Shown here: positions 1 through 32,000 of the stretch, in pieces
Position numbering within the stretch: the first letter of the stretch is position 1
How the letters are laid out: each line of letters opens with the position of its first letter
Origin: Parasynechococcus marenigrum WH 8102
Lineage (GTDB): Bacteria; Cyanobacteriota; Cyanobacteriia; PCC-6307; Cyanobiaceae
Assembly (NCBI RefSeq): GCF_000195975.1
Contig: NC_005070.1
Location: 1,380,001-1,412,000 of the forward strand
Length of the DNA: 32,000 nt
Direction of reading: 5' to 3'
Position numbers and translations under genes: made by a program
Notes under the pieces: model-generated
Seen by the model: the letters and a program-made list of their open reading frames with translations, nothing else
Told to the model about the DNA's origin: nothing
Database searches by the model: none

Positions 1-482
1 TTGATCCACTCCGTGGTCGGTAGCCCCTCCACAGAAGCCACCATCACCCAAACCACCGTTGGGGTGTCTCCTTTGTTTTCCACGTAGTGCGGCTCTGAGG
101 CACCTTCAATGAAGCTCTCGCCAGGCTTGAACACACTGCTCACCTCACGGCCATCCGGCTGCACACGGGTGTTTAGCAGCTCACCGGAATCGGTGGCCTG
201 CACATAAACCAACATCGGTGCAGGGTGGGTGTGCAGTGGGATCTTGCCCCCCGCAGGGAGCTCAACACGGAACAGACGCAACTCCGGCTTGCCCTCGGGA
301 TACGTCAAATCGCTGCCATTGAGGGTCTGGCTGCCGCTGAAGATCGCCTCGATCTTGGCGTCCGTCGATGCAGCGTCCGATGATGCCTGATCACCGGAGC
401 TTGTTGGCTCCCCGGCGCAACCAACAACACCAAGCATCAACAGGGCAGAGGCTGCCATCGAAGGAAGAGCTGTTTTCAGCAT
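1..482 (-). CDS. Cupin-domain lipoprotein (3' end runs off the window)
   Basis: ATG at 482-480. The N-terminus MLKTALPSMAASALLMLGVVGC is a signal peptide with a lipobox Cys. Downstream LHTHP... and GESF..EPHYVEN resemble the two cupin motifs. Absent from the ORF track because it is edge-truncated. Confidence 0.65.
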   Translation of the reverse strand, partial: MLKTALPSMAASALLMLGVVGCAGEPTSSGDQASSDAASTDAKIEAIFSGSQTLNGSDLTYPEGKPELRLFRVELPAGGKIPLHTHPAPMLVYVQATDSGELLNTRVQPDGREVSSVFKPGESFIEGASEPHYVENKGDTPTVVWVMVASVEGLPTTEWI

Positions 483-526
483 GTGCCGGATCAGGGAGGG
501 TGATGCCGGCAGTGTGCCGCGAATTC

Positions 527-754
527 TCAGGCCACCCAGCGATCTGCATCCATGATCCGTTTGATCAACAGCCCAAGCCGCTTGACCTCGCTGAAATTCA
601 CGTCCTTCACCGCCTGATCGAGACCGCTGTCGATCCAGGCCCCATCACGTTTTTCGTAAACCGTGAAGTCCTGATCCAGGCCGTCACGCCTGATGCAGTA
701 GGTCACACCATCGTCATGGAGAAAGTCGGCGGAATGCAGCTGCAGAGCCATCAA
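527..754 (-). CDS. Hypothetical small protein (75 aa)
   Basis: Track ORF with GC3-rich codons and plausible soluble composition. The overlapping + strand ORF 368-787 looks like an antisense shadow. Confidence 0.45.
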   Translation of the reverse strand: MMALQLHSADFLHDDGVTYCIRRDGLDQDFTVYEKRDGAWIDSGLDQAVKDVNFSEVKRLGLLIKRIMDADRWVA

Positions 755-814
755 TCGGTGACATCACTCCAGCGATGTTGGCAATAGCTTGCTTGCAACC
801 ACGCATCTGGATCC

Positions 815-2059
815 ATGACGGCCGCACCCTTGCCCAGTACCGGTGCGGTGACAGGCCTCGGCGAAACCCTGGCCTTTTTCCGGGATCCGTCCTTCAGCCA
901 ACGCCGCTTCAGTGAGCTGGGAGATGTGTTCGAGACCAAACTGCTGGCCCAGAGCATCGTGTTCATCCGCGGCGAACGCGCTATCGGTGATCTGCTGAAG
1001 CAGGAAGACTGCCTTCAAGGCTGGTGGCCAGACAGCGTGCGGCAACTGCTGGGCAGCAAGTCGTTGGCCAACCGCAGCGGTGCAGACCACAAAGCGCGTC
1101 GCCGGGTGGTGGGTCAGCTGTTCTCCAGTGCAGCCCTGAGCCGCTACACCCCAGCCATCGAAGCCCTGGTCAACGACCTTGCCAACGAGCTGCAACAAGC
1201 AGAGGGCCCAATCCCCCTGGCTGCACGGATGCGGCGCTTTGCCTTTTCAGTGATCGCCACCACGGTGCTGGGGCTTGAGGCCGAGAACCGCGATGCGCTT
1301 TTCGCCGATTTCGAGATCTGGACCCGCGCCCTGTTTTCCATCCCCCTTGCCTTGCCAGGAACACCCTTCGCGCGGGCCCTTGCCGCACGGCAACGGTTGC
1401 TGGCTCGGCTGAAGACCGTGCTGCAAACCAACAACAACAGGCAACAGGGCGGCCTTGATCTGCTCAGCGGCGGATTGGATGAAGCGGGGCTCCCGCTGGA
1501 TGACGATGACCTTGTTGAACAACTGCTGCTGCTGCTGTTCGCTGGCTACGAGACCACGGCATCGTCATTGAGCTGCCTGTTTCGGGCCCTGCTGCTCAAC
1601 CCAGAGGTGGAACAGTGGCTCATGCAAGATCTGAACAACCACGAACGCCCGTCGAGGCTGGATGCCACTGTCCTTGAGGTGATGCGCATGACGCCACCGG
1701 TGGGCGGTTTTTTCCGGCAGAACACCCAGTCGATCGAGCTGGCCGATGTGGCGATTCCCCAGGGAAGGGTGATTCAGGTGGTGCTGAGCTCATCGAGCAC
1801 CACAAACCAGATCGACTTGGAAACCTTCCGGCCCCAGCGTCATCTGGATGGATCGTTCCAACAGACCCTGCTTCCCTTCGGCGGCGGTGAACGGGTCTGC
1901 CTGGGTAAGGCCCTGGCGGAACTGGAAATCCGCTTGATGGCGATGGGACTGTTGCAGCGCGTTCAGCTGCATCTCGAGCCCGATCAGGATCTCAACCTGC
2001 AGTTGATTCCCAGCCCAACGCCTCGGGATGGGCTGCTGGTAAGGGCCACAGCCCGTTGA
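815..2059 (+). CDS. Cytochrome P450
   Basis: Heme-thiolate loop FGGGERVCLGKALA, I-helix FAGYETT and ExxR (EVMR). 414 aa. Confidence 0.9.
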   Translation: MTAAPLPSTGAVTGLGETLAFFRDPSFSQRRFSELGDVFETKLLAQSIVFIRGERAIGDLLKQEDCLQGWWPDSVRQLLGSKSLANRSGADHKARRRVVGQLFSSAALSRYTPAIEALVNDLANELQQAEGPIPLAARMRRFAFSVIATTVLGLEAENRDALFADFEIWTRALFSIPLALPGTPFARALAARQRLLARLKTVLQTNNNRQQGGLDLLSGGLDEAGLPLDDDDLVEQLLLLLFAGYETTASSLSCLFRALLLNPEVEQWLMQDLNNHERPSRLDATVLEVMRMTPPVGGFFRQNTQSIELADVAIPQGRVIQVVLSSSSTTNQIDLETFRPQRHLDGSFQQTLLPFGGGERVCLGKALAELEIRLMAMGLLQRVQLHLEPDQDLNLQLIPSPTPRDGLLVRATAR

Positions 2060-2075
2060 TCAACAGATGTCAATC

Positions 2076-2222
2076 CTACTTGGGAGGCTTGATCAATTCA
2101 CCGGTCTGCAGCGACACCACAGCAAAACTCCCCACAAACACCAGTGCGACCACAACCAGAACAACGGCGGTGACGTTGCTGATCTCCAGCTCACCGAGCA
2201 TGAAGGCCAAGGGAACAGGCAT
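2076..2222 (-). CDS. Small single-pass membrane protein (48 aa)
   Basis: Hand-translated MPVPLAFMLGELEISNVTAVVLVVVALVFVGSFAVVSLQTGELIKPPK. Lies just downstream of the 2247-2438 ORF on the same strand. Below the track size cutoff. Confidence 0.35.
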   Translation of the reverse strand: MPVPLAFMLGELEISNVTAVVLVVVALVFVGSFAVVSLQTGELIKPPK

Positions 2223-2246
2223 CGAGATCTCGACGGAAGCGAGAGC

Positions 2247-2438
2247 CTAAAGCTGGGGTGTGATGGCGTCGTTGGGGAAAAACTCCTCAAATACGCAGAT
2301 GCGATCGGCCCAGCGCATCTCCACCTCAAATCGCATCAAGCGGTGACGCACCCACATCAGGGTGTCGACATCAATGGGTTTGTGGACCTTCTGCTTCTGC
2401 GCCCTGGCCCAGTCGTCCTTGTTTTGATAGGAGTTCAC
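2247..2438 (-). CDS. Hypothetical small protein (63 aa)
   Basis: Track ORF MNSYQNKDDWARAQKQ... with natural-looking composition and codon bias. Confidence 0.5.
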   Translation of the reverse strand: MNSYQNKDDWARAQKQKVHKPIDVDTLMWVRHRLMRFEVEMRWADRICVFEEFFPNDAITPQL

Positions 2439-2678
2439 AGAACTGAGGATGTGTACCTACAACGTAAGGACGATGCTGAATGGCGCAGCCAACGTCACCG
2501 TCCGTAAGCATCGATGCACACAGCAATTAGCCAAAAGTGTTCATCTGAGCATTGTCTTCAGGGAATCTTTGCGTTCACATCCATCTAAGGAGGTCATCTG
2601 ATTCTTCATTTGGTCGCCATCGCAGCAGTGTTGGGGGTGCACGGAGGAGGACATTGTTGAAACAACCCCATCACAGCC

Positions 2679-2858
2679 ATGCCCATCAACCCAGTGGTGA
2701 AGCTGTTGAGATCAACATCGACAGCCCAATCAAACGCTGACGAAACAAAACCAATCCTGCTTCCACCTCCTCGTCGCCCGGATCCCATTCGTCCAAGAAG
2801 ACAACGCAAGGAAACTAGCTGGGAAGAATTCCGACAGGAATACTCTGGACTCGGTTGA
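2679..2858 (+). CDS. Possible small Pro/Arg-rich protein (59 aa)
   Basis: Hand-found ATG ORF MPINPVVKLLRSTSTAQSNADETKPILLPPPRRPDPIRPRRQRKETSWEEFRQEYSGLG in an otherwise unassigned spacer. No clear RBS. Confidence 0.25.
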   Translation: MPINPVVKLLRSTSTAQSNADETKPILLPPPRRPDPIRPRRQRKETSWEEFRQEYSGLG

Positions 2859-3031
2859 GGCGGTTTCAGCAAAATTCTCTGTTGTGTAGCCGCATGAACT
2901 ACACAACCCTGGCCAGAGCCTGTAGGACAGATGTGTAGCACCTGCTACTGCACGTTCACCTCACCACTGGCGAGGCGCAGTTCGACTCAGGCCATGGAAC
3001 GGGGACCTGAGCTTGCTTCGAGGAACCCATC

Positions 3032-3136
3032 ATGACCCTGACCTATCGCGGCCAGAAGTACGTCCAGAACAACGCTGCTGCCACCAACAGCAAGCGTCCT
3101 GTTCTTGTGTACCGCGGCCACAAAGTGGCTCAGTAA
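3032..3136 (+). CDS. DUF4278-type cyanobacterial microprotein (34 aa)
   Basis: MTLTYRGQKYVQNN...VYRGHKVAQ carries the M.L.YRG..Y signature typical of DUF4278. An intrinsic terminator follows. Confidence 0.7.
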   Translation: MTLTYRGQKYVQNNAAATNSKRPVLVYRGHKVAQ

Positions 3137-3160
3137 GCAGCATTTTGATGCAGCTCAATC

Positions 3161-3186
3161 GCCCCGCTTCGGCGGGGCTTTTTTTG
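3161..3186 (+). terminator. Rho-independent terminator
   Basis: GCCCCGC-TTCG-GCGGGGC stem-loop followed by a T-run (3179-3185). Confidence 0.8.
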
Positions 3187-3191
3187 TGCTT

Positions 3192-3440
3192 TCAGCCAAC
3201 GGTTAATTCACCATCAACGCCGTACTGGTGAAGACATTGCTTCACCGTGAGCACGGACACAGTGCTGCCCGTATCGGCATCAAACAAGGCATAAGGACAG
3301 CCCCGCACAACACAACGACGACGTGCATCGACGTAGGCATCAAAGAGGGTCTGGTGGGAACATTCCTCCACCCAGCCACTGCTGCTCAAGTAGCGCGTCA
3401 GGATCATGCGCCCGGCACAGATGGTTCCGTGATGGCTCAT
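3192..3440 (-). CDS. Hypothetical protein (82 aa, Cys-rich)
   Basis: Track ORF MSHHGTICAGRMILTRY... with good GC3 bias. Confidence 0.45.
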   Translation of the reverse strand: MSHHGTICAGRMILTRYLSSSGWVEECSHQTLFDAYVDARRRCVVRGCPYALFDADTGSTVSVLTVKQCLHQYGVDGELTVG

Positions 3441-3507
3441 GGATCAACCGGGTGGTTGAAGTTACCTGAACTCTTCGGGATCACAGCACGTTGATCAGTT
3501 TTCCCTG

Positions 3508-3756
3508 TTGTTCAGCACAACCAACACGGTCAGGAGGAGCGCGTTAGGACAGGGCGTCGATCCACTGGGAATGCCACTGTTCGTCTGTGCCGGCTGCAGC
3601 GTGCGCATCGAGCGCTCGATGGCCACCTATCTGCGTCTGAAAGGCAGGGTGCTGTGCTCCACCTGTCTGGACCGGATGGAGTCTGAATTAACCACTGGAA
3701 GTAACCGCAACGAGGCAGCCCCATCGGTTCCGACTCAGGAATCACCGATGAGCTGA
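3508..3756 (+). CDS. Small zinc-ribbon protein
   Basis: CAGC...x...CSTC pair (CxxC/CxxC). The start is uncertain: TTG at 3508 or ATG at 3571. Confidence 0.45.
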   Translation: MFSTTNTVRRSALGQGVDPLGMPLFVCAGCSVRIERSMATYLRLKGRVLCSTCLDRMESELTTGSNRNEAAPSVPTQESPMS

Positions 3757-3859
3757 GAGCCGATCAGGCCTTGGTCCTGAAGGTCTGGCTGGTACGACGT
3801 CATTCCGTAGCTGATCACACCGCGCGTGCCACCGGTGCCGCAGACAGTGGAAGGGCGGA

Positions 3860-3955
3860 GAAACCTAGGGTTCCGATCCCGTCAGGGATGCCTGGTCCGA
3901 GAGGTTTCGGTCGGTTCTGCCGGCTGCACGGAGGGACAAAAGCCCGGGAGACCGC
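3860..3955 (+). promoter_or_regulatory. Guanidine-I (ykkC/yxkD) riboswitch aptamer
   Basis: Conserved blocks CUAGGGUUCCG (3865-3875), GGUCCGAGAG (3894-3903) and ACGGAGGGAcAAAAGCCCGGGAGA (3928-3951). There is also a GAUCCC/GGGAU hairpin at 3875-3889. It lies directly 5' of a ureohydrolase gene. Confidence 0.85.
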
Positions 3956-3977
3956 CACAACACCAACTCCCCCTCCG

Positions 3978-5168
3978 ATGTCATCCCCAACGGACCCCAA
4001 CGGGGCCTTTCAGCGTTCGCATCCCAGCGAAGGCACTCAGGCGCTCGAGAAGGAACGCAAGCTGCCCCTCACCGGCTGGCAGCAGGAAGTTGATCAGGCC
4101 AAGCGCCTGGGTCTTGAAGCGGCCGAAAGCATCGTGGACCGCAACATCTCCACGTTCTCCCGCGGCGAGCTGCCCCACTTCGCGGGCATCAACACCTTCA
4201 TGAAGGCGCCCTACCTGGAGGATGTGAACCAGGTGGGCAACTACGACGTGGCCATCGTCGGGGTGCCCCACGACTGCGGCACCACCTACCGCCCCGGCAC
4301 CCGCTTCGGGCCACAGGGCATCCGCCGCATCTCGGCCCTCTACACCCCCTACAACTACGAAATGGGGGTGGATCTGCGCGAACAGATCACCCTCTGCGAT
4401 GTCGGCGACATCTTCACCATTCCGGCCAACAACGAGAAGAGCTTCGATCAGATCTCTAAGGGCATCGCCCACGTGTTCGCCAGCGGCGCATTCCCGATCA
4501 TTCTCGGCGGCGATCACTCCATCGGCTTCCCCACAGTGCGCGGCGTCTGCCGCCATCTGGGTGACAAGAAAGTGGGCATCATCCACTTCGACCGCCACGT
4601 CGACACCCAGGAGATCGACCTGGACGAGCGGATGCACACCTGCCCCTGGTTCCATGCCACCAACATGGCCAATGCTCCGGCTGAGAACCTGGTGCAGCTC
4701 GGCATCGGCGGCTGGCAGGTGCCGCGCGAGGGCGTGAAGGTCTGCCACGAACGCGGCACCAACGTGCTCACCGTCACGGACATCACCGAAATGGGGTTGG
4801 AGGCGGCAGCCCAGTACGCGATCGAACGGGCCACTGACGGCACCGACTGCGTTTACATCTCCTTTGACATCGACTGCATCGATGCCGGCTTCGTTCCCGG
4901 CACCGGCTGGCCCGAACCCGGCGGTCTGCTGCCGCGCGAAGCACTCAAGCTGCTCGAGCTGATCGTGCGCAATGTGCCGGTGTGCGGTCTCGAAATCGTG
5001 GAGGTGTCGCCGCCGTACGACATCAGCGACATGACCTCACTGATGGCCACCCGCGTGATCTGCGATGCCATGGCCCACCTGGTGGTCAGCGGCCAGCTGC
5101 CCCGCAAGGACAAGCCGGCCTGGATCAGCGATGTCTGCAACATGAACGTCGATCAGAAGTGGAGATAA
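3978..5168 (+). CDS. gdmH: Ureohydrolase-fold guanidine hydrolase candidate (GdmH / Sll1077-like; arginase-agmatinase family)
   Basis: Metal-ligand blocks GGDHS, FDRHVD and SFDIDCID. The start is set at ATG 3978 because 3771-3977 of the track ORF is riboswitch RNA. Gene order riboswitch-hydrolase-HypA-HypB-ABC matches what I recall for the Synechocystis sll1077 locus. Confidence 0.8.
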   Translation: MSSPTDPNGAFQRSHPSEGTQALEKERKLPLTGWQQEVDQAKRLGLEAAESIVDRNISTFSRGELPHFAGINTFMKAPYLEDVNQVGNYDVAIVGVPHDCGTTYRPGTRFGPQGIRRISALYTPYNYEMGVDLREQITLCDVGDIFTIPANNEKSFDQISKGIAHVFASGAFPIILGGDHSIGFPTVRGVCRHLGDKKVGIIHFDRHVDTQEIDLDERMHTCPWFHATNMANAPAENLVQLGIGGWQVPREGVKVCHERGTNVLTVTDITEMGLEAAAQYAIERATDGTDCVYISFDIDCIDAGFVPGTGWPEPGGLLPREALKLLELIVRNVPVCGLEIVEVSPPYDISDMTSLMATRVICDAMAHLVVSGQLPRKDKPAWISDVCNMNVDQKWR

Positions 5169-5171
5169 GCC

Positions 5172-5570
5172 ATGCACGAAGTCGACATGACCAAGTGCCT
5201 GCTGATCTCCCTCAATGAATGGCGGCAGCGTCGGGACGACGCCAGCGCGATGGTGGAGACCGTCCACCTCGAGGTGGGCCGCTTCACCTGCGTTGAGCCC
5301 GATCAGCTGGTGACCACCTACAACGCCGCGGTGCAGGGCACCTGGCTGGATGGTTCCCGGCTCACCATCACCGACATTCCTTTCGTCGGTCGGTGCCTGG
5401 TCTGCAACAGCACCTACGACCCCGTGCCGGAGAGCGCCTACCGCTCCCCCTGCTGCGATCACCCACTGGAGGAGATCGTCAGCGGCCGTGAACTGCGGAT
5501 CCGCAGCATCGATTACCGCAGTGCGGCCGGCGCTGCCCTTGAGTCCAGCTCCATCCAGCGCATGCGCTGA
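5172..5570 (+). CDS. ghaA: HypA-like Ni metallochaperone (GhaA-like)
   Basis: N-terminal MHE Ni-binding motif and a CLVC...CC Zn site. Starts 4 nt after the hydrolase stop. Confidence 0.75.
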   Translation: MHEVDMTKCLLISLNEWRQRRDDASAMVETVHLEVGRFTCVEPDQLVTTYNAAVQGTWLDGSRLTITDIPFVGRCLVCNSTYDPVPESAYRSPCCDHPLEEIVSGRELRIRSIDYRSAAGAALESSSIQRMR

Positions 5571-5591
5571 CACCTCAATCCCCCCTTAGCC

Positions 5592-6326
5592 ATGCACATG
5601 CCCCTCGAGGACACCCTCGGTCTCAACCTCCTCGCCGCCAACCAGCACCAGGCGGAGCACAACCACGAGCATTTCCAGGCCTGGAACCTGCTCTGCCTCA
5701 ACCTGATGAGTAGCCCCGGTGCCGGCAAGACCGCCCTGCTCGAACGCTCCCTGCCGGCGTTGGCCGCCAAACACAAGATGGCGGTCCTGGAGGGCGACAT
5801 GACAACCCAGCTCGATGCCGAGCGTCTGGAAGCCGTCGGCATTCCAGTGGTGCCGATCACCACCGGTCGGGCCTGTCATCTCGATGCCGCCATGGTGAGC
5901 GGCGGACTCACGTTGCTGAAGCAACGCCTGGATCCAACCCAGCTCGATCTGCTGCTGGTGGAGAACGTCGGCAACCTTGTTTGCCCCGCTGAATTCGATG
6001 TGGGGGAACACCACAAGGTGGCCCTGCTCAGCGTCACCGAGGGCGACGACAAACCGCTCAAGTACCCGCTGATGTTCCGCCAGGCGGATGTGGTGCTGAT
6101 CACCAAGGTGGATCTGCTGCCCCACCTGCCGGTGGAGCTGGCGGCGATCCGCCGCAACATCCTCAGCATCAACCCCAACGCCACGGTGATCGAGGTCTCC
6201 GCCCTCAGCGGCGAAGGCCTCGATGTCTGGCACCAGTGGGTGCGGCAGGCCCTTGCCGATCGCACCGCCGTCTCCTCTGCTGCAGCCAGGGCTGCAGACC
6301 AGTCCCCCGCTCTGGCCACCGCCTGA
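5592..6326 (+). CDS. ghaB: HypB-like Ni-inserting GTPase (GhaB-like)
   Basis: His-rich N-terminus (HQAEHNHEH), P-loop SSPGAGKT and [13 protein letters not shown] (HypB/UreG SIMIBI class). Confidence 0.85.
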
Positions 6327-6362
6327 GCCCCGATCCCGTCATCCACCCATCACGCCGATGCC

Positions 6363-7364
6363 ATGACCAAGCAACTCCGCAATCTCCTGATCGCCGGCCT
6401 GGCGATCGTTCTGGCCGTCGCCTGTTCCAAGCCCTCAACCCCAACTTTGGGCGGCACCCCGATCGTTCTCGGCTACAGCAACTGGGCCGGTTGGTGGCCC
6501 TGGGCCATCGCCGTTGAAGAGAAGCTGTTCGAAAAGAACGGCGTGAATGTAGAGATGAAGTGGTTCGACGGCTACGTGCAGTCGATGGAAACCTTCGCCG
6601 CCGGCAAGATCGACGGCAATTCCCAGACCCTGAACGACACCATCTCCTTCCTGCCAGGCGAGAACGGTGGCGAAGTTGTTGTGCTGGTGAACGACAACTC
6701 CGCCGGCAACGACCAGATCATTGCTGACGCCTCGATCACCTCCATCGCAGAGCTCAAGGGCAAGACTGTGGCCGTTGAAGAGGGCGTCGTAGACGATTAC
6801 TTGCTCAGCCTGGCTCTCAAGGACGTTGGCCTCAGCCGTGAGGATGTGGTGATCAAAGGCATGCCCACCGACCAGGCCGCCACAGCCTTTGCCGCCGGGC
6901 AGGTGGATGCCGTCGGCGCCTTCCCGCCCTACACCGGCACCGCCATGCAGCGCGAGGGTGCCCGGGTGATCGCCAGCTCCAAAGAGTACCCCGGTGCCAT
7001 TCCCGATCTGCTCACCGTGAGCGGTGATCTGATTAAGGAACGGCCCGACGACGTTCAGAAGATCGTCAAGACCTGGTGGGACGTGCGCGACTTCATGGAG
7101 AAGAACCCCGAGAAATCGGAGGCAATCATGGCCAAGCGGGCCGGCATTCCCACAGAGGAGTACGAGCAGTACAAGGACGGCACCCGTTTCTTTTCGATCG
7201 ACGAGAACCTGGAAGCCTTCAGCGAAGGCGAAGGCATGCAGTACATGCCCTTCGCCTCGGAATCGATGGCGGAATTCATGGTCTCCGTTGGCTTCATTCC
7301 CGAGACGCCCGACATGAGCAACCTGTTTGATTCCAGCTTCATCAAGAAGGTCGCCGACTCCTGA
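6363..7364 (+). CDS. ABC transporter substrate-binding lipoprotein (NitT/TauT, NMT1-like)
   Basis: Signal peptide with lipobox LAVAC. The YSNWAGWWPW region is typical of nitrate/sulfonate/bicarbonate-type SBPs. Confidence 0.8.
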   Translation: MTKQLRNLLIAGLAIVLAVACSKPSTPTLGGTPIVLGYSNWAGWWPWAIAVEEKLFEKNGVNVEMKWFDGYVQSMETFAAGKIDGNSQTLNDTISFLPGENGGEVVVLVNDNSAGNDQIIADASITSIAELKGKTVAVEEGVVDDYLLSLALKDVGLSREDVVIKGMPTDQAATAFAAGQVDAVGAFPPYTGTAMQREGARVIASSKEYPGAIPDLLTVSGDLIKERPDDVQKIVKTWWDVRDFMEKNPEKSEAIMAKRAGIPTEEYEQYKDGTRFFSIDENLEAFSEGEGMQYMPFASESMAEFMVSVGFIPETPDMSNLFDSSFIKKVADS

Positions 7365-8191
7365 TGACTGCCACTGCCGCCGCTGCATCCAAGGGGAGGG
7401 GCTCAGGGCTCCTCTCTCTGCTCACCCTTGGGGCCACCCCATCGGGGGCCGTGCGTGGCGGCCTGCAGGTCGCCTCCCTGCTGATCCCACTGTTGGCCTG
7501 GGCGGCCATCGCCTCCCTGGGCCTGGTAGATGAGAAGTTCCTGCCATCACCGGGGGCGGTGTTCCGCTCCCTGGCCTCGATGGCCGAAAGCGGCATCCTG
7601 TTCCAGGACATCGTCGCCAGCACCGGTCGGGTGTTCGCTGGCTTTCTGCTCGCCACCGTTCTGGCGGTTCCGATCGGCATCTGCATGGGGGTGTACCCAG
7701 CGGTGTGCGCCCTGTGCGAACCCCTGATCGCCATGCTCCGCTACATGCCGGCAGCAGCGTTCATTCCCCTGCTGATTATCTACCTCGGCATCGGCGAGGA
7801 ACCCAAGATCGCCCTGATCTTTCTCGGCACGATCTACTTCAACATCCTGATGGTGATGGATGCGGTGAAGTTTGTTCCCAAGGAACTGATCGAAACCACC
7901 CTCACCCTCGGCGGCCGCAGCCGCCAGGTGCTGGTGAAGGTGGTGGCCCGTTACAGCCTGCCCAGCATTATCGACACCCTGCGCATCAACATCGCCACCT
8001 CCTGGAACCTGGTGGTGGTGGCCGAACTGGTGGCGGCCGAAGTGGGTCTGGGCAAACGGATTCAGCTGGCCCAGCGCTTCTTCCGCACCGATCAGATCTT
8101 CGCCGAACTGATCGTGCTGGGGTTGATCGGCTTCGCCATCGACATGGGCTTCCGTCTGCTGCTGCGCCTCAGCTGCCGCTGGGCGGTCTGA
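7364..8191 (+). CDS. ABC transporter permease
   Basis: Multi-TM protein of the binding-protein-dependent transport family. Its ATG overlaps the SBP TGA by 1 nt. Confidence 0.85.
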   Translation: MTATAAAASKGRGSGLLSLLTLGATPSGAVRGGLQVASLLIPLLAWAAIASLGLVDEKFLPSPGAVFRSLASMAESGILFQDIVASTGRVFAGFLLATVLAVPIGICMGVYPAVCALCEPLIAMLRYMPAAAFIPLLIIYLGIGEEPKIALIFLGTIYFNILMVMDAVKFVPKELIETTLTLGGRSRQVLVKVVARYSLPSIIDTLRINIATSWNLVVVAELVAAEVGLGKRIQLAQRFFRTDQIFAELIVLGLIGFAIDMGFRLLLRLSCRWAV

Positions 8192-8194
8192 ACC

Positions 8195-8950
8195 ATGGAA
8201 CTGCTGGTTCAGAACCTCTCCAAACAGTTCGGCGACAAAGCCGTCCTCGAGGACATCAACTTCTCGATGCAATCCGGTGAGTTCATCACCTTCGTCGGCA
8301 GTTCCGGCTGCGGCAAGAGCACCCTGCTCCGGCTGATCGCCGGCCTGGATCACCCCAGCGGGGGCCGGATCCACGTCGATGGATCCCCCGTTGAAGGGCC
8401 CGGCCCCGACCGGGGCATGGTGTTTCAGAAATACAGCCTCTACCCCTGGCTGACTGCCGCCGACAACGTCGCCTTCGGCATGCGGCTACAGGGCATGACG
8501 TCGGCTGACGTGCGTAATCGCACCGCCTATTTCCTCGAGGTGGTGGGTCTGCAGGATGCAGCCACCAAACTGCCGAGGGAACTCTCCGGCGGCATGCAGC
8601 AACGGGTGGCGATCGCCCGCGCCCTGGCCACCAACCCCAGCGTGCTGCTGCTGGATGAACCCTTCGGTGCTTTGGACCTGCAGATCCGCGAAACCATGCA
8701 GGAGTTCCTGCTCCAGCTTTGGCAACGCACCGGCCTGACCGTGCTGCTGATCACCCACGACGTGGAGGAAGCCCTGGTGCTGGCTCAACGCGTGCACGTA
8801 CTGGCACCGAACCCGGGCCGGATCATCCGCTCGCTCGAGGTGACCCTGAACAAAAGCGATTTAGATCAGCTGCGCCTCAGCGCTGAGTTCCTGCAGCTGC
8901 GCCGCAGCCTGGCCACCAGCCTGCGGCAGCTGGAACCAACCATCGGGTGA
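8195..8950 (+). CDS. ABC transporter ATP-binding protein
   Basis: Walker A GSSGCGKST, signature LSGGMQQR and Walker B LLLDEP. Confidence 0.9.
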   Translation: MELLVQNLSKQFGDKAVLEDINFSMQSGEFITFVGSSGCGKSTLLRLIAGLDHPSGGRIHVDGSPVEGPGPDRGMVFQKYSLYPWLTAADNVAFGMRLQGMTSADVRNRTAYFLEVVGLQDAATKLPRELSGGMQQRVAIARALATNPSVLLLDEPFGALDLQIRETMQEFLLQLWQRTGLTVLLITHDVEEALVLAQRVHVLAPNPGRIIRSLEVTLNKSDLDQLRLSAEFLQLRRSLATSLRQLEPTIG

Positions 8951-10002
8951 TGAAGGCTCCGCAACGGTTTCTGCCGGCCCAGGCCTATACCGATCCGGAG
9001 TTGTATCGCTGGGACTGCAGCGGTTACGCCCAGCGCTACTGGCATCCCCTGGTCGCTGGATCGGCCCTGCCGGCCGGCCACAGCCTGGCTCTAACCCTGC
9101 TGAATCAGCCCCTTCTGCTCACCCGAGCCGAGGACGGACCCCCCCGCGCCTTTCTCAACCGCTGCCCCCACCGCGGCGTGGCCTTCCAGCACGAACGCGA
9201 GGGAGCAACCGCCTGCCGTCGCCTGATCTGCCCGTACCACGGCTGGACCTACAGCCTGGAAGGGGAGCTGCTGGCCGCGGCGCGCGAGCAGGGCTTCGAT
9301 CCCCCCTTCCATCGCCAGGACTGGCCGCTCCCTTCCCTGCCTTGCCGCGAGGATGGCCCCTTGATCTGGGTCGCACTCACCCAGGCGGTGACGCCCCTGG
9401 ACCAGCAGCTCGACCTGGTGCATCAACGGGTGGCGGACCTCTGGACCCAGCCCCTCCATCAGGTGCGGATCCTGCAGCGCACCCTGCGCTGCAACTGGAA
9501 GATCGCCCACGACAACACCCTCGACGACTACCACGTCGCCGTGGCCCATCCAACGACTCTGCACCGCGAACAGGGGCCGGTGCGCGATTACGTCCACCAC
9601 ACCACGGCCCTGGTGAACCTGCTGGTGACGCCCCACGCCGATGGCGGTTGCTTTCACACCTTTGGCCTGCCGCCCTGGCTACATCTGATCACCTGGCCGG
9701 ACGGCCGTCTGGCGTTGTTGGAGTTTCTGCCCCTCAGCCTCGACAGCTGCTGCATGCAGTTGCGGCTGTTCGCTCCCAGCGCAGCCAGCGGCGAACCGCC
9801 GACGGATGCGGCCAACAAAGCCTGGTTGAAAGAGCTGCTGGCCTTTTTGGACGAGGACCAGCCCCTGGTCGAATCCGCTCAGCGCGGCTACCGCAGTGGA
9901 CTCGTGCCCGGTCCACCCCACGGGCTCGAGCAACGGATCATCCACTGGCAGGAGATCTACCGACAGGTGCTGCCCAAAGAGCTGGCCCAATCGCTCAGCT
10001 GA
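8950..10002 (+). CDS. Rieske [2Fe-2S] non-heme-iron oxygenase, alpha-subunit type
   Basis: Rieske motif CPHRG...CPYHGW and mononuclear Fe motif DDYHVAVAH (D-x2-H-x4-H). ATG 8950 overlaps the ATPase TGA by 1 nt; the track starts it at GTG 8947. Confidence 0.85.
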   Translation: MKAPQRFLPAQAYTDPELYRWDCSGYAQRYWHPLVAGSALPAGHSLALTLLNQPLLLTRAEDGPPRAFLNRCPHRGVAFQHEREGATACRRLICPYHGWTYSLEGELLAAAREQGFDPPFHRQDWPLPSLPCREDGPLIWVALTQAVTPLDQQLDLVHQRVADLWTQPLHQVRILQRTLRCNWKIAHDNTLDDYHVAVAHPTTLHREQGPVRDYVHHTTALVNLLVTPHADGGCFHTFGLPPWLHLITWPDGRLALLEFLPLSLDSCCMQLRLFAPSAASGEPPTDAANKAWLKELLAFLDEDQPLVESAQRGYRSGLVPGPPHGLEQRIIHWQEIYRQVLPKELAQSLS

Positions 10003-10039
10003 TCGCGCCCAGCCGGATCACCCGGTTCGAATCCGCCAT

Positions 10040-10780
10040 TCACACCGGAACCGGTGAGCGCAGCTCAGCATGCAGCGCATCCCAGAAACGCTTGCGATCC
10101 TCGATCACCTGGCGCTTCACCTGCTCCACCCGTTGCATCGCCTTGGCGTCGTCCCCCACTAGGGCCAGCACCATTGCCTCGGCCAACGGGCCATGGCTGT
10201 CGCCATCGAGGGCGATGTGGCGTTCGAGGTACCAGCACAACGTTGGACAGGGCAACGCCAGGGCCTGCAGTCGCTTCAGCAGCGCACGGAACAGATCCGG
10301 CACCAACAGCTCCCGGCCGTAGGCAAACGCCGCAGCCAGGGCATGGCTCTCACCATCCTGAATCAGCACCTGCGTGGTAGTGAGAAAACGGGCTGCAGCG
10401 GGCGGGATCCGCGGGTGTGGCACAGCGCTGCCGAGATCACCGGCCATCGCCTGCTGCAGCACCGCGTCGATGGCCGAGGTGTCGGCACCGATCTCCACCA
10501 TCGCCCGGCGGTAGATGCCGAAATGGGACAGATGCAACGGGCCACCGAGGGCCTCAGGCAGACAATCACACTCCTCCTCCGCCACCAGGCTGTTGATCAA
10601 CCCGGCGCTGCGCGGATGCTTGGGCGGCACCCAGGGAACACCGGATGGTGCCAGGTGCTGCTGCAGCGCCTTGAGCAACAACATGAAGTCCCACACCGCA
10701 AACACGTGGTGTTCAACGAACACCCGAAGATCTGCGATAGAAACAATCGCCTCCGGCAAGGGATGGCGCTGGAGATCCAT
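10040..10780 (-). CDS. DUF3050-family protein (heme-oxygenase-like fold)
   Basis: VEHHVFAVWDFMLLLKAL near the N-terminus is the pattern I associate with DUF3050. 246 aa, all-helical composition. Confidence 0.65.
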   Translation of the reverse strand: MDLQRHPLPEAIVSIADLRVFVEHHVFAVWDFMLLLKALQQHLAPSGVPWVPPKHPRSAGLINSLVAEEECDCLPEALGGPLHLSHFGIYRRAMVEIGADTSAIDAVLQQAMAGDLGSAVPHPRIPPAAARFLTTTQVLIQDGESHALAAAFAYGRELLVPDLFRALLKRLQALALPCPTLCWYLERHIALDGDSHGPLAEAMVLALVGDDAKAMQRVEQVKRQVIEDRKRFWDALHAELRSPVPV

Positions 10781-10782
10781 CG

Positions 10783-11250
10783 TCAGAGGCCCAGTTCCGT
10801 CAGACCCGGGAAATCATCGGGTCTTGGGCCATCACCCCAGGTGAACAGGAGATCGCCCTCCGCGATCGGCACGTCGTTGATGCTGGCCTCACGCCGGCGC
10901 ATCAACCCGTTCTCGGCAAATTCCCAGTTCTCGTTGCCATGGGCGCGAAACCACTGCCCCTCGGCGTCATGCCACTCATATTGGAAACGCACAGCGATGC
11001 GGTTACCGGAACACGCCCACACTTCTTTGATCAATTTGTAGTCCAGTTCCTTCGCCCACTTGCGTTGCAAAAAAGCGAGAATCTCAGCCCGGCCGTGGAT
11101 GAATTCACTGCGATTGCGCCAGACACTGTCCTCCGTATAGGCCAATGAAACCTTGTCTGGATCCTTGCTGTTCCACGCATTTTCGGCCATCCGTGCCTTC
11201 TGCTGCGCGGTTTCGAGGGTGAACGGTGGAAAGGGAGGTTTTCCGGTCAT
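10783..11250 (-). CDS. DUF1348-family protein (NTF2/SnoaL-like fold)
   Basis: [43 protein letters not shown] matches the DUF1348 N-terminal pattern. Ends 2 nt before the DUF3050 start. Confidence 0.7.
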
Positions 11251-11295
11251 GGCATTAACAAATTGGGGGAAGGAAAGAGGGGATGCATCACAGGG

Positions 11296-11622
11296 TCAGG
11301 GCAACTGACTGATCACCCGCACGTTCTGATCGGGCTTGTAGCGGGCAATCCACTGGCGCAGCTGGGATTCCTCTTCGTCCGTGCGGGTGCAGGCAAATCC
11401 ATAGCGGGCACGAACCCGTTCGGAAGCAGCCCGCAGTGCCCTGACACCCAACGATTCCAGTTCCGACACCCGAAATGAATCGCCTGGTTTCAGATACTCA
11501 AGAATCACAGTTGATGGTGAATACAACGTGCTGGATTGGCCATCCGGCCATTCCAACTGAAAGCGAACCTCAGGCATCCATCCGTACACATTTGTTGGAT
11601 CCTGCAACAGGCCATTCGGCAT
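11296..11622 (-). CDS. MSMEG_0570-family nitrogen-starvation-response protein (Nit1C member, NitG-equivalent)
   Basis: 108-aa ORF from ATG 11622 (MPNGLLQDPTNVYGW...), 7 nt after the AIR-synthase-like stop. Assigned by position and size in the Nit1C order. Confidence 0.6.
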   Translation of the reverse strand: MPNGLLQDPTNVYGWMPEVRFQLEWPDGQSSTLYSPSTVILEYLKPGDSFRVSELESLGVRALRAASERVRARYGFACTRTDEEESQLRQWIARYKPDQNVRVISQLP

Positions 11623-11629
11623 CGCTGTC

Positions 11630-12607
11630 TCATCCGCCACAGCCGAATCCGGTGAGTCCGCTCGCCACCTCCCAGAGGCAATGCGACGCCCCGGAGATCT
11701 GCAGCAGCACCCGGCATTCACCGGTGCTGAAGCGACCGATCCGACAGCAGATCAGGTCCGGATCGCCCTGCAGCATCCTCACCAGGGTTGACGTCCGGGA
11801 CGGATCCACGGCCAGCAAGTAGCCGAAGCTCGGGAAACAGCTGAGCCAGGCCTGTTCCTCCACCCCATCAGGGCGGTCCACCGCATCCAGATCGATGCTG
11901 AGCTCCAGGCCACAGGCTTCGGCAAACATCACCGACGTTCCCGTCAGTCCACCCATGCTGATGTCCTTGGCAGCGCGCACCAGGCCCTCAGCCGCCAGTG
12001 CCGGCAGCAGGCTCAGATGGGAGCGCAGTCGAGCTGGGGTGGCATGGGTGGCCGCATCCCAGAAGGGGTAATGGCGGTAAAAGGCTCCGTTTTTGTTCAC
12101 GAGCATCCACAGTTCGTCGCCGGGTGCTGCCGCCCGGGCGGAGAGCACCGGCCCCTCTGCCACCCCAAGAACGGCAACCGACAACGCTGTGTAGGGACTC
12201 TGTTGATTGGAATGCCCCCCCACCATCGGCACCCCGAAGCTCTCACAGGCGAATCGCATCCCCTCCAGCAGAGGCTGCAACGCATCTGCACCACCACTCC
12301 AGACACTGTTAACCAACGCCAGCGGTCGACCGCCCATCGCCGCGATGTCGCTCAGATTCACCAGCACACCGCTCCAGCCGGCAAACCACGGGTCCTCCTC
12401 CACCAGCCCAGGTTGCATGCCCTCACAGGCCAGCAATAGCTGGCCGTTCTGGCGAGGAAGCAGAGCGGCATCATCCCCCAGCATCCCCGCTGCACCAAGC
12501 TGCGGGAACGGCTGGTGGCAAAACATCCCGGCCGCTGGCTGAATGTCGCGTTTGGCCAGCAGACCGCTGTGCAGCCGCAGCCCATCCATCAGCTCGGTAA
12601 AGCTCAT
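11630..12607 (-). CDS. sll0787-type AIR-synthase-like (PurM/HypE superfamily) protein
   Basis: GDDAALL motif and PurM-like two-domain length. Its ATG overlaps the GNAT stop (ATGA). Confidence 0.8.
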   Translation of the reverse strand: MSFTELMDGLRLHSGLLAKRDIQPAAGMFCHQPFPQLGAAGMLGDDAALLPRQNGQLLLACEGMQPGLVEEDPWFAGWSGVLVNLSDIAAMGGRPLALVNSVWSGGADALQPLLEGMRFACESFGVPMVGGHSNQQSPYTALSVAVLGVAEGPVLSARAAAPGDELWMLVNKNGAFYRHYPFWDAATHATPARLRSHLSLLPALAAEGLVRAAKDISMGGLTGTSVMFAEACGLELSIDLDAVDRPDGVEEQAWLSCFPSFGYLLAVDPSRTSTLVRMLQGDPDLICCRIGRFSTGECRVLLQISGASHCLWEVASGLTGFGCGG

Positions 12608-13275
12608 GCGGCAAGGGATGGCAGGAGCGAACATGACGGCCGCCGCTCCCGCGACGGCGCGTAGTAATTGAGATCGGCCTGCATCAGGTGATGCCGGATG
12701 CCACGGATCTCGAGTTCCTCAATCGAGGCCCAGTGCAGACGGCGAAAGAAACGCACGTTCTGAATCTGCACCATGGCCATGAAACGATCACAGCCCCAGC
12801 CGTTGGCGGTGGTGACCGCCTTCCAGATCAACCCCTTGCCGATCTGGTTGTGACGGCGAAAGTCGCTGTGCACCCCGAGCCGTCCGCCATACCAGAGCCG
12901 TGGTTCGGTCTCCACGATCCGCACCACACCCACCACCTGGGATTCCGGGCCCTGCTTATCTTCGTCGGGTTGACAGTCGTGATGCAGGGCCGCGATCGGA
13001 CAGGCGATGCGGTCGAGTTCATCCCGATCGGACTGTTCGAACACGTGCTGCTCTTCGCAGAAGATGCTGCGCCGCAACGACCAGTAACCCGCGATCAGGG
13101 GCGAATCGGGACGCAGCAGGTGAAAGCTGAACCGATCCGAACTGGCGGTGGGCGACAGGCGGAAATCATCGGCGTCGATGCCGATGCCAGCCCGCACCGA
13201 AGGGGTGAACAGGCTGGGGGCGGAGCTGATGCTGCGGCCGATGCCACGGCTGCTGGGATCGAGACAGAACACCAT
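12604..13275 (-). CDS. MSMEG_0567/Sll0786-type GNAT N-acetyltransferase
   Basis: GNAT motif A-like RRHNQIGKG. Start ATG 13275 lies 2 nt after the radical SAM stop. The longer track ORF (to 13512) would overlap the upstream gene. Confidence 0.75.
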   Translation of the reverse strand: MVFCLDPSSRGIGRSISSAPSLFTPSVRAGIGIDADDFRLSPTASSDRFSFHLLRPDSPLIAGYWSLRRSIFCEEQHVFEQSDRDELDRIACPIAALHHDCQPDEDKQGPESQVVGVVRIVETEPRLWYGGRLGVHSDFRRHNQIGKGLIWKAVTTANGWGCDRFMAMVQIQNVRFFRRLHWASIEELEIRGIRHHLMQADLNYYAPSRERRPSCSLLPSLAA

Positions 13276-13277
13276 GG

Positions 13278-14369
13278 TCAGGCCGCCTGCTCGAACAGCG
13301 ACAGCGCCGAACAGGCTCCACATTTGGCGCAACCGGCCGACATCGCCTCGGAGCGCAGATCTCCTTGGTGCAGCAGCTCGGCAACCCCCTTGTAGACGTC
13401 GACCATGAAGGCTGTGTCCGGTGCCGGATGGTGCTCCAAGGGTGTGCCGGAGATCGGCACAAACGGAACCACAAACGGGTAGACCCCCAGTTCGATCAGG
13501 CGGCGGCTGCAATCGAGCAGTGCCTCCCGGCTGTCGCCCAGGCCGGCCAGCAGATAGGTGGACACCTCTCCTCGCCCGAACACGGCGACAGCATCGGCGA
13601 AGGCCGCGTAGTAACGCTCGAGGCTGAGCTCCGATTTGCCCGGAAGGATGCGACGCCGCACCTCCAGCTCCACCACCTCGAGGTGCATGCCGAGGCTGTC
13701 GATTCCCGCAGCCTTCATCCGCTCGTACCAGATCGGATCATCGGGGGGTTCGCACTGCCCCTGGATCGGCAGATCGACCCGACGCTTCACCGCCGCGGCC
13801 GTCTCGGCCATCAGCCGGGCGCCGCGGTCATCGCTGTTGGGGGTGCCGGTGGTCATCACCAGCTGCTTCACACCATCCAGGCGCACCGCAGCTTCCGCAA
13901 CCTCGGCCACCTGCTCCGGGGTCTTGCGGATCACCGTGGCGCCGTCCTCAAGGGACTGCTCGATGGCGCAGAACTGGCAGGACTGGGAGCGATCTCGGAA
14001 GCGGATACAGGTCTGCAACAGCGTGGTGGCCAGCACATCTCGGCTGTGCAGCAAGGCGATGGAGCGGTAGGGGATCCCCTCCGCCGTGCTCAGGCCATAG
14101 AAGGCCGGTTCATCTGTGGTGGTCACCACAGGCAGGGCGTCCTGCTGAGGACCGGTCAGGGTCAAGCCGTCACCACGTGCCGCCAGGCTGTACGCCGATG
14201 AGCCGGAGACGTCGTTGTAAACGGGCACCATCACCGTGGTGCCATCCACATTCAGGGCCCTGTGGTCAGAGGGGCCAGCCCCGCCGCGCCGGCCCCGGTT
14301 TCCCTCCAGTGGTTCGGCCCGAACCCCCTTCACCTGCAGTTCGGTCACCAGGCGTCCGAGCTCAGACAT
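13278..14369 (-). CDS. MSMEG_0568-type radical SAM protein
   Basis: Cys cluster [14 protein letters not shown] and a TIM-barrel-like rSAM core (VMTTGTPNS). Its start overlaps the nitrilase stop by 8 nt (ATGTCTGA). Confidence 0.8.
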
Positions 14370-15378
14370 GGTTGATCTCCTCGATCACATGGGACATCCC
14401 GGCGGCCATTGACGTTTCGGCCATCGACGTTTCGGATGGAACCGGATCGCTCGCCATCTCCTGCATCGCTACGGCCGTGTTGCGATTGATCCGCAGCGAC
14501 AACAGTTCCGGACGGCTGTAATGGCCGACGCTGTCCATCATTCGCTTGCGCTTGGTGATCAAGGCCAGATCGAGTTCGGCGATGGCCAGGCCTTCACCGT
14601 CCGGCAAGGGACCCGCCAGGTAGCGGCCTTCAGGACTGATCACAGCGGTGTGACAGCCCCCTTGAAACGCCTTGTGCAACGAAGCATCTGGCGTGATCGC
14701 CGCATAGTCCTCCGGATCCAGCCATCCGGTGGAGCAGATCACGAAACAGCCAGCCTCCAGGGCGTGATGCCGCATGGTAACGGCGGTCTGCTCGCTGAAG
14801 ATCGGCCCGACCAGCGACCCGGGGAACTGGGCGCAGTGGATCTCCTCGCCCTGGACCATCAACGCGTAGCGCGCCAGCGGGTTGTAGTGCTCCCAGCAGG
14901 CCAACGCCCCGACCCGACCAAGCGGGGTGGACACCACCGACAGGCCGGAACCGTCCCCCTGCCCCCACACCATCCGCTCGTGATAAGTGGGAGTGATCTT
15001 GCGGCGCTTGAGAGCGATCTCGCCGCAACTGTTGAACAGCAACTGGGTGTTGTAGAGCGTGCCACCGTCCCGTTCGTTCACCCCCAGCAACACCTGCATG
15101 CCGTGCTGCCGTGCGGCCGCTGCCACCGCATCCGTGACCGGTCCGGGCACCACCACAGCCTGGTCATAGAGCGCCAGGTGGGAGCGCCCCATGCGAACCG
15201 GGGGCTCAACAAATGAGAAGTAGGGGTAATAGGGCAGGAACGTCTCCGGAAAGACGATCAGCTCAACGCCTTCGGCCGCCGCTTCGGCCATCGCGTCGAG
15301 CACCTTCTGAAGAGATCCATCCAGGCTGAACAGGACGGGACGGATCTGGGCAGCGGCAACTTTGACAGTGGTCACCAT
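14362..15378 (-). CDS. Nit6803/Nit1C-type nitrilase
   Basis: Catalytic triad contexts FPETF (Glu), [12 protein letters not shown] (Lys) and ACWEHYNP (Cys). Confidence 0.9.
14406..14435. repeat. Tandem 15-nt duplication inside the nitrilase 3' end
   Basis: ccattgacgtttcgg / ccatcgacgtttcgg with 1 mismatch. It encodes [10 protein letters not shown] in the C-terminal tail. Confidence 0.9.
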
Positions 15379-15398
15379 GAAATAGGTACGACGCCGAC

Positions 15399-15881
15399 TC
15401 AGAGCGTCCAGGTGTCGAGGATGAAGGCCCCTTCCTTGCGATGCATCAGCACGATGTCGAGCACATCAAGGGGATTCACCGGGGTGATGCCCGGCATGAG
15501 CGCCTTCTCGCTGTGTCCGTAAAGCGCCTGCAGAGCGAAGCGACAGGCGTACACCTTTCCCCCCTGATCCATGAACTTCTGCAGCCGTGCGTTGAAGTTC
15601 AGGTGACCATCAAAGGCGGCATCACCGAGCTTGGGGAATCCACGCATCACACCGAGGGTGACGCCAGGGCCATAGAGCAGAACAGAGGTTTCAAACCCTT
15701 TGGTGATCAGACGGCTGGCCTGCAGAAGATTGACCAGGCCAATAGAACCTTCGAAAGCAACGGTGTGAAACGTGACCAAGGCCTTTTCACCCGGCTCAGC
15801 CTTCACATCGGGAAAGACTTTTTCCTCGTAGTCAACAAGATAATCCCCCGGCTGGTTAGCGGGACGGTCGACGACAGGCAT
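15399..15881 (-). CDS. MSMEG_0572/Sll0783-family nitrogen-starvation-response protein (first gene of the Nit1C string)
   Basis: 160 aa from ATG 15881 ([18 protein letters not shown]...). The track's TTG-initiated 212-aa version would consume the divergent promoter region. Confidence 0.7.
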
Positions 15882-16067
15882 GTGAAGAAACCATAAGGAC
15901 TCAAAGACTGGCTCCGGTCGGCCCACAAAAAATGTACGAAATACGACCAAATTCGAGACTGAATCAAACTGGATGACAGCGGGAGCGCAATCAAATTCGG
16001 TGGCCTTGGCTACAACACAAGTGTTGATTTCAAACAAGGATTAGGGCATTAAGTCATGTGCTGATTG

Positions 16068-17378
16068 ATGCTGCACAGCGCGCATGATGTCGCCCGATTC
16101 AAGTCCGATCATGCGGTTGTGGTGATCGGAGCCGGTCAGGCCGGACTTTCGGTGGCCTATCAGTTGCAGCAAAGGGGCATCCGTCCTGTGGTGCTGGAAA
16201 AGCACCGCATCGGATACGCCTGGGATCAGCAACGCTGGGATTCTTTCTGCCTGGTCACCCCCAACTGGCAATGCCGCTTGCCGGACTTCCCCTACGACGG
16301 CAACCAGCCCGAGGGGTTCATGCCCAAGGCAGAGATCGTGGCGTACCTGCAACGCTTCGCGCGGCACGTGGGTGGAGATGTGCGCGAGGGGGTCGCCGTT
16401 CAACGGCTGACCCCGAAAGGCAGTGGTTATCGGCTGATCACCAGCGAAGGCGAGATGGAGGCTGAACATGTGGTGGTGGCCACCGGCGGGTATCACGCCC
16501 CCCGGCGCCATCCCCTGGCCGAACGGCTGCCGGCCTCCGTGCTCCAACTCGATGCCCGTGCTTACCGCAACCCGGCGGCGCTACCGGAAGGCCCCGTATT
16601 GGTGGTGGGCAGCGGCCAGTCCGGCAGCCAGATCGCGGAGGACCTGCACCTGTCCGGCCGCACCGTGCACCTCAGTGTGGGCAGCGCCCCTCGATCCCCA
16701 CGGGTGTACCGCGGCCGGGATGTGGTCGATTGGCTGGACCGGATGGGCTACTACGCCATGCCGATCAGCGACCATGCCGACCCCCGCAGCGTCCGCGCCA
16801 AAACCAACCACTACCTCACCGGTCGCGATGGTGGCCGTGAAATCGATCTGCGCCATCGCGCCACCGAGGGCATGCGTCTGCATGGCCGTCTCGCAACCAT
16901 CGCCACTGACCACATCGGCTTTGCCGATGATCTCGCCGGCAACCTCGATCAGGCCGATGCGGTTTATTGCCGCATCCGCAGCAGCATCGACAGCTGGATC
17001 CAGCAGCAGGGCATCGAGGCCCCCCTCGAGCCCCCCTATTCCCCCTGCTGGCAACCATCAGCGATGGCCGACCCCGGCATCGATCTCAGCCGGGATCCAC
17101 TCGCTGCGGTGATCTGGTGCACCGGGTACCGCAGCGACTTCAGCTGGATCGATGCTCCGGTGTTCGATGGTGCCGGCCTGCCGGCCCATGAGCGTGGGGT
17201 CACCCAGAGCGCGGGGCTCTACTTCCTTGGTCTGCCCTGGCTGCACACCTGGGGATCCGGTCGCTTCTGCGGCGTCAGCGACGATGCCGACTACCTCGCG
17301 AGGCTGATCAGTCTGCGGCTGCAACGCCGCGATGCCAGCCAGGAGCGGCTGGAGTGCACCGCGATCCTGGGCTCCTGA
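16068..17378 (+). CDS. MSMEG_0569-type flavin-dependent oxidoreductase (class B monooxygenase-like)
   Basis: Two dinucleotide-binding motifs, VIGAGQAGL and VVGSGQSGSQ. Divergent from the Nit1C string. Confidence 0.85.
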   Translation: MLHSAHDVARFKSDHAVVVIGAGQAGLSVAYQLQQRGIRPVVLEKHRIGYAWDQQRWDSFCLVTPNWQCRLPDFPYDGNQPEGFMPKAEIVAYLQRFARHVGGDVREGVAVQRLTPKGSGYRLITSEGEMEAEHVVVATGGYHAPRRHPLAERLPASVLQLDARAYRNPAALPEGPVLVVGSGQSGSQIAEDLHLSGRTVHLSVGSAPRSPRVYRGRDVVDWLDRMGYYAMPISDHADPRSVRAKTNHYLTGRDGGREIDLRHRATEGMRLHGRLATIATDHIGFADDLAGNLDQADAVYCRIRSSIDSWIQQQGIEAPLEPPYSPCWQPSAMADPGIDLSRDPLAAVIWCTGYRSDFSWIDAPVFDGAGLPAHERGVTQSAGLYFLGLPWLHTWGSGRFCGVSDDADYLARLISLRLQRRDASQERLECTAILGS

Positions 17379-17385
17379 ACTGCTC

Positions 17386-18228
17386 TCAACGCATGGAGTT
17401 GTGCAGGGCGGTGCGGAGCCAGGAGGCCATCTGTGTGTTGAGACTGGCGACATCAGCCACCGGTTCAGCACTGAAGGGCTGCAGTGGCATGTAGCCATCA
17501 GGGCCGAATTCAGGCGTGATCGTGGCCGGCGCCTTCTCCTGATCAAACGATTCCAGAAAGAATTGCCAACAAGAGCGATGAGCCTCCAATGCTTCGGTCC
17601 ACTCCGGCGCAAAGGGATGGCTGACTGAGGGGCCCTGGGCATGACCGACCCGTGCATGGATGTGGTCGACCCGCCCTGCCATGGCCTGCACCGGTAGGAG
17701 ATCAGGCGTCATCAACCGCTCGGCAACACAACACCAATGGCTCAGGTCTGCCGTGAGCCGCATCCGTGGATGTCGCTCCAGCCACACCGGCATCTGCCAG
17801 GGGTTAGCCAGGCTCCGGCTGCGATGGGTCTCCAGCATCACGGCGCATGGCACGGTGTCGATGCGGTCGAGAACAGCCTTGAAAAAACGATGCTGGACGT
17901 CCTCAGACCAGCTGTCACTGCCAATGATCAGATTGATCTTGAGCGGTTCCATGGCCAGCGCACGACTCAGCAACGCCTCAAGTTGTTCGAGATGCTGTTC
18001 GGGACCATGGGCCAGATCTGGGGTGTAGCCGCCCCCAGTCGTGATCTCGAGGATCAGCGCTTGCCTTCTCTTGCCGAGGAGCTGCCGAACATCCGTTGCA
18101 TCAATCCGCTCCAGACACGAATGAACCACATTGCATTCGAGACCATCAAATCCGTGAGTTGATGCACGGCTGGAAGCTGACTCGAAAGAACCATTCCAGC
18201 CCCAGAGAGATTGCAGCAACAACACCAC
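17386..18228 (-). CDS. Sugar-phosphate isomerase/epimerase-like (xylose-isomerase-like TIM barrel) protein
   Basis: Length and pattern are typical of AP-endonuclease-2/xylose-isomerase-like TIM barrels. The start is placed at GTG 18228, 1 nt after the upstream micro-ORF stop; the ATG of the track ORF at 18312 would overlap that ORF. Confidence 0.55.
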   Translation of the reverse strand: MVLLLQSLWGWNGSFESASSRASTHGFDGLECNVVHSCLERIDATDVRQLLGKRRQALILEITTGGGYTPDLAHGPEQHLEQLEALLSRALAMEPLKINLIIGSDSWSEDVQHRFFKAVLDRIDTVPCAVMLETHRSRSLANPWQMPVWLERHPRMRLTADLSHWCCVAERLMTPDLLPVQAMAGRVDHIHARVGHAQGPSVSHPFAPEWTEALEAHRSCWQFFLESFDQEKAPATITPEFGPDGYMPLQPFSAEPVADVASLNTQMASWLRTALHNSMR

Positions 18229-18229
18229 G

Positions 18230-18358
18230 TCAGTGCTCGTCGGTGAACATGTGCGGCTGTATACCGAGGTAAATGGCCTCGCGGAACAGGACTCGTTTCG
18301 CCTTGGCATCACCTCGCTGGTGAGCCTCGCGGAACCGTCTCTGAAGGGAGGAGATCAT
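18230..18358 (-). CDS. Possible 42-aa basic microprotein
   Basis: MISSLQRRFREAHQRGDAKAKRVLFREAIYLGIQPHMFTDEH. Abuts the TIM-barrel gene start. Confidence 0.35.
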   Translation of the reverse strand: MISSLQRRFREAHQRGDAKAKRVLFREAIYLGIQPHMFTDEH

Positions 18359-18449
18359 CGTCTTCCGTCTGGCATCAGAGCGGTCTGTGCTGTCCAAGGT
18401 GGGGGCACCGTCTACCGCAATTATGCGGATTAAACAGGCGCACAGGGGA

Positions 18450-18560
18450 TCAAGGCTCCTGCTGCTTCTCCTTCCAACGTTCGAATAACACCGCAACCGC
18501 CAGGGAGATGGCGACGGCGATGCCGGCACCAATGAACACCACTCCGAATTCCACCGGCAT
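18450..18560 (-). CDS. Possible 36-aa single-pass membrane microprotein
   Basis: Hand-translated MPVEFGVVFIGAGIAVAISLAVAVLFERWKEKQQEP. Confidence 0.3.
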   Translation of the reverse strand: MPVEFGVVFIGAGIAVAISLAVAVLFERWKEKQQEP

Positions 18561-18599
18561 CAGCCCACTGCCATCACCACCCCATCATTGTTGAAGGGG

Positions 18600-19307
18600 T
18601 TAATTCACCAGCTGCTGGTAGGCCTCATTCACCCGACGAAACGCCTCGGCTGATCCGCCCATGTCTGGGTGGTGAAGCTTCACCAATCGGCGATGGGCTC
18701 GCTTGATCGCCTCGGCCGTCGCCCCCGGCTCCAGACCGAGCACAGCCAGAGCATCAGCCCGGAAATCGCCGCTGGGGCGACGAGGGCCACGCAAGCGCTG
18801 GTGTAACTCCGCCACCACGCGGCGGGGATCTTCATCCAGCCATTCACTGGCCCTGACTCCATAGAGAGCAAAGGCCGCCAGCACCGCCGTGTCCTGGAGG
18901 GTTGCCGGGTTTGCGACCGCCGCAAGCAGATCGCTGCCGAGACCATCCACCAGCCGGTTCAACCGCTGCTGCAGGTTGAGATTCGCAGGGAACCCCCGCC
19001 GGTTGAGCCGCTCGATCAACGCCTCCAGGCCTGCCTGATCGAACTCGCTCCAACCGGGTTGCTTGGCCAGTTCATCCCCCCAACGCTGCACCTGCACCCG
19101 TCGGATCAGGTTCATCGTTGGTTCAGGCCGAGGGCGCTGCTGACGACGCAGTCGTTCCAGCTCCCGTTGCATGCGCTGGAGCTCTCGCCGCAGGGCATCG
19201 TTCTCCGCCAGCAACGCCTCGACGTTGCTGGTCACCCGCTCATCACAATTGCTCGTCGAGGCCCCTGACGGTGGTGAGCCGGTCCATTGACGCGGATCAA
19301 AACCCAC
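18600..19307 (-). CDS. J-domain (DnaJ-like) protein with N-terminal coiled coil
   Basis: C-terminal J domain ...AIKRAHRRLVKLHHPDMGG... with an HPD motif. Confidence 0.75.
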   Translation of the reverse strand: MGFDPRQWTGSPPSGASTSNCDERVTSNVEALLAENDALRRELQRMQRELERLRRQQRPRPEPTMNLIRRVQVQRWGDELAKQPGWSEFDQAGLEALIERLNRRGFPANLNLQQRLNRLVDGLGSDLLAAVANPATLQDTAVLAAFALYGVRASEWLDEDPRRVVAELHQRLRGPRRPSGDFRADALAVLGLEPGATAEAIKRAHRRLVKLHHPDMGGSAEAFRRVNEAYQQLVN

Positions 19308-19325
19308 TGCAGCCCCCAGGTCGAC

Positions 19326-19991
19326 TCACCATGGCAACACCTGACCATTGGCATGCCAGAAGCTGCCGCTGGTCTCCAGGGTCAGCGCATCAATGCGGGC
19401 CAGCAGACCCTGCACGGCGTCCGAGGGATCAACTCCACTTGGGTTGAAGCGAATCATGCCGGTGCGCACCAGTCCCGGATGCAGGATCGCCACGGCGATC
19501 CCCCGGGGCTTCAAATCGATCGCCAATGATTTGCCGGCAATGTTCAGGGCCACCTTCGACATCCGATAGCCGTAGGAGCCCCCCGAGCTGTTGTCGTCAA
19601 TCGACCCCATGCGACTGGTCATCAGCGCCAGCTTGCTGCCCTGTGGCATCTGCGGAACCAGGGCCCGTGCCAACAGCAAGGGAGCTAAGGCATTCACCTC
19701 GAACTGGCGGCGAATGGCCTCCGCATCAAGATCCTCCAGCCCCATCGAGTGAAGGATGCCGGCGTTGAGAATCACGCCATCGAGCGGGCAACCGTCAAGA
19801 CGCCGCACCAGCTCATCGATGGATGACTGCTCACTCAGCTCGATGCCGGCCTCGAGCTGCACCCCCAGCGACTCCAGCTCAGGGCTGATCTGTCGGCACA
19901 CGGCAATCACTGCATCCCCACGGGCCTGGAGCTGCTGGCAGTAGGCCAGTCCGATGCCTCGGTTGGCGCCTGTCACCAGATAAGTCTCCAT
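19326..19991 (-). CDS. Short-chain dehydrogenase/reductase (SDR)
   Basis: TGANRGIG cofactor motif and catalytic YRMSK (YxxxK). Start taken at METYLVTGA. Confidence 0.85.
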   Translation of the reverse strand: METYLVTGANRGIGLAYCQQLQARGDAVIAVCRQISPELESLGVQLEAGIELSEQSSIDELVRRLDGCPLDGVILNAGILHSMGLEDLDAEAIRRQFEVNALAPLLLARALVPQMPQGSKLALMTSRMGSIDDNSSGGSYGYRMSKVALNIAGKSLAIDLKPRGIAVAILHPGLVRTGMIRFNPSGVDPSDAVQGLLARIDALTLETSGSFWHANGQVLPW

Positions 19992-20272
19992 CAGTTCCTC
20001 GCCGTTGCCGCCCATCCTGAGGCCAAAGCGTCGTTCGGCCTGAACGATTCAGGGTGTCTAGCCTGAAGTTGGAATTCGAATCGAGGCCCAGGCGAGACAT
20101 CTCATCGGCCACATCGCAGAGCTCGAATCGCGGTTAGCTCACCCGCAGCACTGGACCGAAGGCGAAAACACCAACAACACTGAAAAGCTGAGGCAACTGC
20201 GTTTCGAGTTGCGTCGCCGTCAGTCGCTGGGTGAGCAGGATCCACTGGAAGAGGACGTCTCTCCATCCACAC

Positions 20273-20512
20273 TCAGTAATAACGACCGGGATATTCCCCA
20301 GGGTGATCAACCCGCGTGACGCGGATACCGGCCTCGTGCTGACCATCCAGCAACAGCAGATCACTGCCGGACACGGCGTAACCAAGCTCCTGGGCCAGCA
20401 TGGCCACCTCATCAGCGGTGATGGCCGCTTGCACCTTCACCTGAAGAAGCGGATCCCGGCTTAGGTGCAGCAGAAACTGTTGCACCGCAGTCGATGGCAT
20501 GGCGGCAGCCAA
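20273..20512 (-). CDS. Nif11-domain protein (Nif11-like leader-type peptide)
   Basis: AVQQFLLHLSRDPLLQVKVQAAITADEVAMLAQELGYAVSGSDL matches the Nif11 leader pattern (L..FL...D..L......EV...A.E.G(F/Y).(F/V)S..DL). The C-terminal tail is GIRVTRVDHPGEYPGRYY. Confidence 0.65.
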   Translation of the reverse strand: MAAAMPSTAVQQFLLHLSRDPLLQVKVQAAITADEVAMLAQELGYAVSGSDLLLLDGQHEAGIRVTRVDHPGEYPGRYY

Positions 20513-20545
20513 GAGGAGATCAACTGTCCCATGGAACTGAACAAG

Positions 20546-20746
20546 TCAGCGGCAGGGGCGGGGCTTCAAAAGTCGGGGGGCAGAGCGACGACGGGAACGA
20601 CGCTGGGGGCCATACAACGCTGGCCATGCGTCCGACCATTGCCCGCATTGGAGACAGATGGAGCGTCGCGGAACTGGTGAATCCTTGGAATGCCCCAGGT
20701 TCAGCTGATGGCAGTTCCGACAGATCACAACGAACTCAGGCATCAC
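20546..20746 (-). CDS. Small zinc-ribbon protein with Arg-rich tail
   Basis: CRNC...CLQC pair in a 66-aa track ORF. Confidence 0.4.
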   Translation of the reverse strand: MMPEFVVICRNCHQLNLGHSKDSPVPRRSICLQCGQWSDAWPALYGPQRRSRRRSAPRLLKPRPCR

Positions 20747-20853
20747 CGTTCCCCCGGAACTTATTTATTTCAACAGAGTGATTTCAATCTGCAAATCAGC
20801 CCCGGACGGACACCCCCCTGACGCCGTAGATCACTAACAGCCACACTCCATCG

Positions 20854-21018
20854 ATGGACAGCATCAGCCGCATCTGCGCCACCTCAAAAGGATCTACCAT
20901 CGATGCCATCGGCCACGGTCGTTATCGGGTCTGCAATCGCAACGCCATCTGCTCCGAGGTGGAAGGTCTCTGGCAGGCCTACGAAACACTGCGGCAGCAG
21001 GAACAGCAGTTGACCTGA
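20854..21018 (+). CDS. Hypothetical microprotein (54 aa)
   Basis: Hand-found MDSISRICATSKGSTIDAIGHGRYRVCNRNAICSEVEGLWQAYETLRQQEQQLT with strong GC3 bias. The antisense track ORF 20884-21201 is rejected. Confidence 0.4.
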   Translation: MDSISRICATSKGSTIDAIGHGRYRVCNRNAICSEVEGLWQAYETLRQQEQQLT

Positions 21019-21120
21019 GTGAAAAAGGACATCGTGCTGTGAAGCGATCCCGAAGAGATCTGCACGGATCGTGATCAAATCCGCCACGGCCACGAGCGTG
21101 GAGCTTCCGGCACGAATGCC

Positions 21121-21327
21121 ATGTTCATCATCGAGGGTCTCACCGACAACGGCTGGAGTTTTGAAGCACGCCACGACAGTCGCGACAATGCGTTCTGGCA
21201 TGCGCGTGCCAAAAGTGATGCCACAGGCCGCACCTTTCGCCTGATCAGCCAGGACCAGCAGATGGTCTGCCTGTTGACATCAAAAGGCTCCGATTGCTGG
21301 GGAATGGAGTCGGACTTGGTCGCCTGA
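21121..21327 (+). CDS. Hypothetical small protein (68 aa), paralogue of 24618-24800
   Basis: Good GC3 bias. Shares AF..AR.KS.AT.RT.R and an M.(I/C)IE....G.W N-terminus with the 24618-24800 ORF. Confidence 0.55.
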   Translation: MFIIEGLTDNGWSFEARHDSRDNAFWHARAKSDATGRTFRLISQDQQMVCLLTSKGSDCWGMESDLVA

Positions 21328-21423
21328 GCCGATCAACTTCGGATAAGTAACAACACCTACAGCCTGAACCAGTCCACTCGGTAACACTATGAACACCCCG
21401 GTGAGGGGTATGCGTCGATTGAC

Positions 21424-21452
21424 GGGAGGGCCTGGGAAACCCTCCTTTTTTG
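21424..21452 (+). terminator. Rho-independent terminator-like hairpin
   Basis: GGAGGG (21425-21430) pairs with CCCTCC (21440-21445), followed by TTTTTT. Confidence 0.6.
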
Positions 21453-21501
21453 TGCCTGAAATCAGCGCTATGGATTAAACGCAACCAGGCGCCTCGGCCC
21501 G

Positions 21502-22983
21502 ATGATCGACCTCCCCCCCATCTGCGGCCGTGAATCTGAGCTGATGCAACTGATGCAGCAGCAGCAGCCACCGATCTGGAGGCACCACAGCAATCTCGAT
21601 CTCAGCCGCATCCGCTCCGGCTTCGCCTGCGCGCTGCACATGCATCAACCCACGGTGCCTGCCGGAGCGAACGATGCCCTGATCTCCCATCTGCAATACA
21701 TGGTTGAGCATCCGGGAGAAGGCGATAACCACAACGCCGAACCGTTTGCTCAGTGCTACCGCCGCATGGCGGATCTGATCCCGGATCTGATCAGCAGAGG
21801 CTGCAACCCGCGAATCATGCTCGATTACTCGGGCAACCTGCTCTGGGGTGTCGGGCAGATGGGCCGTGAGGACATCACCGGAGCCCTGCGATACCTCGCC
21901 TGTGATTCAGAGATGCAGCGGCATGTGGAGTGGCTTGGCACGTTCTGGAGCCATGCCGTTGCTCCCTCCACACCGATTCCTGATCTGAAGCTGCAGATCA
22001 TGGCCTGGCAACACCAGTTCGCAACGATGTTCGGTGATGCCGCGTTGCAACGCGTCAGGGGATTTTCTCCACCGGAGATGCATCTCCCCAACCATCCGGA
22101 CACGCTGTTTCAGTTCATCCTTGCCCTGAAGCAATGCGGCTACCGCTGGCTGCTAGTGCAGGAGCACAGCGTTGAAACCCTGGACGGAACACCGCTGGCA
22201 CAGGAGCAGAAACACCTCCCAAACCGCCTGATGGCCCGCAACAGTTCCGGGGAAACCATCAGCATCACGGCGCTGATCAAGACCCAGGGGTCGGACACCA
22301 AACTCGTCGGCCAGATGCAACCCTGCTACGAAGCGATGGGGTTGCAACCCACGACGTTGGCGGGGCGAGAAATACCACCGCTGGTCAGCCAGATCGCCGA
22401 TGGTGAAAACGGTGGCGTGATGATGAACGAGTTTCCAGCTGCCTACTGCCAGGCCAACGAACGGATCCGGGACGACAGCAATGGAACCGTGGCCATCAAC
22501 GGCACGGAATACCTCGAGCTGCTTGAAGCCGAGGGTATCTCCGACGACGAATGTCCTGCCATTCAGGCGGTTCAGCAACAGCGGCTGTGGAATGCCGTCG
22601 GCGCAACCCTCAACCGCCAGACCGTGGAGGAGGCGATCGATCGGCTGGCAACAGCCGGTGATGGTTTCTCGATGGAAGGAGCCTCATGGACCAGCAACCT
22701 CAGCTGGGTGGCTGGGTACGAGAACGTGCTGGAGCCGATGAACGAGCTGAGTGCGCGCTTCCATCAGCGATTCGACGCCGCGGTGAACAGCGAGCCCAGC
22801 CTGACGGGCACATCCAGCTATCGGGACGCTCTCCTGCACCTCCTGCTGCTGGAGACCAGCTGCTTTCGCTACTGGGGACAGGGCACCTGGACCGACTACG
22901 CCAGAACGCTGTATCGACGCGGGGACGCTTTGTTGCAGCAGATGCCAATCAATGGCCCGGACACAGCAGACGCCCTTGGATGA
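21502..22983 (+). CDS. Glycoside hydrolase family 57-like protein
   Basis: N-terminal ALHMHQP block typical of GH57. 493 aa. Confidence 0.65.
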   Translation: MIDLPPICGRESELMQLMQQQQPPIWRHHSNLDLSRIRSGFACALHMHQPTVPAGANDALISHLQYMVEHPGEGDNHNAEPFAQCYRRMADLIPDLISRGCNPRIMLDYSGNLLWGVGQMGREDITGALRYLACDSEMQRHVEWLGTFWSHAVAPSTPIPDLKLQIMAWQHQFATMFGDAALQRVRGFSPPEMHLPNHPDTLFQFILALKQCGYRWLLVQEHSVETLDGTPLAQEQKHLPNRLMARNSSGETISITALIKTQGSDTKLVGQMQPCYEAMGLQPTTLAGREIPPLVSQIADGENGGVMMNEFPAAYCQANERIRDDSNGTVAINGTEYLELLEAEGISDDECPAIQAVQQQRLWNAVGATLNRQTVEEAIDRLATAGDGFSMEGASWTSNLSWVAGYENVLEPMNELSARFHQRFDAAVNSEPSLTGTSSYRDALLHLLLLETSCFRYWGQGTWTDYARTLYRRGDALLQQMPINGPDTADALG

Positions 22984-23004
22984 GACGCCCAAAACCACTC
23001 ACCC

Positions 23005-23178
23005 ATGGCCTACGAACCGGGCACAGCCGAATGCCGTGTGCTGATCCGCAGCAAGGAACAGATCGAAACCATGCTGTTGGAGCTCAGCAAACTGGACGGC
23101 ACGGATGTGCTGCTGCAGCAACTCCGGCAGGTGCACAACCAACTCGAAGCTCTGCACGATCTGAGAAGAGCCTCCTGA
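23005..23178 (+). CDS. Hypothetical helical microprotein (57 aa)
   Basis: Hand-found MAYEPGTAECRVLIRSKEQIETMLLELSKLDGTDVLLQQLRQVHNQLEALHDLRRAS with good GC3 bias. The antisense track ORF is rejected. Confidence 0.4.
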   Translation: MAYEPGTAECRVLIRSKEQIETMLLELSKLDGTDVLLQQLRQVHNQLEALHDLRRAS

Positions 23179-23245
23179 CCAATCCTGAGAAGGAACGTTC
23201 ACATCCCGTTACAAGCGTGTAGATTGCTGCAAAAGAGATCGACCC

Positions 23246-23368
23246 ATGGGCGACTACTCGACCGCAATCGTCGCCACCATCGTGGTGACTGCCGTCCTGA
23301 CGGGTGCCGTTGTGTTCGCCTTGATGCAGCCTTCTGATCTACCGGTCAGCAAGCGCGAGAAGGAGTGA
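23246..23368 (+). CDS. Possible 40-aa single-pass membrane microprotein
   Basis: MGDYSTAIVATIVVTAVLTGAVVFALMQPSDLPVSKREKE. Confidence 0.3.
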   Translation: MGDYSTAIVATIVVTAVLTGAVVFALMQPSDLPVSKREKE

Positions 23369-23372
23369 TTCG

Positions 23373-23471
23373 ATGGAATTGATCAGTGAATTGATGATTG
23401 CTGCCGCGGACATCACCGTTGCGTTGATTGTGGCCATCTCTCTACCAAACGGAAAAGCAACGGAGATCTGA
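23373..23471 (+). CDS. Possible 32-aa membrane microprotein
   Basis: MELISELMIAAADITVALIVAISLPNGKATEI. Starts 4 nt after the previous stop. Confidence 0.25.
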   Translation: MELISELMIAAADITVALIVAISLPNGKATEI

Positions 23472-23554
23472 CTGGTCAGATCATTCGGTGTGATTGATAC
23501 CGTTTCAGACGATTGGAATCGGTAGCTTTCACTCGATTCCTTCGAATCGGGAGC

Positions 23555-23737
23555 ATGTCAAACGAACAGGGCGGAGCATGTATGCACATGGATCTCCATG
23601 CACTGCGTTTGTTGCACCGGATTGTTTCTGAGGCTCACGCGAACTGGCCTGGAGGGTGCCCAGAAGAACAACAGTGCCTGCAAACCATGAAAATACAGCT
23701 GTACGCCGCATTGATGGATCACTTACTCGAGCAGTGA
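23555..23737 (+). CDS. Hypothetical small protein (60 aa)
   Basis: MSNEQGGACMHMDLHALRLLHRIV... The track ORF is trimmed to the internal ATG. Confidence 0.35.
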   Translation: MSNEQGGACMHMDLHALRLLHRIVSEAHANWPGGCPEEQQCLQTMKIQLYAALMDHLLEQ

Positions 23738-24086
23738 ACGCGACCGTTCAGCGTGTTTGCTCAGAGCTGACTGCTCCAGATCCTTCAGCAAGAGAGTCAA
23801 TCCCACTCCCATCAAGGCCAGAGCAGTTCCCTTGTCCTTGTCTGCAGTCAATGACACCGACCGAGCCAGTTCCAGATGCTGAGACCAAGAAAAGTGCATC
23901 GGACATCTGAACCAGATGTTGACATTCAAGAAGATCACCCTGCCATCAACGGGAGAGTGATGCCATCAGGCAACGCTCTGTAATGAAACAAATGTCACTT
24001 CACGGACACACATCACCTGCGATGTTCGTTTTGTTACTCCATTGAGGATTGAGGCCAATACATTCCCTTCAATCGCCTGAGTTTTG

Positions 24087-24260
24087 ATGGAGCCCATTGC
24101 CCTCACCCTCGGTCAAAAGTTTGAGCTGGAGAAAAGAACACGCGACATCAGTGCCATCACGGATGTTCAGCAGTTGCAGGCTCTGACCAAAGACCTCCTG
24201 CTGGCCTGGCAACAGGAAATTGCCCGATCCAGAGCCGCGGTGGAGGATGCCCTCGGCTGA
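24087..24260 (+). CDS. NblA-like (phycobilisome degradation protein-like) microprotein, 57 aa
   Basis: MEPIALTLGQKFELEKRTRDIS...LQALTKDLLLAW follows the NblA pattern (L.L.Q.FEL.K....IS....L..L). Size is typical for NblA. Confidence 0.45.
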   Translation: MEPIALTLGQKFELEKRTRDISAITDVQQLQALTKDLLLAWQQEIARSRAAVEDALG

Positions 24261-24274
24261 GACCGGGTCGTCAC

Positions 24275-24448
24275 TCAGCGCCGCTGGCCGGTGCTCCAGC
24301 GGCGTTCCAGCGATGCTCGAAAGGCTTTCGTATCTCCTGTCATGCCCCCGGGACGTTGGCGCCAGCCACGGGTGATCCGCCAGAACTTCCACAGGGACCC
24401 GATGGCCACGACACCCCAGGCCAGCAGAAACCATGACGGACTAGGCAT
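24275..24448 (-). CDS. Single-pass membrane microprotein (57 aa), paralogue of 30466-30642
   Basis: MPSPSWFLLAWGVVAIGSLWKFWRITRGWRQRPGGMTGDTKAFRASLERRWSTGQRR. Shares LW...R..R.R.G and FR..LER at identical spacing with the 30466-30642 ORF. Confidence 0.4.
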   Translation of the reverse strand: MPSPSWFLLAWGVVAIGSLWKFWRITRGWRQRPGGMTGDTKAFRASLERRWSTGQRR

Positions 24449-24513
24449 TCAAGGGTGTCTCACTCGGCCCATGCTATTGAAATCAACTGAGGTGCTGATC
24501 ACATTGAATCGTC

Positions 24514-24627
24514 ATGGATCCTGAGGTTCGCCAGTTCGTGATCGCTCAGCTGTTGGTGATCGTGGTCCCTGTGGGTTTGTTATTCGCGCTCTGGGTCTCC
24601 CTGTTGAACAAGAACGTTCAACGTTGA
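24514..24627 (+). CDS. Possible 37-aa membrane microprotein
   Basis: MDPEVRQFVIAQLLVIVVPVGLLFALWVSLLNKNVQR. Confidence 0.3.
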   Translation: MDPEVRQFVIAQLLVIVVPVGLLFALWVSLLNKNVQR

Positions 24628-24800
24628 GTGCGCCCGTCGACGACGGCCACAACATGATTCCAGCTTGGATTCACGATCCTGTAGGTGCGCAGGGTGGCCA
24701 TGGATTTGGTGCGGGCATTCACAAAAGCCTTGAACTCTGTTTTGAAGCACATCTCCTTGATCCACTCCCCTTCAGCGTCCTGACGTTCAATGCAATACAT
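24618..24800 (-). CDS. Hypothetical small protein (60 aa), paralogue of 21121-21327
   Basis: MYCIERQDAEGEWIKEM...AFVNARTKSMATLRTYRIVN. 11 of 20 residues are identical to AFWHARAKSDATGRTFRLIS of the other copy (hand alignment). Confidence 0.55.
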   Translation of the reverse strand: MYCIERQDAEGEWIKEMCFKTEFKAFVNARTKSMATLRTYRIVNPSWNHVVAVVDGRTQR

Positions 24801-24875
24801 GGCAAGTCAATAACACTGTCATGCAAGGTCACCTGAATCATCAGCACACGAAATCAGCAGACGCTCTTTGGGATC

Positions 24876-25316
24876 ATGCTGAAATCTCCTTACTCCATCA
24901 GCTCCTCAACATCGATGACTCTGCTTGTGACGCTGTTGGCCCCCGTGCTGATGCTGTTTCACCTGGTTGGACCGGTGCCATCCGATCTCGGTGTGCATGA
25001 CGGCGCGTTGAGCCCCTGCACCACGCCGGCCCACTGCGCGCGCCAGACCTGGCCCAGCCGCTCACCAGAACCGGACTTCAGCGCCCTGATGGCCTACGTG
25101 ACGGACATGCCTCGCACCGAAGTGGTCGAGCGGACCGATCGCTACATCCACGCCGAAGCCAGCAGTGCCCTGTTCGGTTTTGTGGACGACCTCGAACTGC
25201 TCCTGGATGTGAACAACAGCAGCATCCAGGCACGCTCGGTGTCACGTCTCGGCGATTCCGACCTGGGAGTCAATGCCAACCGCCTGGGCGAACTGAAGGC
25301 ACTGGTGAGCAACTGA
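24876..25316 (+). CDS. DUF1499-family protein
   Basis: N-terminal TM/signal segment. SALFGFVDDLELLL and RSVSRLGDSDLGVNANRL match the DUF1499 pattern. Confidence 0.75.
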   Translation: MLKSPYSISSSTSMTLLVTLLAPVLMLFHLVGPVPSDLGVHDGALSPCTTPAHCARQTWPSRSPEPDFSALMAYVTDMPRTEVVERTDRYIHAEASSALFGFVDDLELLLDVNNSSIQARSVSRLGDSDLGVNANRLGELKALVSN

Positions 25317-25322
25317 CCCCAC

Positions 25323-25487
25323 TCACACCTTGGCCTTGCGCAGATTGCCCAGGTCGTGGGCCAACTCCCGCAAGCCGGTCACGAACCCGATGCTGGCAAC
25401 GCTCACGATCCCCACAATGATCACGGTCTCCAACAGAGCGTGGGGATCGTTGAGCAGGGCGGTCCAGGCGCTGGTGAGTGCTGTCAT
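25323..25487 (-). CDS. Possible 54-aa membrane microprotein
   Basis: [54 protein letters not shown]. The longer track ORF would overlap the DUF2130 start. Confidence 0.35.
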
Positions 25488-25538
25488 CTCGTCAGAATCT
25501 GCGTTCTCCTGTTGGTAGCAACACCTTCGTCTGAGGCC

Positions 25539-26906
25539 ATGCACGACATCATCTGCCCGCACTGCAGCAAGGCGTTCAAGGTGGATGAGGCCGGCTATGC
25601 CGACATCCTCAAGCAGGTGCGTGACCGGGAGTTCGAGCAGCAACTGAGCAAACGACTGGCGCTGGCGGAGCAGGAGAAACGCAATGCCATCGACTTGGCT
25701 CTGGCCCGAAAGCAGACGGAACTACAGGAGCTGGAGGCGCAGCTGCGGGCTCGGGATGTGAAGCAGGAACTGGCGGTGAAAGAAGCCGTGAGCACCGCCG
25801 AGAAGCAGCGGGATCTCCTGGCCAGCGAATTGCAGCAGATGCGGGAAAGTGGTGAAACCGCTGCCCGCATGGCGGAGACGCGTTTTGCTAAGGAGATCCA
25901 GACGCTCACCTTGCAGAAAGACGGAGAAGTCCGCGATCTGAAAGCGCAGCTGGAGGCCAGCGGCATAAAGACCAAACTGGCGGTGACCGAAGCTCTCAGT
26001 GGTGTTGAAAAAGAGCGCGACGAGCTCCGCAACAGCCTGAGCCAAAGCGAGCTCAAGCATCAACTGGACACCCAGTCGATGAAAGAGCGCTATGAGCTGC
26101 AGATTCACGATCGAGATCAGGCGATTGAACGCCTGCGGGACATGAAGGCACGGCTCTCCACAAAAATGGTGGGAGAGACATTGGAACAGCACTGCGAAAC
26201 GGAGTTCAACCGCATCCGGGCCGCAGCTTTTCCCAGGGCTTACTTCGAGAAGGACAACGACGCACGCAGTGGCAGCAAGGGGGATTACATCTTCCGAGAC
26301 AGTGACGAAGCCGACAACGAAATCATCTCGATCATGTTTGAGATGAAAAATGAGGCAGACACCACCGCCACCAAAAAGAGGAACGAGGACTTCCTCAAGG
26401 AACTCGACAAGGACCGACGCGAGAAAGGCTGTGAATACGCCGTGCTGGTGTCCCTGCTTGAAGCAGACAGTGAGCTCTACAACTCAGGAATCGTTGATGT
26501 CTCCCACCGCTTCGCCAAGACCTATGTGATCCGGCCCCAGTTCTTCATTCCGTTCATCACGCTGTTGCGCAACGTTGCCTTGAAATCATTGGAGGTCAAA
26601 GCCGAACTGGCCCTGGTGAAGGCTCAGAACATCGACGTGACCAATTTTGAAAACGACCTTGAGTCGTTCAAGACAGCCTTCTCCCGCAACTACGACCTCG
26701 CCTCCCGCCGCTTCCAGACGGCCATCGATGAAATCGACAAATCCATCGACCATCTGCAGAAAACCAAGGACGCACTTCTCGGTGCCGATCGCAACCTGCG
26801 CCTTGCCAACGACAAGGCACAGGATGTTTCCGTCAAAAGACTGACACGACGCAACCCGACGATGGCCCAGAAATTCGCCGAGTTGCAGGATCAGGATTCC
26901 GCCTGA
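25539..26906 (+). CDS. DUF2130-family protein (N-terminal zinc ribbon, long coiled coil, C-terminal nuclease-like domain)
   Basis: [24 protein letters not shown] start, an extended coiled coil, and a C-terminal ...GDYIFRD...IMFEMKNE... block. The start is trimmed from the track ORF. Confidence 0.75.
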
Positions 26907-26946
26907 GTCAAGCGAACGTGTGCCGGTAACTAGCCGAATCAGAAGA

Positions 26947-27444
26947 ATGCCCTCATCCCCCAGAAACAGAATCGGCGAGGTTTACGGACAGCTCACGGTG
27001 GTTCGGGCGTCGGAGCGACGCACAAAGGCTGGTAATGCCTATTGGTGGTGCCAGTGCACCTGTGGGAATGAGCGGGAGGTGCCTGGAGACAAACTTTCCC
27101 TGAACACCGCCCGTCGCAAGCCGATCGTTGATGCCTGTGAAACCTGTGCCCGTGAACGCCAGGTGGAAGGTGTCTGCATCAAGAACGATCGGGAAGAGAA
27201 AACACGTCGTGCCCAGGCGCAGCGTGAACGGGAACAGCTCAAAGGGCTTGTTCCGGATCGATGGTTGATGCTTCCTCTCACCGACGCCCATGCCAGGGAA
27301 TTGGGCCAGACCTTGTTTTTCCGCGGCACGCGCTGCCTGCTGGGGCATCTGGCGCCCTATCGGATCAACGGGGGTTGTCAGGCTTGCTCGGGTCAGACTC
27401 CGTCGGCGGGAGATTTGCCACCAACCAAGCCCACAGCGTCATGA
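26947..27444 (+). CDS. Cys-rich zinc-finger protein of phage/island type
   Basis: IGEVYGQLTVV...YWWCQCTCGNE and C-terminal FFRGTRCLLGHLAPYRINGGCQAC resemble motifs common in phage-borne hypothetical proteins. Confidence 0.5.
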   Translation: MPSSPRNRIGEVYGQLTVVRASERRTKAGNAYWWCQCTCGNEREVPGDKLSLNTARRKPIVDACETCARERQVEGVCIKNDREEKTRRAQAQREREQLKGLVPDRWLMLPLTDAHARELGQTLFFRGTRCLLGHLAPYRINGGCQACSGQTPSAGDLPPTKPTAS

Positions 27445-27486
27445 CCGACGCCCCAAAGGCCATCAATGCGAGGAGCTTTGACTCCA

Positions 27487-27585
27487 TCAGAGGAAGTCGA
27501 AATCGTCTTCTGCATCACCCGCAAATGCGTTCATCACCAATGCAGAAAAAGGAATGAAAACGGCTGCAATCACAAGAATTTCCAT
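27487..27585 (-). CDS. Possible 32-aa membrane microprotein with acidic tail
   Basis: Hand-found MEILVIAAVFIPFSALVMNAFAGDAEDDFDFL. Low GC3. It competes with a + strand 38-aa ORF (27441-27557) that overlaps the upstream stop as ATGA. Confidence 0.2.
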   Translation of the reverse strand: MEILVIAAVFIPFSALVMNAFAGDAEDDFDFL

Positions 27586-27770
27586 CAAGAATGAGCTTGT
27601 GCAATGAACGTAGTTCACACGACGTTACAAACAGTCGCCGACGACACCGTCGACCAGAGCTGCGTCGAAATACCTAACTTTCAAACCAAGTCTCTAGCCA
27701 CGTAGGCATTAAGCCTCGTTGTCAGCACATGCAGACAATCCACACTTGAAGAATCGACGTCTGTGGAGTC

Positions 27771-28085
27771 ATGCAATTGCTCAAAGCCGCATCCACCGCC
27801 ATCCATGGGTTGCTGCCCTCGAAGCAGATCCGTACGACGGAGGAGTGCCGCCAGCGCAACGACCGACAAAGCTATTTCAGCCTCACCAGACAACTGGTGA
27901 GTGCGCAGTTTGTCCTCGCGGACGGACAGTTGGCAGCACGGCTTTGGCAGGAGGTCGCCGCCCGGGAGATGGATCTCGGCCGCGTGATCAATCTTTTGTA
28001 TGGCTGCAGCTTTCCAGAGGACGACCAGGCGATGCAGGACGCAGACGATGAGTACCTGAGCCTGGTGGATCCCATCGATCCATGA
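27771..28085 (+). CDS. Hypothetical protein (104 aa)
   Basis: Track ORF with good GC3 bias and an acidic C-terminus. Confidence 0.5.
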   Translation: MQLLKAASTAIHGLLPSKQIRTTEECRQRNDRQSYFSLTRQLVSAQFVLADGQLAARLWQEVAAREMDLGRVINLLYGCSFPEDDQAMQDADDEYLSLVDPIDP

Positions 28086-28310
28086 GGCAGTACCTCAAAG
28101 CTCAAACACCGTTCCCAGCACTAAAGCTGGATGGGTCGTGGTGGAAGCCCGTCGGCGTTCCAATTGCACAACCATGGTCAGATGAGCCATGAAACGGACC
28201 GCTGACAGAACAGCGAGCCCAATGCAGAGGGGGCAGTGTGTGATTCCCATGGAACGAGGCTCCCAGCCTGCTGAGAGATTGACATGGTTCCGTGCGATTT
28301 CTTGATCAAA

Positions 28311-28508
28311 TCAACGGATCAACCAACAGATCAGAGCCGTCATCAGCGCCCCTTTGGCGAAGGACAGCCACATCAGCCCGTACAGGCCAATCCCGGTGCG
28401 CCGCATCAGGCCGTTGATCAACGTCTTGTGCCACCGAATGAGGACCGGATCGCCATCGGTGTTGAATTGCGCAACCCGCTTCAAAGGAAGCTCGGCAAGC
28501 CTTGTCAT
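28311..28508 (-). CDS. Hypothetical small membrane-associated protein (65 aa)
   Basis: MTRLAELPLKRVAQFNTDGDPVLIRWHKTLINGLMRRTGIGLYGLMWLSFAKGALMTALICWLIR with good GC3. Divergent from rpsU. Confidence 0.45.
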   Translation of the reverse strand: MTRLAELPLKRVAQFNTDGDPVLIRWHKTLINGLMRRTGIGLYGLMWLSFAKGALMTALICWLIR

Positions 28509-28580
28509 GACTGAGCAGAGGAATGACTCTTCCAGAAGACTGGCTGGTAAGATCATTTTTGCTCTCCCTCGGGGAAACGG

Positions 28581-28757
28581 ATGAGTCAGGTCACAGTCGG
28601 CGAAAACGAAGGGATTGAATCCGCATTGCGTCGTTTCAAGCGTTCTGTGGCCAAAGCCGGGATCTTTTCCGACCTGCGTCGGATCCGCCACCACGAGACT
28701 CCCGTTGAGAAGTACAAGAGCAAGCTGAAGCAGCGCTCCCGTAACCGCCGCCGCTGA
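28581..28757 (+). CDS. rpsU: 30S ribosomal protein S21
   Basis: [58 protein letters not shown] is a canonical S21 sequence. Confidence 0.9.
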
Positions 28758-28781
28758 AGTCGGCCAAACGCAAGATTGTTC

Positions 28782-28810
28782 AGCGGGCCAAAGGGCCCGC
28801 TTTTTTTTTG
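28782..28810 (+). terminator. Rho-independent terminator of rpsU
   Basis: GCGGGCC-aaa-GGGCCCGC hairpin followed by nine T. Confidence 0.8.
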
Positions 28811-28905
28811 CGGTCCATGGATTGGGAGCATCGCTGCGGCAGCGTCACAAAGATTGATCGGTTTCGCCAGAATCCACCGGAATTACAGCGATTCGGCCGA
28901 ACCCG

Positions 28906-29148
28906 ATGTTCCTGCCTCCTCCGTTCTGCCCGATCAGTGCGGCAAAAATCGCCGGTCTCAAGGCCACGGTCAGCCTGCTGTTGATCCTCCTGATCAAATC
29001 AAAACTCCTGCGCATCAAGATGTCGTTGCTGGGCTCCGTGCTCGGCTTTGCGATGCTGATGGGATTTTTGATCAGCACCGGCCTGCTCACCCTTGTGGCG
29101 GGCGGAGCCGTGGCCTACGCCGCCACTCAATCCAAGGGGGGCAACTGA
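28906..29148 (+). CDS. Small membrane protein (80 aa; alternative start 29020 gives 42 aa)
   Basis: GC3-rich throughout with hydrophobic segments. Stops 3 nt before the next gene. Confidence 0.4.
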   Translation: MFLPPPFCPISAAKIAGLKATVSLLLILLIKSKLLRIKMSLLGSVLGFAMLMGFLISTGLLTLVAGGAVAYAATQSKGGN

Positions 29149-29151
29149 CCG

Positions 29152-29814
29152 ATGGCACAACGTTTTGGATTGATCAGCGGAATCGGCCTATCCGCCCTTG
29201 GTGTTGCCGGTTTGGCAGGGGGAGGAATTCTCTGGAATTTCCAGGGGAGAACCCTGGGTCTCAGTGCCACCGTGACCGCTCTGGTCTTGTTGGCCATCAG
29301 CCTTGTGCTGCTGCGTCCCTTACCGGCGGAGCCCGTTCTGGAACCAGTCGCTGATGATGAGCCAGCCAAAGCCAACGGCTTCTCCCTGCAGCTGCCTGAA
29401 GTGTCGTTGGTGGGCCTGCTCCTGGCAGCCATCGGAACCTTCGGGCTAGCGGGCTCCGGCATTGCCTGGAACTTCAAAGGCCTTGCCCTCGGCCTCACTG
29501 GCACGATCACATCAATCGCAGCCCTGGTGTTCAGTCTGCTGTTTCTCTGGCCCCTGCGGAGCAAAAAGGCCAAGGTCACTGCCACGCCTGCGAAGCCAGT
29601 TGTCACCGAACCGGCTGTCGCCCCAACCCTCACCACCGCCGACGCGATCCGTCAGCAGTTGGCTGATGATCAAAACCAAACACCGGAGGTCACACTGAGG
29701 ACATTCGCACCGGACCACCTTGTGCCGGGACGCACCTTGCCCAGACGATCCCGCAATGCAGGTCCCTCCCTTGGCCGTTACCGGTCGATGGTGGGCGAAT
29801 TGTTCAGCAGCTGA
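29152..29814 (+). CDS. Membrane protein with an internally duplicated two-helix unit
   Basis: GVAGLAGGGILWNFQGRTLGLSATVT... (res 17-57) repeats as GTFGLAGSGIAWNFKGLALGLTGTIT... (res 95-135). Confidence 0.6.
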   Translation: MAQRFGLISGIGLSALGVAGLAGGGILWNFQGRTLGLSATVTALVLLAISLVLLRPLPAEPVLEPVADDEPAKANGFSLQLPEVSLVGLLLAAIGTFGLAGSGIAWNFKGLALGLTGTITSIAALVFSLLFLWPLRSKKAKVTATPAKPVVTEPAVAPTLTTADAIRQQLADDQNQTPEVTLRTFAPDHLVPGRTLPRRSRNAGPSLGRYRSMVGELFSS

Positions 29815-30089
29815 TTCATCACATTGCGCAGCTGTTGGTGCCAGGGCGTCACATCCACGGTCTGTCGACGCCCTGACCGTTTGTCCATCCCAGGGTGAAA
29901 TCCAGCCTCGTCCATCTCACGACGGAGACGGCGCATCACCGGAATCAACATCGCAGCGAAGACCAGGCTGAACAACAACAGAAATGGCAGCAACGTCACC
30001 AGCCAGATCGTTGCTACCGCCGTCAGCACACCTGTGACGATCAGCTGAAGCCAACGCGGTCTGGCTCGACCGGGAAGTTGTTTCATCAA
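29778..30089 (-). CDS. Membrane protein (103 aa)
   Basis: Two hydrophobic helices, then a basic segment. Its start overlaps the upstream stop (ATGA). Confidence 0.5.
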   Translation of the reverse strand: MMKQLPGRARPRWLQLIVTGVLTAVATIWLVTLLPFLLLFSLVFAAMLIPVMRRLRREMDEAGFHPGMDKRSGRRQTVDVTPWHQQLRNVMNQLLNNSPTIDR

Positions 30090-30382
30090 CGACCTGGTTG
30101 GGATGCCTTTAAAGCCTGCAAACCGAGCATCAAGTGCGTGCGAAAACTGCCAAGCGCCATCACCTGTTGCGGTGATCGATCTGAACCGATGGCATCTCCT
30201 TTGTGGGCCATGCGTTGCAACAGAAATCGGGTGTGATTCGCCCAGCGCTCAAGCTCTGCTGAAAGTATGTCGTTGCTCTCCTTGGCAGGAGTTGATGATT
30301 CCTGCATGGCGGTTTCAAGCCATCGGTTCAGCTGCCGATGGCTGAGGGCGTCGGGGATTGGAGGGGCGTCGTCTCGATTCAT
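30086..30382 (-). CDS. Hypothetical protein (98 aa)
   Basis: Track ORF, translationally coupled to 29778-30089. Confidence 0.45.
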   Translation of the reverse strand: MNRDDAPPIPDALSHRQLNRWLETAMQESSTPAKESNDILSAELERWANHTRFLLQRMAHKGDAIGSDRSPQQVMALGSFRTHLMLGLQALKASQPGR

Positions 30383-30465
30383 GAGCGATTGGTCTGAGAT
30401 GACTCGACCCTATGGAGACGTCTTCAACAGGACCAGTTCGGTCGGCATGGGGATCACCGCACCGC

Positions 30466-30642
30466 TCAGGTGGTCTTGCGGAAGATGCGCTCCAACTCCT
30501 GCCGGAAATCCTGCTGACTCAATGGCTCCGCGCCGCGACGTCGCCGGTTGCGGCGCACAAGCGAACGGATCAACCAGAGTTGCAGTGCAGCAAACAGCGT
30601 GCCGGTCACCAGCAGGCTTGCCGTGGCGCTGTTCCACTCCAT
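30466..30642 (-). CDS. Single-pass membrane microprotein (58 aa), paralogue of 24275-24448
   Basis: MEWNSATASLLVTGTLFAALQLWLIRSLVRRNRRRRGAEPLSQQDFRQELERIFRKTT. Confidence 0.4.
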   Translation of the reverse strand: MEWNSATASLLVTGTLFAALQLWLIRSLVRRNRRRRGAEPLSQQDFRQELERIFRKTT

Positions 30643-30651
30643 GCTGAAGCC

Positions 30652-30807
30652 TCAATACCTTGATTGCGGCAACGTGAAGCCCGACTGCATGTGCCCGAAA
30701 TCCAACATCACGTAGGTGAGCCAGATCAGCAGAGCGGCAATGCCTGCTCCTGCGGCAACTTTCGCCAGAGAGCGACCGATCATCTCCAGAAGGCTGACCT
30801 CTTTCAT
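30652..30807 (-). CDS. Possible 51-aa membrane microprotein
   Basis: MKEVSLLEMIGRSLAKVAAGAGIAALLIWLTYVMLDFGHMQSGFTLPQSRY. Confidence 0.35.
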   Translation of the reverse strand: MKEVSLLEMIGRSLAKVAAGAGIAALLIWLTYVMLDFGHMQSGFTLPQSRY

Positions 30808-30862
30808 CGGGCGACAACGGCAACCCTCTGATTCTGCCGTGACTGGCTCCACGAATGAGGGA

Positions 30863-31063
30863 ATGCGAACCTCAGTCAGCGTTCTCGACACCCATGCCGC
30901 TGATTCCGCGCTGGCGATACATGACAACGCAGGCCCGACAGCAGACCCGTCGCTTGGCTATCGAATCGGAGTTCTGGTGTTGCTGCTTGTGCTGAAGCTG
31001 CCGCTGCCATGGCTGCTGCTGGCAAGTGCTGCATGGTGGCTTTGGGGACGTCTGCAGCGCTAA
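30863..31063 (+). CDS. Possible 66-aa protein with C-terminal TM helix
   Basis: MRTSVSVLDTHAADS...GVLVLLLVLKLPLPWLLLASAAWWLWGRLQR, an internal ATG of the track ORF 30716-31063. Weak support. Confidence 0.25.
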   Translation: MRTSVSVLDTHAADSALAIHDNAGPTADPSLGYRIGVLVLLLVLKLPLPWLLLASAAWWLWGRLQR

Positions 31064-31090
31064 AAAAAGACCCCGCCGAAGGCAGGGTCT
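31062..31090 (-). terminator. Rho-independent terminator (minus strand)
   Basis: The minus strand reads GACCCTGCC-ttc-GGCGGGGTC followed by TTTTTTT. The stem has one mismatch. Confidence 0.7.
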
Positions 31091-31229
31091 GGGCACACCG
31101 GCGTGTGACCTTGTTTCCACAACGGTTGGCCTCCTCACAACTGAACGCTCGCGAACCGACGAGAGCTCTGAAAGAACGAGAGTGGAAGCCCGTCAACTGT
31201 CACAGTGACAGCTGGATGCAGGGGATGCT

Positions 31230-31436
31230 TCAGCCGATGCCCAGCAATCCGAAGCCGATCTGGCTGGCGATCCCTTGTCCGGTGATCAGCTCAGTGAGCA
31301 GGCCGATCAGAAAACCCAACATGGCAATACGGCCATTGAGCAGTTCGGCACGGTTAAAGCGCTCGGATGAAATCTGCGCACGAGCAGCGTCTTGATACCA
31401 GTCGTCACGAGTCTTGGAGGCGGAGTCGGACATCAC
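31230..31436 (-). CDS. hli: High-light-inducible protein (HLIP; CAB/ELIP/HLIP family)
   Basis: ERFNRAELLNGRIAMLGFLIGLLTE carries the chlorophyll-binding ExxNGRxAMxGF helix. 68 aa. Confidence 0.85.
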   Translation of the reverse strand: MMSDSASKTRDDWYQDAARAQISSERFNRAELLNGRIAMLGFLIGLLTELITGQGIASQIGFGLLGIG

Positions 31437-31443
31437 GCAATAG

Positions 31444-31461
31444 AAAGTAAAACAATGTTAC
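31444..31461 (-). promoter_or_regulatory. HLR1-like direct repeat (possible RpaB-type site) upstream of hli
   Basis: The minus strand reads GTAACATT-gt-TTTACTTT. Each half is one mismatch from (G/T)TTACA(T/A)(T/A), and the 2-nt spacer is canonical. It lies only 7 nt from the ATG, so the geometry is unusual. Confidence 0.25.
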
Positions 31462-31476
31462 ATCTTCTTGACTTCC

Positions 31477-32000
31477 TCAGCAACAGACCGAATCCAGAAA
31501 TGAGTGAACATGCTGAACCGCCAGGCACAGGTTCTGTTCCTCAGTTCGGCCAGAACGCTTTCGCGGCGAAAAACTGTGATCTCCGTCGGGGATCCACTGC
31601 AACGTCACTGCCGAGCTCATGGAATACACCTCCACTTCGTCCTGTCGACCCATCGCATCACGCTCACCTTGAAAAATCAGACAGGGGGCTGATAGGTCGA
31701 TCAAATGATGGGTGCGCAGCTGAGCAGGCTTGCCCAGGGGATGGAATGGGTAACCGAGGCAAACACCTGCCGCAACAGTTGTACTGGCATGCAGCTCATC
31801 CAGGAGCAGGCTGGCGATCCGTCCCCCCATCGACTTACCTCACAATCACCAGTGGGCGACCTTGATCAAGCTGATCAAGAGCGTCCCTGAAAGCCTTCAG
31901 CAACACATCAGGCCGATCAGGAAGAGTCTTCTGCCCGGTCAGACGCCGTCTGGCCATGTACGGGAAGTCAAAACGGTGAACCCGCCAGTTCAGCTGCGCC
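31477..32000 (-). pseudogene. Alpha/beta-hydrolase (COG3571-like predicted hydrolase), frameshifted; 5' end off window
   Basis: The upstream frame reads ...VHRFDFPYMARRRLTGQK...GRPLVIVR-stop. The downstream frame continues GKSMGGRIAS...CLGYPFHP...LIFQGERD...GDHSF. The nucleophile elbow GKSMGG is 1 nt out of frame with the N-terminal part, around 31840. Confidence 0.6.

Follow-up and report, generated by a model that had tools for sequence, protein, structure and literature searches.

A Rieske oxygenase gene closes the guanidine operon of picocyanobacteria: a candidate enzyme for the use of guanidine-type nitrogen compounds

The window, i.e., the whole stretch of 32,000 nt of Parasynechococcus marenigrum WH 8102 DNA that was analysed, carries a guanidine-assimilation operon in which a gene for a Rieske non-haem-iron oxygenase stands in seventh place, after gdmH-ghaA-ghaB-gimABC (Table 1). 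Upstream of gdmH, a Guanidine-I (ykkC) riboswitch aptamer was found, together with an NtcA-like box, which is centred about 41 nt upstream of the first aptamer nucleotide. In an alignment of 8 marine strains, this box was the only conserved block in an otherwise divergent upstream region, and it is likely to be the nitrogen-control element of a single promoter. Each locus showed a single conserved element upstream, namely the NtcA-like box, and a single riboswitch. In 63 related loci, a homologous aptamer ahead of gdmH was detected by nhmmer, and among the 14 related loci tested with Rfam, 12 matched RF00442 at the gathering score and one further locus was sub-threshold; in the same set of 14, no Guanidine-I aptamer was found on a Prochlorococcus-like contig. 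According to a RegPrecise prediction cited by Doré et al. 2023 (PMC10119275), the whole cluster is regulated by the riboswitch, and its speB2 gene has been called an orthologue of Synechocystis Sll1077 (PMC10119275, PMC12704784). The GdmH protein encoded in the window is 97% identical to that of CC9605 and 99% identical to that of Synechococcus YX04-3; a second search for GdmH homologues covered close picocyanobacterial proteins only and did not reach other cyanobacterial orders. At the opposite end of the operon, a stem-loop starts in the 37-nt gap 3' of the Rieske gene and enters the 3' end of a convergent DUF3050 gene. This structure probably marks the end of the operon and, as it has no T-run, is regarded here as a putative terminator.

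Table 1. Features of the guanidine operon and of its terminal Rieske gene (positions refer to the window).
Feature	Position	Strand	Basis
NtcA-like box GTAGCTGATCACAC (GTA-N8-YAC)	3807..3820	+	pattern scan and alignment of 8 marine strains
Guanidine-I (ykkC) riboswitch aptamer	3854..3952	+	Rfam RF00442, 87.5 bits vs gathering score 63
gdmH, Ni-dependent guanidine hydrolase, arginase family	3978..5168	+	PF00491, 263 bits
ghaA, HypA-like nickel metallochaperone	5172..5570	+	PF01155, 83 bits
ghaB, HypB-like nickel GTPase	5592..6326	+	TIGR00073, 280 bits
gimA-like substrate-binding protein, guanidine ABC importer	6363..7364	+	TIGR01728 (SsuA family), 269.6 bits
gimB-like permease	7364..8191	+	PF00528
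gimC-like ATPase, stop TGA 8948-8950	8195..8950	+	PF00005, 118.6 bits
Rieske non-haem-iron oxygenase alpha subunit, 350 aa	8950..10002	+	PF00355 and PF00848 matches
Rieske [2Fe-2S] ligands C72-x-H74 ... C94-x-x-H97	9163..9240	+	invariant in 80/80 family members
Mononuclear-iron motif D192-D193-Y-H195-x4-H200	9523..9549	+	CntA alignment; invariant in 80/80
D303, third iron ligand (= CntA D323)	9856..9858	+	CntA alignment; invariant in 80/80
Stem-loop	10003..10065		fold -32.2 kcal/mol, z-score -2.7

The ATG of the Rieske gene (8950-8952) overlaps the stop codon of the ATPase gene by 1 nt (TGATG), with base 8950 being common to both codons, whereas an alternative in-frame GTG at 8947 would give a 4-nt overlap (GTGA). 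Neither a promoter-like nor a terminator-like site was found at this junction. The first-pass annotation of this DNA had read the shared base in the same way and had placed the gene as the last, overlapping cistron of a riboswitch-led operon, which is borne out by the Rfam match and by the features of the junction. With Pfam matches to the PF00355 Rieske domain (55 bits vs a cut-off of 20.3) and to the PF00848 Ring_hydroxyl_A domain (55.9 bits vs a cut-off of 24.9), and with metal ligands that are invariant throughout the family, the product of the operon-terminal gene is a complete, intact Rieske non-haem-iron oxygenase, as had likewise been proposed. The Rieske motif reads C72-P-H74 and C94-P-Y-H97 in this protein. 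The 2-His-1-carboxylate triad and the bridge (D192, H195, H200 and D303) align with E205, H208, H213 and D323 of the carnitine monooxygenase subunit CntA, with D192 being the bridging Asp and D193 lying at the position of C206, and the Prochlorococcus-like Rieske copies, at 38% identity, retain the mononuclear-iron motif. In line with the earlier reading that no cognate reductase or ferredoxin is encoded nearby, none was found among the window ORFs scanned against Pfam, and no gene for a beta subunit was found in the guanidine operon, either in the window or in the related loci.

The co-occurrence of Rieske homologues with guanidine loci, a check put forward with the initial annotation, turned out to be uniform. 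In 80 of 80 related genome loci, the ATPase gene is situated immediately upstream of the Rieske gene and on the same strand, and the Rieske gene is also terminal on the Prochlorococcus-like contig, which has a GC content of 31% and encodes a 38%-identical protein. The distance between both genes ranged from -7 to +43 nt in 79 of the 80 loci; the remaining one (L075) was left out of the gap count, as an in-frame start codon was not found and its gap was not measurable. Furthermore, the order gdmH-hypA-hypB-(GS)-SBP-permease-ATPase-Rieske was observed in every locus with enough upstream DNA, and the Rieske gene stays with the cassette despite the differing flanks of the window, CC9605 and L085; WH 5701 has the cassette as well, on contig L076. 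This arrangement of the ATPase and Rieske genes is far beyond chance, and the linkage of the Rieske gene to guanidine loci within picocyanobacteria is essentially absolute, the synteny being both strict and ancient. A possible case of pseudogenisation in Prochlorococcus, where the Rieske ORF is split on L095, was rejected: the split corresponds to a 1-nt difference in a T-run, and other members of the cluster read through the same site.

The linkage between the Rieske gene and gdmH, which the first-pass annotation had taken to be new, is not new in itself, since Doré et al. 2023 already described the gene, as Cyanorak CK_00002251, 3' of the speB2/gdmH cluster in the majority of Synechococcus/Cyanobium genomes, treating its product only as an Fe-S protein with no catalytic role assigned (PMC10119275). 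The sll1077-sll1082 cluster of Synechocystis PCC 6803 (gdmH-ghaAB-gimABC) comprises the same six genes, with a Guanidine-I riboswitch and nitrogen control (PMC12704784); however, it has no Rieske gene according to Doré et al. 2023 (PMC10119275), whereas in the picocyanobacterial cassette this gene is invariably present, in seventh place. In the plasmid collection, the GdmH-like loci of Rhodobacterales and Rubrobacter plasmids were likewise without a Rieske gene, and the sole Rieske match was a 28%-identical gene from Novosphingobium.

The Rieske family of the operon is compact, with 15 representatives at E<=1e-30 among the 1.84 billion searched. Its next relatives (<=36% identity) adjoin methyltransferase genes, TetR regulators or aromatic-type clusters, and no guanidine genes were found next to these nearest outgroups. 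The gene is under purifying selection (dN/dS of 0.14-0.29) and, at the same time, is the fastest-evolving one in the cassette, with 60% identity to the CC9605 copy vs 97% for GdmH. The best NCBIfam match was the equivalog model of the glycine betaine monooxygenase GbcA (NF058607), at 88.1 bits vs a cut-off of 670 and over residues 5-204 only, the catalytic domain being divergent; no curated family claiming the 350-aa protein was found. Orthology to an enzyme of known, unrelated substrate was not found, and neither of the other outcomes that had been named beforehand as speaking against a role in guanidine metabolism, an independent promoter without co-transcription or a lack of phylogenetic linkage with guanidine loci, was observed.

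An AF2 model of the protein reached a pLDDT of 89.5, with residues 196-202 poorly modelled. When compared with Foldseek, it matched oxygenase alpha subunits over the full length, with CntA as the best fold match (TM 0.77-0.83), followed by Stc2 (TM 0.80-0.81). CntA was also the best sequence-profile match among solved structures (E 1.5e-35, full length), the next ones being of the Stc2 type (E about 1e-29, N-terminal half). CntA, the oxygenase subunit of carnitine monooxygenase from Acinetobacter baumannii (PDB 6y8j; group V), is similar in size to the WH 8102 protein, has no beta subunit, shows the Rieske and 2-His-1-carboxylate motifs in the same places, and cleaves the C-N bond of a small N-cation substrate by hydroxylating the adjacent carbon. 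An H2O2 shunt has been reported for CntA. However, both proteins share only 21-22% identity and differ at the bridge (Glu205 vs Asp192), at Tyr203 (Thr190) and at Cys206/Cys209 (Asp193/Val196). Moreover, CntA has a CntB-type reductase, whereas none is encoded alongside the WH 8102 gene, which stands in a context of guanidine assimilation instead of a carnitine one. The stachydrine demethylase Stc2 (PDB 3vca/4qup) and the glycine betaine monooxygenase GbcA/BmoA remove N-methyl groups from small, zwitterionic N cations. Being alpha-only and closest to CntA, Stc2 and GbcA, the protein is related to group V sensu Quareshy et al. 2021, though without the aromatic residue that characterises group Va.

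With regard to the active-site pocket, the pi-cation residue Tyr203 of CntA is replaced by Thr190, which is invariant in 80/80 family members; group Vb (Stc2, GbcA) likewise has no aromatic residue at this position (PMC7948474). [quoted passage not shown] The motif is accordingly D192-D193-Y-H-V196 instead of E-C-Y-H-C, and both the bridging Glu and the Cys-x-x-Cys of some group V members are absent. Among 76 related representatives, this T/D/D/V signature was confined to the Rieske family of the operon. As mapped onto CntA through a 22%-identity alignment, and in a model that is poor exactly at residues 196-202, the carboxylate and hydroxyl of Asp193/Thr190 would suit a guanidinium group, which forms hydrogen bonds, better than a quaternary ammonium group. 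A second guanidinium-binding carboxylate was considered in E295, which aligns with CntA Tyr315, and was rejected because this residue varies within the family (E/Q/A/S) and is Ser in the Prochlorococcus-like copy.

Judging from genomic context, the operon-terminal Rieske oxygenase very probably acts on a guanidine-type nitrogen compound, because it occupies the same operon position in every related picocyanobacterial genome examined. As to its reaction, the reading that we favour, to which we give slightly less than an even chance, is that of a CntA-like monooxygenase by which a substituted guanidine would be cleaved or dealkylated to supply GdmH. A conversion of substituted guanidines to free guanidine had already been suggested by the first-pass annotation; it is plausible, with indirect support from the CntA-like fold and from the invariant Asp at the position where CntA faces the cation of its substrate. 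The Rieske gene would be the seventh cistron, and the last, on a single transcript that starts behind the NtcA-type box and the Guanidine-I riboswitch and that also carries the genes for GdmH, for its nickel chaperones and for the guanidine ABC importer. As a member of the CntA/Stc2-like branch, the monooxygenase would be soluble and probably a homotrimer (alpha3) that lacks a beta subunit, with electrons presumably supplied by a general ferredoxin. As its substrate, a small compound with a guanidinium group may be considered, for instance methylguanidine, one of the guanidino acids or a comparable N-substituted guanidine, and hydroxylation would take place at the carbon bonded to the guanidino nitrogen. 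The resulting carbinolamine would break down to free guanidine and an aldehyde, by the same chemistry with which CntA converts carnitine to trimethylamine. Subsequently, GdmH would convert guanidine to urea and ammonium, and the oxygenase would in this way widen the range of nitrogen sources that enter the operon.

We propose, with a little more reserve, that this enzyme would be the first Rieske-type guanidine releaser, with a pocket that Thr190/Asp193 would have switched to guanidinium and away from quaternary ammonium, and with methylguanidine or guanidino acids being converted to guanidine and an aldehyde. To our knowledge, no Rieske enzyme releases guanidine by such hydroxylation, and a literature search returned nothing relevant that joins Rieske enzymes to the guanidine riboswitch or to methylguanidine. 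Functional analogues of the proposed reaction are the Fe/2-oxoglutarate enzymes EFE, NapI and the plant homoarginine-6-hydroxylases, which place a hydroxyl group on the carbon adjacent to the guanidino nitrogen, whereupon guanidine is lost spontaneously (PMC12186494); these enzymes differ in having an unrelated fold and cofactor system. Cyanobacterial Rieske enzymes with guanidinium-bearing substrates are represented by SxtT, SxtH, GxtA and AerC (PMC12371840). Their genes, however, lie in biosynthetic gene clusters, whereas the WH 8102 gene lies in a nutrient operon, and SxtT and a related SxtDIOX chain matched only the Rieske domain (residues 30-146, E about 1e-15 to 1e-16).

Some observations fit a substituted guanidine as the substrate less readily. 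What the riboswitch recognises is the product of the proposed reaction rather than its substrate. Two points count in favour of a regulatory fit. Catabolic operons are commonly induced by an intermediate of the pathway. A review states that methylguanidine and aminoguanidine, both closely related to guanidine, are very likely to induce genes under riboswitch control as well (PMC12186494). Against a substituted guanidine, the importer protein of Synechocystis, the counterpart of GimA, binds free guanidine tightly, with a Kd of 97 nM (PMC12704784). To this can be added the lack of a Rieske gene in Synechocystis and in the plasmid GdmH-like loci, and the rapid evolution of this gene within the cassette.

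An alternative is a different small nitrogen cation as the substrate of the oxygenase, of the choline, glycine betaine or carnitine type, with the place of the gene in the operon reflecting only a shared, NtcA-controlled scavenging of nitrogen. All three of the nearest characterised relatives (CntA, Stc2 and GbcA) are oxygenases of quaternary ammonium compounds, and the group V signature E-C-Y-H-C is present in most neighbouring sequences. Nevertheless, we consider such a substrate unlikely, given that the gene was seen only at the end of gdmH cassettes (80/80 loci and the Prochlorococcus-like contig), that other residues stand in place of the pi-cation aromatic residue and the Cys pair known from group V, and that the GbcA model scored 88 bits vs a cut-off of 670. 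Less probable still is an N-oxygenation of free guanidine or of a toxic analogue (aminoguanidine, hydroxyguanidine), as a means of detoxification or as a nickel-independent side route. This would be compatible with free guanidine being the ligand of the riboswitch and the importer and the substrate of GdmH, with the toxicity of guanidine to cyanobacteria already at low concentration, and with the N-oxygenations that Rieske enzymes are known to catalyse (PMC12445004). However, such a reaction would draw on the same nitrogen source as GdmH, would yield reactive N-hydroxy products and has no known precedent; moreover, guanidine offers no carbon to hydroxylate, and the nearest relatives attack the carbon next to the nitrogen.

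That the Rieske protein is a mere iron-sulfur electron-transfer or cofactor protein of the guanidine system, and not an enzyme, would be in keeping with its annotation as 'Rieske Fe-sulfur protein' and its discussion in Doré et al. 2023, and with the depletion of the cluster in low-iron ocean regions (PMC10119275), but is highly improbable in view of the full PF00848 catalytic domain, the 2-His-1-carboxylate site and bridging Asp that are invariant in 80/80, and the whole-length fold match to oxygenase alpha subunits. There is just as little to recommend the idea that the gene is transcribed on its own and is simply a neighbour of the importer genes: the riboswitch may act on the translation of gdmH alone, because no terminator hairpin was found between the aptamer and the gdmH ATG, but the overlapping stop and start codons, the short gaps across the related loci, the junction with no promoter-like site found and a cassette that moves as a unit between genomic contexts all argue against it.

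Picocyanobacteria are among the most abundant phototrophs. Guanidine has been recognised as a real nitrogen source only recently, and its natural sources are an open question (PMC12186494). The firm attachment of an oxygenase to the operon of the guanidine hydrolase suggests that a further substrate feeds into the pathway, and the identity of this substrate would reveal the organic nitrogen compounds on which these cells really draw. If the oxygenase does act on substituted guanidines, marine and freshwater picocyanobacteria, some Prochlorococcus included, would harvest nitrogen from these compounds beyond free guanidine, and a new substrate class would be added to the CntA/Stc2 branch of Rieske oxygenases. 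Such an enzyme could also explain the counter-selection of the cluster where iron is scarce.

Finally, the cassettes of the Cyanobium type additionally carry an inserted GS-like gene. Its assignment as a gamma-glutamyl-amine ligase, which would have hinted at the release of methylamine, was considered and rejected: its product scored well below the cut-off for gamma-glutamylputrescine synthetase and is a type III glutamine synthetase (TIGR03105, 565 bits vs a cut-off of 469.6).

Seven closely spaced plus-strand genes occupy 3.8–10.0 kb of the window, the first six being counterparts of gdmH-ghaA-ghaB-gimABC of Synechocystis, whose GdmH is a guanidine hydrolase and whose GimA has a Kd of 97 nM for guanidine (PMC12704784). 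One base is common to the ATPase stop codon TGA (8948–8950) and the Rieske ATG (8950–8952); an alternative in-frame start, GTG at 8947, would overlap the same stop as GTGA. Given the gene layout, the aptamer, this junction and the Synechocystis correspondence, the first-pass annotation was correct as written in placing a Rieske reading frame, abutting the importer ATPase with a shared base, behind a riboswitch. A stem-loop (−32 kcal/mol, z −2.7) starts in the 37-nt gap 3′ of the Rieske gene and extends into the 3′ end of the convergent gene.

Guanidine cassette and neighbouring features in the window
Feature	Position	Strand	Score
Cytochrome P450 gene (PF00067)	815-2059	+	140 bits
Perfect palindromic NtcA-type box GTAGCACCTGCTAC	2935-2948		
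Glutamine-II riboswitch, RF01704 (region 2935-3190)	2950-3011		68.7 bits
34-aa ORF	3032-3136		
GTAG-N7-YAC block	3807-3820		
Guanidine-I aptamer	3854-3952		Rfam 87.5 bits (gathering score 63)
Arginase-family protein (gdmH counterpart)	3978-5168	+	
HypA-like (ghaA counterpart)	5172-5570	+	
HypB-like (ghaB counterpart)	5592-6326	+	
SsuA-family binding protein (gimA counterpart)	6363-7364	+	
Permease (gimB counterpart)	7364-8191	+	
ABC ATPase (gimC counterpart)	8195-8950	+	
350-aa protein, Rieske domain and Ring_hydroxyl_A catalytic domain	8950-10002	+	
Nit1C / sll0783-sll0787-type 'nitrogen starvation' cluster	10040-16037	-	
DnaJ-domain and short-chain dehydrogenase genes	18603-20015	-	

In a profile search of PDB sequences, carnitine monooxygenase CntA was the top and sole near-full-length match of the oxygenase (E 1.5e-35), followed by the stachydrine demethylase Stc2, and the fold of the AF2 model (pLDDT 89.5 overall, below 50 at residues 196–202) was also closest to CntA (TM about 0.8) and then to Stc2. 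The top NCBIfam model, glycine betaine monooxygenase GbcA, reached 88 bits, under its cut-off of 670, and the nearest outgroup proteins likewise carry no family assignment. On these grounds, the enzyme belongs to the Rieske branch whose members oxidise small nitrogen cations, yet falls into none of the families characterised there.

The pocket was compared through the ungapped metal motif in a 22%-identity alignment to CntA. Tyr203 of CntA, which makes a pi-cation contact with the trimethylammonium group (PMC7948474), is replaced by Thr190, the bridging Glu205 by Asp192, Cys206, towards which the substrate ammonium group is oriented at about 4.4 Å (PMC10952381), by Asp193, and Cys209, the second Cys of the pair, by Val196. 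This T/D/D/V combination is invariant within the picocyanobacterial oxygenase family and, in a set of 76 related representatives whose motif can be recognised, confined to it. Judged from sequence, a carboxylate and a hydroxyl replacing an aromatic ring and a thiol would suit a cation that donates hydrogen bonds, for example guanidinium. E295, considered as a second guanidinium-binding carboxylate, was dropped, as it is not conserved.

Our favoured, if tentative, reading is that a putative CntA-like monooxygenase frees guanidine from a substituted guanidine for GdmH. With a general ferredoxin as electron donor, hydroxylation of the carbon bonded to a guanidino nitrogen would release free guanidine and an aldehyde, and GdmH would then turn the freed guanidine into urea and ammonium. 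That an intermediate of the pathway acts as inducer is nothing unusual for catabolic operons. According to a review, methylguanidine and aminoguanidine are very likely inducers of riboswitch-controlled genes too, and the known guanidine-releasing hydroxylases follow exactly the same logic, but are Fe/2-oxoglutarate enzymes (PMC12186494). Against guanidine release counts that other GdmH owners do without the Rieske gene: Synechocystis lacks it (PMC10119275), and it is absent from plasmid-borne GdmH-like loci of Rhodobacterales and Rubrobacter.

That the substrate is an unrelated small nitrogen cation is rather unlikely, and direct N-oxygenation of guanidine or a toxic analogue is less probable still. 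As to the depth of the linkage between Rieske and guanidine genes, the next relatives (≤36% identity) stand beside methyltransferase, TetR regulator or aromatic-type genes, and guanidine genes were not found beside them. Of 1.84 billion representative proteins searched, no more than 15 matched at E≤1e-30, and the score fell from 381 to 154 bits at the best full-length match outside the picocyanobacterial/Prochlorococcus-like clusters. The same seven genes are present on L095, a Prochlorococcus-like contig of 31% GC, whose Rieske protein is only 38% identical to that of the window but keeps the motif NWKIAHDNTLDDYHVAIAHKDTLHKEQGPIKNY; a search of this contig, including upstream of gdmH, detected no Guanidine-I aptamer, and the Rieske/gdmH linkage is therefore independent of the riboswitch.

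A homologue scan with one genome per species yielded 195 relatives, of which the 80 best loci were compared. The very improbable view of the Rieske protein as a mere Fe-S carrier is contradicted by its intact catalytic site: the four Rieske ligands and bridging Asp192, His195, His200 and Asp303 are invariant in 80/80 sequences, and residues 186–214 nearly so. Oxygenase dN/dS was 0.14–0.29 (nine pairs), which indicates purifying selection, and exceeded that of most other cassette genes (typically 0.02–0.15 in the same pairs; HypA higher in 2/9). Identity to CC9605 was 97% for GdmH, 94% for binding protein and permease, 79% for the ATPase and 60% for the oxygenase, with dS only moderately higher at the cassette 3′ end (8195–10002); this steep divergence may reflect rapid evolution of the proteins or an exchange of alleles at the end of the operon.

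Rieske and guanidine genes do co-occur, a point that the first-pass annotation had proposed to check: the ATPase gene lies immediately upstream on the same strand in all of these best 80 of 195 loci. The order gdmH-hypA-hypB-(extra gene)-SBP-permease-ATPase-Rieske is complete wherever upstream DNA suffices. The stop-to-start distance was −7 to +43 nt in 79/80 loci, with ATGA, TGATG and GTGnTGA as frequent overlaps; in L075, which has no in-frame Rieske start codon, it was not measurable. Riboswitch-like sequence immediately precedes gdmH in 63 loci, and the Guanidine-I aptamer reached the Rfam gathering score in 10/10 loci tested, plus CC9605 and the related locus L096. The sole conserved block 5′ of the aptamer in an alignment of eight marine strains, GTAG-N7-YAC, resembles an NtcA-type box centred ~41 nt before the aptamer and would fit a single nitrogen-controlled promoter plus riboswitch, as described for the Synechocystis cluster (PMC12704784). 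In other marine strains, CC9605 among them, the same seven genes have different neighbours on both flanks, so that the cassette travels as one unit. At the ATPase/Rieske junction in the window, neither a promoter-like nor a terminator-like site was found; we infer that the Rieske gene is co-transcribed with the cassette, as had been supposed, and an independent transcription unit is highly improbable.

The Rieske/guanidine-cluster association is already published: the cluster is Syn-eCAG_001/Pro-eCAG_004, with a ykkC riboswitch, in Doré et al. 2023, whose suggestion is limited to iron use as cofactor (PMC10119275). The 2025 study of the Synechocystis guanidine system does not mention an oxygenase. 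Added here are a complete CntA/Stc2-branch oxygenase with a distinctive pocket signature, its purifying selection, its codon overlap or near-overlap with gimC in 79/80 loci, and its retention on a low-GC Prochlorococcus-like contig without detectable riboswitch.

Several side observations were made. On L095 (a JGI metagenome contig), the region 5′ of gdmH in which no aptamer was detected is 849–1061, and the Rieske ORF is split at 6830–6845, where a T-run differs by 1 nt; since other members of the protein cluster read through, this break is probably a rare variant or an error of assembly. The nearest non-guanidine relative, P0414 (cluster of P0250, 36% identical), lies immediately 3′ of an NNMT/PNMT/TEMT-type N-methyltransferase (L088 7559–9521), close to a sensor kinase that carries a fused amino-acid permease domain, which hints that neighbouring branches also act on small amines. 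Cyanobium/freshwater-type cassettes carry an extra type III glutamine synthetase gene (TIGR03105, 565 bits) between ghaB and gimA (L047 5897–7261; L029 5922–7280; L012 5833–7245; L076 5697–7286); the gimA of these cassettes shares only about 43% identity with its marine-type counterpart, and both cassette types contain the Rieske gene. In the marine Synechococcus contig L085, the cassette adjoins a DUF3987 protein in a different context, with a sub-threshold aptamer (46.6 bits, 9820–9917) and gimC as two ORFs (14133–14889), and may be decaying or recently transferred.

For the cytochrome P450 encoded upstream of the window cassette, none of the window ORFs tested proved to be a partner ferredoxin or reductase. 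The palindromic box lies 5′ of the Glutamine-II riboswitch, which is followed by the 34-aa ORF and a GC hairpin with T-run; CC9605 has the same riboswitch beside a DUF4278-like mini-ORF (L081 5685–5871). The Nit1C-type cluster, convergent to the Rieske gene, encodes DUF3050, DUF1348, MSMEG_0570 family, sll0787 AIR-synthase-like, Sll0786 GNAT, MSMEG_0568 radical SAM, Nit6803 nitrilase and Sll0783 family proteins, and does not neighbour the CC9605 cassette. Beyond it, downstream of the cassette by about 8.6 kb, lies the DnaJ-domain/short-chain-dehydrogenase pair; a pair with the same Pfam domains stands about 2.4–3.9 kb upstream of gdmH in CC9605 which, if orthologous, indicates rearrangement within a genomic island that Doré et al. 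name Syn_GI005 (PMC10119275).

Follow-up and report, generated by a model that had tools for sequence, protein, structure and literature searches.

Conserved across phyla and abundant in Synechococcus of the ocean, the Nit1C gene cluster is induced when cells are starved of nitrogen or exposed to cyanide. To our knowledge, neither its pathway nor its natural substrate has been established in the twenty years since its description in 2005. As described then, Nit1C consists of seven genes with nothing conserved beyond them (Podar 2005, PMC1199592), and even the best nitrile substrates of its nitrilase are turned over poorly (PMC7815647). Likewise, the eCAG of Dore 2023 ends at nitG, and clustering by field distribution did not join the two further genes discussed here, encoding a DUF1348 and a DUF3050 protein, to the seven nit genes. 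Their placement outside the canonical cluster, as originally predicted, is thus in agreement with both sources. The claim that the combination is apparently undescribed stands only in part, since a map with nitH, nitB-G, ntf2, and DUF3050 had already been drawn for 'Ca. Regnicoccus frigidus' from Ace Lake, albeit with no functional comment (Panwar 2022, PMC9716671, Fig. 8).

The closest characterized homologue of the DUF3050 protein is HamA, a heme-oxygenase-like iron enzyme of fragin and valdiazen (diazeniumdiolate) biosynthesis that has been linked to the oxygenation of nitrogen and to the chemistry of N-N bonds (PMC12522199, PMC11705231). HamA adds oxygen to carrier-protein-bound N-hydroxyvaline and is a candidate N-N-forming enzyme. 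Its iron ligands and proposed 2OG contacts (H40, E84, H96, R167, H199, and R240) are taken from PMC12522199, and its Glu206 is said to replace a second-site His. The biochemistry of HamA comes from one paper. The case made there for a mono-iron/2OG enzyme is hard to square with the Fe:protein ratio, which is 1.5, and with the behavior of heme-oxygenase-like diiron oxidases/oxygenases (HDOs), whose second iron is known to be labile.

The window that we analyzed is a stretch of 32,000 nucleotides of Parasynechococcus marenigrum WH 8102 (NC_005070.1, positions 1,380,001 to 1,412,000), and Nit1C is complete in it, with all seven families (TIGR04042-04046, TIGR04048, and TIGR04049) scoring above the NCBIfam cut-offs. 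On the minus strand lie, in order of transcription, nitB as the first cistron (MSMEG_0572/Sll0783 family, 15399-15881; TIGR04044, 268.8 bits), nitC (Nit6803-family nitrilase, 14362-15378; TIGR04048, 572.8 bits), nitD (MSMEG_0568-family radical SAM protein, 13278-14369; TIGR04043, 571.6 bits), nitE (GNAT N-acetyltransferase, 12604-13275; TIGR04045, 214.7 bits), nitF (sll0787-family AIR-synthase-like protein, 11630-12634; TIGR04049, 425 bits), and nitG (MSMEG_0570 family, 11296-11622; TIGR04042, 114.9 bits). The divergent nitH on the plus strand (16065-17378) encodes an MSMEG_0569-family flavin-dependent oxidoreductase (TIGR04046, 646 bits) that also has Pfam matches of the Lys/Orn N-hydroxylase and FMO type. 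The start of nitB was set at MPVVDRP, given that the TIGR04044 match begins at residue 55 of the mechanical open reading frame and that homologues have 160 aa, and nitE would start at a Met 2 nt past the nitD stop, judging from the translation and from gene calls of 205 to 222 aa in related loci. For nitG, either the ATG at 11622 or, as in most homologues, an MPEV start at 11577 may be used (alignment; gene calls of 108 and 93 aa).

Behind this complete cluster, on the same strand, follow a gene for a small NTF2-like/SnoaL-like DUF1348 protein (10783-11250, 155 aa), the penultimate cistron, and the DUF3050 gene (10040-10780, 246 aa), the last one. The two are separated by 2 nt, and a pyrimidine-rich spacer of 45 nt devoid of a hairpin (11251-11295) lies between the nitG stop at 11296 and DUF1348; these coordinates and spacings agree exactly with the original prediction, which regarded the pair as cistrons 7 and 8 of the Nit1C operon and saw no terminator hairpin between 11250 and 11296. 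Both views find support. In a terminator scan, the nitG-DUF1348 spacer was free of sites; the sole minus-strand match between 9500 and 17000 was a weak 5-bp stem (10759-10747) within the DUF3050 coding region, and the 3 sites found in the region compare with 4.8 expected. The 101-nt stretch over the spacer does not fold better than shuffled sequence (z -0.14). Scans for sigma-70 promoters and intrinsic terminators yielded nothing usable, including any recognizable promoter for the pair itself. In related loci for which gene calls were read, the corresponding gaps are 14 to 58 nt (nitG-DUF1348) and -1 to 15 nt (DUF1348-DUF3050), leaving out one doubtful start call (L091), with neither a regulator nor a terminator signal between the three genes. 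Both extra genes thus behave as members of the Nit1C operon: they share its strand, lie close together without a terminator signal, and keep their order in dozens of related loci despite differing flanks. Most likely, the nitB promoter also drives DUF1348 and DUF3050, which would then be cistrons 7 and 8 of a transcript shared with Nit1C.

Downstream of the pair, DUF3050 and a Rieske gene converge, their stops at 10040 and 10002 being separated by 37 nt. A long GC-rich hairpin (9995-10069) extends over this gap and may mark where both transcripts end. Folding of 9960-10070 gave -52.2 kcal/mol (z -2.2), a value reached by 6 of 200 shuffles, but the hairpin is not a canonical intrinsic terminator because a U-tract is absent. 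The guanidine operon that was noted to face the pair is real, as its Guanidine-I riboswitch is present, but it is not a conserved neighbor. None of seven related loci (L001-L007) has a GdmH or Rieske homologue within 10 kb of the pair, and a conserved link between the two was rejected.

Analysis of 49 metagenome loci anchored on nitG showed that 33 carry nitG-DUF1348-DUF3050, 4 carry nitG-DUF1348 only, and 12 carry neither extra gene, while DUF3050 alone did not occur. All DUF3050 genes of at least 45% identity for which the context was read (L001-L007, L088, L091, and L092) are located directly 3' of nitG-DUF1348, and loci matching the Ace Lake contig were recovered as well (L165, L171, and L173). 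DUF1348 is 79 to 98% identical in related loci. Both genes are under purifying selection, with dN/dS values of 0.01 to 0.13 for DUF1348 and 0.14 to 0.28 for DUF3050. The Nit1C-linked DUF3050 proteins form one clade in a neighbor-joining tree. Some of the conserved adjacency may reflect inheritance rather than selection, because all picocyanobacteria share ancestry. Two deviating arrangements proved spurious. An apparent nitG-DUF1348 fusion (a 226-aa call in L001) consists of an unrelated N-terminal over-extension and a normal 155-aa DUF1348, with nitG separate by tblastn, and a supposed divergent DUF3050 behind nitG in MIT S9452-type Synechococcus is a 264-aa gene with a BLASTP E value of 0.04 to DUF3050 and no Pfam family.

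The pair is not present wherever Nit1C is. Besides the clusters of other phyla in Podar 2005, seven in number, it is missing from L087, L089/L090, and the 12 of 49 scorable metagenome loci mentioned above (about a quarter of the sampled picocyanobacterial Nit1C clusters), and from all four scorable low-GC loci (L133, L134, L135, and L137; GC, 0.30 to 0.35; two of them among the 12), which are taken to be Prochlorococcus-type. Given these absences, Nit1C works without the pair. We lean, with slightly better than even confidence, toward the view that DUF1348 and DUF3050 constitute a common yet dispensable, lineage-specific, and cotranscribed oxidative extension of the picocyanobacterial (Synechococcus/Cyanobium-type) Nit1C cluster.

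It might be argued that the pair is an independent passenger, a module for small-molecule detoxification or stress, like the TetR-linked forms of other bacteria, with an unrelated substrate that landed at the 3' end of Nit1C and is merely read through. We consider this unlikely but worth serious attention, as Nit1C sits in a genomic island (Syn_GI068), many Nit1C clusters and the seven-gene eCAG lack the pair, and both families lead a life of their own elsewhere. In two gammaproteobacterial metagenome-assembled genomes (L008 and L050), a DUF1348-TetR-DUF3050 cassette occurs without Nit1C, from which it follows that DUF1348 and DUF3050 recur as a unit. Outside Nit1C, DUF1348 mostly occurs by itself or with an adjacent TetR regulator, and the TetR-linked form is carried by plasmids of several phyla in the vicinity of genes for PNPOx, GST, PhzF, and cysteine hydrolases. 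The family is uniformly conserved, with 60 to 80% identity in 233 of 292 matching plasmid records and 65 to 70% in the 25 plasmid matches listed, which come from several phyla. DUF3050 is free-standing in Bacteroidota, and 77 of 79 non-cyanobacterial DUF3050 loci lack both DUF1348 and Nit1C. Clustering of the open reading frames in these 79 loci revealed no general functional partner, only taxon-level synteny (acyl-CoA dehydrogenase in 16 loci and ferredoxin in 10), and none of the 79 loci with a DUF3050 from outside the clade is near Nit1C. A mere passenger, however, is difficult to reconcile with the behavior of the Nit1C-linked clade itself, whose DUF3050 genes were found in more than 40 loci and in none other than behind nitG-DUF1348. 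Moreover, the pair is without its own regulator or recognizable promoter and has been kept while the surroundings of the nine genes changed from locus to locus. Loss, where it has occurred, has spared DUF1348 in 4 loci, and in no case has DUF3050 persisted by itself.

The DUF3050 protein matches PF11251, currently named HamA_HO-like, over residues 3 to 235 of 246 (244.2 bits against a cut-off of 22.2; E, 1.8e-72). HamA (9VWB; E, 3.4e-49) is the one relative with a solved structure; when the PDB was searched with a sequence profile for further HDOs whose ligands could be aligned directly, HamA alone was found. The AF2 model (pLDDT, 90.1; pTM, 0.88) has the heme-oxygenase-like helical fold and superimposes on 9VWB with a TM score of 0.84 and 38% identity in the structural alignment. 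HamA, CADD, HrmI, FlcD, PolF, and UndA are its top fold matches in the PDB. The iron ligands E84, H96, and H199 of HamA correspond to E69, H86, and H188, and its proposed 2OG contacts H40, R167, and R240 correspond to H25, R156, and R229. Invariant across 88 family members are H25, E69, E70, D72, H86, R156, E157, H188, D192, H196, and R229. Six of these (E69, H86, E157, H188, D192, and H196), located on four different predicted helices, in keeping with HDO core helices, could provide the usual 3-His/3-carboxylate site of HDOs, where the solved homologue shows one iron. The expectation of an HDO fold with a conserved His/carboxylate metal site thus finds support in the model, the PDB matches, and the alignment, and the four His/Glu/Asp-rich motifs quoted for it are present in the translation and contain family-invariant residues. 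The spacing in CADD is, we presume, H-x3-D-x2-H, and the last His of the DUF3050 protein is one residue off that register. Furthermore, the position of Glu206 in HamA is taken by Ser195 here and by Ser, Asn, Thr, or Gln across the Nit1C-linked clade, whereas Glu is found at this position in 50 of 77 other family sequences as well as in HamA and the L008 and L050 proteins. The metal site is therefore not identical to that of HamA. Taken together, the DUF3050 product is probably a heme-oxygenase-like, non-heme-iron oxygenase that depends on iron and O2.

The DUF1348 protein, in turn, matches PF07080 over its full length (218.2 bits against a cut-off of 22.1; E, 3.7e-65), as it does the structure 2IMJ (E, 5e-66). 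Under the reading of an oxidative extension, the DUF3050 product would bind iron via E69, H86, and H188, leaving E157, D192, and H196 free for a second site, and as a HamA-family enzyme it would most likely use O2 to hydroxylate or otherwise oxidize a small nitrogen-containing substrate. The DUF1348 product, highly conserved and NTF2-like, has a closed hydrophobic cavity and would probably bind, isomerize, or dehydrate the same or a neighboring intermediate. The pair would most likely widen or modify the range of the Nit1C enzymes (the flavin oxidoreductase, radical SAM protein, GNAT, PurM-like enzyme, and nitrilase) under nitrogen scarcity, with which it would probably share a substrate.

A more specific proposal, which builds on the original prediction and appears quite doubtful to us, is that the pair acts in nitrile supply or N-oxygenation. 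An amine or guanidine, perhaps already N-hydroxylated by NitH, would be converted by the HDO into an oxime, a nitroso compound, or an N,N-dihydroxy compound, and dehydration of this product by the NTF2-like protein would yield a nitrile for hydrolysis by NitC, along an aldoxime-nitrile route; alternatively, an N-N bond would arise in the way suggested for HamA. The idea draws on the oxygenation of N-hydroxyvaline by HamA and its candidate role in N-N bond formation, on the presence of the N-oxygenase HrmI and the oxime-processing FlcD among the top fold matches, on the hydroxylase-type Pfam matches of NitH, and on the existence of dehydratases with the NTF2 fold, e.g., scytalone dehydratase (PMC4608573). 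All this is argument by analogy only. The substrate of HamA is tethered to a carrier protein, a counterpart of which is absent here. The partners encoded by the ham, pvf, and mgo clusters, i.e., the NRPS-like HamD/PvfC and the AurF-like HamC/PvfB, are found neither among the scanned open reading frames of the window, in which no frame is longer than 516 aa, nor in L001-L006 and L088. AetD and SznF are not within the top 50 fold matches of the DUF3050 model, and the suggestion of an AetD-like nitrile synthase consequently has no specific support. The departure from Glu206 in the Nit1C-linked clade also counts against the proposal, and Nit1C clusters that lack the pair would be without a substrate source. 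Of the original prediction, an N-oxygenating HDO persists as a reasonable lead via HamA, whereas nitrile formation is speculation. We give still less credence to a further elaboration in which the HamA-type enzyme acts on a free or NitG-bound nitrogen compound instead of an NRPS-tethered one and joins NitH and the NTF2-like protein in a branch of O2-dependent N-oxidation (from amine via hydroxylamine to an oxime, nitrile, or N-N species) that makes or pre-processes the physiological NitC substrate; if true, Nit1C would be an oxidative nitrogen-salvage or signaling pathway and not a simple cyanide or nitrile scavenger. Finally, that DUF3050 is a true heme oxygenase, a heme-binding protein, or a self-sacrificing CADD-like cofactor synthase unrelated to nitrogen scavenging, as might be read from its heme-oxygenase fold, from CADD as the second-best structural match, and from fusions of some PF11251 members to truncated globin or DUF420 membrane domains, is highly improbable, given that the HmuO heme oxygenases match with TM scores of only 0.48 to 0.52 (11 to 12% identity), that the invariant residues are the carboxylate/His set of HDOs, and that the solved homologue holds non-heme iron.

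Returning to the oxidative extension that we favor, the addition of an iron oxygenase-like protein from a family implicated in hydroxylamine and diazeniumdiolate chemistry offers a lead toward an O2-dependent step on a nitrogen group. The nine-gene variant is spread over many marine and freshwater picocyanobacteria, and natural controls are available, because close relatives carry both extra genes, DUF1348 only, or neither. In addition, two very large uncharacterized families, DUF1348 and the non-NRPS DUF3050 proteins, gain a defined genetic context in which a substrate may be sought.

In comparison with known systems, the locus shares its seven families, cyanobacterial gene order, and divergent nitH with canonical Nit1C (nitHBCDEFG; Podar 2005; Pseudomonas nit1C, Synechocystis sll0783-0787, and M. 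smegmatis MSMEG_0566-0572) but has two further cistrons past nitG, a nine-gene form seen only in picocyanobacteria and in only part of them. The Ace Lake contig of 'Ca. Regnicoccus frigidus' has the same gene order, although its DUF3050 is only 38% identical. The DUF1348 protein belongs to the same family, PF07080, as 2IMJ (P. fluorescens Pfl_3262) and Cercospora 71cR; elsewhere its relatives are free-standing or TetR-linked, whereas here the gene is fixed at the end of Nit1C, and an activity is known for no member. The more distant HDOs CADD, HrmI, FlcD, PolF, and UndA, and more remotely SznF and AetD, have the seven-helix heme-oxygenase-like core in common with DUF3050, but identity is only 13 to 18%, with TM scores of 0.56 to 0.69. 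Closest are HamA, PvfA, and MgoB of the ham, pvf, and mgo diazeniumdiolate and pyrazine-N-oxide clusters, with which the DUF3050 protein shares its family, fold, iron ligands, and proposed 2OG contacts. HamB was considered as a counterpart of DUF1348 and discarded, as it is a cupin. In contrast to the HamA clusters, no NRPS carrier protein, AurF-like N-oxygenase, or polyketide-cyclase-like partner is nearby. Instead, a DUF3050 protein from a separate clade of the family tree, with Ser in place of Glu206, is partnered with DUF1348 in the context of Nit1C.

We argue for co-transcription of the DUF1348 gene (10783-11250, minus strand; 155 aa) and the DUF3050 gene (10040-10780, minus strand; 246 aa) with the Nit1C nitrilase cluster, and for a function tied to it, because the genes are tightly spaced, show no regulator or terminator signal, and include a DUF3050 clade found exclusively behind nitG. 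Directly upstream on the same strand lie all six co-directional Nit1C genes, which, like the divergent flavin oxidoreductase gene nitH (16065-17378), score above their NCBIfam cut-offs. The ORF coordinates bear out the strand and the spacers of the original prediction, with 45 nt separating DUF1348 from nitG and 2 nt separating it from DUF3050. The absence of a hairpin that it reported for 11296-11250 was confirmed as well: a pattern scan of this spacer found no terminator, and the fold across it was no better than that of shuffled sequence (z, -0.14). The sole minus-strand match in the terminator scan, which returned fewer matches in total than expected by chance, was a weak 5-bp stem within the DUF3050 coding sequence. 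A long hairpin lacking a U-tract (-52 kcal/mol; z, -2.2) between the convergent stops of DUF3050 and a Rieske gene may mark the 3' end of both transcripts. At least across the DUF3050 gene and its flanks, the sequence is identical to the complete genome CP047947.1 (GCA_014279915.1), and the riboswitches of the window, like the named relatives of its genes, indicate a marine Synechococcus. Elsewhere in the window, the ORF directly behind nitH (17386-18312, minus strand; 308 aa) matches no family, and there are genes for a cytochrome P450 (815-2059, plus strand) and a DUF2130 protein (25356-26906, plus strand).

Linkage to Nit1C was examined both from the DUF3050 side and from the nitG side. All DUF3050 relatives of at least 45% identity whose context was read are located immediately behind nitG-DUF1348 (loci L001-L007, L088, L091, and L092; identity, 45 to 74%; G+C, 48 to 66%, with the window at 60%). 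The flanks of the nine-gene block vary, with toxin-antitoxin, RNA methyltransferase, or unknown genes, and the guanidine operon in the window. In a neighbor-joining tree, all Nit1C-linked DUF3050 proteins form one clade, apart from the characterized relative HamA. Three metagenome loci (L165, L171, and L173; JGI Ga0222675, Ga0208768, and Ga0222702, sample names that suggest the Ace Lake series) carry behind nitG-DUF1348 a DUF3050 protein only 38% identical to that of the window and about equally close to non-cyanobacterial members and to the Nit1C-linked clade; either this protein has diverged very quickly or it was acquired separately.

A scan of metagenome contigs with a nitG alignment gave 49 loci in which 1.3 kb or more of sequence follows this gene. 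There, nitG was followed by both genes, DUF1348 first, in 33, by DUF1348 only in 4, and by neither in 12, while DUF3050 without DUF1348 was found in none of the 49. The loci with neither gene include low-GC loci (GC, 0.30 to 0.35) that we take to be Prochlorococcus type, and the pair is also absent from the genome-derived L087 and the MIT S9452-type L089. Such frequent absence shows the pair to be accessory rather than a core step. Loci L151, L156, L162, and L163 represent a third cluster state, in which the 4 kb of sequence behind nitG-DUF1348 is unrelated DNA and contains no DUF3050. Locus L117 retains only a 44-residue DUF1348 remnant behind nitG, which shows that loss is in progress. The cluster is degraded in L166, where a piece of nitH adjoins a truncated nitE and nitF and nitG are kept, showing decay of Nit1C itself in some lineages. 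Purifying selection acts on both genes where present: the constraint on DUF1348 is very strong (dN/dS, 0.01 to 0.13), and DUF3050, although its protein diverges more than any other in the block, is about as constrained as nitF (0.14 to 0.28 versus 0.08 to 0.37). In the simplest reading, an ancestor of the picocyanobacteria would have gained both genes at the 3' end of Nit1C, all nine would from then on have been kept, or moved, as a unit within a genomic island (Syn_GI068; Dore 2023), and the pair would have been lost repeatedly, DUF3050 first.

The main rival explanation treats the pair as an independent small-molecule module that simply rides along on the operon. It is favored by the fact that both families stand alone elsewhere: Nit1C genes lie within 10 kb in none of 79 non-cyanobacterial DUF3050 loci (37 to 44% identity; mostly Bacteroidota), and DUF1348 in just two. 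These two, from gammaproteobacterial MAGs, are DUF1348-TetR-DUF3050 cassettes (L008, 7408-10723; L050, 160-1973), a TetR linkage that also favors the rival; L008 additionally has cynS, for cyanate lyase, about 1 kb upstream in the same orientation. DUF1348 is strikingly uniform in sequence, its 25 best plasmid-borne matches, from proteobacteria, actinomycetes, and Deinococcus, being 65 to 70% identical to the window protein. Ten of the 79 loci have a small ORF just downstream on the opposite strand that resembles a 2Fe-2S ferredoxin of the adrenodoxin type, and six of these ten also have an FNR/thioredoxin-reductase-type flavoprotein-like ORF. Both assignments were made by reading the sequences, in Bacteroidota loci (among L009-L086; e.g., L065, 1965-3356). 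The two ORFs could supply the oxygenase with electrons, but the pattern may be plain synteny within Flavobacteriia.

The guanidine operon that Nit1C was said to face is real, but it is not a conserved neighbor. A Guanidine-I riboswitch (3854-3952, plus strand; 87.5 bits; gathering score, 63) precedes plus-strand genes for an agmatinase-like (GdmH-type) protein, HypA, HypB, an SsuA/TauC/TauB-like ABC transporter, and a Rieske oxygenase, ending at 10002, the arrangement described previously (Dore 2023). The riboswitch falls inside the mechanical ORF 3771-5168, which implies that the agmatinase-like gene starts further downstream. Since no GdmH or Rieske homologue was found within 10 kb in the seven related loci L001-L007, we treat the two as nitrogen-scavenging islands side by side in this genome and not as a functional unit. 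Two perfect NtcA-type boxes occur in the window versus 0.17 expected, one of which, GTAGCACCTGCTAC (2935-2948, plus strand), directly precedes a Glutamine-II riboswitch (2950-3011, plus strand; 68.7 bits). An imperfect NtcA-like box, GTCGTATTTCGTAC (about 15935-15948, minus strand; one mismatch to GTA-N8-TAC), sits between the divergent nitB and nitH, about 55 to 65 nt ahead of the nitB start, and would be consistent with regulation of the Nit1C operon by nitrogen.

The DUF3050 protein belongs to PF11251 (E, 1.8e-72; weak Haem_oxygenas_2 match), renamed HamA_HO-like in a newer Pfam release, and HamA (9VWB) is its sole solved relative by sequence (E, 3.4e-49). An AlphaFold2 model from 30 homologues (pLDDT, 90; pTM, 0.88) matched HamA best (TM, 0.84), then CADD, HrmI, FlcD, PolF, and UndA, with true heme oxygenases far lower and AetD and SznF outside the top 50 fold matches. 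HamA residues H40, E84, H96, R167, H199, and R240 align with H25, E69, H86, R156, H188, and R229, and across 88 family members H25, E69, E70, D72, H86, R156, E157, H188, D192, H196, and R229 are invariant. The proposed fold of heme-oxygenase-like diiron oxidases/oxygenases (HDOs) is recovered, together with the classic three-His/three-carboxylate set (E69, H86, E157, H188, D192, and H196), whose full conservation makes a second metal site possible. The second iron is labile in the HDO superfamily; this lability, and the Fe:protein ratio of 1.5 reported for HamA, call for caution over its mono-iron assignment. The family also includes fusions to a truncated globin (P0132), a DUF420 membrane domain (P0201 and P0203), and a B12-binding radical SAM domain (P0154, 762 aa, from a domain scan; P0198 agrees with it in length and in the location of DUF3050), as well as a tandem duplicate (P0122).

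The chemistry of the pair we can only infer. Given the conserved iron site and one characterized homologue, DUF3050 may carry out an O2-dependent oxidation, plausibly at nitrogen. Its partner DUF1348, for which binding or dehydration of an intermediate is conceivable, is an NTF2-like protein (PF07080; E, 3.7e-65; also matching SnoaL_2 and, at an E of 5e-66, structure 2IMJ) from a family without any characterized activity (PMC4608573). An AetD-like nitrile former or SznF-like guanidine N-oxygenase, as originally envisaged, would be compatible with the data but is argued from analogy only, and the HamA partners (carrier protein, NRPS, and AurF-like protein) are absent from the window ORFs scanned.

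HamA itself, from the Burkholderia cenocepacia fragin/valdiazen cluster, is described as a heme-oxygenase-like enzyme with one iron in a 2His-1Glu motif; it is a binder of 2-oxoglutarate and oxygenates N-hydroxyvaline tethered to the HamD carrier domain (PMC12522199). Together with HamE, it is listed in reviews as a putative catalyst of N-N bond formation (PMC11705231). A clade-specific difference concerns its Glu206, singled out in the same study (PMC12522199): most of the family have Glu at this position, whereas the Nit1C-linked proteins have Ser, Asn, Thr, or Gln. The iron ligand named there as Glu184 does not match the 9VWB chain numbering. That numbering, which fits every other residue named, has Ile at position 184 and, nearby, E168 (in the invariant GRE motif), E181, and E185. 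Canonical Nit1C is described as seven genes and none further (PMC1199592; Pseudomonas work; Dore 2023), so the pair does lie outside it. The combination is not wholly undescribed, as a figure for an Antarctic Synechococcus-like MAG shows "ntf2" and "DUF3050" behind Nit1C without comment (PMC9716671); its frequency, its three states (both genes, DUF1348 only, or neither), and the HamA connection are pointed out in none of the papers searched. Although all functional content is what we infer for it, the pair offers a testable chemical lead for the long-unsolved Nit1C pathway.

Follow-up and report, generated by a model that had tools for sequence, protein, structure and literature searches.

What does a nitrilase do in the constant company of six other proteins, among them a radical SAM enzyme, an acetyltransferase, an ATP-dependent enzyme of the PurM superfamily and a flavoprotein? 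The question is posed by a window of 32,000 nucleotides from Synechococcus WH8102 (NC_005070.1, positions 1,380,001 to 1,412,000), in which our analysis confirms a real and intact seven-gene Nit1C nitrilase cluster of marine Synechococcus. The literature that we found on Nit1C, its locus tags and its nitrilase and radical SAM enzymes resolves neither the substrate and product nor the roles of the accessory genes, as a prior sequence-only reading of this DNA had supposed, and an enzymology paper from 2021 states that the physiological role 'remains unclear'. We favour, at a probability of roughly 0.55, the interpretation that Nit1C is a nitrogen-starvation-induced module for scavenging nitrogen from nitriles or cyanide.

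Identity and distribution of the cluster

All seven proteins clear the curated NCBIfam thresholds of the respective Nit1C models (TIGR04042-04046, 04048 and 04049), which bears out the family membership proposed from the letters; the proposed gene content and coordinates are likewise as read from the sequence. The locus is the canonical Nit1C of clade-III-type marine Synechococcus, with nitH divergent from nitB-C-D-E-F-G, in the form lacking a glycosyltransferase; none is present in the window, and nitE and nitF are separate genes. Over 21 kb, the window matches Synechococcus chromosome LN847356.1 with 99.62% identity. Within the window, the cluster adjoins both a guanidine-degradation operon under a guanidine riboswitch and a glutamine riboswitch.

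The WH8102 arrangement, in which the opposite strand encodes the flavoprotein, is one of the seven founding Nit1C examples (Podar et al., 2005, PMC1199592), and nitHBCDEFG has been mapped globally across marine picocyanobacteria (Doré et al., 2023, PMC10119275); the cluster was therefore already known. The present copy shares families, gene order and the opposite-strand flavoprotein with the clusters of Synechococcus WH8102 and Synechocystis PCC 6803 described in these studies, and there is essentially no difference at the level of the cluster. Details that they do not state are the conserved pair of NtcA-type boxes, the corrected start of nitG and the likely read-through into two downstream genes.

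Nearly all of 80 genome loci, which range from picocyanobacteria to alphaproteobacteria and myxobacteria, preserve the B-C-D-E-F-G order. A chance juxtaposition of genes, or a decayed remnant that forms no functional unit, was considered and is refuted by the intact reading frames, the conserved catalytic residues, the passing of seven NCBIfam models and the recurrence of the same gene set and order in 80 loci of several phyla. Such an origin, for which we found no supporting evidence and which we regard as having next to no likelihood, also sits badly with the occurrence of an identical nitrilase on contigs in 106 blocks of the assembly collection.

Gene junctions and extent of the probable transcription unit

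The junctions had been described as very tight, and for three of them this holds: nitC and nitD overlap by 8 nt (CATGTCTGA), nitD and nitE are separated by 2 nt (TGA-CC-ATG) and nitE and nitF overlap in an ATGA. The description probably does not hold for the fourth, a 7-nt gap between nitF and nitG (TGA-GACAGCG-ATG), which depends on an upstream nitG ATG at 11622 and a protein of 108 residues. The 15 residues after this ATG are not conserved, conservation being sharp from MPEV onward; the TIGR04042 profile begins at MPEV, and of 150 family representatives almost all align from their own first residue. Thus, nitG most likely starts at the ATG at 11577, which leaves a gap of 52 nt from nitF and gives a protein of 93 residues (11296..11577, minus strand; TIGR04042 114.9 bits, cut-off 79.85, scored on ORF 11296-11721(-)). 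A further 20 nt lie between the nitB stop codon and the nitC ATG. Terminator-like sites inside the cluster show no excess over shuffled sequences and, taken with the overlapping or near-overlapping junctions and the conserved synteny, this suggests that the Nit1C genes act as one functional unit and lends indirect support to their co-transcription.

The co-directional run extends past nitG into two further genes, and read-through into them appears likely. The first encodes a DUF1348 (SnoaL/NTF2-like) protein of 155 residues (10783..11250, minus strand; PF07080 at 218 bits) and starts 45 nt after nitG, with no intervening hairpin found. Of 82 loci, 11 have this gene next to Nit1C, its place varying among four positions, in one case between nitC and nitD; it is probably an accessory gene that shares the Nit1C transcript. 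The second, 2 nt further on, closes the run and encodes a haem-oxygenase-like DUF3050 protein of 246 residues (10040..10780, minus strand; PF11251 at 244 bits, named HamA_HO-like in precomputed Pfam hits, with a weak match to Haem_oxygenas_2); it accompanies Nit1C only in five loci of marine Synechococcus and Regnicoccus.

Probable nitrogen control of the divergent promoter

The 186-nt intergenic region between nitH and nitB contains two NtcA-type boxes (15934..16013), GTAGCCAAGGCCAC (16013..16000) and GTCGTATTTCGTAC (15947..15934), both on the minus strand and each with one mismatch to GTA-N8-TAC. In 36 aligned picocyanobacterial intergenic regions, no block other than the columns GTA...AC and GT...AC reaches 80% conservation, and 34 of the 36 loci have at least one NtcA-type site, compared with 17.0 ± 3.0 (maximum 27) after shuffling. 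Podar et al. (PMC1199592) did not find conserved sites. ChIP-seq in Synechocystis places two overlapping NtcA peaks at the bidirectional sll0783/slr0821 promoter, a control that matches the boxes seen here; the link to nitrogen starvation in Synechocystis drawn by the sequence-only reading is supported by the literature, including NtcA control.

Induction of the cluster by nitrogen starvation is reported in three phyla. In M. smegmatis, where the gpr cluster MSMEG_0565-0572 comprises homologous families and is strongly induced by nitrogen starvation, GlnR induces the homologues more than 500-fold; the Pseudomonas nit genes are governed by the sigma-54 regulator NitA. The nitABCDEFGH clusters of Pseudomonas oleovorans (pseudoalcaligenes) CECT5344 and P. 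fluorescens NCIMB 11764 have the same seven structural families, but nitH lies last in the operon on the same strand and NitA is adjacent, whereas here nitH is divergent, the NtcA-type boxes take the place of NitA and sigma-54, and the DUF1348 and DUF3050 genes are additional. The scanned ORFs yielded no NitA-type regulator, and the 17 matches to sigma-54 promoters, against 23 expected, include none above chance.

This mode of regulation bears on the proposal that the cluster serves purely to detoxify cyanide or nitriles, such as grazer- or plant-defence compounds, any gain of nitrogen being incidental. Detoxification of defence compounds was put forward by Podar et al. (PMC1199592) and is held possible by Doré et al. 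(PMC10119275), and the Pseudomonas cluster is induced by cyanide. However, all three phyla regulate by nitrogen status (through NtcA, GlnR and a sigma-54 activator) and not by toxin sensors, expression is repressed by ammonium and picocyanobacterial loci keep the NtcA-type boxes; we consider pure detoxification improbable.

The nitrilase and its partners

NitC (338 aa; 14362..15378, minus strand) is a branch-1 nitrilase of the Nit6803 family (TIGR04048 572.8 bits, cut-off 502.6; CN_hydrolase Pfam match, 194 bits). The Glu-Lys-Cys triad previously noted in it is present as E45, K127 and C161 and is conserved, with E134, in at least 97% of 76 homologues. A NitC homologue has true nitrilase activity in vitro; the purified protein is poor on free cyanide and modest on the best nitriles tested, and the authors of that work doubt that simple nitrogen provision is its only role, both of which count against scavenging. 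In Pseudomonas, nitC is needed for the use of cyanide as sole nitrogen source, a requirement that upholds the earlier claim of a link to growth on cyanide.

NitD (363 aa; 13278..14369, minus strand) is a radical SAM protein of the MSMEG_0568 family (TIGR04043 571.6 bits, cut-off 303.7). All 71 of 71 sequences share the motif C121-X9-C131-X2-C134 as well as C206; 69 of the 71 have cysteine at C347 and C353 (the other two have gaps) and 68 have it at C350. The pattern points to a cluster motif of variant type and, probably, an auxiliary Fe-S cluster. NitD is weakly related to LipS2 and HmdB, and a search by sequence found no solved relative.

NitE (223 aa; 12604..13275, minus strand) is a GNAT protein of the MSMEG_0567/Sll0786 family (TIGR04045 214.7 bits, cut-off 68.45, scored on ORF 12604-13512(-); the ATG chosen lies 2 nt past the nitD stop), with an N-terminal extension of about 55 residues that is specific to picocyanobacteria, being conserved between Synechococcus and Prochlorococcus and missing in other lineages. 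NitH, on the plus strand, is a class B FMO-like flavin-dependent oxidoreductase of the MSMEG_0569 family (16068..17378; TIGR04046 646.2 bits, cut-off 498.35), its ATG directly following a TTG at 16065 in ORF 16065-17378(+). It matches Pyr_redox_3, FMO-like and Lys_Orn_oxgnase in Pfam, its nearest solved structures are the type II flavin monooxygenases 4a9w, 4c5o and 4usr, and its two GxGxxG dinucleotide-binding motifs, GAGQAG and the conserved G181-x-G183-Q-S-G186, agree with the two-Rossmann flavoprotein predicted on the opposite strand.

NitF (325 aa; 11630..12607, minus strand) is an AIR-synthase-like protein of the Sll0787 family (TIGR04049 425.1 bits, cut-off 321.3, scored on ORF 11630-12634(-)) with AIRS and AIRS_C domains and a conserved GDDxA motif (G44, D45, D46, A48), D87 and H132; its nearest solved structures are ThiL, SelD, PurL, PurM and HypE. 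HypE and HypF make the cyanide ligand of [NiFe]-hydrogenase, HypE being an ATP-dependent enzyme of the PurM superfamily that removes water from a Cys-bound carboxamide to leave a Cys-bound nitrile. The analogy concerns NitF only, and the similarity is weak (E 1.3e-3), with ThiL, SelD and PurL scoring higher. As the homologue alignment contains no conserved cysteine, NitF cannot carry an intermediate on itself as HypE does, and the scanned ORFs of the window yielded no HypF-like carbamoyltransferase. Aldoxime-nitrile operons co-transcribe a nitrilase with a nitrile-making enzyme (subfamily 2 clusters; Podar et al., PMC1199592), but here aldoxime dehydratase is absent and the accessory enzymes are entirely different.

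The two remaining proteins are small. NitB (160 aa; 15399..15881, minus strand), of the MSMEG_0572/Sll0783 family (TIGR04044 268.8 bits, cut-off 109.85), starts at M53 of ORF 15399-16037(-), the profile beginning at ORF residue 55. It is about 80% identical across phyla, is encoded in at least 596 species genomes (2764 homologue clusters) and has one invariant cysteine, Cys113. Its AF2 model (pLDDT 66.6) resembles a DsrE/YchN-like fold: eight of the top nine Foldseek PDB matches are DsrE/DsrF-like or related structural-genomics entries, with E values of 4e-6 to 3e-3, and MSMEG_0572 of M. smegmatis had earlier been noted as DsrE-family. NitG, of the MSMEG_0570 family (only 310 representative clusters), has an invariant YSPS motif and a C63 (93-aa numbering) that is invariant in 52 diverse loci; its AF2 model (pLDDT 82.7) gave no fold match in the PDB. 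NitG and NitH form a single ORF in two loci and in a full-length fusion of 536 residues, two fragmentary proteins run from the C-terminus of NitF into NitG, and, to judge from the names of NCBIfam models TIGR04045 and TIGR04050, MSMEG_0567 is a GNAT-AIRS fusion, in place of the separate nitE and nitF seen here.

A proposed model of nitrogen scavenging

Our analysis suggests a model in which, under nitrogen limitation, NtcA would bind the two predicted boxes in the divergent promoter and switch on nitH and the translationally coupled nitBCDEFG, with probable read-through to the DUF1348 and DUF3050 genes. NitC would be the ammonia-releasing step, converting a nitrile to a carboxylate and NH3. 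Its six partners may form one working unit with it, probably as a physical complex, and either trap cyanide or some other nitrogen compound in nitrile form or turn it into a nitrile. In this scheme, NitH would act as an NAD(P)H- and O2-dependent flavoenzyme, NitD as a radical SAM enzyme with two Fe-S clusters, NitF as an ATP-dependent PurM-type enzyme, NitE as an acyl-CoA transferase, NitB as a DsrE-like thiol protein and NitG as a cysteine protein. The enzymes look active, judging from the conserved nitrilase tetrad, radical SAM cysteines and ATP-site GDDxA motif of NitF. We infer the catabolic direction of the pathway, a carrier role for the invariant cysteines and the formation of a complex, to which the fused and implied fused proteins point.

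Nitrogen control is indicated by the conserved boxes here and by NtcA ChIP-seq, GlnR and NitA in other organisms, and scavenging by the cyanide requirement for nitC, the guanidine and glutamine riboswitch neighbours in the window and the enrichment of the cluster in low-nitrogen, iron-replete ocean waters (Doré et al., 2023, PMC10119275). Against scavenging, nothing accounts for a need of radical SAM, GNAT, ATP-dependent and monooxygenase partners in the hydrolysis of a nitrile, and the conserved gene set has no transporter.

These partners are a typical tailoring set, the radical SAM enzyme having an auxiliary cluster, and they raise the tentative alternative that the cluster makes a small molecule or cofactor for redox homeostasis in nitrogen starvation, the nitrilase processing a nitrile intermediate or serving as a scaffold and the MSMEG_0565 glycosyltransferase joining where present. 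Deletion of the whole M. smegmatis cluster, eight genes including this glycosyltransferase, lowers both NADPH/NADP and peroxide resistance, and a Synechocystis sll0783 mutant also has lower NADPH/NADP, in both cases without exogenous nitrile, a phenotype that weighs against scavenging. In about 20 of 80 loci, a GT4 glycosyltransferase dedicated to the cluster (470 bits to TIGR04047) likewise looks biosynthetic, the DsrE-like protein and the twin-cluster radical SAM enzyme hint at sulfur chemistry, and Jones et al. raise a 'possible biosynthetic function' and a metabolon with a nitrilase filament at its core. However, the literature found reports no product in 20 years, picocyanobacteria dispense with the glycosyltransferase and the Pseudomonas nit gene lists lack one, the strongest genetic phenotype is failure on cyanide as nitrogen source, and the field distribution tracks nitrogen scarcity. 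Biosynthesis has a minority chance of being correct, and nitrogen scavenging is the reading that we prefer.

The sequence-only reading overstated the novelty of the cluster, to which the present copy contributes small details only. These are two conserved NtcA-type boxes in the divergent promoter of a form without glycosyltransferase, a radical SAM NitD with an invariant CX9CX2C and four further invariant cysteines, one invariant cysteine each in NitB and NitG, a NitB modelled as DsrE-like, and the NitF-NitG and NitG-NitH fusions of other loci.

Identity and distribution of the cluster

The minus strand carries six consecutive open reading frames at 11296-16037, and one divergent frame lies on the plus strand at 16065-17378. 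In an NCBIfam scan with models built for the MSMEG_0565-0572 / sll0783-0787 system, applied at their model-specific curated cut-offs, each of these seven frames matches exactly one Nit1C-system model above its cut-off. Directly upstream of the nitrilase is NitB (MSMEG_0572/Sll0783; TIGR04044, 268.8 bits against a cut-off of 109.85); it is followed by NitC, a branch-1 nitrilase of the Nit6803/sll0784 type (TIGR04048, 572.8 bits against 502.6), the radical SAM protein NitD of the MSMEG_0568 family (TIGR04043, 571.6 against 303.7), the GNAT protein NitE (MSMEG_0567/Sll0786; TIGR04045, 214.7 against 68.45), the AIR-synthase-like NitF (Sll0787; TIGR04049, 425.1 against 321.3) and the small protein NitG of the MSMEG_0570 family (TIGR04042, 114.9 against 79.85). 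The divergent upstream gene encodes the flavoprotein NitH (TIGR04046, 646.2 against 498.35). Pfam concurs (CN_hydrolase, Radical_SAM, Acetyltransf_1, AIRS/AIRS_C and Pyr_redox_3/FMO-like); for NitB and NitG no Pfam model exists. The sequence-only reading had claimed a complete seven-gene Nit1C cluster here and had named this family search beforehand as a potential refutation; all seven families were placed, and the identity of the cluster as Nit1C is essentially certain. That observation is confirmed with two small corrections, and its interpretation is supported.

The cluster is already known in the same lineage and arrangement. Nit1C was defined from seven genomes, Synechococcus sp. WH8102 included, and the divergent upstream flavoprotein gene, as seen for nitH in the window, was described for cyanobacteria in the same study (Podar et al. 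2005, PMC1199592). A later study described nitHBCDEFG of marine Synechococcus and Prochlorococcus as one unit of seven genes that adjoins a guanidinase unit and is enriched where waters are warm, Fe-replete and N-poor (Doré et al. 2023, PMC10119275), and the same cluster, followed by ntf2 and DUF3050 genes, was reported in Ca. Regnicoccus (Panwar et al. 2022).

For a comparative survey, an alignment of twelve NitB sequences was used to fetch 80 genome loci, to which the window proteins were mapped by tblastn. NitB relatives are encoded in at least 596 species genomes. The divergent nitH followed by nitBCDEFG is seen in all Synechococcus, Cyanobium and Prochlorococcus loci whose flanks are long enough; in other cyanobacteria nitH lies upstream in either orientation, and in proteobacteria and myxobacteria it is the last gene. 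The closest loci are all from marine Synechococcus. The nitrilase sequence has exact matches on the chromosome LN847356.1 (GCA_001182765.1, 2.43 Mb) and in many marine assemblies, and over 21 kb the window is identical to a Logan contig (100%) and 99.62% identical to LN847356.1.

A DUF1348 (NTF2/SnoaL-like) gene adjoins Nit1C in 11 of 82 loci and does so in four positions: after nitG in picocyanobacteria, and, in one locus each, after nitF (L041), between nitC and nitD (L067) and upstream of nitH (L076). Such recurrence in different positions across cyanobacteria points to a functional tie and not to chance. The window copy lies at 10783-11250 on the minus strand and is followed by a DUF3050 gene (10040-10780, minus strand) of a HamA-type haem-oxygenase-like family, now labelled HamA_HO-like in precomputed Pfam matches, which is found beside Nit1C only in marine Synechococcus and Regnicoccus. 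The literature does not include either gene in Nit1C.

Gene junctions and transcript extent

The six same-strand genes run B-C-D-E-F-G, with few intergenic bases between them or none, and nearly all 80 loci keep this order. Direct reading of the sequence gives 20 nt from the nitB stop to the nitC ATG, the overlap ATGTCTGA between nitC and nitD, a 2-nt gap between nitD and nitE, and an ATGA overlap between nitE and nitF. The last three junctions stand as first described from the sequence; for nitD/nitE this follows because the 48 residues of NitE ahead of the GNAT profile are conserved from Synechococcus to Prochlorococcus. An N-terminal NitE extension of about 55 aa (13113-13275, minus strand; ..DPSS..IGRS.SSAP..FTPSVR.G..I...DF.LSP..) is shared by Synechococcus, Cyanobium and Prochlorococcus and is absent from other cyanobacteria and from proteobacteria. 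The 7-nt gap that had also been claimed between nitF and nitG did not hold up, as it exists only with the first ATG (11622) as the nitG start. The 15 residues which that start adds vary freely, conservation is sharp from the next methionine (MPEVRFQLEW), the TIGR04042 profile begins at this second methionine, and in nearly all of the best 150 NitG family representatives the match starts at the first residue of the protein. We therefore place the likely nitG start at 11577, which gives a predicted protein of 93 aa and a 52-nt gap after nitF.

The DUF1348 gene begins 45 nt past nitG with no hairpin between them, and DUF3050 follows 2 nt after DUF1348, so that the same-strand transcript probably spans eight genes, from nitB to DUF3050. 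No terminator was found in the nitG-DUF1348 spacer, whose fold reaches just -2.4 kcal/mol (z = -0.1), and the hairpins downstream of DUF3050 do not surpass those of shuffled sequence. An intrinsic terminator scan, uninformative for cyanobacteria, returned three terminator-like sites against 4.9 expected. This lack of an excess of internal terminators and the conserved NtcA-type boxes give indirect support to co-transcription and to induction by nitrogen starvation or cyanide.

Residues, folds and fusions of the Nit proteins

NitC conserves E45, K127, E134 and C161, which bears out the E-K-C triad first read from the sequence (E45, K127 and C161). NitD has no canonical CX3CX2C motif; in its place all 71 sequences have C121-X9-C131-X2-C134 and C206, and position 127 is never a cysteine. 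Further along the chain C347 and C353 are cysteine in 69 of the 71 (the other two being gaps) and C350 in 68. The protein still matches Pfam Radical_SAM at 45.8 bits, and we thus regard it as a variant-motif member of that superfamily. The seven cysteines would fit a radical SAM cluster together with an auxiliary [4Fe-4S] cluster. The iron demand of such a protein fits the absence of Nit1C from low-Fe waters.

NitF retains the GDDxA motif of the PurM superfamily, with ThiL, SelD, PurL, PurM and HypE as its closest solved relatives. A HypE-like, self-carrying role was rejected for it, since no cysteine is conserved among 62 NitF sequences and the C-terminal GFGCGG cysteine of the window protein is not conserved. 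The literature on 'Methanogenesis marker 2', its nearest outside family, gave no functional lead.

NitH has been rightly called a divergently transcribed two-Rossmann flavoprotein: it carries two dinucleotide-binding motifs and is nearest to the type II flavin monooxygenases. A disulfide reductase was suggested by a weak YpdA match and by the conserved cysteines C61 and C69. We consider it unlikely because the WxxRWxxFCLVTPNWQCxLP block resembles a YUCCA/FMO-type monooxygenase motif; among solved structures, type II FMOs are the best matches.

NitB is by far the most conserved member of the cluster, well beyond any of the enzymes. It is exactly 160 aa long and about 80% identical from marine Synechococcus to Tistrella, Xanthobacteraceae and Polyangiaceae, and across loci its identity ranges from 79 to 98%, against 32-82% for NitG and 40-73% for NitF. 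A single cysteine, C113, is invariant. Sequence searches of the PDB with NitB and NitD found no relatives. The AF2 model of NitB is of moderate quality (pLDDT just 66.6, pTM 0.66), and eight of its nine top PDB matches are DsrE/DsrF-like or related structural-genomics proteins (Foldseek E 4e-6 to 3e-3 to 3mc3, 3pnx, 1l1s and 2hy5). The predicted DsrE-like fold agrees with the YchN-like and DsrE assignments already published by others (the M. smegmatis paper; Podar et al. 2005, PMC1199592).

NitG has an invariant YSPS motif and a single invariant cysteine, C63, in 52 diverse loci. Its model is confident (pLDDT 82.7), and a PDB search with it found no similar fold. The family comprises only 310 representative clusters, and outside the fusions every member stands alone, at about 93 aa. 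In two myxobacterial loci NitG and NitH form one open reading frame (L069, 11976-13493; L070, 15306-16862), and the 536-aa database protein P0306 is another such fusion, in which TIGR04042 covers residues 2-80 and TIGR04046 covers 118-512. Two fragment-like database proteins, P0359 and P0374, have the C-terminus of NitF followed by NitG. These fusions are Rosetta-stone links from a small cysteine protein to the NitH and NitF enzymes and, together with a fusion of GNAT and AIRS-like domains in MSMEG_0567 that is indicated by NCBIfam model names, they tie E, F, G and H together. Given the fusions and the translational coupling, we favour a physical complex of the Nit proteins.

Regulation of the nit promoter

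The 186-nt spacer between nitH and nitB contains two sites, at 15934-15947 and 16000-16013, that are each one mismatch from the NtcA consensus GTA-N8-TAC, and these two boxes are the only conserved columns in a spacer alignment of 36 picocyanobacterial loci. At least one such site is present in 34 of the 36, against 17.0 +/- 3.0 in 1000 shuffles (maximum 27), a comparison that gives no probability because the loci are related. Some 22 nt downstream of the second box, a further short motif may represent a -10 element. In Synechocystis NtcA acts directly on the operon and gives two ChIP peaks within the bidirectional promoter; the pattern of paired boxes matches these two experimental peaks.

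Pseudomonas-type nit1C differs in having an adjacent sigma-54 activator, NitA, and a sigma-54 promoter, neither of which was found at the window cluster. The sigma-54 pattern TGGCAC-N5-TTGCW, with up to two mismatches, matched at 17 sites where 23.1 were expected, never within the divergent intergenic region (15882-16067), and no NitA-type activator was identified among the scanned window ORFs of at least 150 aa. A sigma-70 scan, uninformative for cyanobacteria, gave no promoter-like sites.

Neighbourhood of the cluster

A guanidine-I riboswitch (3854-3952, plus strand; 87.5 bits against a gathering score of 63) lies upstream of an arginase-family gene, which passes the agmatinase model marginally (176.7 against 174.3). 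This gene opens a plus-strand operon (3978-5168, 5172-5570, 5592-6326, 6363-8950 and 8947-10002) that continues with HypA-like, CobW/HypB-like, NMT1-type ABC transporter and Rieske oxygenase genes; the Rieske gene converges on the end of the nit operon. The arrangement matches the guanidinase unit of Doré et al. 2023 (PMC10119275). Beside it is a glutamine-II riboswitch (2950-3011, plus strand; 68.7 bits against 33), the third nitrogen-sensing element within 13 kb of the nit promoter, with a 34-aa ORF directly downstream (3032-3136, plus strand; MTLTYRGQKYVQNNAAATNSKRPVLVYRGHKVAQ) that has a repeated YRG motif.

Elsewhere in the window, a 280-aa ORF (17386-18228, minus strand) converges on nitH and a 493-aa ORF lies at 21502-22983 (plus strand), both without Pfam or NCBIfam match; by tblastn the former is present only in the two near-identical loci. 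A DUF2130 protein (25356-26906) and a cytochrome P450 (815-2059) are encoded on the plus strand.

Function and significance

The literature on Nit1C, on its Synechocystis and M. smegmatis locus tags and on nitrilase with radical SAM yielded no paper that resolves the substrate or product, and the sequence-only reading had summarized it accurately, including the link to nitrogen starvation in Synechocystis. Homologues of NitC that have been purified are true nitrilases with poor activity on cyanide and mediocre activity on every nitrile tried, and their "physiological role remains unclear" in the words of the enzymology paper. We propose, at a probability of roughly 0.55, that Nit1C is a nitrogen-scavenging module induced by nitrogen starvation, in which NitC would release ammonia from a nitrile that the other Nit proteins would capture or generate. 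Nitrogen-status regulators in three phyla, the conserved NtcA-type boxes in picocyanobacterial loci, the cyanide-growth genetics, the ocean distribution and the riboswitch neighbours in the window all argue for this. Detoxification of cyanide or nitriles alone is less likely, because control of the cluster is by nitrogen status.

The chief alternative is that the cluster makes a redox-active small molecule by a biosynthetic pathway. The tailoring-type enzyme set and the redox phenotypes point that way: a Synechocystis sll0783 mutant has a lowered NADPH/NADP ratio, and in M. smegmatis both peroxide resistance and the NADPH/NADP ratio depend on the eight-gene gpr cluster, which GlnR induces more than 500-fold. 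An optional glycosyltransferase also favours it. About 20 loci outside the picocyanobacteria carry this MSMEG_0565-family GT4 enzyme (TIGR04047, 470 bits), mostly between nitF and nitG, though a few have it elsewhere near the cluster. The gpr-type Nit1C includes it, whereas the window cluster does not: it is absent from all picocyanobacterial loci (L001-L039), and tblastn of the glycosyltransferase from locus L052 against the window gave nothing better than E 0.84. No second AIRS-like module was found hidden in the window. We regard the biosynthetic pathway as a real but doubtful possibility and prefer nitrogen scavenging.

Very unlikely, in our estimate, is that Nit1C works on a protein-bound intermediate rather than a free metabolite, with NitG as a thiol carrier. 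The single invariant cysteine of NitG, its fusion to NitH and the fragments in which it follows the NitF C-terminus would be read in this way. The NitG thiol would be the site at which a one-carbon C-N unit is captured or assembled, such as a Cys-S-C≡N thiocyanate or a thioimidate arising from cyanide once NitH has oxidized the thiol; NitF would provide HypE-like ATP-dependent amide-to-nitrile chemistry, DsrE-like NitB might act as a second thiol or persulfide relay, and the nitrilase would free NH3 and CO2. Cyanotrophs have long been reported to convert cyanide to CO2 and NH3 in a reaction that depends on O2 and NADH; a carrier mechanism, if true, would supply its molecular basis and would explain the poor activity on free nitriles.

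The window copy is a textbook instance and opens the Nit1C problem in no new way. The NtcA-type boxes, the putative twin-cluster radical SAM protein and the recurrent DUF1348 partner are small additions that may help the design of experiments, and to these can be added the carrier-like cysteine proteins linked by fusions to NitF and NitH. Nit1C is among the most widely conserved bacterial gene clusters without a known reaction. Since it is carried by most Synechococcus cells in the warm, N-poor, Fe-replete ocean (Doré et al. 2023, PMC10119275), its substrate bears on the nitrogen pools behind marine primary production.
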